NCBI GenBank assembly: GCA_038890745.1
Contig: JAWAFD010000002.1
Location: forward strand, 163,327 to 227,326
DNA length: 64,000 nucleotides
Source: Candidatus Anstonellales archaeon
GTDB lineage: Archaea; Micrarchaeota; Micrarchaeia; Anstonellales; J096
Direction of reading: 5' to 3'
This document shows, piece after piece, positions 1-64,000 of this stretch (its first letter is position 1; the number at the start of each line of letters is the position of its first letter). The notes under the pieces were generated by a model. That model worked only from the letters and a program-made list of their open reading frames with translations, ran no database searches and had not been told where the DNA came from. The position numbers and the translations under genes were made by a program.

Positions 1-17
1 GTTTCACCGCATCACGC

Positions 18-434
18 TTCCACCCCCTATCTGTTTAGGATGTTTTGGAGGGTGGTTTGGCTGAAAATCCCACCCCCTGCATTAGACTAGGGGGTACTAT
101 TGCTTATCGCAGACCCCCTTACTCTACTACCCCCTTTCTTTTTCTAACCTCCTTGCTCCTAATAAGATAGGGGGTGGAAGAGGCAGGGGGTTTTAGAAAT
201 GCTTAAGTACCCCCTGGTCTCCCTTACTCTACTACCCCCCGAACCCAGGGGGGAAGTGTCCCCCCTAGGTTTGAGGCTCCTCCGTAACCCCCCTCATTTT
301 TGCTCGTATAAGATAGGGGGGTAGAAGCGTGAGGGGGGAATAAGAATATGCTTAAGTCCCCCCTTGGCTCCTGATAAGATAGGGGGTGGAAGAGGCAGGG
401 GGTCTAAGAAATAGTTTAAGTACCCCCTGGTCTC
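18..434. repeat. G5/C5-motif repeat array: three ~60-bp direct units (162-221, 308-370, 374-434), an inverted partial copy (18-32) and a 19-bp duplicate (116-134, 221-239)
   Basis: Read directly. The unit is ATAAGATAGGGGGTGGAAGAGGCAGGGGGT..TAAGAAAT..TTTAAGTACCCCCTGGTCTC. Units 1 and 3 are nearly identical and unit 2 is degenerate. GATAGGGGGTGGAAG recurs reverse-complemented at 18-32. CCCTTACTCTACTACCCCC occurs at 116-134 and 221-239. About 18 runs of >=5 G or C fall within ~430 bp of an otherwise AT-rich genome. Confidence 0.85.
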
Positions 435-479
435 ATGCAAATTTAAAAATCCTTTATACCATATTTTTTTGGTGGTTTG

Positions 480-785
480 ATGAAAATAGTTTTTGAGATA
501 AGCAAGGAAAGGTTTAAGGATGCGAAGAAAATATTAGAGGAAAACCCATATGCCGAGGATAGTTTTGCGAAAGCCGGATATATCCTAAAGGAAGGAAAAG
601 CACTTGGCGAAGATGAGAATTATTATGTTTACATTGATGCGAGCGAGGATTTCGTGGAGAAAGCAAAGGAAAAGCTAAAGGGTGTTGCGAAGCCAGCGGA
701 TAATAAAAAAGCAGAGAGAATAATAAAAAAGGTTGAGGATGAACAGAATTCAGCGGTGAGCGGATTCGGCTCCCTTTTCGGGTAA
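480..785 (+). CDS. small acidic protein with a ribosomal P-stalk-like C-terminal tail (..EDEQNSAVSGFGSLFG)
   Basis: ATG at 480 is preceded by GGTGG (471-475). The 101-aa product is K/E-rich and its last 8 residues, GFGSLFG, match the conserved stalk-protein tail (archaeal P1 ..GL(G/S)ALFG, eukaryotic ..GFGLFD). The N-terminal part does not resemble P1. Confidence 0.6.
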   Translation: MKIVFEISKERFKDAKKILEENPYAEDSFAKAGYILKEGKALGEDENYYVYIDASEDFVEKAKEKLKGVAKPADNKKAERIIKKVEDEQNSAVSGFGSLFG

Positions 786-789
786 TCGT

Positions 790-1287
790 ATGGATGGTGT
801 GGAAAAAGAAAACAAAAAAATAGCGAGCCGAGGTATTCCATCCGAACTATCTTTCTACCTTCCTCCATACAACAGCCCTGAGCTCAGAAAGTTTGAGGAT
901 GAAAACGAAGCTCCTACCCGTAACTTATGGCATCTTGATGAGATTGTTAATTTTATTTTTCCAAAAAAATACCAGCAGACATATAACGAGGTCGCGCTTA
1001 AATTTCTCGAGCTGCTTGCAAGTAAGGTTGAGGTTGAGGGAAAGGATATCTCAGAATTTTTGAGGCAGAACAGCATTTCAAAAGCAACATTCTACAATCG
1101 AGTTTTTCCAAAACTTAGAAAGTCAGGTTTGATAAAAGTTAGAAGGGAGACGATAACTGCAATAGAGAGCAAAAGGAAATACCGGCCTATGCATGTTTCA
1201 CTCAGCAAAACATTCGGAAATTATCTTAATAAAATAGGTGAGAGCTGGCTCGCAATAGTGGATGATGCAAGAACAAGAAAAAAATAG
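790..1287 (+). CDS. hypothetical protein, possible winged-helix DNA-binding domain
   Basis: 165-aa ORF starting 4 nt after the upstream stop. The segment ISEFLRQNSISKATFYNRVFPKLRKSGLIKV has a helix-turn-helix plus wing-like pattern. No family recognised. Confidence 0.5.
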   Translation: MDGVEKENKKIASRGIPSELSFYLPPYNSPELRKFEDENEAPTRNLWHLDEIVNFIFPKKYQQTYNEVALKFLELLASKVEVEGKDISEFLRQNSISKATFYNRVFPKLRKSGLIKVRRETITAIESKRKYRPMHVSLSKTFGNYLNKIGESWLAIVDDARTRKK

Positions 1288-1311
1288 GAGTAAGATAAAT
1301 ACTAACTATAA

Positions 1312-2919
1312 TTATTCAAAATCAAAAATTTTTTCCCTTTCCTCTTCTTTCTCCCTTATGCTTTTCGCAATCCTTTTCACTTTCCTTTCTGCATTTTCCT
1401 TAGCTGCCTTCAAGCCCTTTGTTTTCTCCTTCTCCCTTAGCTTCGCTGCGAGCTGTTTACTTTCTTTTATCAGCTCCCTTATGCGTGCCTTTGATGCGGC
1501 TATTCTTTCATCAATGTCCTGCTCAACCATCGTTGCCTGCTCCATCTCTGTTTCAAGCTTTTCAGCCATCCTGTCCAGCTCTTCAAGATATTTCTGTAGA
1601 TACTCAACTTCTGCGGCTTTTTTCACTTTCAGCATATCTGCCTCAGCACTTTTTATACTTGCCTCTATATCGCCCATCTTTGTTTCATAATCTTTTATAT
1701 AATCATGTATAACCTTCTCAACATTTTTAAGCTTCTCAAGGTCTGCAACGAGCGATCCGACCTCCATCATCCTTTTGTCAATAACAACCTTTGCCCCTTC
1801 TATCTTTTCGCTTAGGACATACCTTATCTCATTCAATTTTACAAGAAGCTCATTTGCAGCATCCATCTCCATCAGTATTTGCGCTTCCCGCTCTTTAAGA
1901 GCCTCCAGGCTTTTTTCAAGTTCTTTTTGTTTGTCCTCTATTTTTTTCGTTTTCTTCTCCAAATCCAGAACAATATCCATCTGGCTTTCAAGTTCCTCTT
2001 TGGCTGCCTTAAGGTCTTTTTCAAGCGCCATCTCTACCTCCTTTATCTCATTTTTTATTTTAGTTATCTCTGCTTCTATCATCTTTACAACTGCCTTCCC
2101 CTCCTTCTTTATTCCTACAATCGCTTTTACATAAGCATCAGCTTCGCTCACCTTTTCTGGTATTGAGATGAGCTTTTCTTTGAGCGATATTATCTCCTCC
2201 TCTATTGCCATTACTTTATCTGATATGTTCTCATAAAGCGCTTCTGCTTCCTTCTGACTTTTCAGGAGCCTTGTTCGGTATATCCCCTCCTTTTCTTCTT
2301 TAAGTTTTGCAATCTCAGTTCTAAGTTTTTCAATTTCTTTGAGATAGACATCGAGCTCCTCCCTCAGAGCTTTTATTTCCTTTTCTTCTTCAGTAGGCTC
2401 CCTCTCTACCTTTTCCTCCTCAATTTTTTCCTCCGCCTTTTCCTCCTCCACAACCTCTGGTTCAGTTGGCTCGGTTGGTGGTGCTGGCACAACAATTTTT
2501 TCTGGTTCTATTTTTGGAACAACTATCCTAACCGGTTCGATCCTTTCTACTTTCTTTTCCTCCTCTATTTTTTCTTCCTCGACTTTCTCAGCTGGCTTTG
2601 TTATTCCTTTGGCGATTTCCTCCTTTGGAACAACAATCTTTTCCTTTTTCTCTTCCATCTCAGCCATTTCAGGTTTTTCTTCAACCCTTTCCTCTGCTGT
2701 TTCAAGAAGCCATACCACATACACTTTTGTAAGTTTGTACTCGAGCTTCACAAATCCCTCTTCCTCAAGTACATGCACCCATTTTTTCAGAGTTCTTTTA
2801 TCCACGCCGGCTTCTGCTGCAAGCTCTTCCATCTCAACCCTTTTTTTCTTTGAAAGTATATTTACTATTTTATCCATTTCTGTACTTATAAGCGCATCAT
2901 CAGATGGCAAATTTATCAC
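1312..2919 (-). CDS. N-terminal winged-helix domain plus long E/K-rich coiled-coil protein
   Basis: 535-aa ORF. The N-terminus MDKIVNILSKKKRVEMEELAAEAGVDKRTLKKWVHVLEEEGFVKLEY is wHTH-like. It is followed by three KIVVP/RIVVP motifs and ~350 aa of heptad-like E/K/L/I sequence. The start is ambiguous: GTG at 2919 overlaps rpl10e by 20 nt, and the alternative is ATG at 2877. Confidence 0.75.
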   Translation of the reverse strand: MINLPSDDALISTEMDKIVNILSKKKRVEMEELAAEAGVDKRTLKKWVHVLEEEGFVKLEYKLTKVYVVWLLETAEERVEEKPEMAEMEEKKEKIVVPKEEIAKGITKPAEKVEEEKIEEEKKVERIEPVRIVVPKIEPEKIVVPAPPTEPTEPEVVEEEKAEEKIEEEKVEREPTEEEKEIKALREELDVYLKEIEKLRTEIAKLKEEKEGIYRTRLLKSQKEAEALYENISDKVMAIEEEIISLKEKLISIPEKVSEADAYVKAIVGIKKEGKAVVKMIEAEITKIKNEIKEVEMALEKDLKAAKEELESQMDIVLDLEKKTKKIEDKQKELEKSLEALKEREAQILMEMDAANELLVKLNEIRYVLSEKIEGAKVVIDKRMMEVGSLVADLEKLKNVEKVIHDYIKDYETKMGDIEASIKSAEADMLKVKKAAEVEYLQKYLEELDRMAEKLETEMEQATMVEQDIDERIAASKARIRELIKESKQLAAKLREKEKTKGLKAAKENAERKVKRIAKSIREKEEEREKIFDFE

Positions 2920-3433
2920 CTTCTTTCACAACTATTTTGAAAGTTCCGGTGAGCTTCCTGCTCGCCCTTTTCAGTGCCTCTTTTATGAGCGGAATGTTCT
3001 CTTTGTAAGAGTACACGGTCATTATCGGCTGGCCTTTCTTAACTTTCGCAGCTTTATCCACAGGCCTTCCAAAAGAGTTTCTCATTCCCTGCTGAATTCT
3101 GTCAGCTCCTGCGCCCGCAACCATTTTGTTCTCTCTTATTATATGATGCGGGAAAACCCTTACTCTGAAGAAATACCTCTCCGGGATTTTTTTCTCAAGA
3201 TACCCATTCGAGCTTTTCCTTGCGGCTTCGAGTGCGTTATCCCTATGGTAATACTCTTGCTCTGCTACGAGGTCTACCTGTACGTTGAAGTCATTCTGCC
3301 TTTTTCCCATCACAAAAGTGTGAATATCCTGGTGCGGAATGGCCTTTATGAAATTTTTCTTTTTTACTTTACTATGCCTTGTCCATGGCACTTTATCTGG
3401 ATCCCGTATTGTTCTTGCCGGTCTTATTCCCAT
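2900..3433 (-). CDS. rpl10e: 50S ribosomal protein uL16 (L10e)
   Basis: 177 aa. MGIRPARTIRDPDKVPWTRHS.., ..FRVRVFPHHIIRENKMVAGAGADRIQQGMRNSFGRP.. is the characteristic archaeal/eukaryotic L10e sequence. Confidence 0.92.
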   Translation of the reverse strand: MGIRPARTIRDPDKVPWTRHSKVKKKNFIKAIPHQDIHTFVMGKRQNDFNVQVDLVAEQEYYHRDNALEAARKSSNGYLEKKIPERYFFRVRVFPHHIIRENKMVAGAGADRIQQGMRNSFGRPVDKAAKVKKGQPIMTVYSYKENIPLIKEALKRASRKLTGTFKIVVKEGDKFAI

Positions 3434-3494
3434 ACTAGCACCTTTTTATCCATCGCCTTCCTTCTTTATTTTGTATCAATATAATATTTAAACC

Positions 3495-3866
3495 TTACTC
3501 TGTTTCGCAGATAACAAATCCCTCAGATGTTTTCTTTATCGTAATGTTCTCTCCTTCAGCAAACGCGTTCTTTTCCATCACAACTATTCCCTTTACTGGC
3601 CTACATTCTTCTATTACAACTGCGTTCTCAAAATCAAATATACTGAAACCTTTTGATGATGCGTTGTAAACACAATCGCCTTCGGCTTTTTCTATAGCTT
3701 TTATTTCATTTGCTCCGACGCTCGCGAAATAGCACATACCACCTCCTCCAGTATTTTCGGTTTCAACCTCGGCACCCTTCGCAACCTTCTCAACTATCGC
3801 AACTCCTATGAGAAGAAGGACAATCGCAAAAAAAATCAAAGCAACCTGCTCGTACGCAATCTCCAT
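3495..3866 (-). CDS. pilin-like protein (short N-terminal leader plus hydrophobic helix, small Cys-containing globular domain)
   Basis: MEIAYEQVALIFFAIVLLLIGVAIV.. It lies in one operon with three paralogous small proteins and the pilus ATPase/platform. It shares the Cys motif type (GDCVY / EECRPV). Confidence 0.55.
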   Translation of the reverse strand: MEIAYEQVALIFFAIVLLLIGVAIVEKVAKGAEVETENTGGGGMCYFASVGANEIKAIEKAEGDCVYNASSKGFSIFDFENAVVIEECRPVKGIVVMEKNAFAEGENITIKKTSEGFVICETE

Positions 3867-3875
3867 ACAACTCCC

Positions 3876-4259
3876 TTACCGTATGATCACAGTATCATCG
3901 CTCACCCTGTACCCTATTACAATCGTTCCGCTTATCTCCCTCTCAACTTCAGTAAAGTTGAGCTTGCCGGCAGCCCTCTTTACATCGTTCACATCCGCGC
4001 CAACAACAACATAACACTCTTCAACCTCTTTTTCCGGTGTGAGCTGATGCCACCGGTTGTAGCAGCTCTGCATCAGGCCGGAAAGCCCCTCCTCCCCTAT
4101 ATTTCCATGTATTATTTCTACTCCTTCTTTGGTTTTGTTCTGCTCGAACTGCTCGAAGGATATTTTCGAGAAAAGGGTGTTTATCACCCCTATTATCATC
4201 GCAAGAACTATAAGCGCAATCGCAAGCCTGATTAGGCTCTCAAAAGCAAGCTCAGCCAA
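3876..4259 (-). CDS. pilin-like protein
   Basis: MAELAFESLIRLAIALIVLAMIIGVI.. The N-terminal hydrophobic helix carries a Glu near its start. It has the EECYVVVG motif shared with neighbours and overlaps the upstream gene by 8 nt. Confidence 0.55.
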   Translation of the reverse strand: MAELAFESLIRLAIALIVLAMIIGVINTLFSKISFEQFEQNKTKEGVEIIHGNIGEEGLSGLMQSCYNRWHQLTPEKEVEECYVVVGADVNDVKRAAGKLNFTEVEREISGTIVIGYRVSDDTVIIR

Positions 4260-4653
4260 CTATCCTCACCCCTCCCTCCACCTTCTCTACTTTTATAACG
4301 CTCTTTCCATCAACGCTCGTAACATTCACCTGAAAGTTCAATCCAGCGCTTTCCAGCGCAGATCTTAGCGTTGCTTCGCTGAACCCATTTTCCTTATAAG
4401 CGACAAAACAAAGCCCGATTTCTTTTGAGTTGCAGCTTATGGCCATTGCGACAACATCCCCCTCTCCATTAACCTTTATGCTTTCCTGCTTCGGCTGGCA
4501 GGATGTTTCCCCTCCAAAAAGCCCGGCGAAAGAGGATGCCTCGCAGTACTGCTCCTCGCCCGCGCTTATTATTTTAGGTATGATGAGCAGCAGCGCCGCT
4601 AGGCTCAAAAGCGCAATCGTAATATACACAACACTCCTCAGCGCTATCTCCAT
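4252..4653 (-). CDS. pilin-like protein
   Basis: MEIALRSVVYITIALLSLAALLLIIPKI.. It contains a GLCFVAYKE motif and is syntenic with the other pilin-like ORFs. Confidence 0.55.
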   Translation of the reverse strand: MEIALRSVVYITIALLSLAALLLIIPKIISAGEEQYCEASSFAGLFGGETSCQPKQESIKVNGEGDVVAMAISCNSKEIGLCFVAYKENGFSEATLRSALESAGLNFQVNVTSVDGKSVIKVEKVEGGVRIVG

Positions 4654-4710
4654 GCTCCCACAGAATTCTTATTTTCTTTTCATTTTTAATTACAAACTTT
4701 ATATTTATAT

Positions 4711-5121
4711 TCATTTTGTTTTTGTTAGCTTCTCTTTTATTTTTTCCGCGACTTTGAGAATATGGTTTAAATCCTTATACACCCTCTCAAGAATTTCTTC
4801 ATCGAGCGCATGATAGCGATGTGCAACCATATTCCTAAACCCAACTGCGTTTATCATTATTTTTAAGTCTCTATCATCAATTACCCCGATCCTTCTCATG
4901 CTCTCAAATACTTCAAAGTATGTTGAAGCATATTGAGATGGGGTTTTTGCTAAGAAGAGTTCTGCAAGTTCTATTGTATAATTTACAACCTGAAATAATT
5001 CCATAGTTAACGCGGACGTTAAAATCTGATCAAACCTATTCTCTTTCCATTTACCATATACCTTTTTTGAGATTTCGGCGTGATATTTTATATCTTTCAT
5101 TATCATATCTATTTTACTCAT
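4711..5121 (-). CDS. hepT: HepT-like HEPN/DUF86 toxin
   Basis: 136 aa with the R-x4-H motif in GFRNMVAHRY. A 4-nt overlap (ATGA-type coupling) links it to the upstream nucleotidyltransferase gene. Confidence 0.8.
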   Translation of the reverse strand: MSKIDMIMKDIKYHAEISKKVYGKWKENRFDQILTSALTMELFQVVNYTIELAELFLAKTPSQYASTYFEVFESMRRIGVIDDRDLKIMINAVGFRNMVAHRYHALDEEILERVYKDLNHILKVAEKIKEKLTKTK

Positions 5122-5486
5122 TCTTTGGCCCCCTGAACCCGGTATAATCTTTCCATATCATGATACTCCATCATGCTTTTTGCTATAATCTCCTGAAGTT
5201 TTTTCATGTTTCTAACAAAAACAAGCCTACCTTCTTTTATCACACTAAACTTTATCTGTGGTGGGAATTTGTTAAAGACACCAACATCGATCGTTTCATT
5301 CTTATACCCATATATTTCCAAAACATGTTCTGGGTCTGTTTTTTTAAGCACAACGGCGACGTCAACATCCGATAGAGGATGCATTTTTTTTGTTTCATAT
5401 GAGCCAAAAACAAAAATGGCGAGAACATTATTTATTTTTTTGAGCCTGCTTATAATGTTTGCCAATTTTTCATCCAGCTTTTTCAT
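5118..5486 (-). CDS. mntA: MntA-like minimal nucleotidyltransferase antitoxin
   Basis: 122 aa. IFVFGSYETKKMHPLSDVDVAVVL fits the G-S-x(9-10)-D-x-D minimal NTase motif. It sits immediately upstream of the DUF86 gene. Confidence 0.8.
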   Translation of the reverse strand: MKKLDEKLANIISRLKKINNVLAIFVFGSYETKKMHPLSDVDVAVVLKKTDPEHVLEIYGYKNETIDVGVFNKFPPQIKFSVIKEGRLVFVRNMKKLQEIIAKSMMEYHDMERLYRVQGAKE

Positions 5487-5520
5487 ACCATCACATCTCT
5501 CTTATGCTTTGAAAAGTTTA

Positions 5521-5841
5521 TTAGCTTTTCCACGCGGTCACAACAATTGTTCCGTTTTCTCTCGCTATCTTTATATCTGTCGCTCCATCCTCCCAGTATT
5601 TTATGCTTATTCCATTCAATTCCAAAACGGTTTTGTTCACATTACCCATTTTCCCAACATAACATTCCTTCCATTCCCCGCTGCATTCCCTCGCAATTCT
5701 TAACACATCATCAGTGTTTACGTACTCTGTTGTCTGCAAAATTCCACCAGCTTTTGCGATAACAACAAAAATTAAAATTAGCACCGCGATCACAGCAATT
5801 GCTTCTATGAACAATGCCTCTCCGCCACCCTTTTTTGCCAT
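5521..5841 (-). CDS. pilin-like protein with class-III-type signal (MAKKGGGEALFIEAIAVIAVLILIFVVIA)
   Basis: A basic leader ends in Gly and is followed by a hydrophobic helix with Glu. It has the KECYVGK motif shared with the 3876-4259 product and is the first gene downstream of the platform gene. Confidence 0.6.
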   Translation of the reverse strand: MAKKGGGEALFIEAIAVIAVLILIFVVIAKAGGILQTTEYVNTDDVLRIARECSGEWKECYVGKMGNVNKTVLELNGISIKYWEDGATDIKIARENGTIVVTAWKS

Positions 5842-5871
5842 AGCAGCAATTTGTTCCTATCTCCTTAAAAA

Positions 5872-7695
5872 CTATATTGCAATCCCGGAGATCAGCAGAT
5901 TGAGTAAAGCCCATGAGGCAATGAGCGAAACAATATACACGGTGAAGCCCACAAAGATGTTTTTTGCAATAGTGTAAGCCCTTCCAACCTCATCATACCC
6001 CTGTTTTATTCCGCTCTCAAACATCCCCAGTATTATGAGCATCTCCAAAACATAAAATCCAATGATAAACTGCATATCAACAGATGAGAAAGCAGCACCC
6101 CCAAAGGAGAATATTCCAAACCCCTCAGCCCCGTGCGCCTTTTTGCTCATCACAATTATGAATTTTGCGATCAGGTCCCCAAATGCGACAGCCACGCCTC
6201 CTACAAGCGGCATGATGAATGTGCTCATCATGGAAACAGTGTTCGTTATTTCAGAAAGCATTTCGTTTACCCGCGCGTTGATTTCAAAGGTTCTGTCCAA
6301 ATACTCTGCTGCTTTTATTGTTGATGCTGCTGTCTGCCTTGGACCTTTCTCTGCACTTTCCGAAATCACGTAAAGAATGTCCGAGATCATCACGCTAGGG
6401 TACTCCTTTATTACACCCTCCCTTCCGAATATCGCTCCCTTCAAGGTTTTTCCTTCAATCTTAATTTTCTCTAAAATTTTCCCCCACAGATCCACAGCAC
6501 CCTTCCTTACTGTTCCTATCTTCCTTCCTTCCTCAACCATCATAGCGATTGCATTCTCTATCGGAATGTTCTGCCTTAGCACAACAGCCAGCTCCTTCAA
6601 GCTTGCCCTGAAATCCTTCTCCATCTCTGAGATTTTGCTCCTTATGTCCATAAGCCCATACGACCTTCCGAAATAATATATCCCTATTGCTATCGCGGCG
6701 ATGTACACGATAAATGCGCTTTCAAAAAGCCCAAAATTTAAGGCAATAACACCTAGCAAAAATGGAACAGAAATAATGAGAAATATTGCTGTCGCCGCAA
6801 TCGGGCTGAAAACATTTTCCCCAATCCTTATCCCTCCATACTTTTCCCTAATTTCTGGTGTGATATGAACGGCAAGCGTTCCTGGTCTTTTTGCCAAAAC
6901 AGTAGTGACATAATAGTATGCAACAAGCGGGATGGCTAAGTTAAAAACTATGAACAAAAGCGAGGGAGGAATCTCTCTCCCAAGGAATATCCCGATAATT
7001 GGAATCATTATCAGAAGCATCATCGGAAATAGCATAAGAAAAGAGAAGATAAGCTTGACCGGGTTGGATATTGCTTCAACATACCTCTGCATCTTTTCAT
7101 TCGTAGCTGAAAGCTGCAGACTTAGTCCTTTGTCTATTATATCCTCAAACCTAGCGCTCTGCTTTTCGCTTATGCTCATCTTCAAAAGCTCCAGCACTTT
7201 TATAAAAGTTTCATCTAGTTCTCTCAAAATTGAGGCGTGTTTGTCCAGCGCTCTCTCAACATTACTCTCCTCCCTCATCTCCACAGACCAGCTCACCTTC
7301 CTTAAGATATCACCCACGATTCCTTTTGCACTCTTTCCAGCAAACTTTACAGCGCCCTCTAAATTTCTGTTTATCCTGATGTATATTGCTAAAAGTAATG
7401 ATGCAAAAATTATTTCGTTCTGCGCTTCCATCACTACCTGCGTCGCTTCAACGCTTGCCTGGTTATATTTGTAATAAAATCCAAAAACAGCAATGAGAAT
7501 GGAAAGGAACGGAAACCCAAGGATGAGAAAAACAGGAAAAGAAACCACAAACGAAAATATCGCAAAAAGAACCGCTCCGTTCACAACCGCTTTAGGTTTT
7601 TTACCAATAATCCTGCACTCCCTTTCTATATTCTCTTCAAAAATAGTAAGCATCGGAGGAAGTTTTTCCCCAATAGCATAGAAAACATCCATCAA
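5872..7695 (-). CDS. polytopic membrane platform protein of a type IV pilus/archaellum-like system (FlaJ/TadC/PilC-like)
   Basis: 607 aa with two blocks of multiple TM helices separated by soluble helical segments. Its start overlaps the stop of the ATPase gene by 4 nt. The assignment rests on topology and synteny, not on motifs. Confidence 0.7.
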   Translation of the reverse strand: MMDVFYAIGEKLPPMLTIFEENIERECRIIGKKPKAVVNGAVLFAIFSFVVSFPVFLILGFPFLSILIAVFGFYYKYNQASVEATQVVMEAQNEIIFASLLLAIYIRINRNLEGAVKFAGKSAKGIVGDILRKVSWSVEMREESNVERALDKHASILRELDETFIKVLELLKMSISEKQSARFEDIIDKGLSLQLSATNEKMQRYVEAISNPVKLIFSFLMLFPMMLLIMIPIIGIFLGREIPPSLLFIVFNLAIPLVAYYYVTTVLAKRPGTLAVHITPEIREKYGGIRIGENVFSPIAATAIFLIISVPFLLGVIALNFGLFESAFIVYIAAIAIGIYYFGRSYGLMDIRSKISEMEKDFRASLKELAVVLRQNIPIENAIAMMVEEGRKIGTVRKGAVDLWGKILEKIKIEGKTLKGAIFGREGVIKEYPSVMISDILYVISESAEKGPRQTAASTIKAAEYLDRTFEINARVNEMLSEITNTVSMMSTFIMPLVGGVAVAFGDLIAKFIIVMSKKAHGAEGFGIFSFGGAAFSSVDMQFIIGFYVLEMLIILGMFESGIKQGYDEVGRAYTIAKNIFVGFTVYIVSLIASWALLNLLISGIAI

Positions 7696-9848
7696 TACAC
7701 CCTCTTCATTTCTTCAAGGCACCATGCCTTCCATCTCTCAAATACCCTAGTTGCATCAACGCTTCCATGCTCCACTCTTTCTTCCTCCATTATTTTGTGC
7801 AGCGCAGAATTGCTCGCTACAACAAAAGGCGCTTCGAGGATCTTTTCGTTTTTATAGCTAGCCGCAAAATCAACAAGCGCTCTTTTAACCTTTGCCCTAA
7901 GTTTTATGTTGTCCATGATTTTTGAATAATCCGTCCACCCAGCAACCCTTTCGCCTATTGCTTTCAAAACCTCACTCTCTCCATTCAGCAGCACGTCCGT
8001 TGGTACAAGACTGTCCTTGTCTGCATCATAAACCATTAAATCCGCAAACCCCATCTCCTCAATCGGGTCCGATTTCCAGTGCTTCCTTACCTCAGTAATT
8101 CTCGTCACCCTTCTGAGTTTTTCCAATCCATCTGGTGTTTTTATCGGATTCGCGATCACGATCAAATCTATTGCTTTAAATGATGTTGGCGGGACTTCCA
8201 GATCATTTACAACCCTGTCAAAAATCCCATATGGGCTTTCACCATGTATGGTTCCTGCAACAACATTCGCAAGCGCACCTACTCTCATAGCCTCATAAAG
8301 CGCCTTTGCTTCTTTGCTTCTCACCTCACCAACAATCAGGCATGAATCTCCGAGCCTCAACGCTGCTTTAATCCCATCCTCAGCGCTCATCTCACTTCCT
8401 TCAACGCTCAGCGCGCTCTTTACTTTGAGCGATAGGATGTCATACCCGAGCTCCTCCATTACCTTTACAGGAAGCTCGAGCGTGTCTTCTATTGTTACTA
8501 TCCTGTATTTTTTCATTATCTCAAGCATGCTCGCTCCAAGGAGGGAGGTTTTTCCTGCGCTTCTAGACCCTCCAAAAAGAATGCACCTTCCATTATCTAT
8601 CGCGAAGCTGAGAAGGCCTGCGGCCATTTCGTTCATCATCCCTTCCCTTACAAAAAGCGGAAATGTCCATGGTTTTTCTCTATGTTTTCTTATTGCAAAC
8701 GCAAGCCCACCGGTGCTAAGCGGTTTATGAACAGAAGCAATCCTTGCACTCAGGCCCGGAATGTTTATAGTTGTATCGAGAACAGGGTTTGCCTGGTCCA
8801 GAGGTCTACCACTCTCCAACTTAAGCTTTGTCGCCCAGTTCACAACCTCCTCAACATTCGGAATGATATTGCTGTCGCACTCCTCCCATTTCTCATGGAA
8901 TATTGCTATTCCCCTTTCACCTGGATTTATGTTTACATCCTGAACATATGGGTCGTGCAGAATAGATTCTATAACACCAAACCCGATCGTCGCCCTTGTG
9001 ATAATGCTCGCTAATTTATCCGCATCCTCAACCTTCAAATTCAATTTCAGCTCCTCTATTTTTGCTATCACCCTATCCCTTACATACTCATATATCGCTT
9101 CCCTTGCTTCTGTGCTTTCAAGTATCTCAGCTCTTGGGTCCTTTATAACCTCTTCCCTTATTTCACTCACAAGCCTGTGCTCCATGTCCCCAAGCATGAT
9201 CTCCGGCGGAGTCAGGTGATAATAATATTTTATTTCATTCCCCATTTTGAATATCCTAACCTTTGCCCCATCCCTCAGCTCATACTCATCCACAAGCTTT
9301 CCATTCGCTGGAAATGTTGTTCTGAACCTAGTTAGAGAAAAAGAAGGCCTTTCTGTTGGCGAGAAAATTTGCAGGTATATCCCTCGGTCCCCTGCTTTGT
9401 ATCCAACGAGCTCCTTCTGCACTTTCTTTATTATGTCTGTCTCTTCCAATCTTTGCAGGGTTGGGTCTATGAGCTCATCAATAATCCATTTTTTGCAGGA
9501 GCAGTTTCCTATCACAACCCTTTGCTTAAGCCTCTTCATGAAAACATAAACCCCTACTGGGTCGTCTGCAATCTCCCTTATTTTATTGAAAAATACTCTT
9601 ATATCTTCACATGAGCAGTCCTTTGGTGGTGTCTTTCCCTTCAGCTCTGCTGAAAGAGTCTTTATCTTCCTTGCTAAGTCCTTTATCAACCGTGTATCCT
9701 CCAAACCATACTCCACAATCGTTTTTCCTTCTATGATTATTTTTGTTGCCCCAAAATCCTTTGCAATCCTATCTACAACCTCTCCGAACAATCTGGCGTC
9801 CTTTTCTATGGTTTTTCCGCTTTCCGTTGCTTTTATTACTATCTCCAT
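7692..9848 (-). CDS. type II/IV secretion-family ATPase (FlaI/PilB/VirB11-like) with a long N-terminal extension
   Basis: 718 aa. Walker A is FGGSRSAGKTSLLGA, Walker B-like is DSCLIVGEVR, and the His-box-like segment is VAGTIHGESP. AGGTGGGGG lies just upstream of the ATG. Confidence 0.9.
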   Translation of the reverse strand: MEIVIKATESGKTIEKDARLFGEVVDRIAKDFGATKIIIEGKTIVEYGLEDTRLIKDLARKIKTLSAELKGKTPPKDCSCEDIRVFFNKIREIADDPVGVYVFMKRLKQRVVIGNCSCKKWIIDELIDPTLQRLEETDIIKKVQKELVGYKAGDRGIYLQIFSPTERPSFSLTRFRTTFPANGKLVDEYELRDGAKVRIFKMGNEIKYYYHLTPPEIMLGDMEHRLVSEIREEVIKDPRAEILESTEAREAIYEYVRDRVIAKIEELKLNLKVEDADKLASIITRATIGFGVIESILHDPYVQDVNINPGERGIAIFHEKWEECDSNIIPNVEEVVNWATKLKLESGRPLDQANPVLDTTINIPGLSARIASVHKPLSTGGLAFAIRKHREKPWTFPLFVREGMMNEMAAGLLSFAIDNGRCILFGGSRSAGKTSLLGASMLEIMKKYRIVTIEDTLELPVKVMEELGYDILSLKVKSALSVEGSEMSAEDGIKAALRLGDSCLIVGEVRSKEAKALYEAMRVGALANVVAGTIHGESPYGIFDRVVNDLEVPPTSFKAIDLIVIANPIKTPDGLEKLRRVTRITEVRKHWKSDPIEEMGFADLMVYDADKDSLVPTDVLLNGESEVLKAIGERVAGWTDYSKIMDNIKLRAKVKRALVDFAASYKNEKILEAPFVVASNSALHKIMEEERVEHGSVDATRVFERWKAWCLEEMKRVY

Positions 9849-9909
9849 TCCCCCACCTTTTCAAAACCACATTGTTTTAGCTATTGCAATATTTTGATGC
9901 CAACTTAAT

Positions 9910-11415
9910 TTAAATGTTTCTAAGTAAAGACAGGGCATCATTGATGTCATTCAATAAGTTTCCGTTGCTTTCTCTTGATGCGATTTCAAGAAGAGTAATG
10001 ATGCGTTCTTTGGTATTTTCATCCATCTCTGAAACTTCTGTTGAGAATACATACCCGCACAGGATTCTTGGATAATGGATGCTCGATAGTGGCACATTTT
10101 CCATAAGATTTTCAAAGAGCTTTTTTGCTTCCTTCCTTCTTTCCATATCTTTTAAAGCATACGCCATTATAGTATTTGCCAGGACATATGTTTCATCTGT
10201 GTATACTTTGAATGGATAGGTCTCTAAGAATTTTGAGATTTCTTGGACTACAGCCCATCTTTTTTCCTTCTGTTTTCTTAGAGCCTCCATTTTGATCAAA
10301 AATATTTTGGGATTTGTTTTTATATGGTGCGGTGCTTTAGATACTACATCCTCAACATCCTTGAACCTGTTTAGCAAGTAATAAAGCGAGCAGATCGTAG
10401 TGTAAGTTACAACATCAGCAATCCTATTCTTCACAGCTTCCTCAAACACCTCCCTAGCCTCCTCTACCATTCCCCTCTTCCCATACGCATCAATCATAGT
10501 GTTATAGGTTACAACATTAGCAATCCCCTTCTTCACAGCTTCCTCAAACACCTCCCTAGCCTCCTCTACTCTTCCATTCTTCCCATACGCATCAATCATA
10601 GCAGTGTAAGTTACAACATCAGCAATCCTATTCTTCACAGCTTCCTCAAACACCTCCCTAGCCTCTTCTACTCTTCCATTCTTCCCATACGCATCAATCA
10701 TAGCAGTGTAAGTTACAACATCAGCAATCCTATTCTTCACAGCTTCCTCAAACACCTCCCTAGCCTCCTCTACTCTTCCATTCTTCCCATACGCATCAAT
10801 CATAGTGTTATAAGTTACAACATCAGCAATCCTATTCTTCACAGCTTCCTCAAACACCTCCCTAGCCTCCTCTACTCTTCCATTCTTCCCATACGCATCA
10901 ATCATAGCAGTGTAAGTTACAACATCAGCAATCCTATTCTTCACAGCTTCCTCAAACACCTCCCTAGCCTCCTCTACCATTCCCCTCTTCCCATACGCAT
11001 CAATCATAGAATTATAGGTTACAACATCAGCAATCCTATTCTTCACAGCTTCCTCAAACACCTCCCTAGCCTCCTCTACCATTCCCCTCTTCCCATACGC
11101 ATCAATCATAGAATTATAGGTTACAACATTAGCAATCCTATTCTCCACAGCTTCCTCAAACACCTCCCTAGCCAAGTCGATGTTGATTTTGCCTAAGAGT
11201 TTTATTTTGTAGGTTATTGCAAAAACATTGTTTGGATTTGATTTGAGAATCTCATCAATTTTATTCAATGCTTCATAGATTCTGCCCTGTTTTTCAAGGT
11301 TCTTCGCTTCTCGCATGAGTCGTTTTGGGTTTTTGTTTTCATCGAGCGGGTCAGGCCACTGACCCCGACCGTGATGGCTATGCCTTGCATTTCCTGGCTT
11401 TCTGAATCCCCTCAT
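9910..11415 (-). CDS. helical-repeat protein with seven near-identical 34-aa PPR-like (TPR-length) repeats
   Basis: The repeat is VVTYN(S/T)MIDAYGK(R/N)G(M/R)VEEAREVFEEAVKNRIA(D/N). The likely start is ATG at 11415 (MRGFRKPGNARH..), because the ORF-track extension to 11484 runs through an AT-rich promoter-like region. Confidence 0.75.
   Translation of the reverse strand: MRGFRKPGNARHSHHGRGQWPDPLDENKNPKRLMREAKNLEKQGRIYEALNKIDEILKSNPNNVFAITYKIKLLGKINIDLAREVFEEAVENRIANVVTYNSMIDAYGKRGMVEEAREVFEEAVKNRIADVVTYNSMIDAYGKRGMVEEAREVFEEAVKNRIADVVTYTAMIDAYGKNGRVEEAREVFEEAVKNRIADVVTYNTMIDAYGKNGRVEEAREVFEEAVKNRIADVVTYTAMIDAYGKNGRVEEAREVFEEAVKNRIADVVTYTAMIDAYGKNGRVEEAREVFEEAVKKGIANVVTYNTMIDAYGKRGMVEEAREVFEEAVKNRIADVVTYTTICSLYYLLNRFKDVEDVVSKAPHHIKTNPKIFLIKMEALRKQKEKRWAVVQEISKFLETYPFKVYTDETYVLANTIMAYALKDMERRKEAKKLFENLMENVPLSSIHYPRILCGYVFSTEVSEMDENTKERIITLLEIASRESNGNLLNDINDALSLLRNI
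10423..11136. repeat. tandem array, 7 x 102 bp, near-identical at the DNA level (degenerate units flank it on both sides)
   Basis: The string TCACAGCTTCCTCAAACACCTCCCTAGCCTC recurs with a 102-bp period (e.g. 10431, 10533, ...). Unit boundaries were verified by back-translation (IAD codons at 10420-10422). Confidence 0.9.
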
Positions 11416-11473
11416 GATTTTATTGTGTATAAAAATGTTTAAAAATATATATACTTTTTTCCCATTAAAAAGA

Positions 11474-11482
11474 TTTTTAAAC
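11474..11482 (+). promoter_or_regulatory. TATA-box-like TTTTTAAAC upstream of the 11511 gene; the mirror TATA (ATTTTTAAACA on the minus strand, ~11436-11446) serves the divergent PPR-like gene
   Basis: The motif lies ~30 nt upstream of the ATG, with AGGGGGAG SD-like sequence at 11501-11508. The same TTTTTAAAC-type box recurs upstream of many genes in the window. Confidence 0.45.
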
Positions 11483-11510
11483 ACTTTCTACTACAGCAAT
11501 AGGGGGAGAG

Positions 11511-12563
11511 ATGAAAATAATAAAAAACAATGTGGTTCCGTACTATTCTTCTTACGATCAGGATAGAGTACCCATCAGCGCATGTATTGCTATGATCAGA
11601 GAAATAAGAAAAAGAGGGTATGATGTTGAGATAAGCGAAATAAGCAAAAAAGCGGTCGAGAGGATAGCATCGTGGGATAGATGGAAGTGGTACGAAGAAG
11701 CGGCCGCGTTAGGTTTTTTTTATATTCAGAAAAAAGGAGTTTTTCAAATTTACGACGAGATTTATAAGAAAATAAAAGAGCGATATAAAGAAAAAAGAAA
11801 ATTTATGAATATAGTAGGTTTGTATTGGTTAAAATATTTTTATTCCAAGTCTGAGGATGGCTATATTCTAAAACCAAGAGAGGAGGTAATCGAGATCCTG
11901 AGGTCTTTACCATGCAATGTTTATGATGATATAACAAAAAGAGTCTTTCCAGAAACAGAGAAGCAAAAAAAACTGAGAGAAATCATTGCAGAGTATCTGG
12001 CTTTGGGAAACCGATACATTCCTTTACACAAGCTTTTTGAGATGTTTGAAGCAGCTGGTTATTCTGGTTCCACCAATTCCCGTCTCCATATCCGCAAGGT
12101 TATACGCGGTATTAGTAGTAGAATTGGCACGGAAATTTTGATACTTAACAAAAATGAAGAGTTAAGGTTCTTACTTGAAAGGGAGCTTGCTGAATACTCA
12201 AAAAAATTTGGCGCGAAAATTACAAAGAGAGAACTTATGAAGCTTTCCGAGAGAGTAGGATACTCAAGGTATACCTTTCAAAAGGCGTCCTATACCCAGC
12301 TTAAAGCCCTCTGCCCCATGATCGGTGAAAAAATAATCCTTGTCAGCCCGGAGGTAAGACGAAAAGAAATCATCCATCTTTTTGAAACCGGGAAAATCAC
12401 TCCTCAGGAAGCTGCAGAGATTCTGTCCACAATATTCCTATTCAATGAAAATAGAATGAAAATTCTTGAGTATCTGCTTGAGTATAAAAGGTTAAACCGT
12501 GCGTTTCCCCGTCATCCCACATCAATGGAAAGAAAAATAATTCATTCTGTTTTGGTGTCATAA
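11511..12563 (+). CDS. hypothetical protein (350 aa, helical, K/E/R-rich)
   Basis: Long ORF with an SD and a TATA-like box. No motif recognised. Confidence 0.65.
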   Translation: MKIIKNNVVPYYSSYDQDRVPISACIAMIREIRKRGYDVEISEISKKAVERIASWDRWKWYEEAAALGFFYIQKKGVFQIYDEIYKKIKERYKEKRKFMNIVGLYWLKYFYSKSEDGYILKPREEVIEILRSLPCNVYDDITKRVFPETEKQKKLREIIAEYLALGNRYIPLHKLFEMFEAAGYSGSTNSRLHIRKVIRGISSRIGTEILILNKNEELRFLLERELAEYSKKFGAKITKRELMKLSERVGYSRYTFQKASYTQLKALCPMIGEKIILVSPEVRRKEIIHLFETGKITPQEAAEILSTIFLFNENRMKILEYLLEYKRLNRAFPRHPTSMERKIIHSVLVS

Positions 12564-12617
12564 TCGGATAAGATATGTTTTAATATCTTTCTGCGCATAA
12601 TATTGTTCGGTGAGCAA

Positions 12618-12986
12618 ATGGCCGATCTGTTTTCATCTTCGAAGAAATCAAAGTATGAAGACCCATACCTTAGTTTGAAAACAACTGTTGAACTTCTACT
12701 CGACAGGATAGCAAGCTGCGAAAAAAGGATAGAGGCGATAGATGAGAAGCAGGAGCTTGTCTTCCGTGAGCTTTCAAGGCTTTCAGAAGAAGTTGATGCT
12801 TCAAAGAGGCAGAGCGCAAGCAAGCATGATGAGCTAAACGGGAAGTTAAAAACGCTCGGCCTGGAATACGCAAACCTAAAATCCACGATTCTGGAGCTTA
12901 AAAGGGAGCTTAACGAGAAAGCGAAAATAGATGACCTTGCGGAGATAAAAAACTATATAAGTATAAAAAAGGGTGAGAGAGAATGA
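12618..12986 (+). CDS. coiled-coil protein
   Basis: ATG at 12618 (MADLFSSSKK..). The sequence is heptad-rich, and its stop overlaps the next gene's start by 4 nt. Confidence 0.6.
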   Translation: MADLFSSSKKSKYEDPYLSLKTTVELLLDRIASCEKRIEAIDEKQELVFRELSRLSEEVDASKRQSASKHDELNGKLKTLGLEYANLKSTILELKRELNEKAKIDDLAEIKNYISIKKGERE

Positions 12987-14023
12987 TAGAATTAATTCTT
13001 GCAGGTGTTGCGGTTATAGGTGTTGGGTATGCGCTTTATAAAATATCAGAAATAGATGCAGTTACAAAAAAGATTGCCATGCCTGTAAATGAAATGGAGC
13101 AACTTGAAAAAAGGCTCATAAAATTAAGGGAGGACTTCAACAACCTTCTTGCTGAATACGGGGATGTAGGCCAGGTTTCCGTGAGGCTCAAGCGTCTTGA
13201 GGATAAGCAGCTGGAGATAAGCGCGGAGTTTAAGGAGTTTGATGGAAAGCTGAACTCTTTTGGGGATGAGTTTTCAAAAGTTGAGAAGATGTTCGAGAAT
13301 TTTGGTGATAGGCAGGGCGAGGCAGAGGGAAGGCTCTCTGAGCTTGAGGCTGACATCGCTCAGCTCAGCCAGATAGCAAAAAGACTCACTGCATTTGAGG
13401 AAAGCGTGATGAGGCTTGAGGCTTTCAACGCTCAGCTTTCGGACGAAGCGAAAAGAATAGACTCGGATATGAGAAACATGAAGGACAAGCTGGAAGAGAT
13501 GAAATTTATAGTTGGCAGCTTGCAATCCTTTAAGAAAGAGCTGAGCGAATCCACAACAGCAATCGGGAACAAAACCGGTGAGCTTGAGAGAAGGATGCAG
13601 AAAATAGAAGCATTCTTTGAATACGCAAAGGATATCGAGAGAAGCGTCCGGGCTATGAGTGCGAAGTTTGATGCATTCGACAAATCAAAGAGTTTGATGT
13701 TTGACCTTCTCACAAAAACAAGGGAGGAGGTAAAGGAGATAAGCGAGCAGATGAAATCCGTGCGCGCCCCGGTTGTTTACAAGATTCTGAAAAACATAGA
13801 AAGCGATGTTTCAAAACACGAGAGGTCTGTCAATGACCTCTCCTATGAAGTTTCCCTCCTAAGGGCAAGGCTTCAGGAGATGCAGGCAAAATACTCAGAA
13901 CTCGTGAGCCCTGATGCATTCCAACTGCTCACATACGAAAAAGACATCCAGCGCCTAAACAGCAGGCTTGATGAAATCCAGCAGACGCTCGCCAATATAG
14001 AAGAGGATGCGAAAGAGCTGTAA
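12983..14023 (+). CDS. N-terminally membrane-anchored coiled-coil protein
   Basis: MIELILAGVAVIGVGYALYKI is a TM helix, followed by ~320 aa of E/K/L-rich coiled coil. Confidence 0.7.
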   Translation: MIELILAGVAVIGVGYALYKISEIDAVTKKIAMPVNEMEQLEKRLIKLREDFNNLLAEYGDVGQVSVRLKRLEDKQLEISAEFKEFDGKLNSFGDEFSKVEKMFENFGDRQGEAEGRLSELEADIAQLSQIAKRLTAFEESVMRLEAFNAQLSDEAKRIDSDMRNMKDKLEEMKFIVGSLQSFKKELSESTTAIGNKTGELERRMQKIEAFFEYAKDIERSVRAMSAKFDAFDKSKSLMFDLLTKTREEVKEISEQMKSVRAPVVYKILKNIESDVSKHERSVNDLSYEVSLLRARLQEMQAKYSELVSPDAFQLLTYEKDIQRLNSRLDEIQQTLANIEEDAKEL

Positions 14024-14038
14024 AACAAAAATAAAACA

Positions 14039-14164
14039 CTATCTCCAATTTTTTTCCTTCAGAATTTCCACAGCTCTCTTTATCTCCAAGAGCTCCTTTC
14101 TTGTGCTCTCAAGCTCTGCTTTTAATTCTTCTATCTTTTTGTTTAGGTCTTTTTTCTCCACCAT
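14039..14164 (-). CDS. possible unannotated 41-aa coiled-coil micro-protein (MVEKKDLNKKIEELKAELESTRKELLEIKRAVEILKEKNWR)
   Basis: Hand-translated. It starts 17 nt downstream of the 14182-14508 ORF on the same strand, falls below the ORF-track length cutoff, and has only a weak SD. Confidence 0.3.
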   Translation of the reverse strand: MVEKKDLNKKIEELKAELESTRKELLEIKRAVEILKEKNWR

Positions 14165-14181
14165 TCTCTCGCCTTACGTTG

Positions 14182-14508
14182 CTATTTCTTTCCTCTTTTT
14201 TTCTCAAGTTTTTCAGAGAGGATTTTGCTCACGCTTTTTAACTGGCCGTTTATCTCGCCCAACCTTTTGTTTATCTCACTCAGCTGCTCTGCAGAGCCAA
14301 TCTTCTGTTTGTCCATGAGCCTTTTTAACTCAGCCATATCTGCTTTCAGCTCGTTCTGCGTTTCTATGAGTTCTGCTTTCAGCATCTCCAGCTCACTTAT
14401 TCTCTTATCATACTCCTTGAGCTTCTCAACGATCGCAAGCTCTGTAATCCTGTATATCTCATCCTTAAGCTCCTCCCCTATAAGTTTCTGTAAATCCTTG
14501 TCTGCCAT
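14182..14508 (-). CDS. small coiled-coil protein
   Basis: 108 aa, E/K/L-rich. GGGGTG SD-like and GTTATAAAAC TATA-like sequences lie upstream on the minus strand. Confidence 0.6.
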   Translation of the reverse strand: MADKDLQKLIGEELKDEIYRITELAIVEKLKEYDKRISELEMLKAELIETQNELKADMAELKRLMDKQKIGSAEQLSEINKRLGEINGQLKSVSKILSEKLEKKRGKK

Positions 14509-14613
14509 ATTTACACCCCGTGTTAAGTTTTATAACAAAACTAATTTAAACCCTTTCCTTTGCTCTAATAGAAAAATTTATAAATCTTCAATGTAAGTTT
14601 AAAAACGATCCCC

Positions 14614-15153
14614 ATGCCAGAAGCCGGAAAGGAGTGCGAGTTATACCGGCTAATTGTTATGCGGTATAAGGAGCTAATAGAAAAAAGCGAGGATAAAACG
14701 ATAACTGAAGTACGTGCTATGATTTCGCCGTACAATGAATTTATACAGAAAAAGAAAGCTGAACTTCTTTCAGATTTCCCTTCGTATGATCCAGAAAAGG
14801 ACTTTTTCTCAATTGCGCAGAAAGCAATAGAATACATAAAAGGTATAGAAAATATAGAAATGCCGGTGAAATTCTGGTTGAGTTTTGAGGAGTTGGATAG
14901 GCTTAGGGCCGGTAATGTTTACAACCAATCCATCCTTCTTGCATCCCTTTTCCGCGCTCTTGATGGAAAGGATGTTCTTGTGTACGCAACAGAAAAAGGG
15001 AATTTCTATGTTGGCTTTTCCTGGCAGGGATTAAGGTATGCCGTCAACCCGGAAAACGGAGCGATGTTCATAGGTGAGGATGTCTCAAAACTTTTTCAGG
15101 AAGACAGGCCGATGTATGCATTTTCTGATTTGGTTTTTGAATCATTTGATTAA
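14614..15153 (+). CDS. hypothetical protein, possibly an inactivated transglutaminase-like fold
   Basis: GNVYNQSILLASLFRALDGKDVLVYATEKGNFYVGFSWQGLRYAVNPENG follows the spacing of the transglutaminase-core pattern (G-x-C..f..l.Ra.G...R.v.......HaW.e......dP), but the Cys/His/Asp positions are replaced. Confidence 0.4.
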   Translation: MPEAGKECELYRLIVMRYKELIEKSEDKTITEVRAMISPYNEFIQKKKAELLSDFPSYDPEKDFFSIAQKAIEYIKGIENIEMPVKFWLSFEELDRLRAGNVYNQSILLASLFRALDGKDVLVYATEKGNFYVGFSWQGLRYAVNPENGAMFIGEDVSKLFQEDRPMYAFSDLVFESFD

Positions 15154-15575
15154 AGATCTGAAAATATCTCTTCGGGCTCTTTTCTGAATTTTATTCCTTT
15201 ATCGATTATGATATCTTTCCTTTTTACCGCCCTCTCAAATACTTTTTTGTATTTCTCGAAATTGTTTTTTCCTACTAGTACAACGCCATCCTTTAAGCAT
15301 TCCCAAACAATCGGGTTGTACTGCTTGAGTAAGGATTCAAATTCTTTTGTGGTGTAGCAAATCGGCTCGATAGAAGTTTTTCCCTTCCAAAAGTCCATTA
15401 CAGAAGCTATTCTTTCAAAGAAATTCTGCCCAAAATCATCCGAAACGAAGAGAATGTCATAATCGCTTGAGATAAGATTGTCCCCCCTTGCCCTAGACCC
15501 AAACAAAACAGCAAAATTCAGTTTATATTTTTTATCAACTTTGTTTACGAACTCTATAATTTTTCTTTCGACCAT
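15150..15575 (-). CDS. minimal nucleotidyltransferase (MNT) domain protein
   Basis: FAVLFGSRARGDNLISSDYDILFV fits G-S-x10-D-x-D. It overlaps the upstream HEPN gene. Confidence 0.8.
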   Translation of the reverse strand: MVERKIIEFVNKVDKKYKLNFAVLFGSRARGDNLISSDYDILFVSDDFGQNFFERIASVMDFWKGKTSIEPICYTTKEFESLLKQYNPIVWECLKDGVVLVGKNNFEKYKKVFERAVKRKDIIIDKGIKFRKEPEEIFSDL

Positions 15576-15931
15576 TCAAGCACCTTTTTTGCTTTTTTCA
15601 ACAAATTTTTTGCGGTTTCTTCTGTGTATATCTCAAAGGGTGCCCCTCCGATCGCATCCGGGTAGCGGGATGTTATGTAATGCGGGGTTAGGTCTCTGCA
15701 TGCAAGCGATATATCCAATGGCGCATTCAATAGTTCAGCATACTCGCGGAGGTTGTGGGTCTTTGGAGGCATCTCTTTTAGTTTTTCGTATGCAACTGCT
15801 TTGAGTGCTTTTTCAGCAACCTGATGGGAAAGGAAAGAAACAAGGTCATATGCCTCCTCCTTCAAAAGTTTTTCAGCATTATGTAAATCAACCTCGGCCT
15901 GCTTTATCAGGTATTCGCTCTCCTTTCTCAT
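15554..15931 (-). CDS. HEPN domain protein
   Basis: 125 aa, helical. ..KTHNLREYAELL.. and ..LTPHYITSRYPDA.. match the classical HEPN (PF05168-type) signature. It is paired with the MNT gene. Confidence 0.75.
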   Translation of the reverse strand: MRKESEYLIKQAEVDLHNAEKLLKEEAYDLVSFLSHQVAEKALKAVAYEKLKEMPPKTHNLREYAELLNAPLDISLACRDLTPHYITSRYPDAIGGAPFEIYTEETAKNLLKKAKKVLEWSKEKL

Positions 15932-15982
15932 ACTCCTTTTTCACAAAAAACAAATATAAACTTTTCCTTCGAATTTTTGGTG

Positions 15983-17545
15983 ATGAAAAGCCTACCTCTT
16001 TTCTTGATCGGCTTTATGTTTCTTCTCCCCTCCCTGTCTGCTCAGGTTATTACAGAAGGCGGAAATGTAACAGAGGTTAATCTGAATGTTACAGAATTCC
16101 CCACGAGCCGATGGGCTGGGATTGTTGGGTGGATGAACCATTCCGCAACCCCTAATCCTGACCTTTCCATATATGATATAAACATCCCATCATCCGGTAT
16201 ATACACCGCCTGGCCAGAGGGAAACTACTATGACATGCCCCTCATTGTTACACGGCTTTCTGTGAAACCAGACCCCGCGTATTTTCAAACTCCGGTTCTG
16301 AGCGATTTTCTTGAATACGGGATGTTCTGGAACTTTACTGTTTTTAACGGGTGGAGCTTTTCCATCGCAGACAGCCCGAACGCAACCCTCTGCAACCCAT
16401 GTACGTATACAACATGCGAAATCCTATACCTCTCAATCCCGTGCGTATACATAAACCTTGCGCAGGATTTTCAGATGAAGGTTTTGAAATTTAGCAATGG
16501 AACGGATGTTGAGCCAATATTCATATGCAACATCTCAAACGGAACCGGTTACAATGGAACGGTTTATGAGTTTGAGTACCTTGTTCCTGCAAAAGAGGTT
16601 TACTCATTCTACATCTATCCGCAGGAATGCAACATCACTGTTTACATAGATGGTGTGCAGACAACCGTTTTCCCAAATACAGCTAATGTTTATGACCTCC
16701 GTGCGGTTGTAAGGCACAGAAACCTTTCAATTGCCCAGAACGCAACCGTTTATTTGGTTGAAGAGAACGGGAGGAACATTCTCCTCCCCATCCTCGGTTT
16801 AGGAAAAGAATACAAAGAGGTCTCTGCGATGAAAACAAACTCAACCGGAGAGGTTAGGTACGCGGCAGCACCAACAAGATACAACATTCCAGATTCCTAT
16901 GGCTACCGAATCTATCTTCTCTCCCTAGACCCCTACTGCATCCAAAACCTCTCGATTGCCGATTACTCCTCAATCTCTCCCCGCTACCGTTCTTCCCTCA
17001 TAGACAATTCCTACTCCAGCCAAGTAAAAAGCTCTGTTCAGAATATGAACGCGCTTGCCTCCACAACAACAAAATGGATAACCCAGCAGAAAACAAAGGA
17101 GCATTACATAAACGCAACAACCTCTGGCTATGCAAATACAAGCACCCTAAAAGTTGGTGCGCCGAACAAAATAAACATAACCCTCCGCGATGGAGGAAAT
17201 ATTGTAGAAGGCGAGCTTAGGATAAGCGATAGCGATGGTTACATAATTGTTGCCCCCCTCCAGCCAGAGAAAATTTTCTACTCAAACAACGCAACCTTCT
17301 CAACATACGAAGAGTTCACCATCATCCCTACACGCTACAACAATAACGCAAATTTCACGATAAAAGTTTTTTACAACTACATGAATGTTGCAAATGTTAC
17401 ATTCACATACGATGAGCTTCTTGAAGACCCGCAGCCATCAGACCCTACCATGGACCCAGCAACCCACTCCGCTTTTTCAGCCGGCATCCAGAACATAAAC
17501 ATCGTTCTTATAAACATGGGACGGAGCATCTCAACCGTTCCATGA
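15983..17545 (+). CDS. secreted, sequon-rich surface protein; its N-terminal ~190 aa carry the shared WAGFYGN-type module
   Basis: The signal peptide is MKSLPLFLIGFMFLLPSLSA. It is followed by QVITEGGNVTEVNLNVTEFPTSRWAGIVGW ... IFICNIS ... YEFEYLVPAKEVYSFYIYPQ. There are many N-X-S/T sites. Confidence 0.75.
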   Translation: MKSLPLFLIGFMFLLPSLSAQVITEGGNVTEVNLNVTEFPTSRWAGIVGWMNHSATPNPDLSIYDINIPSSGIYTAWPEGNYYDMPLIVTRLSVKPDPAYFQTPVLSDFLEYGMFWNFTVFNGWSFSIADSPNATLCNPCTYTTCEILYLSIPCVYINLAQDFQMKVLKFSNGTDVEPIFICNISNGTGYNGTVYEFEYLVPAKEVYSFYIYPQECNITVYIDGVQTTVFPNTANVYDLRAVVRHRNLSIAQNATVYLVEENGRNILLPILGLGKEYKEVSAMKTNSTGEVRYAAAPTRYNIPDSYGYRIYLLSLDPYCIQNLSIADYSSISPRYRSSLIDNSYSSQVKSSVQNMNALASTTTKWITQQKTKEHYINATTSGYANTSTLKVGAPNKINITLRDGGNIVEGELRISDSDGYIIVAPLQPEKIFYSNNATFSTYEEFTIIPTRYNNNANFTIKVFYNYMNVANVTFTYDELLEDPQPSDPTMDPATHSAFSAGIQNINIVLINMGRSISTVP

Positions 17546-17558
17546 GCAAGGTGATAAA

Positions 17559-19304
17559 ATGAAAAAATTAATTTTGTTTTTTGTTTTTCTTCTAATCACA
17601 GCCACCGCGTCTTCAAAATATTATCTTTTAGACGGTGCGGACCTTACATACACAATAAATAATGATGGAACAGTCCATGTTACAGAAAGAATAACGTATG
17701 AGCTTAATGGATGTTTCAAAGAGTTGTATCTGGAAAAACCAACCGACCTTATAATTACAAACGCGCGCGGGTACTGCGAAAATGCGAAATGCACATTCAG
17801 AATAGATGAGCCAAGTGTCTCTATTTCCGGCTACAGAGAGCTGATTCTTTCGCTGGATTCCGGCGGATGCGACAACAGGGTAACCGCTGTTTTTGATTAC
17901 GATATCTATGCCATAAAAATTTACAAAGACACTGCTCAGTTTTACTATAAACTTTGGGGCGACCATTGGGATTCTCCAACCCCTCTAATCGCAACAATAA
18001 ACCTTCCAGGACCCACCGCCCAAACAAAATATTTCGTTCATTCTTTTTCGGATTACGGTGTGGATTCCGCAGGAAGTTCTATTCAAATCTCTGCGTATCA
18101 ACCCGCAAATCAATACCTTGAAATAAACCTTCTCATGCCATTGGAATGGTTTGAAGACCGCGAAAGCAGTATCTACTACCATGATTACAAACATTCAAAA
18201 TCAGATATACTAAAAATAGAGGAACAGCAAATGAATGAGCAGAAATTCTGGAAATCCATTGCTTGTTTTGTCTTTTTCTTTTCCATTCTACTTGTGCTCG
18301 TTCCGTTTTTCACCTTCCCACTCCTTTACTATTTTTTCGGAACAGAGTACTCACCGGAGCAGGTTGGGTATTCTGGGGAGTATGAGCGCGAGCCTCCCTC
18401 TCCCAATCCACCAGCAGAAGCACCGTTTTTTATAGAAGCCCAATTCTCTTCAGCATCCCTGCCCGCAACCATCATGCACCTGATTTACAAAGGATATTTG
18501 GATATTATAGAAGATAAGACAAAAAACGATATTCTTCTTGTTCCTGGCAAAGGAAAAGGCGAACTTAAAGAGTACGAGAAATCCCTTCTTGATTACATGC
18601 TATCAAAGATGGAAAACAAAAAGCTCAGCATGAAAAAGTTCCGCGATAGCGTTACCTCTTCCTATGCTTTTTACGCATGGTTTGAAAAATGGAAGAGCAA
18701 TGTTGAGAGAACCGTTGATATTGAAAAATACGCCGAGTACAAAGGGTATAACATTGCGAAATGGGTTTTCGGTACATTTATTTTAATAGATATAGTTATT
18801 TTCTTTATTTCCACTTTCGTCCTTTCATCAAATCCGTTTGCGGTTGAAGCATCCATATTCCTTTCTTTTGGAGCAATGTTTGGTGGTATAGTATCATTCT
18901 TACTTGCTGCCGTCGCCGGAGGAAAGAAAATATGGTTTGGAAGATGGAAAAAGGAAGGAAGAGTTCTTAATCTGAAATGGAGCAATTTCAAAAAATATCT
19001 TAGCGATTTCACGCTGCTTAAAGAGCATCCTCCGAGTTCGGTTAAACTATGGGACTATTACATGAGCTATGCTGTTGCTTTTGGTGTTGCTGAAAAAACG
19101 CTTAAAGCAATGAAGGTTTCTGTTCCAGAAAGAGAGCTTCGCACGAGCCGGCTCTATCCACTCTACCATCAACCGGTTTATTTCAGCACCATGAGAAGCT
19201 CTTTCATACCTTCCTACTCCCCTCCCTCCCGCTCCTCAGGTGGATATGGAAGCATAGGTGGGTTTGGGGGAGGTTTTGGTGGCGGAGGCGGTGGTGCGCG
19301 GTAA
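17559..19304 (+). CDS. DUF2207-like membrane protein with a Gly-rich C-terminal tail
   Basis: It has a signal peptide, an N-terminal YTINNDGTVHVTERITYELNG pattern, several TM helices in the central and C-terminal part, and the tail SGGYGSIGGFGGGFGGGGGGAR, which is typical of this family. Confidence 0.65.
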   Translation: MKKLILFFVFLLITATASSKYYLLDGADLTYTINNDGTVHVTERITYELNGCFKELYLEKPTDLIITNARGYCENAKCTFRIDEPSVSISGYRELILSLDSGGCDNRVTAVFDYDIYAIKIYKDTAQFYYKLWGDHWDSPTPLIATINLPGPTAQTKYFVHSFSDYGVDSAGSSIQISAYQPANQYLEINLLMPLEWFEDRESSIYYHDYKHSKSDILKIEEQQMNEQKFWKSIACFVFFFSILLVLVPFFTFPLLYYFFGTEYSPEQVGYSGEYEREPPSPNPPAEAPFFIEAQFSSASLPATIMHLIYKGYLDIIEDKTKNDILLVPGKGKGELKEYEKSLLDYMLSKMENKKLSMKKFRDSVTSSYAFYAWFEKWKSNVERTVDIEKYAEYKGYNIAKWVFGTFILIDIVIFFISTFVLSSNPFAVEASIFLSFGAMFGGIVSFLLAAVAGGKKIWFGRWKKEGRVLNLKWSNFKKYLSDFTLLKEHPPSSVKLWDYYMSYAVAFGVAEKTLKAMKVSVPERELRTSRLYPLYHQPVYFSTMRSSFIPSYSPPSRSSGGYGSIGGFGGGFGGGGGGAR

Positions 19305-19359
19305 GCGAAAGGTTTAAATCCATTTCTTTTCAATTCCCGCTAGAAATGGGGGAGAAAAT

Positions 19360-19731
19360 ATGATGAAGAAAGTACAGTCGTTTGGACCTTTAGCATACAT
19401 TGTGGGATTGGTGATAGCAATAATTGCAGGAGTAGTGCCTCTTGGTGCGAACCTTGTTGTGTGGGTAAGCCTGCTGCTTGGTTTGATCGGTATCTTTGTC
19501 GGACTGATGAACATAAGGGACAAAGAAGTGCTTCTGTTCCTTGTTGCGGCAATAGCGTTCATGATATCAGCATCGAGCCTTGCTTCAGTATTCTCAACAC
19601 TTGGCGCTCAGTTCGGTGTAGACTTCCTCGGGCAAGCGATATCCCAGATACTCGCAAATGTTGTTGTGCTTACAGCACCGGCAGCAGCAGTCGTTGCGAT
19701 AAAGGCACTCTACGACATTTCGAGAGAATAA
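19360..19731 (+). CDS. small integral membrane protein (about 4 TM helices)
   Basis: 123 aa, almost entirely hydrophobic helices, followed by a long T-rich tract. Confidence 0.65.
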   Translation: MMKKVQSFGPLAYIVGLVIAIIAGVVPLGANLVVWVSLLLGLIGIFVGLMNIRDKEVLLFLVAAIAFMISASSLASVFSTLGAQFGVDFLGQAISQILANVVVLTAPAAAVVAIKALYDISRE

Positions 19732-19742
19732 TCTCCAATCCG

Positions 19743-19780
19743 TTTGTTTTTCTTTTTTATTTTGATCTCTTTTTCTTTTC
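19743..19780 (+). terminator. T-rich archaeal terminator-like tract
   Basis: TTTGTTTTTCTTTTTTATTTTGATCTCTTTTTCTTTTC lies directly after the stop at 19731. Confidence 0.45.
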
Positions 19781-19828
19781 AAAAAACAAAAACCAATTTT
19801 TATAAACTTTCCCTTCAAATTGTTAGCG

Positions 19829-21514
19829 ATGAAAAGATTGATCTTGCTTTTGTTTCTCTCATCCATAGTTTTTTCTGCTTATGGAAATATAGTTGACAAT
19901 TCAAACATAATCCGCAATGTTACCTCTTCAATCTCATACAAGGTTTATGCTGATACATTTGGCGTTAACCCTGATTTTGCGCTCATGCTCTGTGGGGCAA
20001 GCGGGTATGCGGGTGCTGTGTATTCCGCGAATGTTTCGGGCGCTCCTGTTTACATAACCATAAGCAAAAACCTGAGTGCAGGGGCAAACTCAACACTAGT
20101 CTACACCTCTCAAAATGTTAACTCAACATGCAACCGCACACCGGTTGATCAGTTTGCATTTTCTCAGTTTCAAGACATCACCCGAACCCCAAGGGTGTAT
20201 GTTTCTGCCTTTCCCGGCAGAATTCACATTCTTTACTCTTCAAGCGTAGATGGCTCAAACCCTGAATTTGCAAAGGTTAATTATTCAAACGGCTGGCTGA
20301 AGGGCGACTACTCTGTTACAAGAATTTTTGATGAGAACATCGCCCGAGTAAACGCAACGGTGAGTACGATTACTTTTGAAACAGATATGGGAACAATTAC
20401 TCAGAGCGCAAGCGACCCGGAGTGGGGTCTAAACTCCTCAACCGGAAGGAGCATGTTGATTGCTTTGTGCGAGGATGACTACGGTGATGTGTGCAGCGAT
20501 GCAGTGGTAATAAACTCTTCCTCTCAATTCCCAGCACGCTTAAACCTCAACCAGCCCATAGGGGATACCTCTCACTATGACAGATATGTTGTTGTGGATG
20601 GCTTAGGCTATCCCATATGCATCGGTGCAGACCTTTATGTTTCCATCTCCACCCCAGGCTCTCTTGGATATGGAGAATCCGGAAATGTAAGTATTACGAT
20701 TACAAACATCGGAAATGTCCGGGTTACAACAGATTTCGTGATCAACCTTTCTGTTTCAGGGCCCGGAGGGCACTACAATTATACCGAATGGACAATTACA
20801 GAAACCCTACTTCCAGGCCAGAGCACAACAAGAAACTATACTTTCTTTGCAACCGGCCAGAGTGGAACATATACATTTAGAACTTTTGTTGATACGACGA
20901 ATGTAATAAGCGAGTGCAACGAAGGGAACAACAACGCAACCGGGACAATTACCGTTGTTCCGAGAAGAGTTCTTCATGTTAAAATAGATGACAACGAAAC
21001 ATACTATTTCCCTCAATGGGGATATCCTTACAATGTAACCATGTGGGTTACGGACAGCGACAACAACACCCTTACCGGATTAACCTTCAAAATTACAGAA
21101 ACAAACGGCTTAAATCCATTTGTCCCAACTCAACTCTGGAACAGCTCCGGAACAGTGGTTGGGCTTAAGAGCTATTCCATAGGGGAATTCGGTTCAAACT
21201 CTTCTGGTTATGCCATGTTCACAATCATCCCAACCTGCAACAAGCTCTACACAACCTACATAAGCGAAAATGTGGATGTTTATGTAGGCAACTATTCCAT
21301 TACTGTGAATGTATACCAAGGCGGCTCTCCTGTTCCGCTCTATTTCAACGGCTCAACAGTGTATGACCACCCACTCTTTGTTTCAAACACCTCGTGCTCT
21401 GTTCCTCCATGGACAAACAACAAGGAGCTGGTGAATAAAGACAGGTACGTTCTTCCAATATACGACTGGCTGTATGAAGTTTATTCAATAATGAAAAGAA
21501 TAGCAAACCCGTGA
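19829..21514 (+). CDS. secreted surface protein with a CARDB-like domain
   Basis: The signal peptide is MKRLILLLFLSSIVFSA. ..VDTTNVISECNEGNNNATGTITVV is the typical CARDB C-terminal motif (E-x-N-E-x-N-N). It is sequon-rich. Confidence 0.7.
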   Translation: MKRLILLLFLSSIVFSAYGNIVDNSNIIRNVTSSISYKVYADTFGVNPDFALMLCGASGYAGAVYSANVSGAPVYITISKNLSAGANSTLVYTSQNVNSTCNRTPVDQFAFSQFQDITRTPRVYVSAFPGRIHILYSSSVDGSNPEFAKVNYSNGWLKGDYSVTRIFDENIARVNATVSTITFETDMGTITQSASDPEWGLNSSTGRSMLIALCEDDYGDVCSDAVVINSSSQFPARLNLNQPIGDTSHYDRYVVVDGLGYPICIGADLYVSISTPGSLGYGESGNVSITITNIGNVRVTTDFVINLSVSGPGGHYNYTEWTITETLLPGQSTTRNYTFFATGQSGTYTFRTFVDTTNVISECNEGNNNATGTITVVPRRVLHVKIDDNETYYFPQWGYPYNVTMWVTDSDNNTLTGLTFKITETNGLNPFVPTQLWNSSGTVVGLKSYSIGEFGSNSSGYAMFTIIPTCNKLYTTYISENVDVYVGNYSITVNVYQGGSPVPLYFNGSTVYDHPLFVSNTSCSVPPWTNNKELVNKDRYVLPIYDWLYEVYSIMKRIANP

Positions 21515-21518
21515 TAGG

Positions 21519-23393
21519 ATGAAAAAAATTTTTATCCTTGCCTTGCTTTTCTGCCTTACTTTTGCCCAGTACTACCAAGTCTATCTTGTTCTTGAGAATG
21601 AAACCATCCACTCCCTTGTTTATGATAACCCATCATTTTCTTATGCAGATAACTCCATGGAAAACCCGAACATCTATGTCCGCGTTTGCGCCCTTAATGC
21701 GAGCGAGCTTCAGAACAAATGGGTCGCGCTTGTTTACGCAGACGGAACAAACGGCCAGTACATTGAAATAGACAACGGGCCCGTGCAAATAACCTCTGTT
21801 CCTCCAAGCTTGTGCGTTAATCTAGATGTGGACATTTCTTCTTTCAAAGCATGGTACCCATCCATCCCATTTGTGATAATTGCAGATAACAAAGCCCTTA
21901 CCTCCTCGCCTACTCGATGGAAGCTTTCCCAATCTCGCGGATGGCTTGTTGGCAATTATACCATGAACGCAACCAGAATAGGAAATACTGTTTATGTTAA
22001 TGTTACCGGCGCTGTTGATGATTCTTTTGCAACCTACATTGTTCCTGTTGTTGACTATCTTGTTGTTGGGACCGTTCAGAGCGATGGACTTACAACAACA
22101 GATACAAAAATAGTTAGGTTCAACCAAACAGCAACCCTTTCGCTCGGGGCTTACACAGGGAATTACACAATAATGATAAACGGGATAGGAGGAGAATTTC
22201 CACCTTATGTAAGAATAATTTCCCCACAGCCAACAACCTACCCACCCGGCGATATTCCTTTTATTTTTACAATAATAGAATTCGAGCCTTTGGATTCCTG
22301 CTGGTATGTTTTAGATAGCCGCGCCTACACCCTTCCTGATTGCCATGCTTCCTACATCCTTTCCGGCCTTTCTGCCGGCTCCCATTCCCTTTGCCTGTAT
22401 GCAAACGACACCTCGAACAGGATAGGAAGCGACTGCGTTTCCTTCTCAATCTCAGCTCCTCCTCCTCCTCCACCACCAGGTCCAGGAGGAATCGGAAAGC
22501 CACCCAAGCCACCTCCTCCACCCATCCCTCCTGCACCAACATTCAGAATAATTCCTGAGGAGCTTTTCCTCTACCTTGAGCTCATCTATCCTTATGAAGC
22601 TTCGGACACTTTCTCCCTTTGCGCCGATTATGCTCTCTCCAATATTGAATGCGAAATTTCCGGTCCATACGCAGAGTATTACTCCGTGGAACTCTCATCA
22701 CATTCCCTTAACAACTCCTGCATTAATGGGACTGTTTCTGTAAAATTTCCAGTTTCGATTGCGCTTGATATTGATGAAAACGAAAACCTCCTATACTGCT
22801 ATGCACAGTACGACAGCATTTCCTCTCTTGTTGCAAAGGGAAATGTGTATACTATTGTTCTAAAACCAGAGCTTGAATCCACAAACCTCTCATACTCTCT
22901 TTACATAGGTCAGGAGATAAACGCAACCCTCCCCATCACAAACATAGGAAAGGCAAACGCAACAAACATCACGGTTGAAACCTCTCCAAAATATGAAGAG
23001 TGGCTTGGTGCCTACACGATAGGGAATATAGGGGTTGGAGAAACCCATTTCCTCTCCATCCATATTAAAGTTCCAGATGACGCCCAGCCAGGAAAATACA
23101 GAATTCCGATTACTATTTCTGCAGAGAACGCGCGCGCAAAAACATATTATATAGAAATAACAGTAAAGCCAAAACCAGAGCTTATTACTTGCGCATTTGA
23201 TTTCAATCTTCTCGCTACTATCTGGCCATTAATCCTAGCAATGCTCCAGCCCATTGCTGTTTTTGAGTATTACCGGGAAGATAAAAAATGGAAGGAAAAA
23301 TCCCTCCGCCTCTCCTCCCTGAATGCCCTCATCCTTCTCATTGTTTGGCTGGTTATTTTCTACTTCATTGCCTCAAAATGCCTCCCTCTCTAA
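21519..23393 (+). CDS. secreted surface protein with a poly-proline linker, CARDB/NEW-like beta-sandwich and C-terminal TM anchor
   Basis: The signal peptide is MKKIFILALLFCLTFA. The linker is SAPPPPPPPGPGGIGKPPKPPPPPIPPAP. ..PITNIGKANATNITVE..GETHFLSIHIKVPDDAQPGKYRIPITISAE.. is the beta-sandwich region. C-terminal hydrophobic helices are present. Confidence 0.7.
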   Translation: MKKIFILALLFCLTFAQYYQVYLVLENETIHSLVYDNPSFSYADNSMENPNIYVRVCALNASELQNKWVALVYADGTNGQYIEIDNGPVQITSVPPSLCVNLDVDISSFKAWYPSIPFVIIADNKALTSSPTRWKLSQSRGWLVGNYTMNATRIGNTVYVNVTGAVDDSFATYIVPVVDYLVVGTVQSDGLTTTDTKIVRFNQTATLSLGAYTGNYTIMINGIGGEFPPYVRIISPQPTTYPPGDIPFIFTIIEFEPLDSCWYVLDSRAYTLPDCHASYILSGLSAGSHSLCLYANDTSNRIGSDCVSFSISAPPPPPPPGPGGIGKPPKPPPPPIPPAPTFRIIPEELFLYLELIYPYEASDTFSLCADYALSNIECEISGPYAEYYSVELSSHSLNNSCINGTVSVKFPVSIALDIDENENLLYCYAQYDSISSLVAKGNVYTIVLKPELESTNLSYSLYIGQEINATLPITNIGKANATNITVETSPKYEEWLGAYTIGNIGVGETHFLSIHIKVPDDAQPGKYRIPITISAENARAKTYYIEITVKPKPELITCAFDFNLLATIWPLILAMLQPIAVFEYYREDKKWKEKSLRLSSLNALILLIVWLVIFYFIASKCLPL

Positions 23394-23444
23394 AGTTCTG
23401 CTAAAAGGGAAAGATTTTTATATTTTTTTCCCTATTAATTGTAC

Positions 23445-24743
23445 ATGAATTTTGAGGAGGTGAAGGAGTATCTTCTGGATTTTCAGAAAAGAGAAATGCC
23501 TGAGATGGTGGAGAGAGAGCTTAGGGTCGATGGTTCCGGAAGGATAGTTTCAATAATAGGACCAAGAAGGGCCGGTAAAACATTTTTTATGTACCAGAAA
23601 ATGAAGGAGCTTATAAATTCCGGAAAGAAAAAAAGCTCCATACTTTACCTAAACTTTGAAGACCCGCGGCTTGTTGGAGTGAGTTTCAAAGACATCAAAG
23701 AGATAGTTAAATTACACTGGCAGCTTTATCCGGATTCGACGAATGAGCAATTATACATTTTTGTAGATGAACCGCAAAATGTTGAAGGATGGGAGGTTGC
23801 AGTAAGGGGGCTGCATGATGATGGTTTTGTTGTTTTTCTGAGCGGCTCAAGTTCTAAACTATTAAGCAGAGAAATAGCAACCTCTCTACGCGGCCGGACG
23901 ATCTCTTATACTCTCCTCCCATTTTCTTTTAGAGAGTTTATGAGAATGAAAAAAGTTTCTTTTGATACCAGTAGACTTGGCTCTAAAGAAAAGGCACTGC
24001 TAAATTCCCTCTTCGAGGAATATGTCGTGTTTGGCGGGTTTCCTGAGGTTATAAAAGCAGAAAAGAAAGAAGAAAAGGAAAGAGTACTGAGCGAATACTT
24101 CGATCTGGTTGTTTACCGCGATATTGTTGAACGATACAAGGTGAAAAACACCGCGCTCGTTAAATGGTTGATAAAGTCAACTCTTTCTTCTTTTTCAAAG
24201 GAGCTTAGTATCCATAAACTTTATCTCAATTTGAGATCTCAGGGGCTAAGCTTAAGCAAGAATACGCTGTATTCATATTTTTCGATGCTTGTAGACTCTC
24301 TTTTTGTTTTTCCAGTTTTCAGGTTTTCTTATTCAATAAGAAAAAGAGAGCTTTCTAAAGCAAAGGTTTATGCATGCGATGTTGGGTTCACAAAGCTTGT
24401 TGAGATCTCTCCAGAAAGAGGAAGGAAAATGGAGAATATTGTTTTCTTGGAACTTATGCGAAGAAAAAAACCTTTGGAAGAGATTTTTTATTGGAAAAAT
24501 CCTCAGAATAAAGAAGTCGATTTTGTCGTTAGAGAAGGAAGTAGGACAAAAAAACTCATTCAGGTTTGTTCTAACATTAGTGATATGGAAGTGAAAAAAA
24601 GAGAGGTGGGTGCTTTAATAAAGGCATCTGAAGAGTTGAGATGCAGTGATCTATCCATCATAACCGATAGATATACAGGGCAAGAGAGAGTAAAAAGAAA
24701 AAAAATAAGTTTTGTTTCCCTGCCGGAGTGGTTGCTTTCATAG
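23445..24743 (+). CDS. orphan AAA-type ATPase (COG1373-like: P-loop domain plus DUF4143-like C-terminal domain)
   Basis: Walker A is IIGPRRAGKTF and Walker B is LYIFVDEPQ. The C-terminal ..KEVDFVV..KKLIQV.. pattern fits the family. Confidence 0.75.
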   Translation: MNFEEVKEYLLDFQKREMPEMVERELRVDGSGRIVSIIGPRRAGKTFFMYQKMKELINSGKKKSSILYLNFEDPRLVGVSFKDIKEIVKLHWQLYPDSTNEQLYIFVDEPQNVEGWEVAVRGLHDDGFVVFLSGSSSKLLSREIATSLRGRTISYTLLPFSFREFMRMKKVSFDTSRLGSKEKALLNSLFEEYVVFGGFPEVIKAEKKEEKERVLSEYFDLVVYRDIVERYKVKNTALVKWLIKSTLSSFSKELSIHKLYLNLRSQGLSLSKNTLYSYFSMLVDSLFVFPVFRFSYSIRKRELSKAKVYACDVGFTKLVEISPERGRKMENIVFLELMRRKKPLEEIFYWKNPQNKEVDFVVREGSRTKKLIQVCSNISDMEVKKREVGALIKASEELRCSDLSIITDRYTGQERVKRKKISFVSLPEWLLS

Positions 24744-24777
24744 TTAATCTTTTAAACAGTTCTGTACATACTTGGTT

Positions 24778-27597
24778 ATGCGGGTGGGCATGAGAATAGA
24801 ATTCATCGTCCTGTCTTTACTTGTTCTTTTAGCCAGTACGTATGCTATCTCAGACTGTCAACAAATAACCGGAGAAAACCTTTCTCTTACTCTGGATAAC
24901 AACATAGACGCACAGGGGAATGATTGTTTTTACATACAAGGAATAAACATAACCCTGGATTGCAGAAACTACCTTATTTATAACGCTTCCACTGCAATTT
25001 TAGTAAACAACTCCCACATGATAAATATATCCAGGTGTAAAATAGAAAATTCAACAAATGGTATCATTCTTCAAGTCCAGACCCCAACAGGCTATCCCGA
25101 ATACCAAGATCAGTTAGTAAGAAGAAATACTTCGGCCATTCTAACCAGCATTACAATAAACAATGTAACAAATGGAATTCTCATGAACAGAACCCATCAG
25201 AATACGATAAGGTTCGCAAACATAAGAAATTCCCAGAATGCCATTTCCTTATTCTATTCTTATGCAAACATTATAGAAAATTCAACAATTCAAAACAACC
25301 AGCTTGGTATTTTCATATATGATGCTGCCGCCAACGGCTCGCAGGCAAACGCAACCCCAATACTCGCAAAAGCAAAAGGTAAAGGAGTTAAAAGCGTGGA
25401 CCCAGAGCCAGTAAACGACACTACTGTAATCCGAGGAAAGTACGGAAGCATAGTAAGGCACTGTACTTTTCAGAACAATTCTATAGGAATAGTTTTGAAT
25501 CAAACAGCAAACAATTCATTCTACAACAATCTATTCAACAACACCCAAAATGTTCTTTCAGATTCGTCTTCCAGCAATTTTGTTAATTACTGGAACTCTT
25601 CCTATGACTGCTCTCAAAGAAGCATAATAAACGGAATGTGCAGAGGAGGGAACTATTGGAATGATTATTATGGGTATGATGATGGAACTGGTTCTCCTCC
25701 TCATGATGTTTATTTTGATGATATTGGCGATACCCTTCTTCCATACATTCCAAACGGAGAAATTTCTGGGGATGAGCTTCCACTAACAAAAAACCTCCCA
25801 CCAGATTGGGTTGCGTATTGTAGACAGATTACCCAGCCAGGAACATATACACAAAAAAGAAACATCTATGGTGTTATCTCATCCTCAAACAAGAAGTGCA
25901 TAGAGGTTTTGGCTGACAACGTTACCCTCAACTGCGCCGGCTTCAACATCACAGATAACACGACCTATACAGATAGTTATGGAATTTACATTTCAAACTA
26001 CAACAATTTAACAGTTGCAAACTGTACTGTCCTTAATTACACAACCGGCTATTATGACAGAAATTCTTTCTATGGTGCCCTTTACAGAAATAACTTCTCA
26101 AACGACAGATACAATCTTTATTTTGATGTGGACACCTCGCCCTACCCAAACCAAACAGAACCATTCCTTAAAACGATCACAACAGACAACTATGTTTATG
26201 GAAGAAAAGTATATTACTTCATCAACGGCCGAACTCCTGATGGCTACACTTGGCCTCCTCCTTATGATGCAGGATTTGTTGCACTGGTTAATGGCCAGAA
26301 TATTGTTGCAACCGGCTACGATCTATACAACAACAGTCCAGAGATGATTTTTGTAAATATCTCCAACCTTGAAATAAAAGAGAACAAAATATGGAAATCC
26401 GGCGTTGGTGCATACGTTCTTTTCAGCGAGAATGTTTATGTAAAAAACAACAATTTCACAAACAACAGCCTATACGAGATTTTCATTACCTACTCAAATT
26501 ACACAAACATAACCAAAAACCTTTTCTACAACACTTCAGGATATTCAATACTACTTTACAGATGCGACAATAACGATATTTTCCTAAACAATGGAACAAA
26601 CTCAGGGTATCTAATTTCAGTTGCGTATGCAAACAACAGTTTAGCTCACGATAATTATGCAAACTATACGTCAGGCGGAATATGGTTCTCATATTCTACG
26701 TACAACAAAATATATTCAAATGAGCTCTGGCTTGTGTGCGGAGGGCAGGCAGTAATAGGAAGCTCAAACGTTAATTACACTTTTGTCTTTTCTAATACCG
26801 GAAGCAGCCGATGCACATCCACACATCAATTTATATATATAGTTGGCACCAACCCGTCCCCTTCATGGGCGTACTACGGTGAGGTATATAACAATACAAT
26901 CAAAAGATATCCCGGCGGAGTTACGTGGAATTCTGGGATTCATATAAACCGGGCGGGGTATTTAGTTGTCCATGATAATTACATTGAGGATGTACGGTAT
27001 AGTGGTAATAGCGTTGGCATTCAGTTTCCATACGGAGCCGGTCATATTACTTATAACAACACAGTGATAAATGCCAGCAAATGTATGAGGGCGTTCATCT
27101 CAAATTCCGAAACATCAAACAATACGTTCCGATACTGCGATATTGGTATAACGCTTGAATTTGCTACAGGCAATAGAATATACAATAACATGATACTGGA
27201 TAGCATTACATATGGTTATGATGATTATATCAATGGCAATTGGTGGAGCCTTGGTCATATAAACTGCTCCCGTGGGCCGAATATAATCGGTGGTCCATGT
27301 TGGGGAGGAAACTTTTATGGAAACTATTCCGGATGCGATTCTAATGGCGATGGGATAGGAGAGACGTCCTATCCAATAAATGGTAGTGCTTATGCCGTAG
27401 ACCCATACCCTCTTACAAACACCCCATGCAAATCTCAACCTCCACCCATTAAAGAACCAACCGAAATCAAACCCATTCAACCATCCCCAAAGCCTCTTCC
27501 CGCTCCGTCTGAGAAGAAAGACAGAAAACAGAACTCAACCTCTATTTCTGTAAATTCTACTGAAATTTCTTTACCAAGTTCCATCCCCATACACTAA
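24778..27597 (+). CDS. secreted right-handed parallel beta-helix (NosD/CASH/PbH1-type) surface protein
   Basis: It has a hydrophobic N-terminus and many ~22-aa Asn-rich rungs. It carries two cap motifs, GGNYWNDYYGYDDGTGSPPHDVYFDDIGDTLLPY and GGNFYGNYSGCDSNGDGIGETSYP, and a Pro-rich tail. Sequons are very dense. Confidence 0.8.
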   Translation: MRVGMRIEFIVLSLLVLLASTYAISDCQQITGENLSLTLDNNIDAQGNDCFYIQGINITLDCRNYLIYNASTAILVNNSHMINISRCKIENSTNGIILQVQTPTGYPEYQDQLVRRNTSAILTSITINNVTNGILMNRTHQNTIRFANIRNSQNAISLFYSYANIIENSTIQNNQLGIFIYDAAANGSQANATPILAKAKGKGVKSVDPEPVNDTTVIRGKYGSIVRHCTFQNNSIGIVLNQTANNSFYNNLFNNTQNVLSDSSSSNFVNYWNSSYDCSQRSIINGMCRGGNYWNDYYGYDDGTGSPPHDVYFDDIGDTLLPYIPNGEISGDELPLTKNLPPDWVAYCRQITQPGTYTQKRNIYGVISSSNKKCIEVLADNVTLNCAGFNITDNTTYTDSYGIYISNYNNLTVANCTVLNYTTGYYDRNSFYGALYRNNFSNDRYNLYFDVDTSPYPNQTEPFLKTITTDNYVYGRKVYYFINGRTPDGYTWPPPYDAGFVALVNGQNIVATGYDLYNNSPEMIFVNISNLEIKENKIWKSGVGAYVLFSENVYVKNNNFTNNSLYEIFITYSNYTNITKNLFYNTSGYSILLYRCDNNDIFLNNGTNSGYLISVAYANNSLAHDNYANYTSGGIWFSYSTYNKIYSNELWLVCGGQAVIGSSNVNYTFVFSNTGSSRCTSTHQFIYIVGTNPSPSWAYYGEVYNNTIKRYPGGVTWNSGIHINRAGYLVVHDNYIEDVRYSGNSVGIQFPYGAGHITYNNTVINASKCMRAFISNSETSNNTFRYCDIGITLEFATGNRIYNNMILDSITYGYDDYINGNWWSLGHINCSRGPNIIGGPCWGGNFYGNYSGCDSNGDGIGETSYPINGSAYAVDPYPLTNTPCKSQPPPIKEPTEIKPIQPSPKPLPAPSEKKDRKQNSTSISVNSTEISLPSSIPIH

Positions 27598-27650
27598 AAT
27601 AGTTCATATTTATGTTTTTTTGTATTTTTTCGAGAGAGATTGCGCGAAAC

Positions 27651-27660
27651 CTTTTTAAAC
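27651..27660 (+). promoter_or_regulatory. TATA-box-like CTTTTTAAAC upstream of the 237-aa module gene
   Basis: The box lies ~25-35 nt upstream of GTG 27683 / ATG 27692, and AGGTGA SD-like sequence sits at 27681-27686. Confidence 0.45.
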
Positions 27661-27682
27661 TTTATGGTAGACATTTCAGCAG

Positions 27683-28396
27683 GTGAAAAGGATGAATGGA
27701 AAATATCTCTTGATAGGCTTTATGGCTCTCTTAGTCCTAGCAGGAATAGTGGCGGCCAGTACACCAATAAACGCAAGCGTTTCGGCAGGACCGCAGCAAA
27801 GATACGCAATACCACATGGTGCAGCAGGTTCTGTTACGACTGAAGGTGGAAACGTAACACAAGTAAACCTTACGGGTACGAACTCCTCTACAGAAAGATG
27901 GGCTGGCTTCTACGGAAACCTTACGGGTTCCAACTTGGTACTCGGTGACAGCTCCGGCAATGCATTCTACGCATGGGCAGTTGGTAATCCAAACGAACTT
28001 TGGAAGGTCTACGCTTCTACCCAGAATGATGTTAACTGGGCAAACCTTGCTGCTGGTCAATGCGAAGCGGGTACGAATGTGTACAATTGGGTGTTCAATG
28101 GTGCCTGGGCAGACAACTATACAAATACATTCACACATTCAGGAGCAGACACATTTGCAGATGCTACAATAACTGCAAACTATACATTGACCTATGAGCA
28201 TAACGGTGCTGAAACTTGGCCGACATACCATCTCCAGGATGGTACAGGAACTGATGATGATGTGTGGGCAGCAAAAGTTTTAACCACTGCAACTGCATTC
28301 AATGACGCAGCAGGTGTTGTGTACCAGCTCATGGTTCCTGCAAACCCAGCGGATAACACTTACGTGACCTATTACTTCTTCCTAGAAATAAACTAA
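27683..28396 (+). CDS. secreted stand-alone copy of the WAGFYGN-type module (candidate abundant surface or fibre subunit)
   Basis: The signal peptide is ..KYLLIGFMALLVLAGIVAAS. The mature part, TTEGGNVTQVNLTGTNSSTERWAGFYGNLTGSNLVLGD...YQLMVPAN...YVTYYFFLEIN, aligns by eye with the C-termini of the 3957- and 1563-aa proteins. The gene has its own TATA-like box and a T-rich terminator. Confidence 0.75.
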   Translation: MKRMNGKYLLIGFMALLVLAGIVAASTPINASVSAGPQQRYAIPHGAAGSVTTEGGNVTQVNLTGTNSSTERWAGFYGNLTGSNLVLGDSSGNAFYAWAVGNPNELWKVYASTQNDVNWANLAAGQCEAGTNVYNWVFNGAWADNYTNTFTHSGADTFADATITANYTLTYEHNGAETWPTYHLQDGTGTDDDVWAAKVLTTATAFNDAAGVVYQLMVPANPADNTYVTYYFFLEIN

Positions 28397-28410
28397 TCCG
28401 AGAGCCATTC

Positions 28411-28436
28411 TTCCTCTTTTTTCTTTTTTTCCTTCT
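28411..28436 (+). terminator. T-rich terminator-like tract (TTCCTCTTTTTTCTTTTTTTCC)
   Basis: It lies 15 nt after the stop codon. The same CTTTTTTCTTTTTT-type tract follows the genes ending at 49135 and 61122. Confidence 0.45.
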
Positions 28437-28449
28437 TGATGCTGCATTT

Positions 28450-28503
28450 GTCGAAAAAATGAACAAAAATATTTGAATTCTGTCCAAAATTTCGACAACT
28501 TTT
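28450..28503. repeat. 54-bp direct repeat, left copy (GTCGAAAAAATGAACAAAAATATTTGAATTCTGTCCAAAATTTCGACAACTTTT)
   Basis: It is perfectly identical to 29741-29794. Its ends form a 7-bp inverted repeat (GTCGAAA / TTTCGAC). Confidence 0.95.
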
Positions 28504-28529
28504 TAAACCTTTCCCCATCCAAATCTCTC

Positions 28530-29741
28530 ATGGAAAACGAACGTATTTTTGAAAAATTATCGCTTGTCTTCACAACAAACCTTAGGATGGCAGAAAGTTT
28601 AGAGTACAAGAGATTTCTCTACCCTGTTTTAAAAAGCAAGATAGTAAAGAATAAGCTTATTCTACTTTATGGAGTAAGGGGGACGGGAAAAACAACCCTT
28701 ATGCTTCAGGTTGCATCTGAACTAATGAAAGAGGGAAAAAGAGTTTTTTATTTTCCTCTTGATCATTGGGTATTCTCCCTTTCAACTTTTTATGATTTTG
28801 TTGAGTTTCTATATAAAAAAGGAATAGAATATATTTTTGTCGATGAGGTGCACAAATACCCGAATTGGGTTCAAGAGATTAAAAATATATATGATGGGTT
28901 GGATGTGAAAATTCTTGCTAGCGGCTCAAACCCCTCTTTAATAATAAAGGGAAAATATGACCTTTCTAGACGGGTAATAGATCTTCAACTCCCCCCGCTT
29001 TCTTACAGGGAGTATATCGAAATGAAAACAGGAAAAAAATACATACCGCTTACGCTTGAAAAAATAGTAAATGAATGGGATTCTGTCCAGCGGACGTATC
29101 CATATGTTGATATTAGCGAATACATGCAGTACTCTATGCCATTTTTCCTAAGTACTGAAAGAGAGGAGTATGAAAAGAGTGTGATGAACATAGTTGAGAA
29201 AGTTGTCTATGAAGACCTTCTCTCGTATAATTTCAACACTACAACCATTCTTCATGCAAAATCGATCCTTGGGTACATAGCTTCCAACCCTGCTGGTGAG
29301 GTTAGCATTTCTTCAATAAGTGGAAGAATTGATGGTATGAGCAAGGGTAGTGTTGGTGAAGTTCTGAAAGCATTTGAAAGTATAGGGCTTATTCATTCTG
29401 TTCCTTCTTTGGTGCATGGTAAAGGTTTGCTTAGGCCCAACAAGAAATACTATCTTTCTCCTCCGTTCAGATGGTTTATATGCAAAATGAGTGGAAGGGA
29501 TTCAGATATAGGTAGCCTGAGGGAGGATTTTTTTGTTTCTCATCTTTTCAACAGGAAGGTGGAGTATCCTTCTGAGAAGGGTGAGCCTGATTTTATTGTG
29601 GATAGAAAATATGTTTTTGAGATTGGAGGAAAAACAAAGACAAAAAAGCAAATAATTGGAAAAAAGAATGCGTTTTTGGTAAAGGATGTAATGTTTTCGT
29701 ATGATTCTATTCCGCTGTTTCTGTTTGGCTACCTTTATTAG
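28530..29741 (+). CDS. orphan AAA-type ATPase (COG1373-like, P-loop plus DUF4143-like domain with a PD-(D/E)xK-like motif)
   Basis: Walker A is LLYGVRGTGKTTL and Walker B is EYIFVDEVH. The C-terminal GEPDFIVDRKYVFEIGGK fits a D...E-x-K nuclease-like pattern. The likely start is ATG 28530; the ORF track starts at a TTG inside the repeat. Confidence 0.75.
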   Translation: MENERIFEKLSLVFTTNLRMAESLEYKRFLYPVLKSKIVKNKLILLYGVRGTGKTTLMLQVASELMKEGKRVFYFPLDHWVFSLSTFYDFVEFLYKKGIEYIFVDEVHKYPNWVQEIKNIYDGLDVKILASGSNPSLIIKGKYDLSRRVIDLQLPPLSYREYIEMKTGKKYIPLTLEKIVNEWDSVQRTYPYVDISEYMQYSMPFFLSTEREEYEKSVMNIVEKVVYEDLLSYNFNTTTILHAKSILGYIASNPAGEVSISSISGRIDGMSKGSVGEVLKAFESIGLIHSVPSLVHGKGLLRPNKKYYLSPPFRWFICKMSGRDSDIGSLREDFFVSHLFNRKVEYPSEKGEPDFIVDRKYVFEIGGKTKTKKQIIGKKNAFLVKDVMFSYDSIPLFLFGYLY

Positions 29742-29794
29742 TCGAAAAAATGAACAAAAATATTTGAATTCTGTCCAAAATTTCGACAACTTTT
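29741..29794. repeat. 54-bp direct repeat, right copy
   Basis: Identical to 28450-28503. Confidence 0.95.
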
Positions 29795-29873
29795 GGTATC
29801 CCGACCCTGAACGACGAAGAACAAAAGCCAACCTTTTTATACCTATCCTCGCAATTTTCCTTGGGTGTGATGC

Positions 29874-31631
29874 ATGAATGCGAAAGTGCTATTAGTTATA
29901 TTAGCGTTGGTTCTGACGCTGGTTAACCCTACGCAATATGTAACCAACTCGAAGGATTGGAGGGATGTCTACCTGACCCTGCATTTTGCAGACCTTTCCG
30001 GAGAACAATCATTTTTTATCCGGAATGAGCTGCACGGAACAAAGGTTCTTCCTTACTTTATAAGCAAAAGCGAACCGGTAGTAATAGTTGAATCAGAAAC
30101 AGAACCATACGTACCAGATTACGAATCCTACCTAAGAACCCTCGGATTTAAAAATGTAACAACATTAAAGACCCAACACCCATACATTCTTCAGGAACAA
30201 TTTTTAGAAATGCTAAAAAATAACAGCGTTCCTTTAACAGGTTTTGTTCTTATTGATGATGCTTATGGATATGATGCGGTAAGCGTTGCCCAGTATGCTT
30301 TCAAATACAAAAAATGGGTTTTGTTCACAACCAAAGAAAACAGGAACAGGATTTCATCTCTTTTGGAAGCAAACCCTGGCTATTCCATTCTTTTCTACGG
30401 ACACATGCGAAGAGAAATCGCAGATACCCTTTCAAAATTTAATGTTGAAAAAATAGACAACCAGAGCAGGTTCAAAAATAATATGGAGCTTGCGGAAAGG
30501 ATGGTTAAGACAATAAATAGCCAGCAGATTCTTCTTACAAGCGGCGAGTACATAGAGCACGAGATCATGACCGGTGGGGATGGGAACGAAGTAATTCTTT
30601 TTGTTTCTTCAGACCGCTACCCGGAGGATATAATAAATTTCATACGAAAGCACAACATAAAATATGTTATCGTAGTTGGAAATGAGCTCATAAACACAGC
30701 AAGGGAGGTTAGGGAAGCGATGGGAGGAGAGATTACAGTAATAGCAAAGTATGGAATGGGTTTTGTGGGAGTTGCAGAACTGCAGGGCCAGATATATGCG
30801 TTGGACCTTTTCTACCTACCAAAATATCAGTTTAACCTTACTCCCATATCCGCAGTGTACAATCCTACTGCAAAAGAGCTTTACATCCGATTCAAAAACA
30901 ACGGAAATGTAGGGAATTATTTCTACACTTCTGCGCCCATTGTTTTTGAGGATAGAACGATCACAACTGTAATAGATAAAGAAAACCAATACCTAGAGCC
31001 AGGTGATGAGAAGGTAATAGTCTACAGCGTGGATCTAACAGATTATATCAACAAAAAAATGTATGCACACCTTTATACTAAATATGGTGAGTCGCCTTAT
31101 GATATGATGTATTATGTGCTTGAACCGGGAGCGGTGAGACCACCGTATAAACTACCGATTCTTGTTCAAGAATTTGTTGATAATTCAGAGCTTGAGATAA
31201 CAGATGGTTGGTACGATGACTTCTCAAAAGAATACATAATTCAAGTAAGCAACGTAGGTCCTGTTGATGCATACGCTAGAGGAGAGCTTAGAAATATTAT
31301 AATAGATGGTATTCCAACAACAAAAATCCAGAACGGCACGACTTTTATAAGAAAAGGAGAGACCTCTTCCATTCCAATAAAATTAGAGTTAACGGAAGAG
31401 GATAAAGAGGTCAATAAGGTTGTCCATACCGTAGTCTACTACGGTGAAAAAGAGGATACTTTGATAAAAAGAGCAGAGAAGGATATTGAGCTAAAAGGAA
31501 ATCCATGCATCCCGTCCATATTGTTGATAGTACTGCTGTTGATAGCTCTTATCATCGGCTACTATGTATGGAGAAAGAGAAAGGGGCATCATAGGGCAAA
31601 GGCTCACCACGAACACGCAGAAAGTAAGTAG
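29874..31631 (+). CDS. secreted protein with a C-terminal TM anchor and basic/His-rich tail; N-terminal part with three alpha/beta repeats, C-terminal beta-sandwich-like region
   Basis: The signal peptide is MNAKVLLVILALVLTLVNP. The C-terminus is IPSILLIVLLLIALIIGYYVWRKRKGHHRAKAHHEHAESK. The repeated pattern (..DWRDVYLTLHFADLSG.., ..GYDAVSVAQYAFKYKKWVLFT.., ..ILFVSSDRYPEDIINFIRKHNIKYVIVVGN..) is reminiscent of cell-wall-binding-repeat-2 domains; that assignment is a low-confidence inference. Confidence 0.65.
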   Translation: MNAKVLLVILALVLTLVNPTQYVTNSKDWRDVYLTLHFADLSGEQSFFIRNELHGTKVLPYFISKSEPVVIVESETEPYVPDYESYLRTLGFKNVTTLKTQHPYILQEQFLEMLKNNSVPLTGFVLIDDAYGYDAVSVAQYAFKYKKWVLFTTKENRNRISSLLEANPGYSILFYGHMRREIADTLSKFNVEKIDNQSRFKNNMELAERMVKTINSQQILLTSGEYIEHEIMTGGDGNEVILFVSSDRYPEDIINFIRKHNIKYVIVVGNELINTAREVREAMGGEITVIAKYGMGFVGVAELQGQIYALDLFYLPKYQFNLTPISAVYNPTAKELYIRFKNNGNVGNYFYTSAPIVFEDRTITTVIDKENQYLEPGDEKVIVYSVDLTDYINKKMYAHLYTKYGESPYDMMYYVLEPGAVRPPYKLPILVQEFVDNSELEITDGWYDDFSKEYIIQVSNVGPVDAYARGELRNIIIDGIPTTKIQNGTTFIRKGETSSIPIKLELTEEDKEVNKVVHTVVYYGEKEDTLIKRAEKDIELKGNPCIPSILLIVLLLIALIIGYYVWRKRKGHHRAKAHHEHAESK

Positions 31632-34600
31632 TGGTGGAGATGAATAAAAAAACAGCTGTTGCTCTGCTTGTTGCGATTGCGCTAGTGTTTGCTCTAACCA
31701 GCGAATACTCTATTTCCATCGACCGCTCAGAGTACTATGTTGGGGAAGCAGTAAACATTACAGTTACTATGCCCCTGAAGGTTTATGCAGTAAAGCTTTA
31801 CATAACGCTTCCCTCAAATGAGACTGAGGAAACCCCTGCTATAAGATGCCGTACCGGCCTATGCCTGTACCAGTATTTCCCGGATCAACCCGGCCATTAT
31901 ATAGTTGGTTTGTTTGACAGAAACATTTCGGTTGAGTTTGATGTTCTGCGGAATGAGAATGAAACAGCTCCTCCCCTGATTAACATCACACCCACCCTCC
32001 CCAGACTTTCTTACTATGATGAAAGAACAAACCTTACCTTCTTCTACTATCTCATCCCAACAGAGGAGGGATACGGAGACCTTATAATAGAAAATATCAC
32101 TCCCCATCTTCCAGCTCTTGTTCTTAACAATTTCTCTCTAAATTCTTCGCTATTCATCCATGCCTATGAGCTTAATATTTCAGAAAACCAAACCATTCTT
32201 AAAATAAAAAATTATTCCCAAAACATAAGTGAAAATATTTCTACGGAAGCAACCAACATTACAGAAAATCTTACGGAAAACATAACCGAAAATACTAGTG
32301 AAGAAATCGCGCTGGAAATAACGGAAACAAAAAACACCACAGAAGAAAACTTTTCTGAAATCATCAACGAAAACAACACAGGTTTAAACGAGACAGAAAA
32401 TATCACTGAAAATTTAACTGAAATAGAAAGCGAGACAGAGATCAGGAATCTTTACAATGTTATTTTTGTGAATCTTTCCGGCACGAACTTTTCCTATGCA
32501 GAATACTACATTCTATTGGAATACGATACTCTTCTTTCCTGCGTCAATTTTACAAATGAAACCTGCGCGCTCTGGGAAAAAGCAAACTCCACACAAGATG
32601 GAATTTTTGCAATTCTAAACTCAACCTCAGATTTCCTCGTTGCCGGTCAGCTTAACATATCCTATCCATTAGACATATCCGAGAATATTTCCTTGAATGT
32701 TTCGGAAGAGAATATCTCTGAGATAAACATCACTCCTCTTGAGGACGAGGTATACAAACAGCTTGAGATTGTTTTCATAGATATGGGTTTTGATTATTAT
32801 GAGGATTTTTGGACCTATGATTCTGTTGAAGAGGAGGTTCAGGAGCTTTTAATACAGAATGCATTCTTTGTTGTTTATGATGAAAAAGGAGAGGGAAGGA
32901 TACCTGAATACATCATCTCTATGGTTGATGAAAAGCATGCGAATGTTGGTATTTTTAAACCCATCCAATCTGTTCCAGTCATCACATTTTATTCACTCTA
33001 TTTAGATAAAGAGTTGAAAATGAGCGCCTATGATATAAACGACTCTGCGTTTGTTTTAGATACATATTATCTCTTTTATCCGTACGGCATAGTTTATGCT
33101 GAGAAAAAAGGCGAATATCTCTATTCCTGCGAAGATTTTTCCTATGACTACACATGTAGGACAGGGTTTAAAGAACTCAACTATACGCTACAAAAGGGCA
33201 AAGCGGTATTTAACATAACAAAGGAACAAAAACTATTTTTATGGACAGAAAAACCACTTACTATTCCTGGTGGGGAACAAAACGCCACAGAGCTCCTTCC
33301 CTCTATCAATATAAACATTTCAGATACTCGTGGAAAACAAAAAAATTATACCTACGAAATTTTAGAATACACTGGAAGATATGCCTCAGTAACTTTCTAT
33401 TTCTCACCAGAAGAGCGGATTCATTCTATTACGCTTTACAACCTTTCTCTAAGCGGAGAGCCTTTCATATTGTTAGATGAATTTAGTAATAGTATTCTCT
33501 TGGTTGACCTTTCTAACTCTGATTTTGATTATTCTGTTGTGATTGCAAAGGATTATGGAGGAGACCTGTACAAGTGTAAAGAGTTTGATAAAAACTACTC
33601 CTGCTCAGGTGGATGGGAAAAATGGCCTTATTTTGCATCCGGTGGATACATAGTATTTAAACTCCTTCCTGAAGACCCGCTCTTTATTCAAACAATAAAT
33701 CTATCCACAGTAACTACTCTTAACATAATTGATCCGTTCGGCAATCCTGTAAACGGCTCCTATGAGATTTTGGACAATTCAACCGGTCTTGATGTCCAAA
33801 TAAATTTCAACTCCGGCCAGGTTTTGCAACTAACTATTTATGATATCCCAGATGATGGATATTCTCACACAATAGTTGTTGGGGATACTTTTGTAAATGA
33901 TTCAGAAAACAACATGACCAATACTTTTGTAATAGACCTCTCAAACATTTCCTATAATTATTCTAATGTTGTTGCGAGAAATTCTGGAGGAGATTTATAT
34001 AAATGTTCCACATTTTCTTCAAACTTCTCCTGCCTTTCTTCCTGGGAGCTCTATCCATACACAAATAATGGAGTAAATCGTTCGTTTAATTTAACAGAAG
34101 GAGATCCGATGTTTGGATATGAAAAAGAAGGAAACATTTCTATTTTTGATATTACTTCATGTACTGCGATTACAACTTCGGGCTATCACACTCTTGATAA
34201 TAACTTAGTAGGGAATACAAGTAATTCGATAGGTGGCTATTATTATTGTATTGCTATAAGGGTTAGTAATGTTGAGCTTAATTGTCAGAACTACGAGATA
34301 AGAGGAAACTCTGCAGGGAGTACTGTCGGCATAATAATATACGACCCTCCCCTTGCTATCAATCCTTTAACAAATGTTACAGTAAGGAACTGCAATGTCT
34401 TAAACTACTCAAGAAACCTTATGATAGATTCTGCTTTGACAACCGATCATTCTCAAATTACCATCCGAGATTCTAGGTTTAACCTATCTTCTGGCAATTC
34501 AATAAGAGTTGAGGATTGCGATGATTCTAATTTTACGAATTTGGTTGTTGATAGAACAAGCGATGGGGGTATACTATTCCTGACCGATTCTACTAATAAT

Positions 34601-37600
34601 AGAGTAGTAAATTTCACTGGCTACAACTCAGCAAATTTTTTCATCATGGACTACAGCGGTTCAAACAACTTTACAAATATAACACTAAGAAACGGTGGAT
34701 GGGCAGGGATATGGATAAGAGGAGTGGATAATTCAATAGTAGATGGTTTTGATATTCAAAACATAACAGAAAGCGGCGGAGTGGTATATGGTGGTATTTA
34801 TGTTTCAAGTGGTGGCGATAATAATATAATAAGAAACGGAAAAATATACGATTTGGTTACCTATGGAATTCAAGTTAACGGAAGTTATAATAATACTATA
34901 ACAAATGTTACAATATATAACTCTACTTCAGAAAGTGGAATATTCATTTATGAGGATACCGCAGATAACAACAAAATATACAATTCAACAATTTATAGGA
35001 ATGCAGATTATGGAATATATGTAAATGGCGCAGATGACCTCCTTATATATAATACCAATATAGAAAACCATACCTCAGGATACGAGGTTTATCTTTATGC
35101 TCCAAGCAGTCTTGTTTCTGTAAGCAATATTTTAATTCAAAACAGCCGGTTTGTAAACAACAAATCCATAAATACGATGGGAATTAATGCAATATATGGC
35201 TCCAACATTACAGTTGATAACTCAACCTTTACAGGAATTTATATTGGTGCGTATTTCAACCAATCAAATACAATTACTATTAAAAATTCAACATTTTTGA
35301 GAAACGGAAAAGCAGGGATATTTTTTGATTCCACAACTAGCTCTTCTGTTTTGGATAACGATATAAACGATACCTATTGGACTTCTGATGACCCAGGAGG
35401 AATTTATCTAGGATTCTGCGATTGGAATTCAGTAAATTTTTACAAATTTGAAGGAGGAATAATTCTCTGCTACTCAAACTATACCCAAATTTCTTATAAT
35501 TATTTAAAAGGAAATGGAACATGCACAGACAATTGTATCGCTAACCACAATGGCTGCGAAGCAGGAATTTTTACTTACAACTCAAAACTAAACAATATTA
35601 CTTATAACATTTTCAGAAACTCAGGAGACAATTACGATTCTTTATATTTCTACTCTTACGATACAAACTATTGGTATAACGATCAAAACGGCACAGACCC
35701 ATTAACAGGAAACAACAATGTAAATGATGGAATAAAATTAGACAATTCAAGAGGATTTAACATTTCTCACTCTAATTTCTCAAATAATCGTGAGTGGGGA
35801 ATTTTTTTGACAAACTCTAACGATACTTACATCTACAACAATACTGCAAGTTATAATACCAATGTGGGTATTCGTTTAGCTAGCTCAGCAAACAACACAG
35901 TAATCTACAACACAGCATTTAAAAATCAACAAGGATTTAGAGTTGAACAATTAGAAGCTATTAATAATATTTTCAAAGATAATACAGCATATAGCAACTC
36001 TTACTACGGTTTCTACCTTTACTTTAGCTCCAACAACACCCTTTCCAATAACACAGCATATAGCAACTCTTACTACGGTTTCTACCTTTACTTCAGCTCC
36101 AACAACAACACCCTTTCCAATAACACAGCATATAGCAACTCTTACTACGGTTTCTGCCTTTACTTCAGCTCCAACAACAACATCCTCTCCAACAACACTG
36201 CATATAATAACAATATTTATGGAATTTATCTTTATCAGAATGCAGACAACAACACAATTGTCAATAACACAATATATAACAATTCAATTTATCAACTACT
36301 TATTAATGAAACCTATCCTTCTTATGATAACAAAATATACAACAACATCTTCAACGCTTCAGCGGGCCAAGGAGTAGTCTACGATTCAGGAACAAACTAT
36401 TGGAACACCTCCTATGACTGCACAGGAACAAACATAATAGGTGGAGACTGCATAGGAGGAAACTTCTACTCTAACTACACAGGAGCTGATGATGGTTCAG
36501 GCGCAACCTATCCTCATAATATTGCAGGGGATGGAATTGGAGACAATCCAGATGACTACTATATCTATGGAGGAAGCAACATTGACTACCTTCCATTAAC
36601 AAATCTTAGAACTGCATGCTTCTATGCTGATACCTCAAACACAGTCTATACTTTAACAAGAAACCTCTATGGAAACAAATCAGACAGAATCTGCATTACA
36701 ATAAATGCCTCAAACATTACTATAGATTGTAATGGCTACAATATTACAGGAACATACCCATACACAGGCTACACAATAGGAATAGGAAACTATGACTCAA
36801 GAAACAATGTTACAATCAAGAACTGTTACATAACCAACTACACATTTGGGATATACGCAAACTTATCAAACCAATACAACATTACAAACAACTCATTAGT
36901 AGCAAACGGAAAAGCAGGAATTTTCTTTGATTCAACCGAAAACTCCACAATCTGGGATAATGATATAAACGATACCTATTGGACTTCTGATGACCCAGGA
37001 GGAGATTACTTCCAATTCTGCAACTGGAGTGCAGGGAATTTCTCAAGATTTGAAGGAGGAATAATTCTCTGCTCCTCAAACTATACCCAAATTTCTTATA
37101 ATTATTTAAAAGGAAATGGAACATGCGGTGGTGGCGGACCTGGCTGTGGGTCTAACCACAATGGCTGCGAAGCAGGAATTTTTACTTACAACTCAAAACT
37201 CAACAATGTCACCCACAACACATTCAGAAACTCAGGAGACAATTACGATTCTTTATATTTCTACTCTTACGATACAAACTATTGGTATAACGATCAAAAT
37301 GGCACAGACCCATTAACAGGAAACAAAAATGTAAATGATGGAATAAAATTAGACCATTCAAGAGGATTTAACATTTCTCACTCTAATTTCTCAAATAACT
37401 ATGAGTGGGGAATATTCTTTACATGGTCAAATGACTCCTACATATACAACAATACTGCAAGATATTGTGTAGGCTCAGGTGGAGTTGGTATTCGTTTAGC
37501 TCGCTCAGCAAACAACACAGTAATCTACAACACAGCATTTAAAAATCAAGAGGGGTTTAGAGTTGACTACTCAGAAGCTATTAATAATATTCTTAAAGAT

Positions 37601-40600
37601 AATACAGCATATAACAACTCATGGTATGGTTTCCACCTTTCCTCCAGCTCCAACAACACCCTCTCCAACAACACTGCCTACAGCAACTCTTACTACGGTT
37701 TCCACCTTTACTTCAGCTCCAACAACACCCTCTCCAACAACACTGCATATAATAACAATATTTATGGAATTTATCTTTATCAGAATGCAGACAACAACAC
37801 AATTGTCAATAACACAATATATAACAATTCAATTTATCAACTACTTATTAATGAAACCTATCCTTCTTATGATAACAAAATATACAACAACATCTTCAAC
37901 GCTTCAGCGGGCCAAGGAGTAGTCTACGATTCAGGAACAAACTATTGGAACATTTCCTATGACTGCACAGGAACAAACATAATAGGTGGAGACTGCATAG
38001 GAGGAAACTTCTACTCTAACTACACAGGAGTGGATGATGGTTCAGGCGCAACCTATCCTCATAATATCTATGGAGATGGGATAGGAGACAATCCAGATGA
38101 CTACTATATCTATGGAGGAAGCAATGTTGACTATCTGCCATTAACGAACAACCAAACATTGTGCTTCTATGCTGATACCTCAAACACCGTATATACTTTA
38201 ACAAGAAATCTCTATGGAAACAAATCAGATGGAAACTGTATTACCATAGTTGATTGGACTACAAACATTACAATAGACTGCAATGGGTATAATATTACTG
38301 GTTGGGGTGTAGGAAAGGGCATATTCTCTGCCTATTCAAGCCACAATACTATAAAGAACTGCAACATAAGAAACTATACCTATGCGATGGACTTAAGGGT
38401 AGGACAAAACATTTCAGTTTTCAACAATAACATTACAAACAATACAAATGGAATTGCATTGATTGTAGACATAAAACATTCAAGGCTTTACAATAACTAT
38501 TTCTATGATAACACTGGAAGCAGTTTTTACATGGTATATGGTTGCGATAATGTAAGTTTTTACAACAATACGATTGAAAAAAGTGGTGGTTGGGCTATTT
38601 CTCTCAGGGATACTACTACAAATTCAAGAATAGAAAACAACACTATTTTTAATGGAGATAATGTTGGTATTGGTCTTTATCCCAGCGACACTCTAAACAA
38701 TACAATAAAAGGAAATAGCATATATAACCAAGGTTCATATGGTATATATCTTAGTTCTGGCACTAACAATAACACAATTTCAGATAATATTGTTTATAAC
38801 ACTACAAACTACCAAATTGCTATATCTTCTTCTAGCGACAACCTTATCTACAACAACATCTTCAACGCTTCAGCGGGCCAAGGAGTAGTCTACGATTCAG
38901 GAACAAACTATTGGAACATTTCCTATGACTGCACAGGAACAAACATAATAGGTGGAGACTGCATAGGAGGAAACTTCTACTCTAACTACACAGGAGTGGA
39001 TGATGGTTCAGGCGCAACCTATCCTCATAATATCTATGGAGATGGGATAGGAGACAATCCACCAAACTATTCTATATACGGAGGAAGTAACTGGGATTAT
39101 TTACCACTTACCAATAACATAACTTATGCAAGATGCTTTTATGCAAACATTTCAAACACTGTTTATACGCTATCAGGAAATCTCTATGGAAACAAATCAG
39201 ACAGAATCTGCATTACAATAAATGCTTCAAACATTACAATAGATTGCAATGGATATAATATTACTGGCAACCACTCGCTTACTGAAAACACTATAGGAAT
39301 AGGAAGCTATGTTGGATGGGAAAATGTTACGATACAAGGCTGTCATGTGAGTAATTATACATACGGCGTATATGCGTATTCGTTTAATAACACGCTAATT
39401 GATGAACTGAATTCTATCAGAAATCATTTTGGAATTTACCTCAATCAAACAACGAACTCAAACATTACAAACAGCAAGATAGAAGTTTATAATGAAACCG
39501 CATGGAGTAGAGGAATCTATCTAGTAAATTCAAGCGGAATAAGAATTTCATCTTCTCATATAAACCGAACAGGTTTAACCTCTGCGCCATGGGCGATTGG
39601 AATTATGCCGTGCGCTACAAACGATACTATAATTGAAAGTTCAAACTTTACAGATAGACTAACAAGGTCTATATTTGTAAGCATATGCAGAGAAGTCGAC
39701 GGGACAGAATTCCAAGCACCGACCTATAATCTTACAATAAAAGATAATCATTTCTGGAATACAGAAACTGTTATAGCCCTATGGGTTAATTATAACACTT
39801 CAATAATCAATAACACAATTGAGTATTACAGAGGATATGGAATTGTTTCTGGGTATTTAGGTCTGCCAGGTGAATATTGGGATTTGCTCATAGAGAATAA
39901 TACAATAAGGAACGCTACTAATTGTCTAGATGACCCATCCTACTCAGGCCATATGACCGGGATATACATAGATACAAACAGCGGAGGATGGACGGTTAGG
40001 GGAAACAGAATAGAGTACATGCCTACATTGGGAATAGATTTGGATGGAGTTGGAGGGTATTCTTATGATATGCTTTTTGAAAATAATGTGTTCAATCATA
40101 CTGGAGAGAATGATTATGGAGCGGGATGTAATCCAACTCCAAATATGGGTGGCGTTTATTTTGGAGGGATTGAAAATTCAACAGTGCAGAACAATATTGT
40201 TGAGAATTTTGGTTCATCGATTGGAATAAATTTTTGGTGGAGGGAAAACCAAAATGTTTTGGTTCAGAATAATACTGTTTTCAATGGGAATGCAACGGGA
40301 ATTGGAGGGTCTGGAACTCAGAATAACATAACAGTTCGGAATAATACTGTTAGTTTTGCCCGAGCAGGTATTGGATTCAGTTCTACAAGCAATTCAGCTT
40401 TTTATAATAACACAGTACACGATAATACTAAAGAAGGTATCGCTATTTCAAACGGGTATAATAATACATTGCAGGACAATCTTGCCTATGCGAATATGTA
40501 CGGCATTTCGTTGAACAATGTTGTTAACCATACTTTGTTGAATAACAATATGACCAACAACCGATATAACTTCTATATAGAAGGTTCCAGTGTTCCACAC

Positions 40601-43504
40601 TTTGTGCATAATATAACTACAGACAATATAGTTAGAGATACGGTTCTTGATTCTTCTGACAAATATATATATTATTATGTCAGGAATGTGACTGGGGACG
40701 GTTTGTATGATACTACAGAGCCAATACCTACAAATGTTGGTTTTATTGGAGTTGTTAACTCATCAGATTTCTTAGTTGAAAATGTTTCCCTGCACAATAA
40801 CTCCCATGGGTTGTTATCTGTTCTTGCTAACAATGTAACTGCAAATAATGCTACATTTTACTATGAATACATAGGAGCATATCTGCTTTATTCAAGTAAC
40901 CATAATATAACGAACTTAAATTCTTCTTCTAATGGTGCAGGTGGATTTAGATTATACTATTCGGATAAAAATAATATAACGGATTCAGAGATAAAAAATA
41001 ATGGCTTGTTTGGCGTTGATTTAAGATACACAAACAATACAATAGTCGAAAACAATCAGATTCACAATAATTCGTACTACGGTTTTAGAGGTTATGCTTC
41101 TTCCTATAGTAATAAAATTATTAACAATACGATAGGGTCGTTCCATAATATCAGCATTTATCTAAACAATGCGCCCTATACACTTATAGAGAACAATACA
41201 ATTTATGAAAGTAACATTGATGGAATACATCTATTCATGAACTCTAATTGCAACATAATCAACAATTCCATTACTTCAAACACACAATATGGTGTTAGCA
41301 TCCATTACCAGTCTTCTAATAATACAATACTCTACAATACTATAACAAATAATGGCTACTCAGGACTCTACATCTTGATATCTGTAAACAACACTATTGC
41401 AGGTAATACTATTTCTGACAACACCCAAAATGGAATATATTTATTTGGGTATGCCAATGAAAACAATATAACAAACAATACTATCTCGGACAACTTTTTC
41501 AATGGAATAAGGATAGAAGCTGGGTGTAGCAACAACCTCATCTACAACAACATCCTCAACAATACCTATAATACATATGACGATGGCACTAACTATTGGA
41601 ACTATTCCTACTGCCCAGGCGGGCCTAACATAATCGGTGGACAATGCATAGGTGGAAACTACTATTCTGATTATGATGGGATAGATGATGGAAGCGGCTC
41701 CCCACCCATTCATAATATTGCAGGAGATGGAATAGGAGATAATCCGGACCAGTATGCGATAGGTGGAGGAAGCAACATTGATTACATGCCTTTGACAAAT
41801 AACCAACTAGGAATGAATTGCATGTATATAAATTCAAACACAAGCCTTCTTGCGAACTTGGTTGGAAACAAATCAGATAGGGCGTGCATTACGTTTAATG
41901 CTTCAAATATCTACTTAAACTGCTCCGGTTATAATATCACAGGAAATGTCTATGATCCTGAAAACAAAACATACGCAATAATGACAAACGGATTTGAAAA
42001 CATAAGCATAATAAACTGCCCAAACCTAACCAACTATTCTTTTGGAATATATGTTAATGGTACAAAAAATGCAACGATAAATAATGTAACCTCTTACAAA
42101 AATACCGATAGCGGGATAGGAATAGTAGACAACAGCAGCCAGATAGAAATATCAAATACAACCCTTCCTTTCAACACGGAAAATGGAATATTCATAAACT
42201 CCTCTTCCCAAGTGAACGTTTACTCAACAGAGATATACAACAATCCCTACTCAACCCTATTCAATGTAGGGATATACTCTCTAAACTCTTCCAGAATTTT
42301 AATCTCAAATGCTTCAATATACAACCATAGCACCTATGGAATTTTGGCTTACGACACGTCACATATCAGCATTTCTGACTCCTACTCGATATTCAACCAA
42401 ATTGCAGGAATGTATCTTAATGCAGGGAATAACCTTACGATGCAAAACAGCAACTTCTCAAACAATACAATATACGGTATAAGACTTAATGCTTTCGAAA
42501 ACATTACAGGAAACAATATCACAATACACGGAACCAGAGGGGATGAGGCATTTTTAGCAGACTATTCCTACAATGCAACCATCTCAAACTCTTCAATAAG
42601 CTTTAACTATCTTAACGCTATACGATTATTCACTTCTGCAAATTTCACATTCAATAATATCACAGCAAACAATAATACAAGAGGGATCTACATAAACGAC
42701 TATACAAACGGAACAAGAATACTTAACTCTAACATAAGCTTCAACAGTGATAAAGGAGTGTTTTTCACACAAACAACAGATAATAATAGAATGGAAAACA
42801 GCTATATTTGCTTCAATACCCAAAAGGATATAGATAATCAGGACGGAACAGATAACAACGGCTCATTGAACACATGCGACACATACTATCAGTGGAAGGA
42901 TGATGAACTGCCAGATGGATGCGCCATGACATGCACTTCTATATGGCATTATTTCTATGGAAATATTACTGGTTTGATTTTGCTTGGAACAAACTGGACA
43001 GAGCCAAAATTCATGTCCAACTGGACTCCTGCAATAGTGCACATGTATGTATTCCCAGAAGGAAATACAATAAGCTGGTTGGAACTTCAGGCATTAGGAA
43101 GAAAGGCAGATAATACAACAGCAAGCAATGATTTTGAAGAGGCGGACATAGCTTTGGGAATAGACCCTGCATTAGTGGATAGCATAAACAAAACATTCAG
43201 CATAGATGGAACACTTCCAATAGAGAACACGACATATAGGGTATGGGGTAGGGATATTGCAAACATTTCCATCGCAAACTCAACGGATAACAAGAATTTC
43301 AAGACAGGTATTTTGTGGGACACGAGCGATGGGGGAACAGAATTTACTTCTGCAGAGCATCAGGATTTGGTGTTTATGACAAATATTACATGGGACGGAG
43401 AAGGAAAATGGGGAACATATGATTATGAAATAAGAGTGCCTTCCCAGTTTGCCACCTATAATGGAGGAGCAGGTAGGGTTATAATTTATCTAGAGGTTCA
43501 ATAA
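31631..43504 (+). CDS. giant (3957 aa) secreted multi-module beta-helix surface protein ending in the WAGFYGN-type module
   Basis: A single uninterrupted ORF. It has an N-terminal hydrophobic segment (KKTAVALLVAIALVFALT), an NITEN low-complexity region, and four ~150-aa modules that each end in a C-x6-C..WE motif. Successive PbH1-type beta-helix blocks are then separated by four cap motifs: GGNFYSNYTG.DDGSGATYPHNI.GDGIGDNP...DYLPLTN in three copies, and a divergent fourth copy GGNYYSDYDGIDDGSGSPPIHNIAGDGIGDNP. The C-terminus reads ..IWHYFYGNITGLILLG...DLVFMTNI...YDYEIRVP...RVIIYLEVQ. The start is either GTG 31631 (1-nt overlap with the upstream stop) or ATG 31640. Confidence 0.85.
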   Translation: MVEMNKKTAVALLVAIALVFALTSEYSISIDRSEYYVGEAVNITVTMPLKVYAVKLYITLPSNETEETPAIRCRTGLCLYQYFPDQPGHYIVGLFDRNISVEFDVLRNENETAPPLINITPTLPRLSYYDERTNLTFFYYLIPTEEGYGDLIIENITPHLPALVLNNFSLNSSLFIHAYELNISENQTILKIKNYSQNISENISTEATNITENLTENITENTSEEIALEITETKNTTEENFSEIINENNTGLNETENITENLTEIESETEIRNLYNVIFVNLSGTNFSYAEYYILLEYDTLLSCVNFTNETCALWEKANSTQDGIFAILNSTSDFLVAGQLNISYPLDISENISLNVSEENISEINITPLEDEVYKQLEIVFIDMGFDYYEDFWTYDSVEEEVQELLIQNAFFVVYDEKGEGRIPEYIISMVDEKHANVGIFKPIQSVPVITFYSLYLDKELKMSAYDINDSAFVLDTYYLFYPYGIVYAEKKGEYLYSCEDFSYDYTCRTGFKELNYTLQKGKAVFNITKEQKLFLWTEKPLTIPGGEQNATELLPSININISDTRGKQKNYTYEILEYTGRYASVTFYFSPEERIHSITLYNLSLSGEPFILLDEFSNSILLVDLSNSDFDYSVVIAKDYGGDLYKCKEFDKNYSCSGGWEKWPYFASGGYIVFKLLPEDPLFIQTINLSTVTTLNIIDPFGNPVNGSYEILDNSTGLDVQINFNSGQVLQLTIYDIPDDGYSHTIVVGDTFVNDSENNMTNTFVIDLSNISYNYSNVVARNSGGDLYKCSTFSSNFSCLSSWELYPYTNNGVNRSFNLTEGDPMFGYEKEGNISIFDITSCTAITTSGYHTLDNNLVGNTSNSIGGYYYCIAIRVSNVELNCQNYEIRGNSAGSTVGIIIYDPPLAINPLTNVTVRNCNVLNYSRNLMIDSALTTDHSQITIRDSRFNLSSGNSIRVEDCDDSNFTNLVVDRTSDGGILFLTDSTNNRVVNFTGYNSANFFIMDYSGSNNFTNITLRNGGWAGIWIRGVDNSIVDGFDIQNITESGGVVYGGIYVSSGGDNNIIRNGKIYDLVTYGIQVNGSYNNTITNVTIYNSTSESGIFIYEDTADNNKIYNSTIYRNADYGIYVNGADDLLIYNTNIENHTSGYEVYLYAPSSLVSVSNILIQNSRFVNNKSINTMGINAIYGSNITVDNSTFTGIYIGAYFNQSNTITIKNSTFLRNGKAGIFFDSTTSSSVLDNDINDTYWTSDDPGGIYLGFCDWNSVNFYKFEGGIILCYSNYTQISYNYLKGNGTCTDNCIANHNGCEAGIFTYNSKLNNITYNIFRNSGDNYDSLYFYSYDTNYWYNDQNGTDPLTGNNNVNDGIKLDNSRGFNISHSNFSNNREWGIFLTNSNDTYIYNNTASYNTNVGIRLASSANNTVIYNTAFKNQQGFRVEQLEAINNIFKDNTAYSNSYYGFYLYFSSNNTLSNNTAYSNSYYGFYLYFSSNNNTLSNNTAYSNSYYGFCLYFSSNNNILSNNTAYNNNIYGIYLYQNADNNTIVNNTIYNNSIYQLLINETYPSYDNKIYNNIFNASAGQGVVYDSGTNYWNTSYDCTGTNIIGGDCIGGNFYSNYTGADDGSGATYPHNIAGDGIGDNPDDYYIYGGSNIDYLPLTNLRTACFYADTSNTVYTLTRNLYGNKSDRICITINASNITIDCNGYNITGTYPYTGYTIGIGNYDSRNNVTIKNCYITNYTFGIYANLSNQYNITNNSLVANGKAGIFFDSTENSTIWDNDINDTYWTSDDPGGDYFQFCNWSAGNFSRFEGGIILCSSNYTQISYNYLKGNGTCGGGGPGCGSNHNGCEAGIFTYNSKLNNVTHNTFRNSGDNYDSLYFYSYDTNYWYNDQNGTDPLTGNKNVNDGIKLDHSRGFNISHSNFSNNYEWGIFFTWSNDSYIYNNTARYCVGSGGVGIRLARSANNTVIYNTAFKNQEGFRVDYSEAINNILKDNTAYNNSWYGFHLSSSSNNTLSNNTAYSNSYYGFHLYFSSNNTLSNNTAYNNNIYGIYLYQNADNNTIVNNTIYNNSIYQLLINETYPSYDNKIYNNIFNASAGQGVVYDSGTNYWNISYDCTGTNIIGGDCIGGNFYSNYTGVDDGSGATYPHNIYGDGIGDNPDDYYIYGGSNVDYLPLTNNQTLCFYADTSNTVYTLTRNLYGNKSDGNCITIVDWTTNITIDCNGYNITGWGVGKGIFSAYSSHNTIKNCNIRNYTYAMDLRVGQNISVFNNNITNNTNGIALIVDIKHSRLYNNYFYDNTGSSFYMVYGCDNVSFYNNTIEKSGGWAISLRDTTTNSRIENNTIFNGDNVGIGLYPSDTLNNTIKGNSIYNQGSYGIYLSSGTNNNTISDNIVYNTTNYQIAISSSSDNLIYNNIFNASAGQGVVYDSGTNYWNISYDCTGTNIIGGDCIGGNFYSNYTGVDDGSGATYPHNIYGDGIGDNPPNYSIYGGSNWDYLPLTNNITYARCFYANISNTVYTLSGNLYGNKSDRICITINASNITIDCNGYNITGNHSLTENTIGIGSYVGWENVTIQGCHVSNYTYGVYAYSFNNTLIDELNSIRNHFGIYLNQTTNSNITNSKIEVYNETAWSRGIYLVNSSGIRISSSHINRTGLTSAPWAIGIMPCATNDTIIESSNFTDRLTRSIFVSICREVDGTEFQAPTYNLTIKDNHFWNTETVIALWVNYNTSIINNTIEYYRGYGIVSGYLGLPGEYWDLLIENNTIRNATNCLDDPSYSGHMTGIYIDTNSGGWTVRGNRIEYMPTLGIDLDGVGGYSYDMLFENNVFNHTGENDYGAGCNPTPNMGGVYFGGIENSTVQNNIVENFGSSIGINFWWRENQNVLVQNNTVFNGNATGIGGSGTQNNITVRNNTVSFARAGIGFSSTSNSAFYNNTVHDNTKEGIAISNGYNNTLQDNLAYANMYGISLNNVVNHTLLNNNMTNNRYNFYIEGSSVPHFVHNITTDNIVRDTVLDSSDKYIYYYVRNVTGDGLYDTTEPIPTNVGFIGVVNSSDFLVENVSLHNNSHGLLSVLANNVTANNATFYYEYIGAYLLYSSNHNITNLNSSSNGAGGFRLYYSDKNNITDSEIKNNGLFGVDLRYTNNTIVENNQIHNNSYYGFRGYASSYSNKIINNTIGSFHNISIYLNNAPYTLIENNTIYESNIDGIHLFMNSNCNIINNSITSNTQYGVSIHYQSSNNTILYNTITNNGYSGLYILISVNNTIAGNTISDNTQNGIYLFGYANENNITNNTISDNFFNGIRIEAGCSNNLIYNNILNNTYNTYDDGTNYWNYSYCPGGPNIIGGQCIGGNYYSDYDGIDDGSGSPPIHNIAGDGIGDNPDQYAIGGGSNIDYMPLTNNQLGMNCMYINSNTSLLANLVGNKSDRACITFNASNIYLNCSGYNITGNVYDPENKTYAIMTNGFENISIINCPNLTNYSFGIYVNGTKNATINNVTSYKNTDSGIGIVDNSSQIEISNTTLPFNTENGIFINSSSQVNVYSTEIYNNPYSTLFNVGIYSLNSSRILISNASIYNHSTYGILAYDTSHISISDSYSIFNQIAGMYLNAGNNLTMQNSNFSNNTIYGIRLNAFENITGNNITIHGTRGDEAFLADYSYNATISNSSISFNYLNAIRLFTSANFTFNNITANNNTRGIYINDYTNGTRILNSNISFNSDKGVFFTQTTDNNRMENSYICFNTQKDIDNQDGTDNNGSLNTCDTYYQWKDDELPDGCAMTCTSIWHYFYGNITGLILLGTNWTEPKFMSNWTPAIVHMYVFPEGNTISWLELQALGRKADNTTASNDFEEADIALGIDPALVDSINKTFSIDGTLPIENTTYRVWGRDIANISIANSTDNKNFKTGILWDTSDGGTEFTSAEHQDLVFMTNITWDGEGKWGTYDYEIRVPSQFATYNGGAGRVIIYLEVQ
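32170..32445 (+). repeat. low-complexity N-I-T-E-N/S coding region (dense N-X-S/T sequons)
   Basis: NISENQTILKIKNYSQNISENISTEATNITENLTENITENTSEEIALEITETKNTTEENFSEIINENNTGLNETENITENLTEIESETE. Confidence 0.8.
35303..36904 (+). repeat. segmental duplication within the giant gene, copy A (period 1602 bp)
   Basis: AACGGAAAAGCAGG at 35303 recurs at 36905. Long runs of identical DNA (e.g. ..GATATAAACGATACCTATTGGACTTCTGATGACCCAGGAGGA.., ..TATACCCAAATTTCTTATAATTATTTAAAAGGAAATGGAACATGC..) alternate with divergent patches. Confidence 0.85.
35981..36200 (+). repeat. three near-identical 69/72-bp tandem units encoding beta-helix rungs (NTAYSNSYYGF(Y/C)LYFSSNN(N)(T/I)LSN)
   Basis: ACAGCATATAGCAACTCTTACTACGGTTTCT recurs at ~35984, 36053 and 36125. 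A related set lies in copy B (~37600-37740). Confidence 0.8.
36905..38300 (+). repeat. segmental duplication, copy B (diverges from copy A after ..IDCNGYNITG)
   Basis: See copy A. The cap-motif DNA AACAACATCTTCAACGCTTCAGCGGGCCAAGGAGTAGTCTACGATTCAGGAACAAACTATTGGAAC occurs at 36341, 37886 and 38852. Confidence 0.8.
38845..39290 (+). repeat. partial third copy of the cap/junction segment
   Basis: Near-identical DNA runs from NLIYNNIFNASAGQGVVYDSGTNYWNISYDCTGTNIIGGDCIGGNFYSNYTGVDDGSGATYPHNIYGDGIGDNP to ..ITIDCNGYNITGN. Confidence 0.8.
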
Positions 43505-43542
43505 ACGAAACCTTTATTATTCTTATCTCGGAATTCTTAACG

Positions 43543-46500
43543 ATGTCCATAAGGGTTTTGCGTTTTGCGTTTGCACTATTTCTACTTTTATCTATCTTCA
43601 ACGCTGTTGATCTGAGTACCTGCGGTTCTCTCTCTTCAAATACCTACTACGAAGTAACTCAAGACCTTAATACTGGAGATTCCCAGACACCATGCCTTGT
43701 TGCATACGGCGTGTCTAATGTTGTGGTAAATTTGAAAGGGTATTCTGTTAGAGGAATAAAAATACAAAACTCTGCAAATAACATTACAATAGAAAACGGT
43801 TCATTAGCTCTTCCCGGTAATTATTTCGGATCTTTTGCTTACCTTAAAATATATATCCGCGATTCTTCAAATATTACTATAAAAAACGTTTCCCACTATG
43901 CCTATTGTACATCCCCGGGATGTAGCGGCCCGGAGATAGCCAATTCAATGAATGTTTATTTCTACGAAGTTTCCTCCACCCTTCCATCTGATGCAAGAGG
44001 AGGCAACCCAAGCGTTTTTTTTGGTATTCAAAACACAACAAACGCTACATTTGAACGGCTTAAGTATTCTTTCCCGGACTCTCTCGGCCACTGCACAGCC
44101 TTGGCTTGGACAGCGATTCTTATAGATTCTTCGGGTTCTGGTGCTAAAAAATCAAACAATATTGTGATAAAACAATCAGAAATAACAGGTTCTTGCAATG
44201 GAATACTTTCATATACAGAAAATTTGACGCTGTATAACAATATTATAGATACATACGACGTACAGATATGGCCGAAATATTGCAATAACAACATCACGAG
44301 CAACATGGGAAAAAACTCGCTCTACCCGATTGTTTACATGGAGCACAACTCCTCCCAAACCTATTCTCCTGGGTCAGTTTCTCAGCTTATTTTCTGCAAT
44401 ATCTCGAATTTTCAGGTCACAGGCCCAACAGCAATATACGGAGGAATTCTTCTCGTTAACTCTTCGAACAATACATTTAACGGATTCTCAACAAACACGA
44501 CATACACGGGAATAGTTTTTGACAGGAGCAAAGACAACAAGTTCTATAATGGTGGAATGCATAATGGAGTTTATGGGGTTTTGTTCTATGCAACAGATGG
44601 TGTTGCGTCCACAGGCAACTCATTTGAAAATACCTCGTCCTCTAATATCACAGACCGGGTGTTTGGAGGATGCGGAGTAAGAGGAGAGTGCGTGTGCAAT
44701 TTTTCAGTAAAAAACGCCTCTTTGAATGGATTCCCTGCTTGGTTTAATACAACAACAAACGGAATTACTGTTTCGAATGTAAACCTAAATGAGCTTACTT
44801 TCTGCGATGTTGAAAACTCTACAGTGAGCAATGTCAATATAACAAACGGGACTGGCTTTTGGAGCTTTTCAAGCGCAAACATCTTAGTTGAAAACTCAAA
44901 CATTTCCAATGCTCATTATCATAATCTTTTCTCATACCTTGATGATAACATTACAATAAGAAACAGCGATTTAAGCTATTTCAGGGTTGATCCCTCAGCA
45001 CAATGGGCATACAGCCACTCTACTATGTTTTCGCGTTCTCAAAATATCACCGTCGAAAACATAACCTCATATGAAACGAACGGTTTCGCAGTTTATATCG
45101 GAACTAATGCAAATGTTTTCAACTCAAAAATCATAAACACAAAATCTGGCGGATGCTACTACTGCAGTTTTTCCCTTGGTTTTTCAGGGACGAACGCATG
45201 GGCAGAAAACAATACCGTAATTTCAGATGAAACCAATCTCTATGGTATTGTCCTTGGGATAGCGTATAATTATTTGGGCGGAAACATAACAGCAAGGAAT
45301 AATACGATAATGGGAAAATATGTCGGCATCGCATTGAGCAATCATCCAGGATATCCCCAGCCAAACAATAATATCGTGAACATTACGAGGAATCTAATCC
45401 AAAACTCTTCCTATGGGATTATGATAAACCCGAGCACAACAAACATTACAGAAATAAGCTTCAACAGAATAGAAAATAAGATCGCATCCCGTGGAAGTAC
45501 TGCATGCATGTACTCTGTCGGCTCTTCATACAGAGGAATGAATGTATCCATATTCAACAATACAATGTACAATGCAACATATGGCTACTATGCCTCGTAT
45601 GGGATAAGAGACCATATATTCAATAATACGATATGCAATGTAAATACAGTTTTCTACCTCTACCACTCAACAGAAATATACATAGGAAACAATTCTATAT
45701 GCGATGATATATACACCCCCATAGATATAGTGAGCGATAATTCGCAGGAGTGCGCGCATGGAGTTAATTTCACAGTAAACGAAACAAACCCAGTTTATTT
45801 CAGTAACATAGATGATGTTGTTTTTGAAAACAACGACAGCATTGCGCAGATATTCTTGTGTAATGTGAGTAGAGCGCGGGTGCAAAACATCACGATGAGA
45901 AGGGAAAATGCCCAGTATGGCGTATGGGCCGTCCTCACACGATATAGCAACATTACAGATTTTAGATGTTATAACATGAACTCAAATGTGTATTGTGTTT
46001 ATTTCAAGCATTTGGATTTTGAAAATAGAGTAAAGGATTCTATCATCGTGAACAATACATATGGCATAAGGATTTCTGAAAATTCAAACACCACGCATGT
46101 CTATAACAACACCTTTGAAAACAACACCTATTCAGTTTATTTGGAAGGATACCTAAACAATATTTCAACCAACTCTTTCAAAAACCCAAAATCTGAGGGT
46201 GTAGAAGTTTATCTTTATGCCCTAAATTCAAATAATAATACAATAAGTAATAACACATTTACACAGTTAACTAATGGGTATGCTTTTAAGATCGTATATA
46301 AGTCAGCCTCCGGGAATGTTTTTGAGTGGAACACTGTTAATGGCCCGGGTGAATACTATAGCCCGATTTGGATATCCGGCCAAAGTAATACATTCAGATT
46401 TAATACACTAAACGGCACAAAAACCAGCTCTGGTTTCCTAAACAGAGCAAACGGCTCTGTTTTTTACAACAACACAATAGAAAACTTCAGTGTCGGAATA

Positions 46501-48234
46501 TATAATGACTACCGGCCAGGATGGTATGCTGGGAACAATTCTCTCATATACCACAATTTCTTTAGAAATATTACAAACTATTATGTTTGGTGGGATTCGC
46601 ACCTTACAGTATTTTTAAACACTTCAGTTTCAGGGGTTGCGCAGGGGAATTATTATGACGACATTCTAGAGTATCAAATATACGATTCTGATGATAATAG
46701 CTACTGCGACTATGGAGACCAATACCCATACGGAAACCCGCCAACTGCAAAACTTCCTGCCACCCCGCCTTGGAAGGACTATGGACCCATAATCCTAGGA
46801 GGAATATACGATCATCCTAATGGAGAGAATGAATCCGCCTATTCAGCATTCTACCTCAACAAATACATCTATGATTTGGAAAGGCACTACACTACTTCCT
46901 TTATTCGCTATAACCACTCAACCCAAGGATTAAGACTTATGGTAAAAGGCCATTTCCATTTTGGGGACGTAAACATAAGCAATGCGAGCATATACACAGG
47001 TGCTTTGGAAACTGGCGGAAACTACACAGTTATAAACGCCACCTCTGCGGCGGGAATAAACGAAACCATCTCATTTTTTGTTCCAAACTTTTTGGACCAG
47101 GGGGTTTTTGTCTGCCCGAATGCAGAATCCCCGCAGGAGCTTACTTACAACTGCGAAGGATATACCTCTTTTGACATTACAGAATGCGAGGCAGGAACAA
47201 CAAAAAATGGAATAACAGTGAATTTAATAACTTTCCTAGGTCAGGAATACTACAACATTACGCATGCTCAAAAAAGGGGAGGGGCAGGGGAGGAGATAGG
47301 TGCGAACCTTACGATATGGGACACGAGCGATAACGAGACAATTTGCCCAGGAGAAAACATTACATTTTTTGCAAACTATTCAAACGCAACTTCTGGTGAG
47401 CCAATCCTGAATGCAGACTGCAACATAAGTTTTGAGGATGGGGTTTCTGCGATGATGTGGTACAACGACTCAAGTTTGCTTTATGAATACAACAGAAGCT
47501 TTGATAACCCAGGAATATACTACTACAATGTCACATGCAATGCGACCGATTATCCAACGAGGTTTAGAGAGGACCATGCACAGGTTTTTATATGCGGGGT
47601 GTATCTCTATGGAGTAAATGTTACGGTTATTAACATAAGCAAGTATAATTATACTTATGAGGTAGGGAGATATCCTCTTAGGCCAGGAAATATTACGAAC
47701 CTTAATATAGACATGAATGTTTCTACAGAGAAATGGGCAGGCTTCTATGGCAATATCAGCAATGGAACATACTTAGTTTTAGGGGATGCGGTAGGAAATT
47801 TTATGTATAAATGGCCATGGGGAGGGGAGGAAGGAAAGGGAAGGGTTGTGTGCACAAGCACAAACGGAAGTTTGTACTTCATCAACCTTACCGGTGCTCT
47901 TGGAAGCGAGATAGATACAGCATGGAATTTCCTTCCGAACGCGGCTGATTCTGGAACGAACACATTCAACCAGCAGTGCGACATTACTTTTGGCGCGTAT
48001 ACAATACAAAATGCTGCATGCAGGCCTACAGGGTATTGGAATTTCTACACCCGTGCCCTCAAAATCTATCCGTGGCTTGGTCATAAGGACCAGATGGTAT
48101 TCTGCACAAACATCACCTCTGCAACAAGCTTTGTGGATACTCCAGTTGATTTTGAGCTTATCGTTCCTACAGAATACGGAATGGGCAGCGGCCCTCCTTA
48201 TGAAATATACTATTTCTATGTATCCATAGAGTAA
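43543..48234 (+). CDS. giant (1563 aa) secreted beta-helix surface protein ending in the WAGFYGN-type module
   Basis: The signal peptide is MSIRVLRFAFALFLLLSIFNA. Asn-rich ~22-aa rungs run throughout. The C-terminus reads ..GNITNLNIDMNVSTEKWAGFYGNISNGTYLVLGDAVGNFMYKW...MVFCTNITS...VDFELIVPTE...YEIYYFYVSIE. Confidence 0.85.
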   Translation: MSIRVLRFAFALFLLLSIFNAVDLSTCGSLSSNTYYEVTQDLNTGDSQTPCLVAYGVSNVVVNLKGYSVRGIKIQNSANNITIENGSLALPGNYFGSFAYLKIYIRDSSNITIKNVSHYAYCTSPGCSGPEIANSMNVYFYEVSSTLPSDARGGNPSVFFGIQNTTNATFERLKYSFPDSLGHCTALAWTAILIDSSGSGAKKSNNIVIKQSEITGSCNGILSYTENLTLYNNIIDTYDVQIWPKYCNNNITSNMGKNSLYPIVYMEHNSSQTYSPGSVSQLIFCNISNFQVTGPTAIYGGILLVNSSNNTFNGFSTNTTYTGIVFDRSKDNKFYNGGMHNGVYGVLFYATDGVASTGNSFENTSSSNITDRVFGGCGVRGECVCNFSVKNASLNGFPAWFNTTTNGITVSNVNLNELTFCDVENSTVSNVNITNGTGFWSFSSANILVENSNISNAHYHNLFSYLDDNITIRNSDLSYFRVDPSAQWAYSHSTMFSRSQNITVENITSYETNGFAVYIGTNANVFNSKIINTKSGGCYYCSFSLGFSGTNAWAENNTVISDETNLYGIVLGIAYNYLGGNITARNNTIMGKYVGIALSNHPGYPQPNNNIVNITRNLIQNSSYGIMINPSTTNITEISFNRIENKIASRGSTACMYSVGSSYRGMNVSIFNNTMYNATYGYYASYGIRDHIFNNTICNVNTVFYLYHSTEIYIGNNSICDDIYTPIDIVSDNSQECAHGVNFTVNETNPVYFSNIDDVVFENNDSIAQIFLCNVSRARVQNITMRRENAQYGVWAVLTRYSNITDFRCYNMNSNVYCVYFKHLDFENRVKDSIIVNNTYGIRISENSNTTHVYNNTFENNTYSVYLEGYLNNISTNSFKNPKSEGVEVYLYALNSNNNTISNNTFTQLTNGYAFKIVYKSASGNVFEWNTVNGPGEYYSPIWISGQSNTFRFNTLNGTKTSSGFLNRANGSVFYNNTIENFSVGIYNDYRPGWYAGNNSLIYHNFFRNITNYYVWWDSHLTVFLNTSVSGVAQGNYYDDILEYQIYDSDDNSYCDYGDQYPYGNPPTAKLPATPPWKDYGPIILGGIYDHPNGENESAYSAFYLNKYIYDLERHYTTSFIRYNHSTQGLRLMVKGHFHFGDVNISNASIYTGALETGGNYTVINATSAAGINETISFFVPNFLDQGVFVCPNAESPQELTYNCEGYTSFDITECEAGTTKNGITVNLITFLGQEYYNITHAQKRGGAGEEIGANLTIWDTSDNETICPGENITFFANYSNATSGEPILNADCNISFEDGVSAMMWYNDSSLLYEYNRSFDNPGIYYYNVTCNATDYPTRFREDHAQVFICGVYLYGVNVTVINISKYNYTYEVGRYPLRPGNITNLNIDMNVSTEKWAGFYGNISNGTYLVLGDAVGNFMYKWPWGGEEGKGRVVCTSTNGSLYFINLTGALGSEIDTAWNFLPNAADSGTNTFNQQCDITFGAYTIQNAACRPTGYWNFYTRALKIYPWLGHKDQMVFCTNITSATSFVDTPVDFELIVPTEYGMGSGPPYEIYYFYVSIE

Positions 48235-48274
48235 CCATAATGTTTAAAAACATATGTATACATAAAAAATAACC

Positions 48275-49135
48275 ATGAAATGGGGTAAGAAGATTGCGCT
48301 CGCTGCTGGAATTACTCTTCCTGCAATTGGTTTAGGAGCAAAAGAAGTAAAAGCAGATCCGTTTCCAGGTCAACCCCTCCAAGTTTCACACTTGGATCAA
48401 CAGGCGATGGATTATCTTTATGGATTACGCCTTCCAATGATTATAGATAGTTTAAACGAAAGAATAACCATTTACAAGAAAATGTTACAGTCCGCCGAAA
48501 ATAGATACCCTGACCTTACTTTTATTTCTCGCATCCTCTCCCAAAGTGGAGTTGCCATGGACCGCATAGGAGACCAATCCACTTTAATAACAGGAGTAAC
48601 TTCAACACCAACAACAGCAATTGTTTCAGTAATGGATATTCTAGATATAAATAGTTCTGGTGTTGTTCAAGGCGTGAAGTTAAGACCAGAATATCGCAAG
48701 AAAGCAGTTTGGCTTTTCGGAGAGACAGAGGTATGCGAATTAGAGAACGCCCTCTCCAAACTTTTCACAAATACCATGGACGAGTACAGAGTTGATTATA
48801 TAAGTCCGGGAGGGACGAGTAAGGGCCAGTCATCTTCCACTGTTCCAAAATGGTTAGATGCTCTTGATGGAAAGTATGTTTACATGCTTGTTAAAATAGT
48901 TATGTTGGTTAATGGAATTAAACCGGAAGATGTTGCTGCTTACAGTAAAGACCTTGATACTGCGTATAAAGAGATTCTATGGTTAATGTTTCAGATCAAT
49001 TGCGCGACCAAGGCAAAGAGTTTGGCAGAATGGCTATCAGAACACGGCGCTGACCCAAATATTCCATACGAAATAAAAATGCAAAAGTATGATGAATTAA
49101 AAATATTACTTAAACAGCTGGGGATATACATCTAG
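48275..49135 (+). CDS. secreted hypothetical protein (286 aa)
   Basis: The signal peptide is MKWGKKIALAAGITLPAIGLGAKEVKA. The protein is not Asn/sequon-rich, unlike its neighbours. A TATA-like GTTTAAAAAC lies at 48242-48251. Confidence 0.7.
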   Translation: MKWGKKIALAAGITLPAIGLGAKEVKADPFPGQPLQVSHLDQQAMDYLYGLRLPMIIDSLNERITIYKKMLQSAENRYPDLTFISRILSQSGVAMDRIGDQSTLITGVTSTPTTAIVSVMDILDINSSGVVQGVKLRPEYRKKAVWLFGETEVCELENALSKLFTNTMDEYRVDYISPGGTSKGQSSSTVPKWLDALDGKYVYMLVKIVMLVNGIKPEDVAAYSKDLDTAYKEILWLMFQINCATKAKSLAEWLSEHGADPNIPYEIKMQKYDELKILLKQLGIYI

Positions 49136-49155
49136 TTCCCTCTTTTTTCTTTTTT
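49136..49155 (+). terminator. T-rich terminator-like tract (TTCCCTCTTTTTTCTTTTTT)
   Basis: It lies immediately after the stop at 49135 and resembles the tracts at 28411 and 61128. Confidence 0.45.
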
Positions 49156-49170
49156 ATCCATTCCCATAAG

Positions 49171-49180
49171 CTTTATAAAT
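49171..49180 (+). promoter_or_regulatory. TATA-box-like CTTTATAAAT upstream of the 1398-aa gene
   Basis: The box lies ~35 nt upstream of ATG 49212. The SD-like sequence CGGTGA is at 49202-49207. Confidence 0.4.
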
Positions 49181-49211
49181 ATTAGAAGAGTAAGTAAATA
49201 ACGGTGAAAAC

Positions 49212-52200
49212 ATGTTTGTTTTTCAGGCAGGTAAAAAAGCGCAAAAAATTAGGGAAGAGGAGATTTCGCCGAAACAGTATGTAAAAAATTTTTTAACTAC
49301 AAAAGGCGTTTCTCTTGAAGGTGCTTGGGAAGATTTTTTTAATTTTATTGAAAAAAAAGGGAAAAGTGCAGATAATCCATACCTCGATATAATAGTTGTG
49401 CAAGGAGAAGAAAAAGCAAGTAAGCTCGCAGATGCTTTAACCATTCTTCATGATTATATTGCTCAATACTTCGGTGTAGATATCAAAATAAGCCGACAAG
49501 GAAAAGTAGTTAGTTTAGAGAGAGTTGATGTTATACCTCAAAAACCGGAAATCGCAGGTGTACCTTCAAAGCTCCCTCAAGCCCCGGCCCCGGCATATCA
49601 ACCACCCCAACCCTGGGAAGAGGTTGAGAGGGCAAAGGAAGAGCTCGGAAAGAAATATCCTACTGTTGTCGAGTTCCATTCTTCGCAGGAAAAAGACTAC
49701 TGGCTCGCTCAAAGAGACCCTAACAAAGAAGAGTGGGAGGTTGTAGGCCCATTTAGAAGAGAATTTGACGATACCCTTCATGCTGAAAAGATAAGGGTTT
49801 ATGCCACGAGTATGGGTAAGTATACAGCAATCTTGTGGGTTGTCCCAGACTACATTCATGCCCTCAAGTTTTATATTGATAATGCAAGAACCTACAATGC
49901 AAAGGACGCCTCAGCAGTGAGAGATAACTTAGGAGCGCCCGGTGGTTTTCTTGCAGCTCTTTTCAATGGTCAAGCAGATTTTTTAACTCACAAAAAAAAC
50001 GGGGAACTTGTTAGGAGCTTTAAAGGTGATCCGAGAAAGTTGGCAGCATTTTTAAGCAGGGGATGGACAGGAGTGTTGTATGGTAGTGAGAAAAAGACGA
50101 TATCCAAACATTCCGAAAAAATAGACGAGCTAATGAACTTTGCTAAAGGTTCATTTGATAATTTAAGAGGAGTTCTTCCAGATGATAGTTGGGTTGCTTT
50201 TAAAGTCGGTGGAGAGGCCATGGCCGAGTATGCAATTCGACTTGGTCTCATAAACGAAAAGATAAGGGATGATTATGCGAATGCGTTTGCATTCGGAATG
50301 CTTGAGATCTCTTATTTTGAATCAGGTTTGTCACTAAAAGACTTTTTTGCTTGGTATAGAGGAGAAGATACAGGACGCATAGATCCTGATACAGTAATAA
50401 GAAATATAATCAAGGTGAAGGAAGGAAATAAATATAGGCTTTTTTACGGTGGAGAGGAGATAACCGAACCTACAGAAATTGTTTTTAGCCCGTATAAAGA
50501 TTTGATGATAACAGATAGCAGCGGTAATATGCTTGCCCATCTGCGCATTACCCATTCAAACTGGTTGTATAGGAGAAGTGCGTGGGAGGGAAATAAGGAT
50601 TACAGTGAATTAATTCAGAAAGGCGTGTTTAAAACATCCGTTGACAAATGGTCCTGGCTTGGAATAGGAGTGACCGTTATTTACCATCCAGTTAATAAAG
50701 AGATTAGTTTTGATATTGTTCCTGGGATTTCAGAAGAGGTTTGGTTGGGCGGGGTTAAACCTAAGCCAGAAGAAATTAGACCTCCAGAGGAAAGAATGGC
50801 AAACGCTTTTAGTATAGTTGGCGATAGAGAATTTCGGATTGTTGGAACCGGATTTAAAACAAACGGAAGGATAATAGCATATGGAGAAACAGATATAAAA
50901 GATTTGAGGGATGATCCTAATTTCTCTCTTAACTATATCGCATATTCTTCTCCTCTCCCAAAACAGGAGATGTGGTTCCCCGGGTTAAGAGGAAAGAAGG
51001 AGAGGTATGTTGCGTATATTCTCCTTCCGGCTGGAGAAAGCATTCAAGACCGACTACCTTCCTGGATTAAAAAGTGTGAGAGTGGGATACAAAATGGAGC
51101 CTTTGTTTATGAGGATTACAGGTATGATCTCATTCTTACTACAAAGGACGGAAAACAGATGAACGTTCTACCGGGTGTTTCTGTAAACCTGATACAAAAG
51201 GGTCTTAAGCCAGAGTACCTCCAGTATGAAATTAATCCAGACGGTACTTATGATATTTATGTTTGCTTAAATAAAGATGGAGAGATAGTTAGACGGCCAG
51301 ACCCTGAGAAAATTAGGAATAGAGAGTATTACATTGAGACAATAGCTACGGGGGTTAACACAGGAGGCTCTGAAATTGTGAGCGCTTCGTTTGTAGATAA
51401 TAAAAGAACCGGGCTTGATATATATGCGGTTGTTAAATTAGACAAGGATGGCACAGCAACCCTTCAAGACGCTGCAAGGATCGTTGGCCATGAGTTTGAC
51501 TACAAATGGTTGGATGAAAAAGGATACAGAAAAGTGTATCTTGGTTCTCTTCCATCCTCCAGGGTTGTGGAAACCGCACCCGGGGAAAAATCATACCATA
51601 TTCTCCCAACAGATATTAGTTCAGACTGGCAACCCCTTCTAGTTGGAACGATTCCTCCTGAATTGATAAGAGTAAGCGCAGATGGAAAAACAGGAGAATT
51701 TACAGCAGAACTTTATCCGACTGTTGCGGTGCAGAAAGGAATAAAGAACTATTATGTAACCTACTACATGAATTATAAGGGGAAGCCGCCTGTTTCTTTT
51801 GATTTTGCTGGCCTGCCTGTTTCTGTTGAGACGCTCGCAAGTAAAGACGCCGAAACAAGAAAAGCCGCGATAAGCCAACTTCTTTCACTCTCTCAGAATC
51901 CAATGTCTTCTACTGAAGCATCAGACTATATGGGACTTATTTCAGAAGTAGAAGGAAAATGGAGGGACAGGCTTGATGAGGAAGATAGGAAAAACTTGGC
52001 AGCAGCAAGGGCTAACTTTGAAAGATACTCTGGAATAGCAAGAGGAGGAGAGATTGCGGCGGGGGTGAGCGAGAGACTACCTACGCTTCCGGAGCCGCAG
52101 TATACACTCTCTATGAATCAACAGAGTATTACTGGACTTACCACTGCAGATATTCCTTCGCAGTGGGATAGGATATGGGGGATTCAGGATGATCAAGCAA

Positions 52201-53408
52201 AACTCCACCGATTTAGCGAAGCTGTTCATGCTCTTGGGGTAGGATTAATGTTAGATGTTGGGGAAGAGCGAGAAAAAGCAAAACAGTTTGGTTATGAATT
52301 TTTAAAGGCCTTCATCCCAAACCCAAAACCCTCATTTGAGGACCTTACCGAGGAGGAAAAAAATGCTATTGCTGCGATGGTTTATGGAAAAGACTATGGG
52401 CAGCTTGGCTCTGTTCAGAAAACAAATGTTGCGAAGATCTATTCATTGCTGATAAATGGGAATATAAAAGAGCTGTTCGAAACACCGGGTTTAATAGAGG
52501 CTACAAATTTAGAAGGTATAGTAGATCCGATTTCTAAGATGGAATTTCTTTCTAAAATAAATGAGAATGTTATGAGTGTGGGGGACATTATTCTTGATTG
52601 GAGAAGTGGTGGTACTGCTGCAGGCGAGCTCGGTGCTCCGACAGCCGGGTTGGCTGCAAACCTAGGTGCTTTTGTTGACTTTATAGATACAGAGTATAAA
52701 CGCGGGAGATTGCAGCTTATTAAAGTTGAAGAAACAGACCCAGAAACTGGAAAGAAAGAAATACACTATGCTTACGGTGGGCTTGATATTGCTGATAAAA
52801 GAAGGCTTGGTATAGAACCAAGACTGAGAGGAGAGATAACAGCACGTCTTCCAAGCGGCATTAAAGCAACCATAAAAGGCGGAGTTGGATACAGAGCAGA
52901 ATTTGAAAAGGGTGAGCGAGGAAGAGGGAGATGGACTTCAAATGTAGGGATGGAGATTGGAGACATACGAATTCCACATACTAATGTTGTTCTTTTAATA
53001 AATGGCGATTGGGGAAAGATACCTGCTCTTCGCGGTATGGAGGAACGCACTACTGTGAGCGGAACTGCATCCTTTAATCTTTTAGTTCCCCACTCAGCAA
53101 CGATAGGTTTGAGAAGAAGCGTATACACACGTGAGGGCGAGGTGGAAGAACTTTCTCCTACTGGAGTGGAAAGGACAGGTTTTGCAGTACTTACATCCAC
53201 GCTATACGAGACTCCTGAAGGTAGGAAGCTCTCATCCAATCTCTCTGCTGAGGTTGATAGATTGTCAAGGCAAGGCTGGAAGAGATGGGAGATTGGAGGG
53301 GAGTATCAGGTTGCTCCTGGTAAAACATTCTATGCGGGGATTGGACGTGTCAACACACAGCTAGGAATATATAATACTTTTAGGATTGGTTTTCGATTGA
53401 GGATCTGA
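49212..53408 (+). CDS. large (1398 aa) hypothetical protein with no N-terminal signal peptide and a C-terminal ~210-aa amphipathic beta-hairpin region
   Basis: An uninterrupted ORF with an SD. The N-terminus MFVFQAGKKAQKIREEE is hydrophilic. The C-terminus (~52780-53405) shows alternating hydrophobic/polar strands joined by short G/P/E turns and ends ..KTFYAGIGRVNTQLGIYNTFRIGFRLRI. No family recognised. Confidence 0.8.
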   Translation: MFVFQAGKKAQKIREEEISPKQYVKNFLTTKGVSLEGAWEDFFNFIEKKGKSADNPYLDIIVVQGEEKASKLADALTILHDYIAQYFGVDIKISRQGKVVSLERVDVIPQKPEIAGVPSKLPQAPAPAYQPPQPWEEVERAKEELGKKYPTVVEFHSSQEKDYWLAQRDPNKEEWEVVGPFRREFDDTLHAEKIRVYATSMGKYTAILWVVPDYIHALKFYIDNARTYNAKDASAVRDNLGAPGGFLAALFNGQADFLTHKKNGELVRSFKGDPRKLAAFLSRGWTGVLYGSEKKTISKHSEKIDELMNFAKGSFDNLRGVLPDDSWVAFKVGGEAMAEYAIRLGLINEKIRDDYANAFAFGMLEISYFESGLSLKDFFAWYRGEDTGRIDPDTVIRNIIKVKEGNKYRLFYGGEEITEPTEIVFSPYKDLMITDSSGNMLAHLRITHSNWLYRRSAWEGNKDYSELIQKGVFKTSVDKWSWLGIGVTVIYHPVNKEISFDIVPGISEEVWLGGVKPKPEEIRPPEERMANAFSIVGDREFRIVGTGFKTNGRIIAYGETDIKDLRDDPNFSLNYIAYSSPLPKQEMWFPGLRGKKERYVAYILLPAGESIQDRLPSWIKKCESGIQNGAFVYEDYRYDLILTTKDGKQMNVLPGVSVNLIQKGLKPEYLQYEINPDGTYDIYVCLNKDGEIVRRPDPEKIRNREYYIETIATGVNTGGSEIVSASFVDNKRTGLDIYAVVKLDKDGTATLQDAARIVGHEFDYKWLDEKGYRKVYLGSLPSSRVVETAPGEKSYHILPTDISSDWQPLLVGTIPPELIRVSADGKTGEFTAELYPTVAVQKGIKNYYVTYYMNYKGKPPVSFDFAGLPVSVETLASKDAETRKAAISQLLSLSQNPMSSTEASDYMGLISEVEGKWRDRLDEEDRKNLAAARANFERYSGIARGGEIAAGVSERLPTLPEPQYTLSMNQQSITGLTTADIPSQWDRIWGIQDDQAKLHRFSEAVHALGVGLMLDVGEEREKAKQFGYEFLKAFIPNPKPSFEDLTEEEKNAIAAMVYGKDYGQLGSVQKTNVAKIYSLLINGNIKELFETPGLIEATNLEGIVDPISKMEFLSKINENVMSVGDIILDWRSGGTAAGELGAPTAGLAANLGAFVDFIDTEYKRGRLQLIKVEETDPETGKKEIHYAYGGLDIADKRRLGIEPRLRGEITARLPSGIKATIKGGVGYRAEFEKGERGRGRWTSNVGMEIGDIRIPHTNVVLLINGDWGKIPALRGMEERTTVSGTASFNLLVPHSATIGLRRSVYTREGEVEELSPTGVERTGFAVLTSTLYETPEGRKLSSNLSAEVDRLSRQGWKRWEIGGEYQVAPGKTFYAGIGRVNTQLGIYNTFRIGFRLRI

Positions 53409-53412
53409 AAAC

Positions 53413-55212
53413 ATGAGAAATTTGCACATCTTAATATTGCTTTTTCTTCTTTTGCTTTCTCTTTCTTTTAGTTCAAAAACTTCAGATACTACAGTTTCTA
53501 CATCGCTTTACAAATGCAACACTGTAGAAAGTAGTTATTCAGTAAACACAAAACTCTATTTTAAAAATGTTTTCAAGGTTTCACCAGAAAGCGGCGTCGT
53601 GGTTTTGGACCCGGGGGAGGGAGGCACGCAATCAGACTTAGGAGATAATGCCGTAATCTGTCCAGGTAAAGTTACCCTCTCAAGCAAGGTGGATGGGGAA
53701 TATGCTCATGGATCTCAATGGAGCGCAACTGTTGATGTTTTATCTGGTGATGACTCTGGCTATGCTGACTACAATCAGGTATCGCCCGGAAGGTTTAAGT
53801 TTTCTTCAAATTTGTATCAGGACTACTACACCGCAACATGGGAATATGGCATTATTCCTGATTTCAATAGAGTAAACGAAAAGGTGAAATTTTGCTGGAA
53901 AATAAACGACTGTACAGATGATACTACAAAAGGTGGGAGCGGGGGCGCGGTTAAATCAAAAATTAAGTTTTCTGCAGGTAGTCAAACCTATGAGACACCA
54001 TGGCTAGAAAGTGATTCTTCTTCTTGGACGGTTTCTCTTAGTGAAGGTTCATATGAACTAAGCTCTGTTTTGAGTATAAATGGAGCAGTAATTGGAATAG
54101 CTCGGGACAATACACAAAATGATAATTATGATAGCACACATTTTTTTGCATTTACAAAGTTGGGTTTTTGTAATGATGACGGCGGTGCGTTCTCTACTTC
54201 CCTTCCTAAGGCCAGCATCCGCATACAAGTCCTTAACGCCAACGATGTGAGTATGGAGCTTGTCTCGCGACAACCCGGTGATCCAGTCCCGCTTCCAACA
54301 GACATGACAATCGTGGTAAAGAATACAGGGCCCATTTCAATAAAAGTTACTTCAGCATCCATAACGCCAGGCTATTCGATTAGAGAAATCTCAGGGTTTG
54401 GCGAAGAGATTCAAGCTGGCCATCAGCACACCATTAAGGTTCATCTTGAAGCAACCCAAACCCCTCCACCAGCGTCCGGAACGATAACTCTTAAATACCA
54501 GTCAGTTGGACCGACATGCGATGGAACAGTTAAAACAAAAGACCTTAACTTTGGAATAAGCACTGAAGTAGGAAAGCCAGACCTTTCCCCCAAAATAACC
54601 TGGCGCCTTCCCTTACCTTTCTACGAGGGTGATGCTGCTGGGATCACAATACATGACTGCAACCAACTCATTAAAGCAGGAGCGCACGACTCAACCTATT
54701 CCATCAAAACCAATGATGGCAATAATATTATAAAAGAGGAAACGGTTCGGGTTGGAGAGCTGGATGCTGGCAAATGCCAACAGTTATATAATGGTAATGT
54801 TGTGTGTACAAAAAACATCATTGTTACGGTTTGCAGTGATGTTAAAAATGAAGTGGATGAAGGGGGCAATGAGGGTAATAATTGCATAACAGAAACGCAG
54901 GCATGCTCTGGAGCAGAAGAAGCAGGCAACTGTACCATCACTCCATCATACGCAACCTTCATCCCGCCTTCAAGCAAATACTTTAAGCTTACCTGCGGCG
55001 CTGCTTACTGCACTGAAGCAAAATGGAAGCTTGAGGATTTAGATGAGCACGTTTCTGCTTCGGTTGATAATTATGGGGCAACGGTCTATGTTGATGCAGA
55101 GGCGCCTCCTCAAAAAGGAAGGCTCGTTGCCGATGCAAAATTGAATGAAGAAAAATACACATGTTCTTCTGTTATAGATATTATAGAGAGCGAGTGCGAG
55201 GATTATATATAA
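53413..55212 (+). CDS. secreted Cys-rich protein with CARDB-like domains
   Basis: The signal peptide is MRNLHILILLFLLLLSLSFS. It starts 4 nt after the upstream stop. ..CSDVKNEVDEGGNEGNNCITE is a CARDB-type terminal motif, and ..TIVVKNTGPISIKVTSASI.. is a beta-sandwich pattern. Confidence 0.75.
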   Translation: MRNLHILILLFLLLLSLSFSSKTSDTTVSTSLYKCNTVESSYSVNTKLYFKNVFKVSPESGVVVLDPGEGGTQSDLGDNAVICPGKVTLSSKVDGEYAHGSQWSATVDVLSGDDSGYADYNQVSPGRFKFSSNLYQDYYTATWEYGIIPDFNRVNEKVKFCWKINDCTDDTTKGGSGGAVKSKIKFSAGSQTYETPWLESDSSSWTVSLSEGSYELSSVLSINGAVIGIARDNTQNDNYDSTHFFAFTKLGFCNDDGGAFSTSLPKASIRIQVLNANDVSMELVSRQPGDPVPLPTDMTIVVKNTGPISIKVTSASITPGYSIREISGFGEEIQAGHQHTIKVHLEATQTPPPASGTITLKYQSVGPTCDGTVKTKDLNFGISTEVGKPDLSPKITWRLPLPFYEGDAAGITIHDCNQLIKAGAHDSTYSIKTNDGNNIIKEETVRVGELDAGKCQQLYNGNVVCTKNIIVTVCSDVKNEVDEGGNEGNNCITETQACSGAEEAGNCTITPSYATFIPPSSKYFKLTCGAAYCTEAKWKLEDLDEHVSASVDNYGATVYVDAEAPPQKGRLVADAKLNEEKYTCSSVIDIIESECEDYI

Positions 55213-55274
55213 GCAATTGGCATTACCAGTGAAGGGTTGGACTTTGGGCAGAAAGGGGTAAGCTTAGCGCATGA

Positions 55275-55313
55275 AAATTACTTACCAATGGTAAGTAACT
55301 TACCAGGGGTAAG
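55275..55313. repeat. 39-bp direct repeat, left copy (AAATTACTTACCAATGGTAAGTAACTTACCAGGGGTAAG), containing two CTTACC-N3-GGTAAG palindromes
   Basis: Identical to 56397-56435, and extendable to TGAAA(A)TTAC.. with one A indel. Related half-sites occur at 55254-55261 (GGGGTAAG) and 55221-55235. Confidence 0.9.
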
Positions 55314-55322
55314 TTTTTAAAC
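55314..55322 (+). promoter_or_regulatory. TATA-box-like TTTTTAAAC upstream of the 55344 ATPase gene
   Basis: It directly abuts the left 39-bp repeat and lies ~25 nt upstream of the ATG. Confidence 0.4.
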
Positions 55323-55343
55323 CTTTTGAATAACTAAAACCTT

Positions 55344-56420
55344 ATGTACTTTGACCCTGAGCCAAAGGAGAGTAGAAAGGACGTTTACAACTTTGAGCAG
55401 GAATACGATGCGTTAAAAAAGTCAATACTTGGGCGGGATAGGATAATAGTCATAAAGGGACTGAGGAGAACAGGAAAAACTACGCTGATGAAGGTTGTAT
55501 ACAATGAGTTAAAAGAAGCAAAATGTTTTATAGATGGTAGGGTGGTTGAGCCAAGACAGAGCGCAGTTTATTCTGCTCTTCTAAATGCCGTCGCAGGAGC
55601 AGTAACAGAGAAGTACGTGGGTGTAAAGGCAAGAGAAATAATTGAAGCGATAAGATTTGAGTTTATGGGTATTAGCCTTTCGTTAAAAAAGGAAAGAGCA
55701 CTACGTTTCTTTTCGGATGTAGATAAGGTGCTAGAAAGAAAAAAAGAAACCCTGATCGTGTTTATAGATGAAGTGCAGAGAATAAATCCTGGAAATATAG
55801 ATGGTATAATAGCGCATGTGTTTGAACACACAAAAAACATAAAATTTGTTCTTGCCGGTTCAGAGATAGGATTACTGGATCAGGTTATAGGAACAGATGC
55901 TAAAAGCAGCTTATATGGTAGACCAAAAAAAATTATTCAAATACAAAAGTTAACTGAAGAACAGGCAAAGGGATTCCTAAGAAGTGGCTTTAAGCAAGCT
56001 GGTATAAAGATGGAAGAGGATGAAATTGAGAGAGTAGTTGAGGTTCTTGATGGGGTAATAGGATGGCTTACGTTATTTGGGTACTATGCGATTGAGGAGG
56101 GAAAGAAGACCGCACTTAAGAAGGTTATAGAAGAAGGTGCAAAAATAACTGCAGAGGAGATAGAGAATTTTTTGAGAGGGAGGGAAATCGCAAGAAGGAA
56201 ATATCTTAGGATTATGGAAGGATTGGTTGCTGGGCTAAGATGGATCGAGGTGAAAAGACTTCTCGAAGCAGAAGAAGGAAAAAAAGTAAACGATAAAATG
56301 GTTTCAAAATATCTTGCAGAACTTGAGAAATATAGTTTCATAGTAAAAACAGATGGAAGGTATTTCCTTTCAGACCCCATGATACAAAGGGGCGTGAAAT
56401 TACTTACCAATGGTAAGTAA
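55344..56420 (+). CDS. archaeal ATPase family protein (PF01637/COG1672-like P-loop NTPase with a C-terminal winged-helix-like domain)
   Basis: Walker A is IKGLRRTGKTTLM and Walker B is LIVFIDEVQ. The N-terminal FEQEYDALKK..GRDRIIV pattern is typical of the family. Confidence 0.75.
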   Translation: MYFDPEPKESRKDVYNFEQEYDALKKSILGRDRIIVIKGLRRTGKTTLMKVVYNELKEAKCFIDGRVVEPRQSAVYSALLNAVAGAVTEKYVGVKAREIIEAIRFEFMGISLSLKKERALRFFSDVDKVLERKKETLIVFIDEVQRINPGNIDGIIAHVFEHTKNIKFVLAGSEIGLLDQVIGTDAKSSLYGRPKKIIQIQKLTEEQAKGFLRSGFKQAGIKMEEDEIERVVEVLDGVIGWLTLFGYYAIEEGKKTALKKVIEEGAKITAEEIENFLRGREIARRKYLRIMEGLVAGLRWIEVKRLLEAEEGKKVNDKMVSKYLAELEKYSFIVKTDGRYFLSDPMIQRGVKLLTNGK

Positions 56421-56435
56421 CTTACCAGGGGTAAG
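56397..56435. repeat. 39-bp direct repeat, right copy
   Basis: Identical to 55275-55313. It overlaps the stop codon at 56418-56420. Confidence 0.9.
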
Positions 56436-56449
56436 ATATAGGATACCAT

Positions 56450-56995
56450 CTACTCGCTTACGACCCCATAATAACTTACATTCATCTTTCTTATCCCTTC
56501 AAAGGTTTCCACATCGTTTCCTTCGCATGTTATAGTAAAAATAATCTCTCCCGAACAGCCCTGCATGCTTCCAGGATGTGTGAAGAGCCCGCACCTCTCG
56601 CCATGGGTGTTCAGCCAATTTACCTTTTCCTGAATGTTGCTGGTGTTCCATGTTATTCCGTAGAATGCGTACTCTATTTTTTCACTTATGTTAAATATTC
56701 TATTCTTCACCCAAACATCCCCAACCTTCACAGAGTTTCCGTTTATTTCCGTGTAGTTTAGGTTTGAGTTTAAAAAAGAAACCGGCGAGCGATAGTAATT
56801 GCAATAGAGTAACATTCCGCTCTTTCCAATGGCATAGCTCTTATTCTGAAATTCATAAACCTCTCCTAATTCAATCCTTCCGGCTTGCAGCTCATCCACA
56901 TTCTCGTGAACAAGAAGGAGAGCCAGGAGTATGGAGGCAATGATCAGAAAAATAAAAACTATCGCAGCCGGCGCGAATCCCTTTACTTTACCCAT
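56450..56995 (-). CDS. pilin-like / N-terminally anchored small secreted protein
   Basis: MGKVKGFAPAAIVFIFLIIASILLALLLV.. This is the last gene of a six-gene overlapping operon. The globular part contains Cys residues. Confidence 0.55.
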   Translation of the reverse strand: MGKVKGFAPAAIVFIFLIIASILLALLLVHENVDELQAGRIELGEVYEFQNKSYAIGKSGMLLYCNYYRSPVSFLNSNLNYTEINGNSVKVGDVWVKNRIFNISEKIEYAFYGITWNTSNIQEKVNWLNTHGERCGLFTHPGSMQGCSGEIIFTITCEGNDVETFEGIRKMNVSYYGVVSE

Positions 56996-57369
56996 ATCAC
57001 CCCATTCCCTCCATCATAAAGCTCTATCTCAAACATGATTCCATCCTTTTTCGCATTCGGAAAATAGTTTGTTTCTATGTTTATTTCTCTTTCTTTGCAT
57101 AGCGTATCAACATATACCGGAGCGCCATCCAATATTATATAATTCTCCCCCTCTGCGATGCTATCTGCAATGAGCAAAAGAATGCTCCTTCCATTATAGG
57201 TTTCTTTTTTTGCTTTTTCTATGGTTTGCAGCGCACCGATGTATTTATACGAAATCTCCATCTGCTTCTCAACTGCGCTTTCCCTTTCGGCCCCAACATA
57301 CATAAGGGCAGATGCCAAAACACCGAGTGCAACGATCCCCATCACTATACCTATTACATCATCCATCAT
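56983..57369 (-). CDS. N-terminally anchored small protein (pilin-like operon member)
   Basis: MMDDVIGIVMGIVALGVLASALMYV.. It overlaps its neighbours by 13 nt and 4 nt. Confidence 0.5.
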   Translation of the reverse strand: MMDDVIGIVMGIVALGVLASALMYVGAERESAVEKQMEISYKYIGALQTIEKAKKETYNGRSILLLIADSIAEGENYIILDGAPVYVDTLCKEREINIETNYFPNAKKDGIMFEIELYDGGNGVIWVK

Positions 57370-57818
57370 TCCAACACCCTTACCTTCCCATCCTCTTTAA
57401 TTACAAGGATATGGTGCGCTCCCGGCAAAAGCATTGCCTCGGTTGCGTTGCACGCTAAATTATAGCAAGTCTCCTCTTTGCATATTTTTTTTCCGCTTAT
57501 GTTTATTCCACTTTCCACATAAACAGTTTCAAAAATTCTTTTTTCATTTAAGCAGACAACATCCATCGCTCCCTTAACCTTTGCTACATCCTCCCTTCCA
57601 GAATGATAACCGCCGACAGAAAACTCTTTTCCTCCATACCCTAAGAATGTCCAGTTTTTTTCTGCATTTATTTTTAAAATTTGGAGGGCGTTCAGCATCT
57701 CCCTCTGTTCCCAATATTTATCATAAGCATTTACAACTAAAACATTCGCGAAGAAGACTATTGCGGCAATAAGAAAAACAAACATTACTTTTGGAAAGAT
57801 ATTCAGCTGCCCCCGCAT
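57366..57818 (-). CDS. pilin-like protein with class-III-type signal (MRGQ/LNIFPKVMFVFLIAAIVFF)
   Basis: ATG at 57818 has AGGAGAGG ~8 nt upstream. A basic leader ending in GQ is followed by a hydrophobic helix. The ORF-track start at 57842 is less likely. Confidence 0.6.
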   Translation of the reverse strand: MRGQLNIFPKVMFVFLIAAIVFFANVLVVNAYDKYWEQREMLNALQILKINAEKNWTFLGYGGKEFSVGGYHSGREDVAKVKGAMDVVCLNEKRIFETVYVESGINISGKKICKEETCYNLACNATEAMLLPGAHHILVIKEDGKVRVLE

Positions 57819-58162
57819 GTAATCCTCTCCTTTCCAGAGCAATGGACCTCCTTCGTGAAAGTAAACTCACCGCTTGCGTTTAGTTCAAGCGGGTAGGGGA
57901 AGTAGCTCTCCTGCCCATCCACACCTGCGAAAACAACCCCTTTCCCTATAAACACCTTCCCCCCATACTCAAAACTCGCATTGCTCCATCCTTTTTCATA
58001 ACTCTCCATTATCAAAAAGCTAACCTTTTTCGCAATATCATTTGCTAAAAATTTTTTCTGCTCGTTTATCTGAAAACTTATTGCGTTCCACATTATGGCA
58101 ATTACAATAAGAACAGCTACGAGAGAGCCAACATTCACTATAAAGTCGGTTGTTGCGGTCAT
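57803..58162 (-). CDS. N-terminally anchored small protein (pilin-like operon member)
   Basis: MTATTDFIVNVGSLVAVLIVIAIMW.. It has a 4-nt overlap with the upstream gene. Confidence 0.5.
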   Translation of the reverse strand: MTATTDFIVNVGSLVAVLIVIAIMWNAISFQINEQKKFLANDIAKKVSFLIMESYEKGWSNASFEYGGKVFIGKGVVFAGVDGQESYFPYPLELNASGEFTFTKEVHCSGKERITCGGS

Positions 58163-58566
58163 CCTACCATTCCTTTTAGGCTCACTACACCATCCTTCTT
58201 CTCAAAAATGAATGTATATTCGTTTTCCACACCGGCAGGAACAAAAAGCGAAGTTACATTTGTTCGACAGGTAATATTTTTGCACAACTCATTCTTTCCG
58301 CTTATGCAGAACTCATCATTATACCCGGTCATAACCAATTCCCCATAAACTTTTTTCTTAAAACTAAAACTGCTTTCGTCCGGCATGGAGCAGAAGGTCT
58401 CAAGCTTTCCGGAAAGCTCATCAAACAGTCTTTTCTGCTCATTAGAAATAAAATTTTCCTTAAAGGAGCCGAAAGCGTTCCAGTATGCCATTATCACTAT
58501 TGAAGCGAAAATGAAGCTTGCAAGGATCCATATCCACAAACTCGGCGCATCTCCTTTCATTGGCAT
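58159..58566 (-). CDS. pilin-like protein (MPMKGDAPSLWIWILASFIFASIVIMAYW)
   Basis: A short basic leader and hydrophobic helix are followed by four Cys residues in the globular part. Confidence 0.55.
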   Translation of the reverse strand: MPMKGDAPSLWIWILASFIFASIVIMAYWNAFGSFKENFISNEQKRLFDELSGKLETFCSMPDESSFSFKKKVYGELVMTGYNDEFCISGKNELCKNITCRTNVTSLFVPAGVENEYTFIFEKKDGVVSLKGMVG

Positions 58567-59126
58567 CTGAGCTCCCCTCTATCTGTTTGGGGGAAAGCGA
58601 TCGTAAACCAATGATATGCCAAAAATTTATCATGACATTCTCCGGGGTCGAGAAGCTCATTCAGCCTTGCATTCAGCGCGCTTCCGCTTACACCCAAGCC
58701 AGAATAATAAGAGCAGACTGCCTCGCTGCATTTTTTTGCATCAACATTAGGGCATTCTACAAGGATAAAGCATGGAACCCTTTTCTCGCATGCCCCAACC
58801 CCTCCGAGAGAAACCTCTGCGAAAACAGAGCTGTCCGTATAGTCGTTTTTGTCCCCATCTCCGTTTAGGTCTATCTCGTTGAATGAGGTGCAGAATTCCA
58901 CAAGGTTTTTATTGCTCATGGATTTTTGATAGTTGCTGCATTTTGTCTCGCAATTTTGAACAATTTTCTGAACAGCCATCTTCTGCTCTTGTGTGAGCTG
59001 GATTCCCTGAAGCTTCTCGCTTTCCTGAGCCATGTATTTTGTGAATATATCAAGCACTACATAAACAACAATGACCAAAACAAGCAGAACGAGCACAATC
59101 TCTAATGCCTTACTCTGTCCTTTCAT
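58557..59126 (-). CDS. pilin-like protein with a canonical archaeal class III signal (MKGQ/SKALEIVLVLLVLVIVV) and a DxNxDGD Ca-binding-like loop
   Basis: The KGQ-S...E pattern resembles EppA/PibD-type prepilin sites. The globular domain is Cys-rich and contains EIDLNGDGDKNDY. It is the first gene of the operon. Confidence 0.65.
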   Translation of the reverse strand: MKGQSKALEIVLVLLVLVIVVYVVLDIFTKYMAQESEKLQGIQLTQEQKMAVQKIVQNCETKCSNYQKSMSNKNLVEFCTSFNEIDLNGDGDKNDYTDSSVFAEVSLGGVGACEKRVPCFILVECPNVDAKKCSEAVCSYYSGLGVSGSALNARLNELLDPGECHDKFLAYHWFTIAFPQTDRGELRCQ

Positions 59127-59164
59127 AAGAATCCCTCACGCTTTTATTTTTGCTGTTTGTGTTT

Positions 59165-59647
59165 TTAAACATATTCTTTTATTTCAGCAAAAACCTTCTT
59201 TTTCGTCTCCCCCCAAAAAAGCACCCTCTTTCCAAGCCCCTTGGCTTTTTCGATATCCTCCTCGCTGGAAACAACAACATCATTTACAAAATCAATCCCT
59301 TCAACATCCTCCCAATTTTTTATTTTTCCAACAAGGAGTTTTTTGCCATCTTTAAAATTTTGAAGAATCCTGCATGGTAGATCCACAACAACCCTTGCCT
59401 TTACGCCGAGCAGTTTTTTTATTATCCGTTCCTCGCACGGTACCTCAACCTGAATGTTTATTATGTAAGTAAGCTTATCGTAGATATCAAAATTCTTCAT
59501 CGTTTTTATATCCAGATCCTTTATGTGCAGAAGCTTTACTCCGCTTTCCTTCATTTTTTTCGCGATAGCGAGCGGGTTTCCGACAAGCCTTGGTTGCGAA
59601 TAGCAAAAAAATTGCTTATCCTTAAGAAGAAAAGCAAAGGCGTTCAT
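59165..59647 (-). CDS. degenerate HisA/HisF-like (beta/alpha) barrel fragment protein
   Basis: ~160 aa. AFLLKDKQ..., GNPLAIAKKMKESGVKLLHIKDLD, INIQVEVPCEE and GVKARVVVD follow the order and spacing of HisA/HisF motifs (AIDLKDG, DP...A......GA..LH.VDLD, I.VQVGGGIR, G..RV..G), but with substituted key residues and only about two thirds of normal length. Confidence 0.4.
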   Translation of the reverse strand: MNAFAFLLKDKQFFCYSQPRLVGNPLAIAKKMKESGVKLLHIKDLDIKTMKNFDIYDKLTYIINIQVEVPCEERIIKKLLGVKARVVVDLPCRILQNFKDGKKLLVGKIKNWEDVEGIDFVNDVVVSSEEDIEKAKGLGKRVLFWGETKKKVFAEIKEYV

Positions 59648-59745
59648 ACAGTAGACATCAAGCAAATATTTATAATATTTGTTATCTATTTTTTTTGGGT
59701 GAGAAATTGGCCGAAAGAGAGGTTGTAGTGGAAAAGAGAGGGGGT

Positions 59746-61122
59746 ATGCTTACAACGATTCTTCTTGTTCTCATCCTTATTGGACTGGTTGTTGTGGCAT
59801 ACTTCCTATGGAAAGGAACGGCGGTTGGGAAAGTTGTTTATCTGCCGGAAGGGGAAGCAGGAAAGATTACAGAATCTGGTGGGAACACAGTGATAGCTGT
59901 TGATTGTTGCGGATGTTATGATGGCGGCAAAACAATCAGAGGGTATTGCGATTGCGACCTTACATTCAGGCCTGTTTGCACAGAGGGCGGAATAACGTAC
60001 CTGAACCCAGCAGCAGCGCAACAAGCAGGAGCGACCGTTGTTCACTACGGAGTGTGCGAAGAAGAAAAAGAAACATGCACGGATACGGATGGAGGAAAGA
60101 ACTACTATGAGTACGGAACAACCTATACATCAAAAGAGAGAGCTGCAGATTTCTGCGAAAAAACAACACTTGTAGAGTACTACTGCGAAGGCACTGAAAT
60201 AAAGAAAGAAACATTCAAGTGCGAGTATGGATGTGAAAATGGCGCATGCGCAAGGCAGGGCTGCACAGAGACGGATAAGGGAGATGACCCGTACACATAT
60301 GGAATAGTGTATTTCGGAAACGTGAAGTATGAGGATTTCTGCGAAAAAACAATTCTCACTGAATACTATTGCGAAGGGAGTACCGTAAAAAACAAAACAT
60401 ACAGATGTGAAGGAATGTGCGAACGAGGCCAGTGCATTAAGCAGACATGCACAGAAACAGATAAAGGAAGGGACTATGAGACAAAGGGACAAACAACCGG
60501 CTACCTTGATGGAGTATACGGACTGTACATAGACTACTGCACCCAGCAGACAGGAATGACAGCGCTCGTACCATCAAGACTTGTTGAATACTACTGCGAT
60601 GGAAATGTTGTGAAAAAAGAAACAGTCGAGTGCGAAGCAGGAAAGGTTTGCTCTGATGGTAAGTGCGTTAAGCAGGAGGGATGCACAGAAACAGACGATG
60701 GAGATGACATAGCGCACAAAGGTACAACGACAGGCTACCTTGATGGAGTATACGGAAGATATACGGACTACTGCACCCAAGACCAGTATGGCTATCCTAT
60801 GCTTGTTGAATACTACTGCGATGGGAACGTTGTCAAATCCAGAACAGAGCAGCAGAACTGCCCAATGTGTGAAGATGGAGCGTGTGTTACTGTTGAAAGG
60901 TACGCATGCAGCGATAGCGATAAAGGGAAGGAGAGCTACACAAAAGGGACCATAACATACACAATATACTACAGCAATGGAAGGCGTGAGAGCAGCACAT
61001 ACACAGATTACTGCTATGATCAGAACAATGTTCTTGAGTACTATTGCATAACTGATGGATTTAGTTCAGAGATAATAAAATGCCCATATGGATGTAGAGA
61101 CGGTGTGTGCATTGTTGGGTAG
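59746..61122 (+). CDS. membrane-anchored or secreted Cys-rich protein: Kazal-like domain plus five tandem ~60-75-aa six-Cys modules
   Basis: The start is ATG 59746 (SD AGAGGGGGT), giving the TM/signal MLTTILLVLILIGLVVVAYFLW. CDCDLTFRPVCTEGGITYLNPAAAQQAGATVVHYGVC fits the Kazal pattern (PVC..dG.TY.N.C.A......v...G.C). Five repeats of C(T/S)(D/E)(T/S)D.G.......D(F/Y)C.....L.EYYC.G.........C...C..G.C follow. Confidence 0.7.
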   Translation: MLTTILLVLILIGLVVVAYFLWKGTAVGKVVYLPEGEAGKITESGGNTVIAVDCCGCYDGGKTIRGYCDCDLTFRPVCTEGGITYLNPAAAQQAGATVVHYGVCEEEKETCTDTDGGKNYYEYGTTYTSKERAADFCEKTTLVEYYCEGTEIKKETFKCEYGCENGACARQGCTETDKGDDPYTYGIVYFGNVKYEDFCEKTILTEYYCEGSTVKNKTYRCEGMCERGQCIKQTCTETDKGRDYETKGQTTGYLDGVYGLYIDYCTQQTGMTALVPSRLVEYYCDGNVVKKETVECEAGKVCSDGKCVKQEGCTETDDGDDIAHKGTTTGYLDGVYGRYTDYCTQDQYGYPMLVEYYCDGNVVKSRTEQQNCPMCEDGACVTVERYACSDSDKGKESYTKGTITYTIYYSNGRRESSTYTDYCYDQNNVLEYYCITDGFSSEIIKCPYGCRDGVCIVG

Positions 61123-61127
61123 TTAAA

Positions 61128-61150
61128 ATTTTCCTTTCCTTTTCTTTTTT
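61128..61150 (+). terminator. T-rich terminator-like tract (TTTTCCTTTCCTTTTCTTTTTT)
   Basis: It lies directly after the stop at 61122. Confidence 0.4.
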
Positions 61151-61235
61151 ATCCATGTCTTAATTTTTCATAAAAAACCACTCAACATTTCAATGAGCAG
61201 CCCACATAATTTTAAAAGAATTATCTACCAAATCG

Positions 61236-62630
61236 ATGAGCATGAATATTTTTGAAAACAAAGTGTTTTGGCTTATTTTTATTGTTCTTACAGTTTTGGT
61301 TGTATCTTCATATATAGGTTTTGAGGAGAAGCAGATAATTTCCATTGTAATCCTAAGCTCCTTCATTTCAGGTACGCTGCTTTTCTGGGACCAGAGGCTT
61401 GCATTTGCTTTTTTAGGTGTGAGCACTCTTCTGGTTTCTGGTGTTTTGGATGTGGAACATTTTGTCCATTTTGCATCACTGGACATTATCGCATTTCTCA
61501 TTGCAATGATGGTTTTTATAGGCTATCTAGAGAAAAATAAACTTTTTGAGTTTATTTTGAGTGAGCTTATCCCGCCGCTATCAGGAAAGCCGAAATTTAT
61601 GCTTGCCTTCATTCTTTTTATCTCCGCAGTTTTTGCAGCAATAGTGGATGAGGTTACCTCCATACTCTTTATGCTCAGTATACTACTCGCTCTTACAGGA
61701 AAACTTCGCATAAATCCGGCCCCATTTATAATAATGGTTGTTTTTGCAACGAATATAGGCAGCAGCGCAACAGCCATAGGAAATCCAATAGGCGTTATGA
61801 TAGCATTGAAGGGAGGTTTTTCTTTTTCTGATTTTATTGCGAATGCAACCCCCATAAGCATATCCGTGCTTGTTGTGGCAATCCTCCTTTGTTTTATCAT
61901 ATTTAGGAAAGAAATATCCGAGATGGAAAAGCGCGTTATCGATATGAAAAACGAAAAATTGTTTGAAAAGGTTTATATGGATTTTTCAATTTTTAGGTCC
62001 ATTCTTGTTTTTTTGTTGGTTTTTGCGCTTCTCGTATTCCACCATCAGATAGAGGAGATGCTTCATCTGCAGAAGAACAACATGCTTCTCGGCGCTGCGT
62101 TTCTCGGCGCTGGGCTCGCAATACTCTTTGAGAGAGAAAAGGCTAGGAGCCTTGTAGAGACAAGGGTCGACTGGTGGACCCTTACATTCTTTATCATGCT
62201 TTTTTCATCCGTTGGTGCGCTGAAATATGTTGGGGTAACTTCATGGGCTGCGCAGAGGATCATTGCGCAATTTGGAAATGACCTGGAGGTCCTTACCGCA
62301 GTTATTATGTTTTCCTCCGGTCTACTGAGCGCCATGCTGGACAATGTTCTTGCCGTTGCTTCATTCATTCCTGTTCTTGAAAGCATGAAGGAGCTGGGCA
62401 TCTCTTCATCAGTATTCTGGTGGGCTTTGCTTTTCGGTGGAACTTTGTTCGGAAATCTTACCGTGATAGGAAGTACCGCGAATATAGTTGCGGTTGGAAT
62501 TGCAGAAAGAAACTGGGGTATAAAAATAGGGTTTTTGGAATGGCTGAGGGCAGGGTTTATCGTTACCTTATTTACTACCTTTGTTGCACTTGGTTTGGTT
62601 TATGTTCTGAACGGATTATGGGTGGTATGA
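61236..62630 (+). CDS. ArsB/NhaD-superfamily ion/anion permease
   Basis: 464 aa with ~11-12 TM helices. ..ATNIGSSATAIGNPIGVMIA.. and ..LLFGGTLFGNLTVIGSTANIVAVGIAE.. resemble the duplicated hairpin motifs of this transporter superfamily. Confidence 0.55.
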   Translation: MSMNIFENKVFWLIFIVLTVLVVSSYIGFEEKQIISIVILSSFISGTLLFWDQRLAFAFLGVSTLLVSGVLDVEHFVHFASLDIIAFLIAMMVFIGYLEKNKLFEFILSELIPPLSGKPKFMLAFILFISAVFAAIVDEVTSILFMLSILLALTGKLRINPAPFIIMVVFATNIGSSATAIGNPIGVMIALKGGFSFSDFIANATPISISVLVVAILLCFIIFRKEISEMEKRVIDMKNEKLFEKVYMDFSIFRSILVFLLVFALLVFHHQIEEMLHLQKNNMLLGAAFLGAGLAILFEREKARSLVETRVDWWTLTFFIMLFSSVGALKYVGVTSWAAQRIIAQFGNDLEVLTAVIMFSSGLLSAMLDNVLAVASFIPVLESMKELGISSSVFWWALLFGGTLFGNLTVIGSTANIVAVGIAERNWGIKIGFLEWLRAGFIVTLFTTFVALGLVYVLNGLWVV

Positions 62631-63089
62631 ATGGATGTTATAAAAAGAGATGGTAGGATTGAAAAGTTTTCTAAAGAAAAGATGGTAAGGGCGATAGTAA
62701 ATGCTGGTGCAAAATTAAACGATGCTAAAGCTATTGCGGATAGGGCAGAAAAGGAATTCGGCAAGCGTGAAAAAATTAGTTCTTCCGAGCTCAGAAGATT
62801 TGTGATCTCAGAACTAGAAAAACTTGAGAAGGATATCGCTAAAAGATTTGCCGAGTTTGTAAAAGTAAAGAGAGAGATTGCTAAGACGGAGGAGTTTGAC
62901 AAAAAACTCGTTGCACTTTGCGGTGAGAGCGGAGTGGTTAGACATGTTTATGGTGGGTATGAGATAGAGATCAATGATGAGATAGTTTTTGATTATTCAG
63001 CCGTATTTCTCGAACTCATAAGGATTAGAAAGATGAAAGTTTCCATCGAAGAGAGGGATGGAAAGATCGTCATCATTGCTCGACCATAG
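62631..63089 (+). CDS. stand-alone ATP-cone domain protein
   Basis: MDVIKRDGRIEKFSKEKMVRAIVNAGAKLNDAKAIADRAEKEF...ISSSELRRFVISELEK matches the ATP-cone consensus (V.KRDG..E.F...KI...I). Its start abuts the stop of the permease gene. Confidence 0.7.
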   Translation: MDVIKRDGRIEKFSKEKMVRAIVNAGAKLNDAKAIADRAEKEFGKREKISSSELRRFVISELEKLEKDIAKRFAEFVKVKREIAKTEEFDKKLVALCGESGVVRHVYGGYEIEINDEIVFDYSAVFLELIRIRKMKVSIEERDGKIVIIARP

Positions 63090-64000
63090 TTTTCAGTTTT
63101 TTTATACATTCATTCAGGCTAGAAAACTCCTCCTTCCCGCTCTCCATGCTACGCAGTGTTATCTTTCCTTCTTTCTTTTCCTTCTCCCCAACAATCGCAA
63201 CATATGGGATCTTAAGCGCATTCGCGTACTCAAACTGTTTTCTCAGATTCCTATCGTTCAAATCGACTTCTGTACATATTCCAGCTTTTCTTAATTCTTC
63301 TGCAATCTTCAAGGCATAGGGATAAAACTCCGGTTTAACATTTGCAACAAAAATTTTTGTTGTTGTTTCACGTGCGTTTTCTTCACCCCTTTTGTTTATT
63401 AAATATATCAACCTCTCAATCCCAAAACTTATCCCCGTTGCATACTCCCCGCTTCCGTACAAACCAATCAATCCATCATACCTTCCGCCAGCAGCAACGC
63501 TTCCTATCTCCTCGCTCAGCTTCACCTCAAATATCGGCCCTGTGTAGTACGCAAGTCCCCTCACCAAAAACAGATCAACCTCTGCTTTTGGGAAATATGT
63601 TAAAATCTCCTCCAATTCCCTTGCCCCTTCTTCACTATACCTCGCCGCAAATTCAAGTTTTTCCCTATTCTTTCCCCCAACCTTTAAACTTTCTAATATC
63701 TCCTCAGTTTTTTTCATCCCAACTTTTCCTTCGAGCTCTTTCCTCACACCATTCTCTCCTATTTTGTCTATTTTATCCAAGCTTCTGAAAACATCCTCTC
63801 TCTTTTTTTCATCTATCCCCCAACTTTCAGCCAATCCATTTAGGATTTTCCTGTTGTTTAGAAGGAATTTTGCATTCTTCAATTCAAACCCCAGCCCTTT
63901 CAGTACATCGTAGGTTAAGTTTAGAAGCTCCCCTTCTGCCCGCATGCTTTTTGTCCCGACAATGTCTGCATCAGCCTGCATGAATTCTCTGTACCTTCCT
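63073..64000 (-). CDS. hisS: histidine--tRNA ligase, C-terminal two thirds (gene continues beyond the window edge)
   Basis: Motif 2, GRYREFMQADADIVG, reads through 63982-64000. Motif 3 is AAGGRYDGLIGLYG. A C-terminal anticodon-binding domain is present (..IFVANVKPEFYPYALKIAEELRKAGI..). It overlaps the ATP-cone gene convergently by 17 nt. Confidence 0.88.
   Translation of the reverse strand, partial: GRYREFMQADADIVGTKSMRAEGELLNLTYDVLKGLGFELKNAKFLLNNRKILNGLAESWGIDEKKREDVFRSLDKIDKIGENGVRKELEGKVGMKKTEEILESLKVGGKNREKLEFAARYSEEGARELEEILTYFPKAEVDLFLVRGLAYYTGPIFEVKLSEEIGSVAAGGRYDGLIGLYGSGEYATGISFGIERLIYLINKRGEENARETTTKIFVANVKPEFYPYALKIAEELRKAGICTEVDLNDRNLRKQFEYANALKIPYVAIVGEKEKKEGKITLRSMESGKEEFSSLNECIKKLKTMVEQ

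Follow-up and report, generated by a model that had tools for sequence, protein, structure and literature searches.

Type Va autotransporters of bacteria, such as Ag43 (Flu) of Escherichia coli, carry a 12-stranded beta-domain at the C-terminus of a large protein, where a helix precedes about 12 amphipathic antiparallel strands. The same arrangement is found in a large protein encoded in the window, which here means the whole 64,000-nucleotide stretch of archaeal DNA that was analysed. The dyad moment of the Ag43 beta-domain (1.08) is close to that of the archaeal tail (1.05-1.23), both are high in Gly and low in Tyr, and most members of the archaeal family end in Phe, as E. coli outer-membrane proteins (OMPs) do. 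Unlike bacterial OMPs, however, the archaeal protein has no signal peptide, no sequence or profile similarity to them and no conserved terminal aromatic residue, and its host is an archaeon from an S-layer group with no known BAM. Other described systems, including CdiA-CT/CdiI, Rhs, phage tail-fibre tips with their chaperones, and IdsD/IdsE, share with this locus a conserved body, a linker and a recombining C-terminal region that is inherited with the beginning of the gene that follows it, a comparison drawn from general knowledge and not from homology. Together, the results point tentatively, with a probability of roughly 0.4, to a tail that is the polymorphic, partner-coupled specificity end of an envelope complex and not a classical outer-membrane barrel.

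The gene (49212..53408, + strand) is real and encodes a lineage-restricted orphan found in hot-spring Micrarchaeia (DPANN). ATG 49212 is the earliest start in frame, and the stop-to-stop ORF exceeds the ATG-started ORF by just 6 codons. The length of 1398 aa and the C-terminal sequence quoted in an earlier note on this DNA both agree with the translation. A TATA-like TTTATAAATA (49172-49181) lies 5' of the ATG, and GGTGA (49203-49207) ends 4 nt before it; as read from the sequence, these putatively represent the gene's own promoter and ribosome-binding site (49172..49207, +). The 11 orthologues (1366-1408 aa) all come from Micrarchaeia metagenome contigs or MAGs, from hot springs wherever the source is recorded; on the phyletic distribution that the earlier note wished to see determined, the family is thus found in a few Micrarchaeia only. 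A HMMER profile search of 1.84 billion representatives recovered nothing beyond this family.

The earlier note described the protein as lacking a signal peptide and any recognisable domain, with few Cys and few sequons, and this description holds. No match was found in Pfam, PHROG, NCBIfam, PADLOC or PDB, and there are two Cys and two sequons. There is likewise no transmembrane helix, the most hydrophobic 19-mer reaching a KD of 1.27. The N-terminus reads MFVFQAGKKAQKIREEE, and a hydrophobic h-region was sought at the N-termini of all 11 orthologues without success. No signal peptide or TM segment was detected in any of them, and their highest 19-mer KD (1.08-1.86) is never N-terminal. Across the family there are 1-4 Cys and 2-7 sequons against 5-7 expected, a chance level resembling that of the window's cytoplasmic proteins.

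Every orthologue begins with the invariant pentapeptide MF[VLI]FQ (49212..49226, +), which occurs nowhere else in the six-frame translation of 289 kb of related loci and is a candidate non-classical targeting signal. The following ~180 aa share just 24-29% identity with other clades, against 56-58% for the conserved body (aa ~186-958; 49767..52085, +), whose start was put at aa ~135 or ~186 and which ends in an invariant R-x-P-T. The history of this body is the 'backbone' history, common to the upstream gene and the C-half of the downstream protein. The C-terminal third consists, in order, of a Pro-rich linker, a variable helical region, a hairpin-helix element and a beta-meander. The hairpin-helix element (aa 1121-1189; 52572..52778, +) contains a conserved beta-hairpin, then LGAPTAGLAANLGAFVDFI, then a second hairpin, and carries the invariant G-A-P-x-x-G-L...A-F-V-x-F-I. 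LGAPTAGLAANLGAFVDFI is the protein's most hydrophobic segment (KD 1.27) and probably an amphipathic helix; a helix is predicted in this element in a low-confidence AlphaFold2 model. A local resemblance of the element to MBP is weak (E 0.07) and probably due to chance.

Gene order around the protein is invariant: its gene follows that of an exported protein of ~290 aa and precedes that of an exported, Cys-rich CARDB protein of ~590 aa. Both flanking genes encode signal peptides, consistent with the placement between secreted-protein genes given in the earlier note. The upstream partner (48275..49135, +; 286 aa) is mostly helical, has the N-terminal signal peptide or anchor MKWGKKIALAAGITLPAIGLGAKEVKA and matches no family. 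It has 12 orthologues, and wherever a contig extends far enough to reveal the following gene, an orthologue of the orphan gene lies directly 3'. The downstream partner (53413..55212, +; 599 aa) is exported, with a signal peptide, 17 Cys and a weak CARDB match; its gene starts 4 nt past the preceding stop in the window and overlaps that stop in orthologous loci. Beyond it lies a convergent type-IV-pilin-like cluster (56450..59126, −), in which six small genes were read, each encoding an N-terminal hydrophobic helix, with weak ComGE and BasB matches. In orthologous loci seven genes were called, one of them of ~162 aa. The cluster is also present in L001, L004, L009 and L015, and adjoins the trio in every locus long enough; L015 has no giant beta-helix genes and keeps the trio and pilin cluster. 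As the trio lies beside this cluster wherever a locus is long enough to tell, it belongs to an envelope or cell-contact locus.

Comparisons of cassette and backbone across ~9 lineages, all from metagenomes, show that aa ~959-1398 of the orphan protein and aa 1-~265 of its downstream neighbour behave as one polymorphic cassette (52086..54207, +) with its own history, which has been exchanged repeatedly between lineages by recombination. This conclusion draws on sliding-window breakpoints and Mantel tests. Sharp identity breakpoints occur in three independent pairs, at aa ~950-975 of the orphan protein and aa ~260-280 of the downstream protein. For instance, P0003 and P0004 share 98-100% identity over aa 1-950, falling to 34-60% past aa 960, and the downstream gene of L009 shows a switch matching this cassette change. 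The inverse case is seen between the window and strain L005, where a tract (51143-54142) is >99.3% identical and its flanks differ by 3-10%; the window assembly is a single contig with uniform 61x depth across the cassette. Distances for aa 961-end of the orphan protein and aa 1-260 of the downstream protein are strongly correlated (Mantel r 0.95-0.96, P<=0.002), as are those among backbone parts (0.78-0.91), against 0.1-0.5 for cassette versus backbone and 0.15-0.46 for the cassette versus its own N-terminal part. The N-half of the downstream protein thus goes with the cassette, and its C-half follows the backbone. At least four exchanges were counted, some between strains 98-100% identical elsewhere, and two cassette types were each found on three different backbones. 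This joint swapping of the tail and the neighbouring N-half points to a variable module for recognition in a locus of cell contact.

Divergence is unbroken over the ~2.1 kb that cover both genes, and the cassette alleles align over their full length at 27-62% identity with one architecture. Between cassette types, identity is 49-62% in the beta-domain and 31-39% in aa 961-1120; the lower variability of the beta-domain within the cassette counts against reading it as a specificity end. Adjacent segments are also co-inherited in any recombination tract, so co-variation could reflect linkage and not interaction.

The Gly-rich up-and-down beta array at the C-terminus (aa 1197-1398; 52800..53405, +) comprises ~12-13 amphipathic strands. 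Its period-2 hydrophobic moment averages 1.20, whereas 2000 shuffles gave 0.82 +/- 0.10 (z 3.9, P 0.0005) and the rest of the protein scores 0.69-0.85. The strand alternation reported in the earlier note is real, and the final strand, LGIYNTFRIGFRLRI, does have hydrophobic residues at alternate positions. What did not stand is the description of this pattern as a barrel hallmark. The alternation is not specific to membrane barrels, because a secreted, soluble Ig/CARDB-like region of the same window (aa 341-600 of the 624-aa protein at 21519..23393) scores equally high, at 1.11-1.20. Gly makes up 13.9% of the window's tail and 16-18% in other clades. The beta-meander is genuine, and both its strand pattern and its Gly content are kept across cassette types. 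Conservation is equal on its polar and hydrophobic faces (0.48 and 0.45), unlike what a simple solvent-exposed sheet would show.

Could the C-terminal ~200 aa nevertheless form a membrane-inserting beta-barrel? Such a domain, autotransporter-like or beta-pore-forming, would enter the membrane of the host or of the cell itself without Sec/BAM, with the conserved helix as plug or linker and the CARDB protein as type-specific partner. This is considered unlikely, despite several favourable features: the long amphipathic strands that, behind a conserved helix, form the very end of a large protein, the conservation of the polar face as much as the hydrophobic one, and the position of the largest tail indels at alternate strand connections. 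Composition is compatible with a barrel: tail Gly (14-18% in the family; 10.8-15.2% in E. coli OMP controls) and the share of aromatics on the hydrophobic face (0.14-0.19; 0.12-0.28 in the controls) lie within the OMP-control range and above soluble fimbrial controls. Total aromatics are 7.9-11.5%, versus 13.5-16.9% in classical OMPs and 7.6% in the Ag43 beta-domain. Eight of the 11 members end in ..GIG(V/G)EF or ..DIGVRF, that is G(V/G)(E/R)F, reminiscent of the ..YQF, ..YRF, ..YTF and ..VTF ends of E. coli OMP controls, but the window clade ends in ..FRIGFRLRI and L015 in ..GWGIGLQ, so the terminal Phe is not universal. AlphaFold2 gave a mean pLDDT of 40 for aa 211-1398 and of 32 for aa 1100-1398 (5-sequence alignment, all residues <50). 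Porins prevail in the Foldseek list for the latter low-confidence model, but at noise level (E>=0.17, TM 0.10-0.18). A gasdermin pore and alpha-hemolysin are among the non-significant Foldseek matches of a low-confidence model (E 0.9-4). The HHpred-type search against OMP and pore-forming families proposed in the earlier note found no similarity: hhalign probabilities were 0.1-1.9% against E. coli OmpA, X, W, T, F, the Ag43 beta-domain and an usher; the C-termini of five members, scanned against Pfam at E<=10, matched no OMP, CARDB or Ig family; a PDB profile search with the tail gave no OMP match at E<=10; and neither Pfam nor PDB matched pore-forming toxin families (aerolysin/ETX-MTX2, haemolysin, gasdermin). 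No Omp85 or POTRA was found among the window's proteins, and across ~130 kb of related sequence no further ORF ends in an OMP-like way. Transmembrane beta-barrels are not known from archaea. Two membranes were proposed in older work (PMC4243693), and for cultivated Micrarchaeota an S-layer and no outer membrane is reported (10.1101/2021.04.28.441871; PMC11329633). Given these S-layers and the lack of a signal peptide, OMP profile similarity, universal terminal Phe and Omp85 in the window, the suggestion in the earlier note that the tail is evidence of an outer membrane is not supported.

Somewhat less doubtful, while still improbable, is a cytoplasmic protein whose tail is an ordinary soluble beta domain that hitch-hikes by linkage, the selected element being the N-half of the partner or the helical region. 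The absence of signal peptides and TM segments from all orthologues, chance-level sequons, very low Cys and a dyad periodicity equal to that of soluble beta-sandwiches are all consistent with this. The beta-domain is also the least variable part of the cassette, and breakpoints must sit in conserved flanks whatever drives divergence. Low sequon density is no proof of cytoplasmic location, however, because the clearly exported partners are sequon-poor too, the 599-aa protein being sequon-depleted and the 286-aa protein poor in them. Divergence is continuous across both genes, and recombination inside the tail has not homogenised it; the gene is tightly spaced with that of an exported protein, always in an envelope locus; and the Pro-rich linkers and invariant N-terminal pentapeptide are left unaccounted for. 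Quite unlikely is a polymorphic effector/immunity-type or self-recognition pair, in which the C-terminal third would act as effector or determine identity, with the downstream protein as its cognate partner. The locus does combine a conserved body, a linker and a swapped, variable C-terminal region with a co-varying gene directly 3' (Mantel r 0.95), as in polymorphic toxins, and has two cassette types on three backbones. Against this, the alleles are homologous and alignable over their full length, not unrelated toxin folds; no toxin or defence family, pre-toxin or secretion-system domain was found; no orphan cassettes lie 3' of the module; and of the partner, an exported CARDB protein of 599 aa, only half varies.

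Under the preferred reading of the tail as the specificity end of an envelope complex, the C-terminal third would bind the CARDB partner at its variable N-half, and the beta-meander would serve as a docking or oligomerisation part of that end and not as a Sec/BAM-type barrel. The pair may be under diversifying or balancing selection, for example through host, kin or virus recognition, and MF[VLI]FQ might direct the signal-peptide-less protein towards its exported partner. Against contact with that partner stand the missing signal peptide, the chance-level sequons and the 1-4 Cys, which resemble the window's cytoplasmic proteins.

Soluble Ig-like and CARDB domains of archaeal surface proteins match the tail in period-2 strength, as in the window's 624-aa protein, but the tail has more Gly (14-18% versus 4-13%) and, in the low-confidence model, longer strands (12-16 residues), and five members gave no CARDB or Ig profile match at E<=10. 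Beta-pore-forming toxins and gasdermins are likewise soluble, in some cases without a signal peptide, and bring amphipathic beta-hairpins into membranes, yet they contribute one or two insertion hairpins per subunit where this protein has a whole ~12-strand meander, with Foldseek E >0.1 and no profile similarity. Compared with CdiA-CT/Rhs-type systems, the alleles have a common architecture, with 27-62% identity, and contain no toxin or fibre domain. The partner also differs from theirs, as a large exported CARDB protein that varies in its N-half alone, in an archaeal DPANN lineage.

The 1398-aa orphan protein encoded at 49212..53408 (+) is more interesting for the cassette behaviour of its region than for the periodicity of its beta-rich C-terminal tail (aa ~1197-1398). 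Sequence comparison places this tail in a polymorphic two-gene cassette. The gene itself is genuine, starting at the first ATG in frame with a TATA-like box at 49172-49181 and GGTGA 4 nt before the start. The earlier note quoted its sequence exactly and rightly described a 1398-aa ORF with no signal peptide and with few Cys and sequons (2 Cys and 2 N-x-S/T sequons). A TM helix is also lacking, the most hydrophobic 19-mer having a KD of 1.27. A split gene borrowing the upstream signal peptide was rejected because a stop and a 76-nt spacer with a TATA box intervene, an arrangement that is the same in all loci. The S-layer protein SlaA, which is of similar length, was likewise rejected, since neither a signal peptide nor sequon enrichment is present. 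An antisense ORF of 155 aa inside the tail (52772..53239 (-)), low-complexity and Ser/Pro-rich, is most likely spurious. The one metatranscriptome available from the study had no coverage at all, and so is uninformative on expression.

The family is extremely small. About nine lineages contribute its 11 full-length sequences, which share 41-45% identity with the window protein, and the homologues derive from 'Candidatus Micrarchaeia/Micrarchaeota' MAGs. All sequencing runs holding the window are hot-spring metagenomes. An initial search found four proteins, metagenome contigs added two loci, and the upstream neighbour used as query added six further loci, while two truncated orthologues were recovered via the downstream gene. 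A HMMER profile of aa 211-1398 retrieved family members alone from 1.84 billion cluster representatives, and relatives of the tail by itself were found nowhere. GTDB species representatives scanned with N-terminal patterns gave no match, and the window holds no paralogues of the N-terminal, middle or tail regions. A mobile or viral origin was rejected after searches of viral contigs and of phage and plasmid records likewise found no match. The absence of a recognisable domain held up: Pfam, PHROG, NCBIfam and PADLOC searches with the whole protein and five sub-segments of two members returned nothing reproducible, and a PDB sequence-profile search with the whole protein had no match. An MBP-like local match of the tail in the PDB profile search (E 0.07) was judged to be chance. 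The family is an orphan, unplaced by the sequence and structure methods used.

Synteny around the gene is conserved. In every locus it lies between an exported helical protein of ~290 aa and an exported Cys-rich protein of ~590 aa with a weak CARDB match (599 aa in the window, 53413..55212 (+)), the start of which overlaps the stop of the central gene or follows within a few bases. Small genes clustered in convergent orientation (56450..59126 (-)) follow this trio; the six ORFs of 119-189 aa each have an N-terminal hydrophobic helix and are type-IV-pilin-like. Their order is kept in related loci, where seven genes are called. Away from this cluster, the window also encodes a FlaI/TadA-type ATPase (7692..9848) with a 607-aa gene next to it. 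Upstream of the trio, the window encodes giant sequon-enriched beta-helix (NosD-like) surface proteins. In one related locus, L015, the beta-helix genes are absent and the trio is near DUF2207 and a FlaI/TadA-type ATPase; therefore, the constant unit is the trio plus the pilin-like cluster.

Several other genes in the region were recorded. A beta-helix (NosD/Beta_helix) surface protein of 3957 aa (31631..43504 (+)) has 242 sequons against 104 expected, and its size and presence vary among related genomes, with none upstream of the trio in L015. AAA_14/DUF4143 and ATPase_2(+MCM_C wHTH) genes occupy differing positions in otherwise syntenic loci (23439..24743, 28473..29741 and 55344..56420 in the window; 7562..8896 and 15960..17225 in L001; 6587..7888 in L017), which suggests mobile or defence-type insertions. 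A 358-aa ATPase gene matches the PADLOC candidate system PDC-S01. A 475-aa protein (59695..61122 (+)) without a family match has a TM helix at its N-terminus and is 7.8% Cys, arranged in repeated modules of the form ..YYCEG..VK..T..CE.GCE.G.C.. A 524-aa protein (9910..11484 (-)) carries PPR repeats (PF01535, E 4.8e-81, 7 repeats) and TPR-type matches; PPR proteins are mainly eukaryotic, which makes its presence in a Micrarchaeia genome unusual.

Conservation along the central protein is uneven. Other members match the window protein at 56-58% identity over the body (aa 186-960), at 14-16% over aa 961-1120 and at 27-31% over the tail. The orthologues P0003 and P0004 are nearly the same over aa 1-950 (98-100% identity) but share just 34% over aa 961-1120 and 60% over the tail. 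Comparison of loci extends this break into the next gene. For instance, L016 and L001 share 88-100% identity over the upstream gene and aa 1-945, 35-50% from aa ~961 through downstream aa ~253, and 89-100% again from downstream aa ~283. In the divergent interval L016 is closer to L007 and L004 (67-87%), and L019 and L007 show similar mosaic behaviour. L009, which carries the P0004 C-terminal sequence, has the first 260 aa of its downstream protein switched to the other type (76-79% vs 47%), while the C-half of that protein stays P0003-type (83%). The inverse pattern is seen between the window and strain L005, where a tract at 51143-54142, spanning aa 644 to downstream aa 243, is >99.3% identical and the flanks differ by 3-10%. 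Across 41543..55212 the same two sequences are 96.6% identical overall, with patchy differences (0-40 per 300 nt). This patchiness indicates frequent recombination across the whole surface-protein region, beyond the cassette.

The two halves of the cassette co-vary. Distances over aa 961 to the end correlate with those over downstream aa 1-260 at r 0.95-0.96 (P<=0.002), and with those of the protein's own N-terminal part at just 0.15-0.46. The upstream gene, aa 1-950 and downstream aa 275 to the end correlate mutually (r 0.78-0.91). These matrices confirm that the trio carries two separate histories, that of the cassette and that of the backbone. The left boundary of the cassette coincides with an invariant R-x-P-T and a Pro-rich linker. 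At least four types occur (the window type, A, B and that of L015), with A and B each on three different backbones. The beta-meander of the tail is the less variable part, with 49-62% identity between types. Assembly chimerism is unlikely because the assemblies are independent, the recombinants differ by 3-30% from their 'parents' throughout, and depth on the window contig is uniform at 61x across the cassette.

The tail had been proposed to bear the hallmark of outer-membrane barrels. The alternation of hydrophobic and polar residues in its strands is real: the last ~200 residues differ in composition from the rest of the protein (Gly 13.9%, Arg 11.9%), and their mean period-2 hydrophobic moment of 1.20 exceeds both the 0.69-0.85 of other parts of the protein and the value for shuffled sequences (0.82 +/- 0.10; z 3.9, P 0.0005). 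However, the pattern is not barrel-specific, because soluble Ig/CARDB controls in the window score similarly. The dyad moment is 1.11-1.20 in the Ig/CARDB-like region of a secreted 624-aa protein and ~1.07 in the downstream neighbour's CARDB region, and ordinary soluble beta-sandwiches share the pattern too. Among tails of the family the dyad moment is 1.05-1.23, compared with 0.80-1.08 in OMP barrels and 0.74-1.04 in soluble fimbrial/chaperone proteins, both fetched from E. coli K-12 as controls, and 0.97-1.11 in archaeal CARDB/Ig regions. The +10 charge of the window tail was dropped as a functional feature along with its Arg-richness, as other clades have -1 to -3. Conservation of the hydrophobic and polar strand faces is equal (0.45 vs 0.48, P 0.64), separates neither model and was also set aside.

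A true membrane-inserting barrel or pore is unlikely. In its favour, the tails contain 13.9-17.8% Gly (10.8-15.2% in classical E. coli barrels, 8.6% in the usher, 6-11% in soluble fimbrial/chaperone proteins), and aromatics make up 0.14-0.19 of the hydrophobic face (0.12-0.28 in E. coli OMP barrels, 0-0.10 in soluble fimbrial/chaperone proteins). In addition, eight of the 11 members end in ..GIG(V/G)EF or ..DIGVRF, resembling OMP C-termini and found in no other ORF of the related sequence; the exceptions are the window clade (..RLRI) and L015 (..GLQ). Total aromatics are 7.9-11.5% in the tails, close to the Ag43 beta-domain (7.6%), and both are below the 13.5-16.9% of classical E. coli OMPs. 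When the tail family was compared with E. coli OMPs and soluble controls by hhalign, probabilities were <2% throughout. AlphaFold2 with shallow alignments reached mean pLDDT 40 for aa 211-1398 (tail below 30) and 32 for aa 1100-1398, so tertiary information was unusable; at this low pLDDT, the predicted secondary structure of the tail is a run of 12-16-residue hairpins. None of three Foldseek searches was significant. The tail model matched mostly porins and other OMPs (E at least 0.17, probability at most 0.25, TM 0.10-0.18, rmsd ~20 Å), which is noise from local hairpin states and composition, and the whole-protein model had no match in the PDB or a viral library. The results do not support a classical Sec/BAM-type OMP. 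ARMAN/Micrarchaeota were once proposed to have two membranes (PMC4243693). The suggestion that the tail is evidence of an outer membrane finds no support in a protein with no signal peptide and hhalign probabilities this low, from a lineage in which two cultivated representatives were shown to have an S-layer (10.1101/2021.04.28.441871; PMC11329633).

What most weakens the reading of the trio as a recognition complex is that the protein lacks an export signal. Its first five residues, MF[VLI]FQ (49212..49226), are invariant at all orthologue N-termini, the following ~180 aa being just 24-29% identical between the window and other clades, and 289 kb of related sequence contain no further copy of the motif. 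It may serve as a targeting or processing signal. Sequons in the family are at chance (2-7 observed vs 5-7 expected), those of the 599-aa exported partner are depleted (1-3 vs ~6 expected from composition, in the window, L001, L004 and L007), and those of neighbouring beta-helix surface proteins are enriched 2.4-fold. Depletion was dropped as a sign of export, as only the partner shows it. The protein thus looks cytoplasmic in composition, yet its clearly exported partners are likewise sequon-poor. That it is cytoplasmic, with a tail that hitch-hikes with a selected neighbour, is somewhat unlikely.

Under the most economical reading, the C-terminal third would bind the exported CARDB protein through the latter's variable N-half. 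The pair would make up the variable end of an envelope or cell-contact complex encoded beside the pilin-like genes, presumably outside the cell. The Gly-rich meander may be a structural docking or oligomerisation part, and the cassette may be under selection by host, kin or virus. Co-variation of the two halves would also suit an effector/immunity-like pair, which seems highly improbable. A bolder version, in which the tail is a membrane-inserting beta-barrel delivered independently of Sec (possibly through MF[VLI]FQ or the neighbouring pilus-like machinery) and acts as pore or anchor of a DPANN episymbiont host-contact apparatus, with the cassette of helical region, barrel and partner N-half setting host or kin specificity, is decidedly improbable. 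To our knowledge, such a barrel would be the first in an archaeon. It would also be relevant to the long-standing dispute over whether ARMAN/Micrarchaeota have a second membrane, and to the question of whether beta-barrel membrane proteins occur beyond bacteria and organelles. Were the tail a soluble docking domain instead, it would still represent an orphan fold family, one that sequence and structure methods alike failed to place.

Host recognition and connection in DPANN archaea are largely unknown at the molecular level, and the three-gene module offers a concrete candidate. Determinants of specificity or recognition usually show up in this way, as a well-delimited, polymorphic and repeatedly exchanged part, here the tail and the front half of its partner. 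Cassettes of this kind in bacteria and phages denote specificity modules with cooperating halves, including toxin tips with immunity proteins, tail-fibre tips with chaperones, and identity pairs, which the cassette described here resembles by analogy rather than homology.
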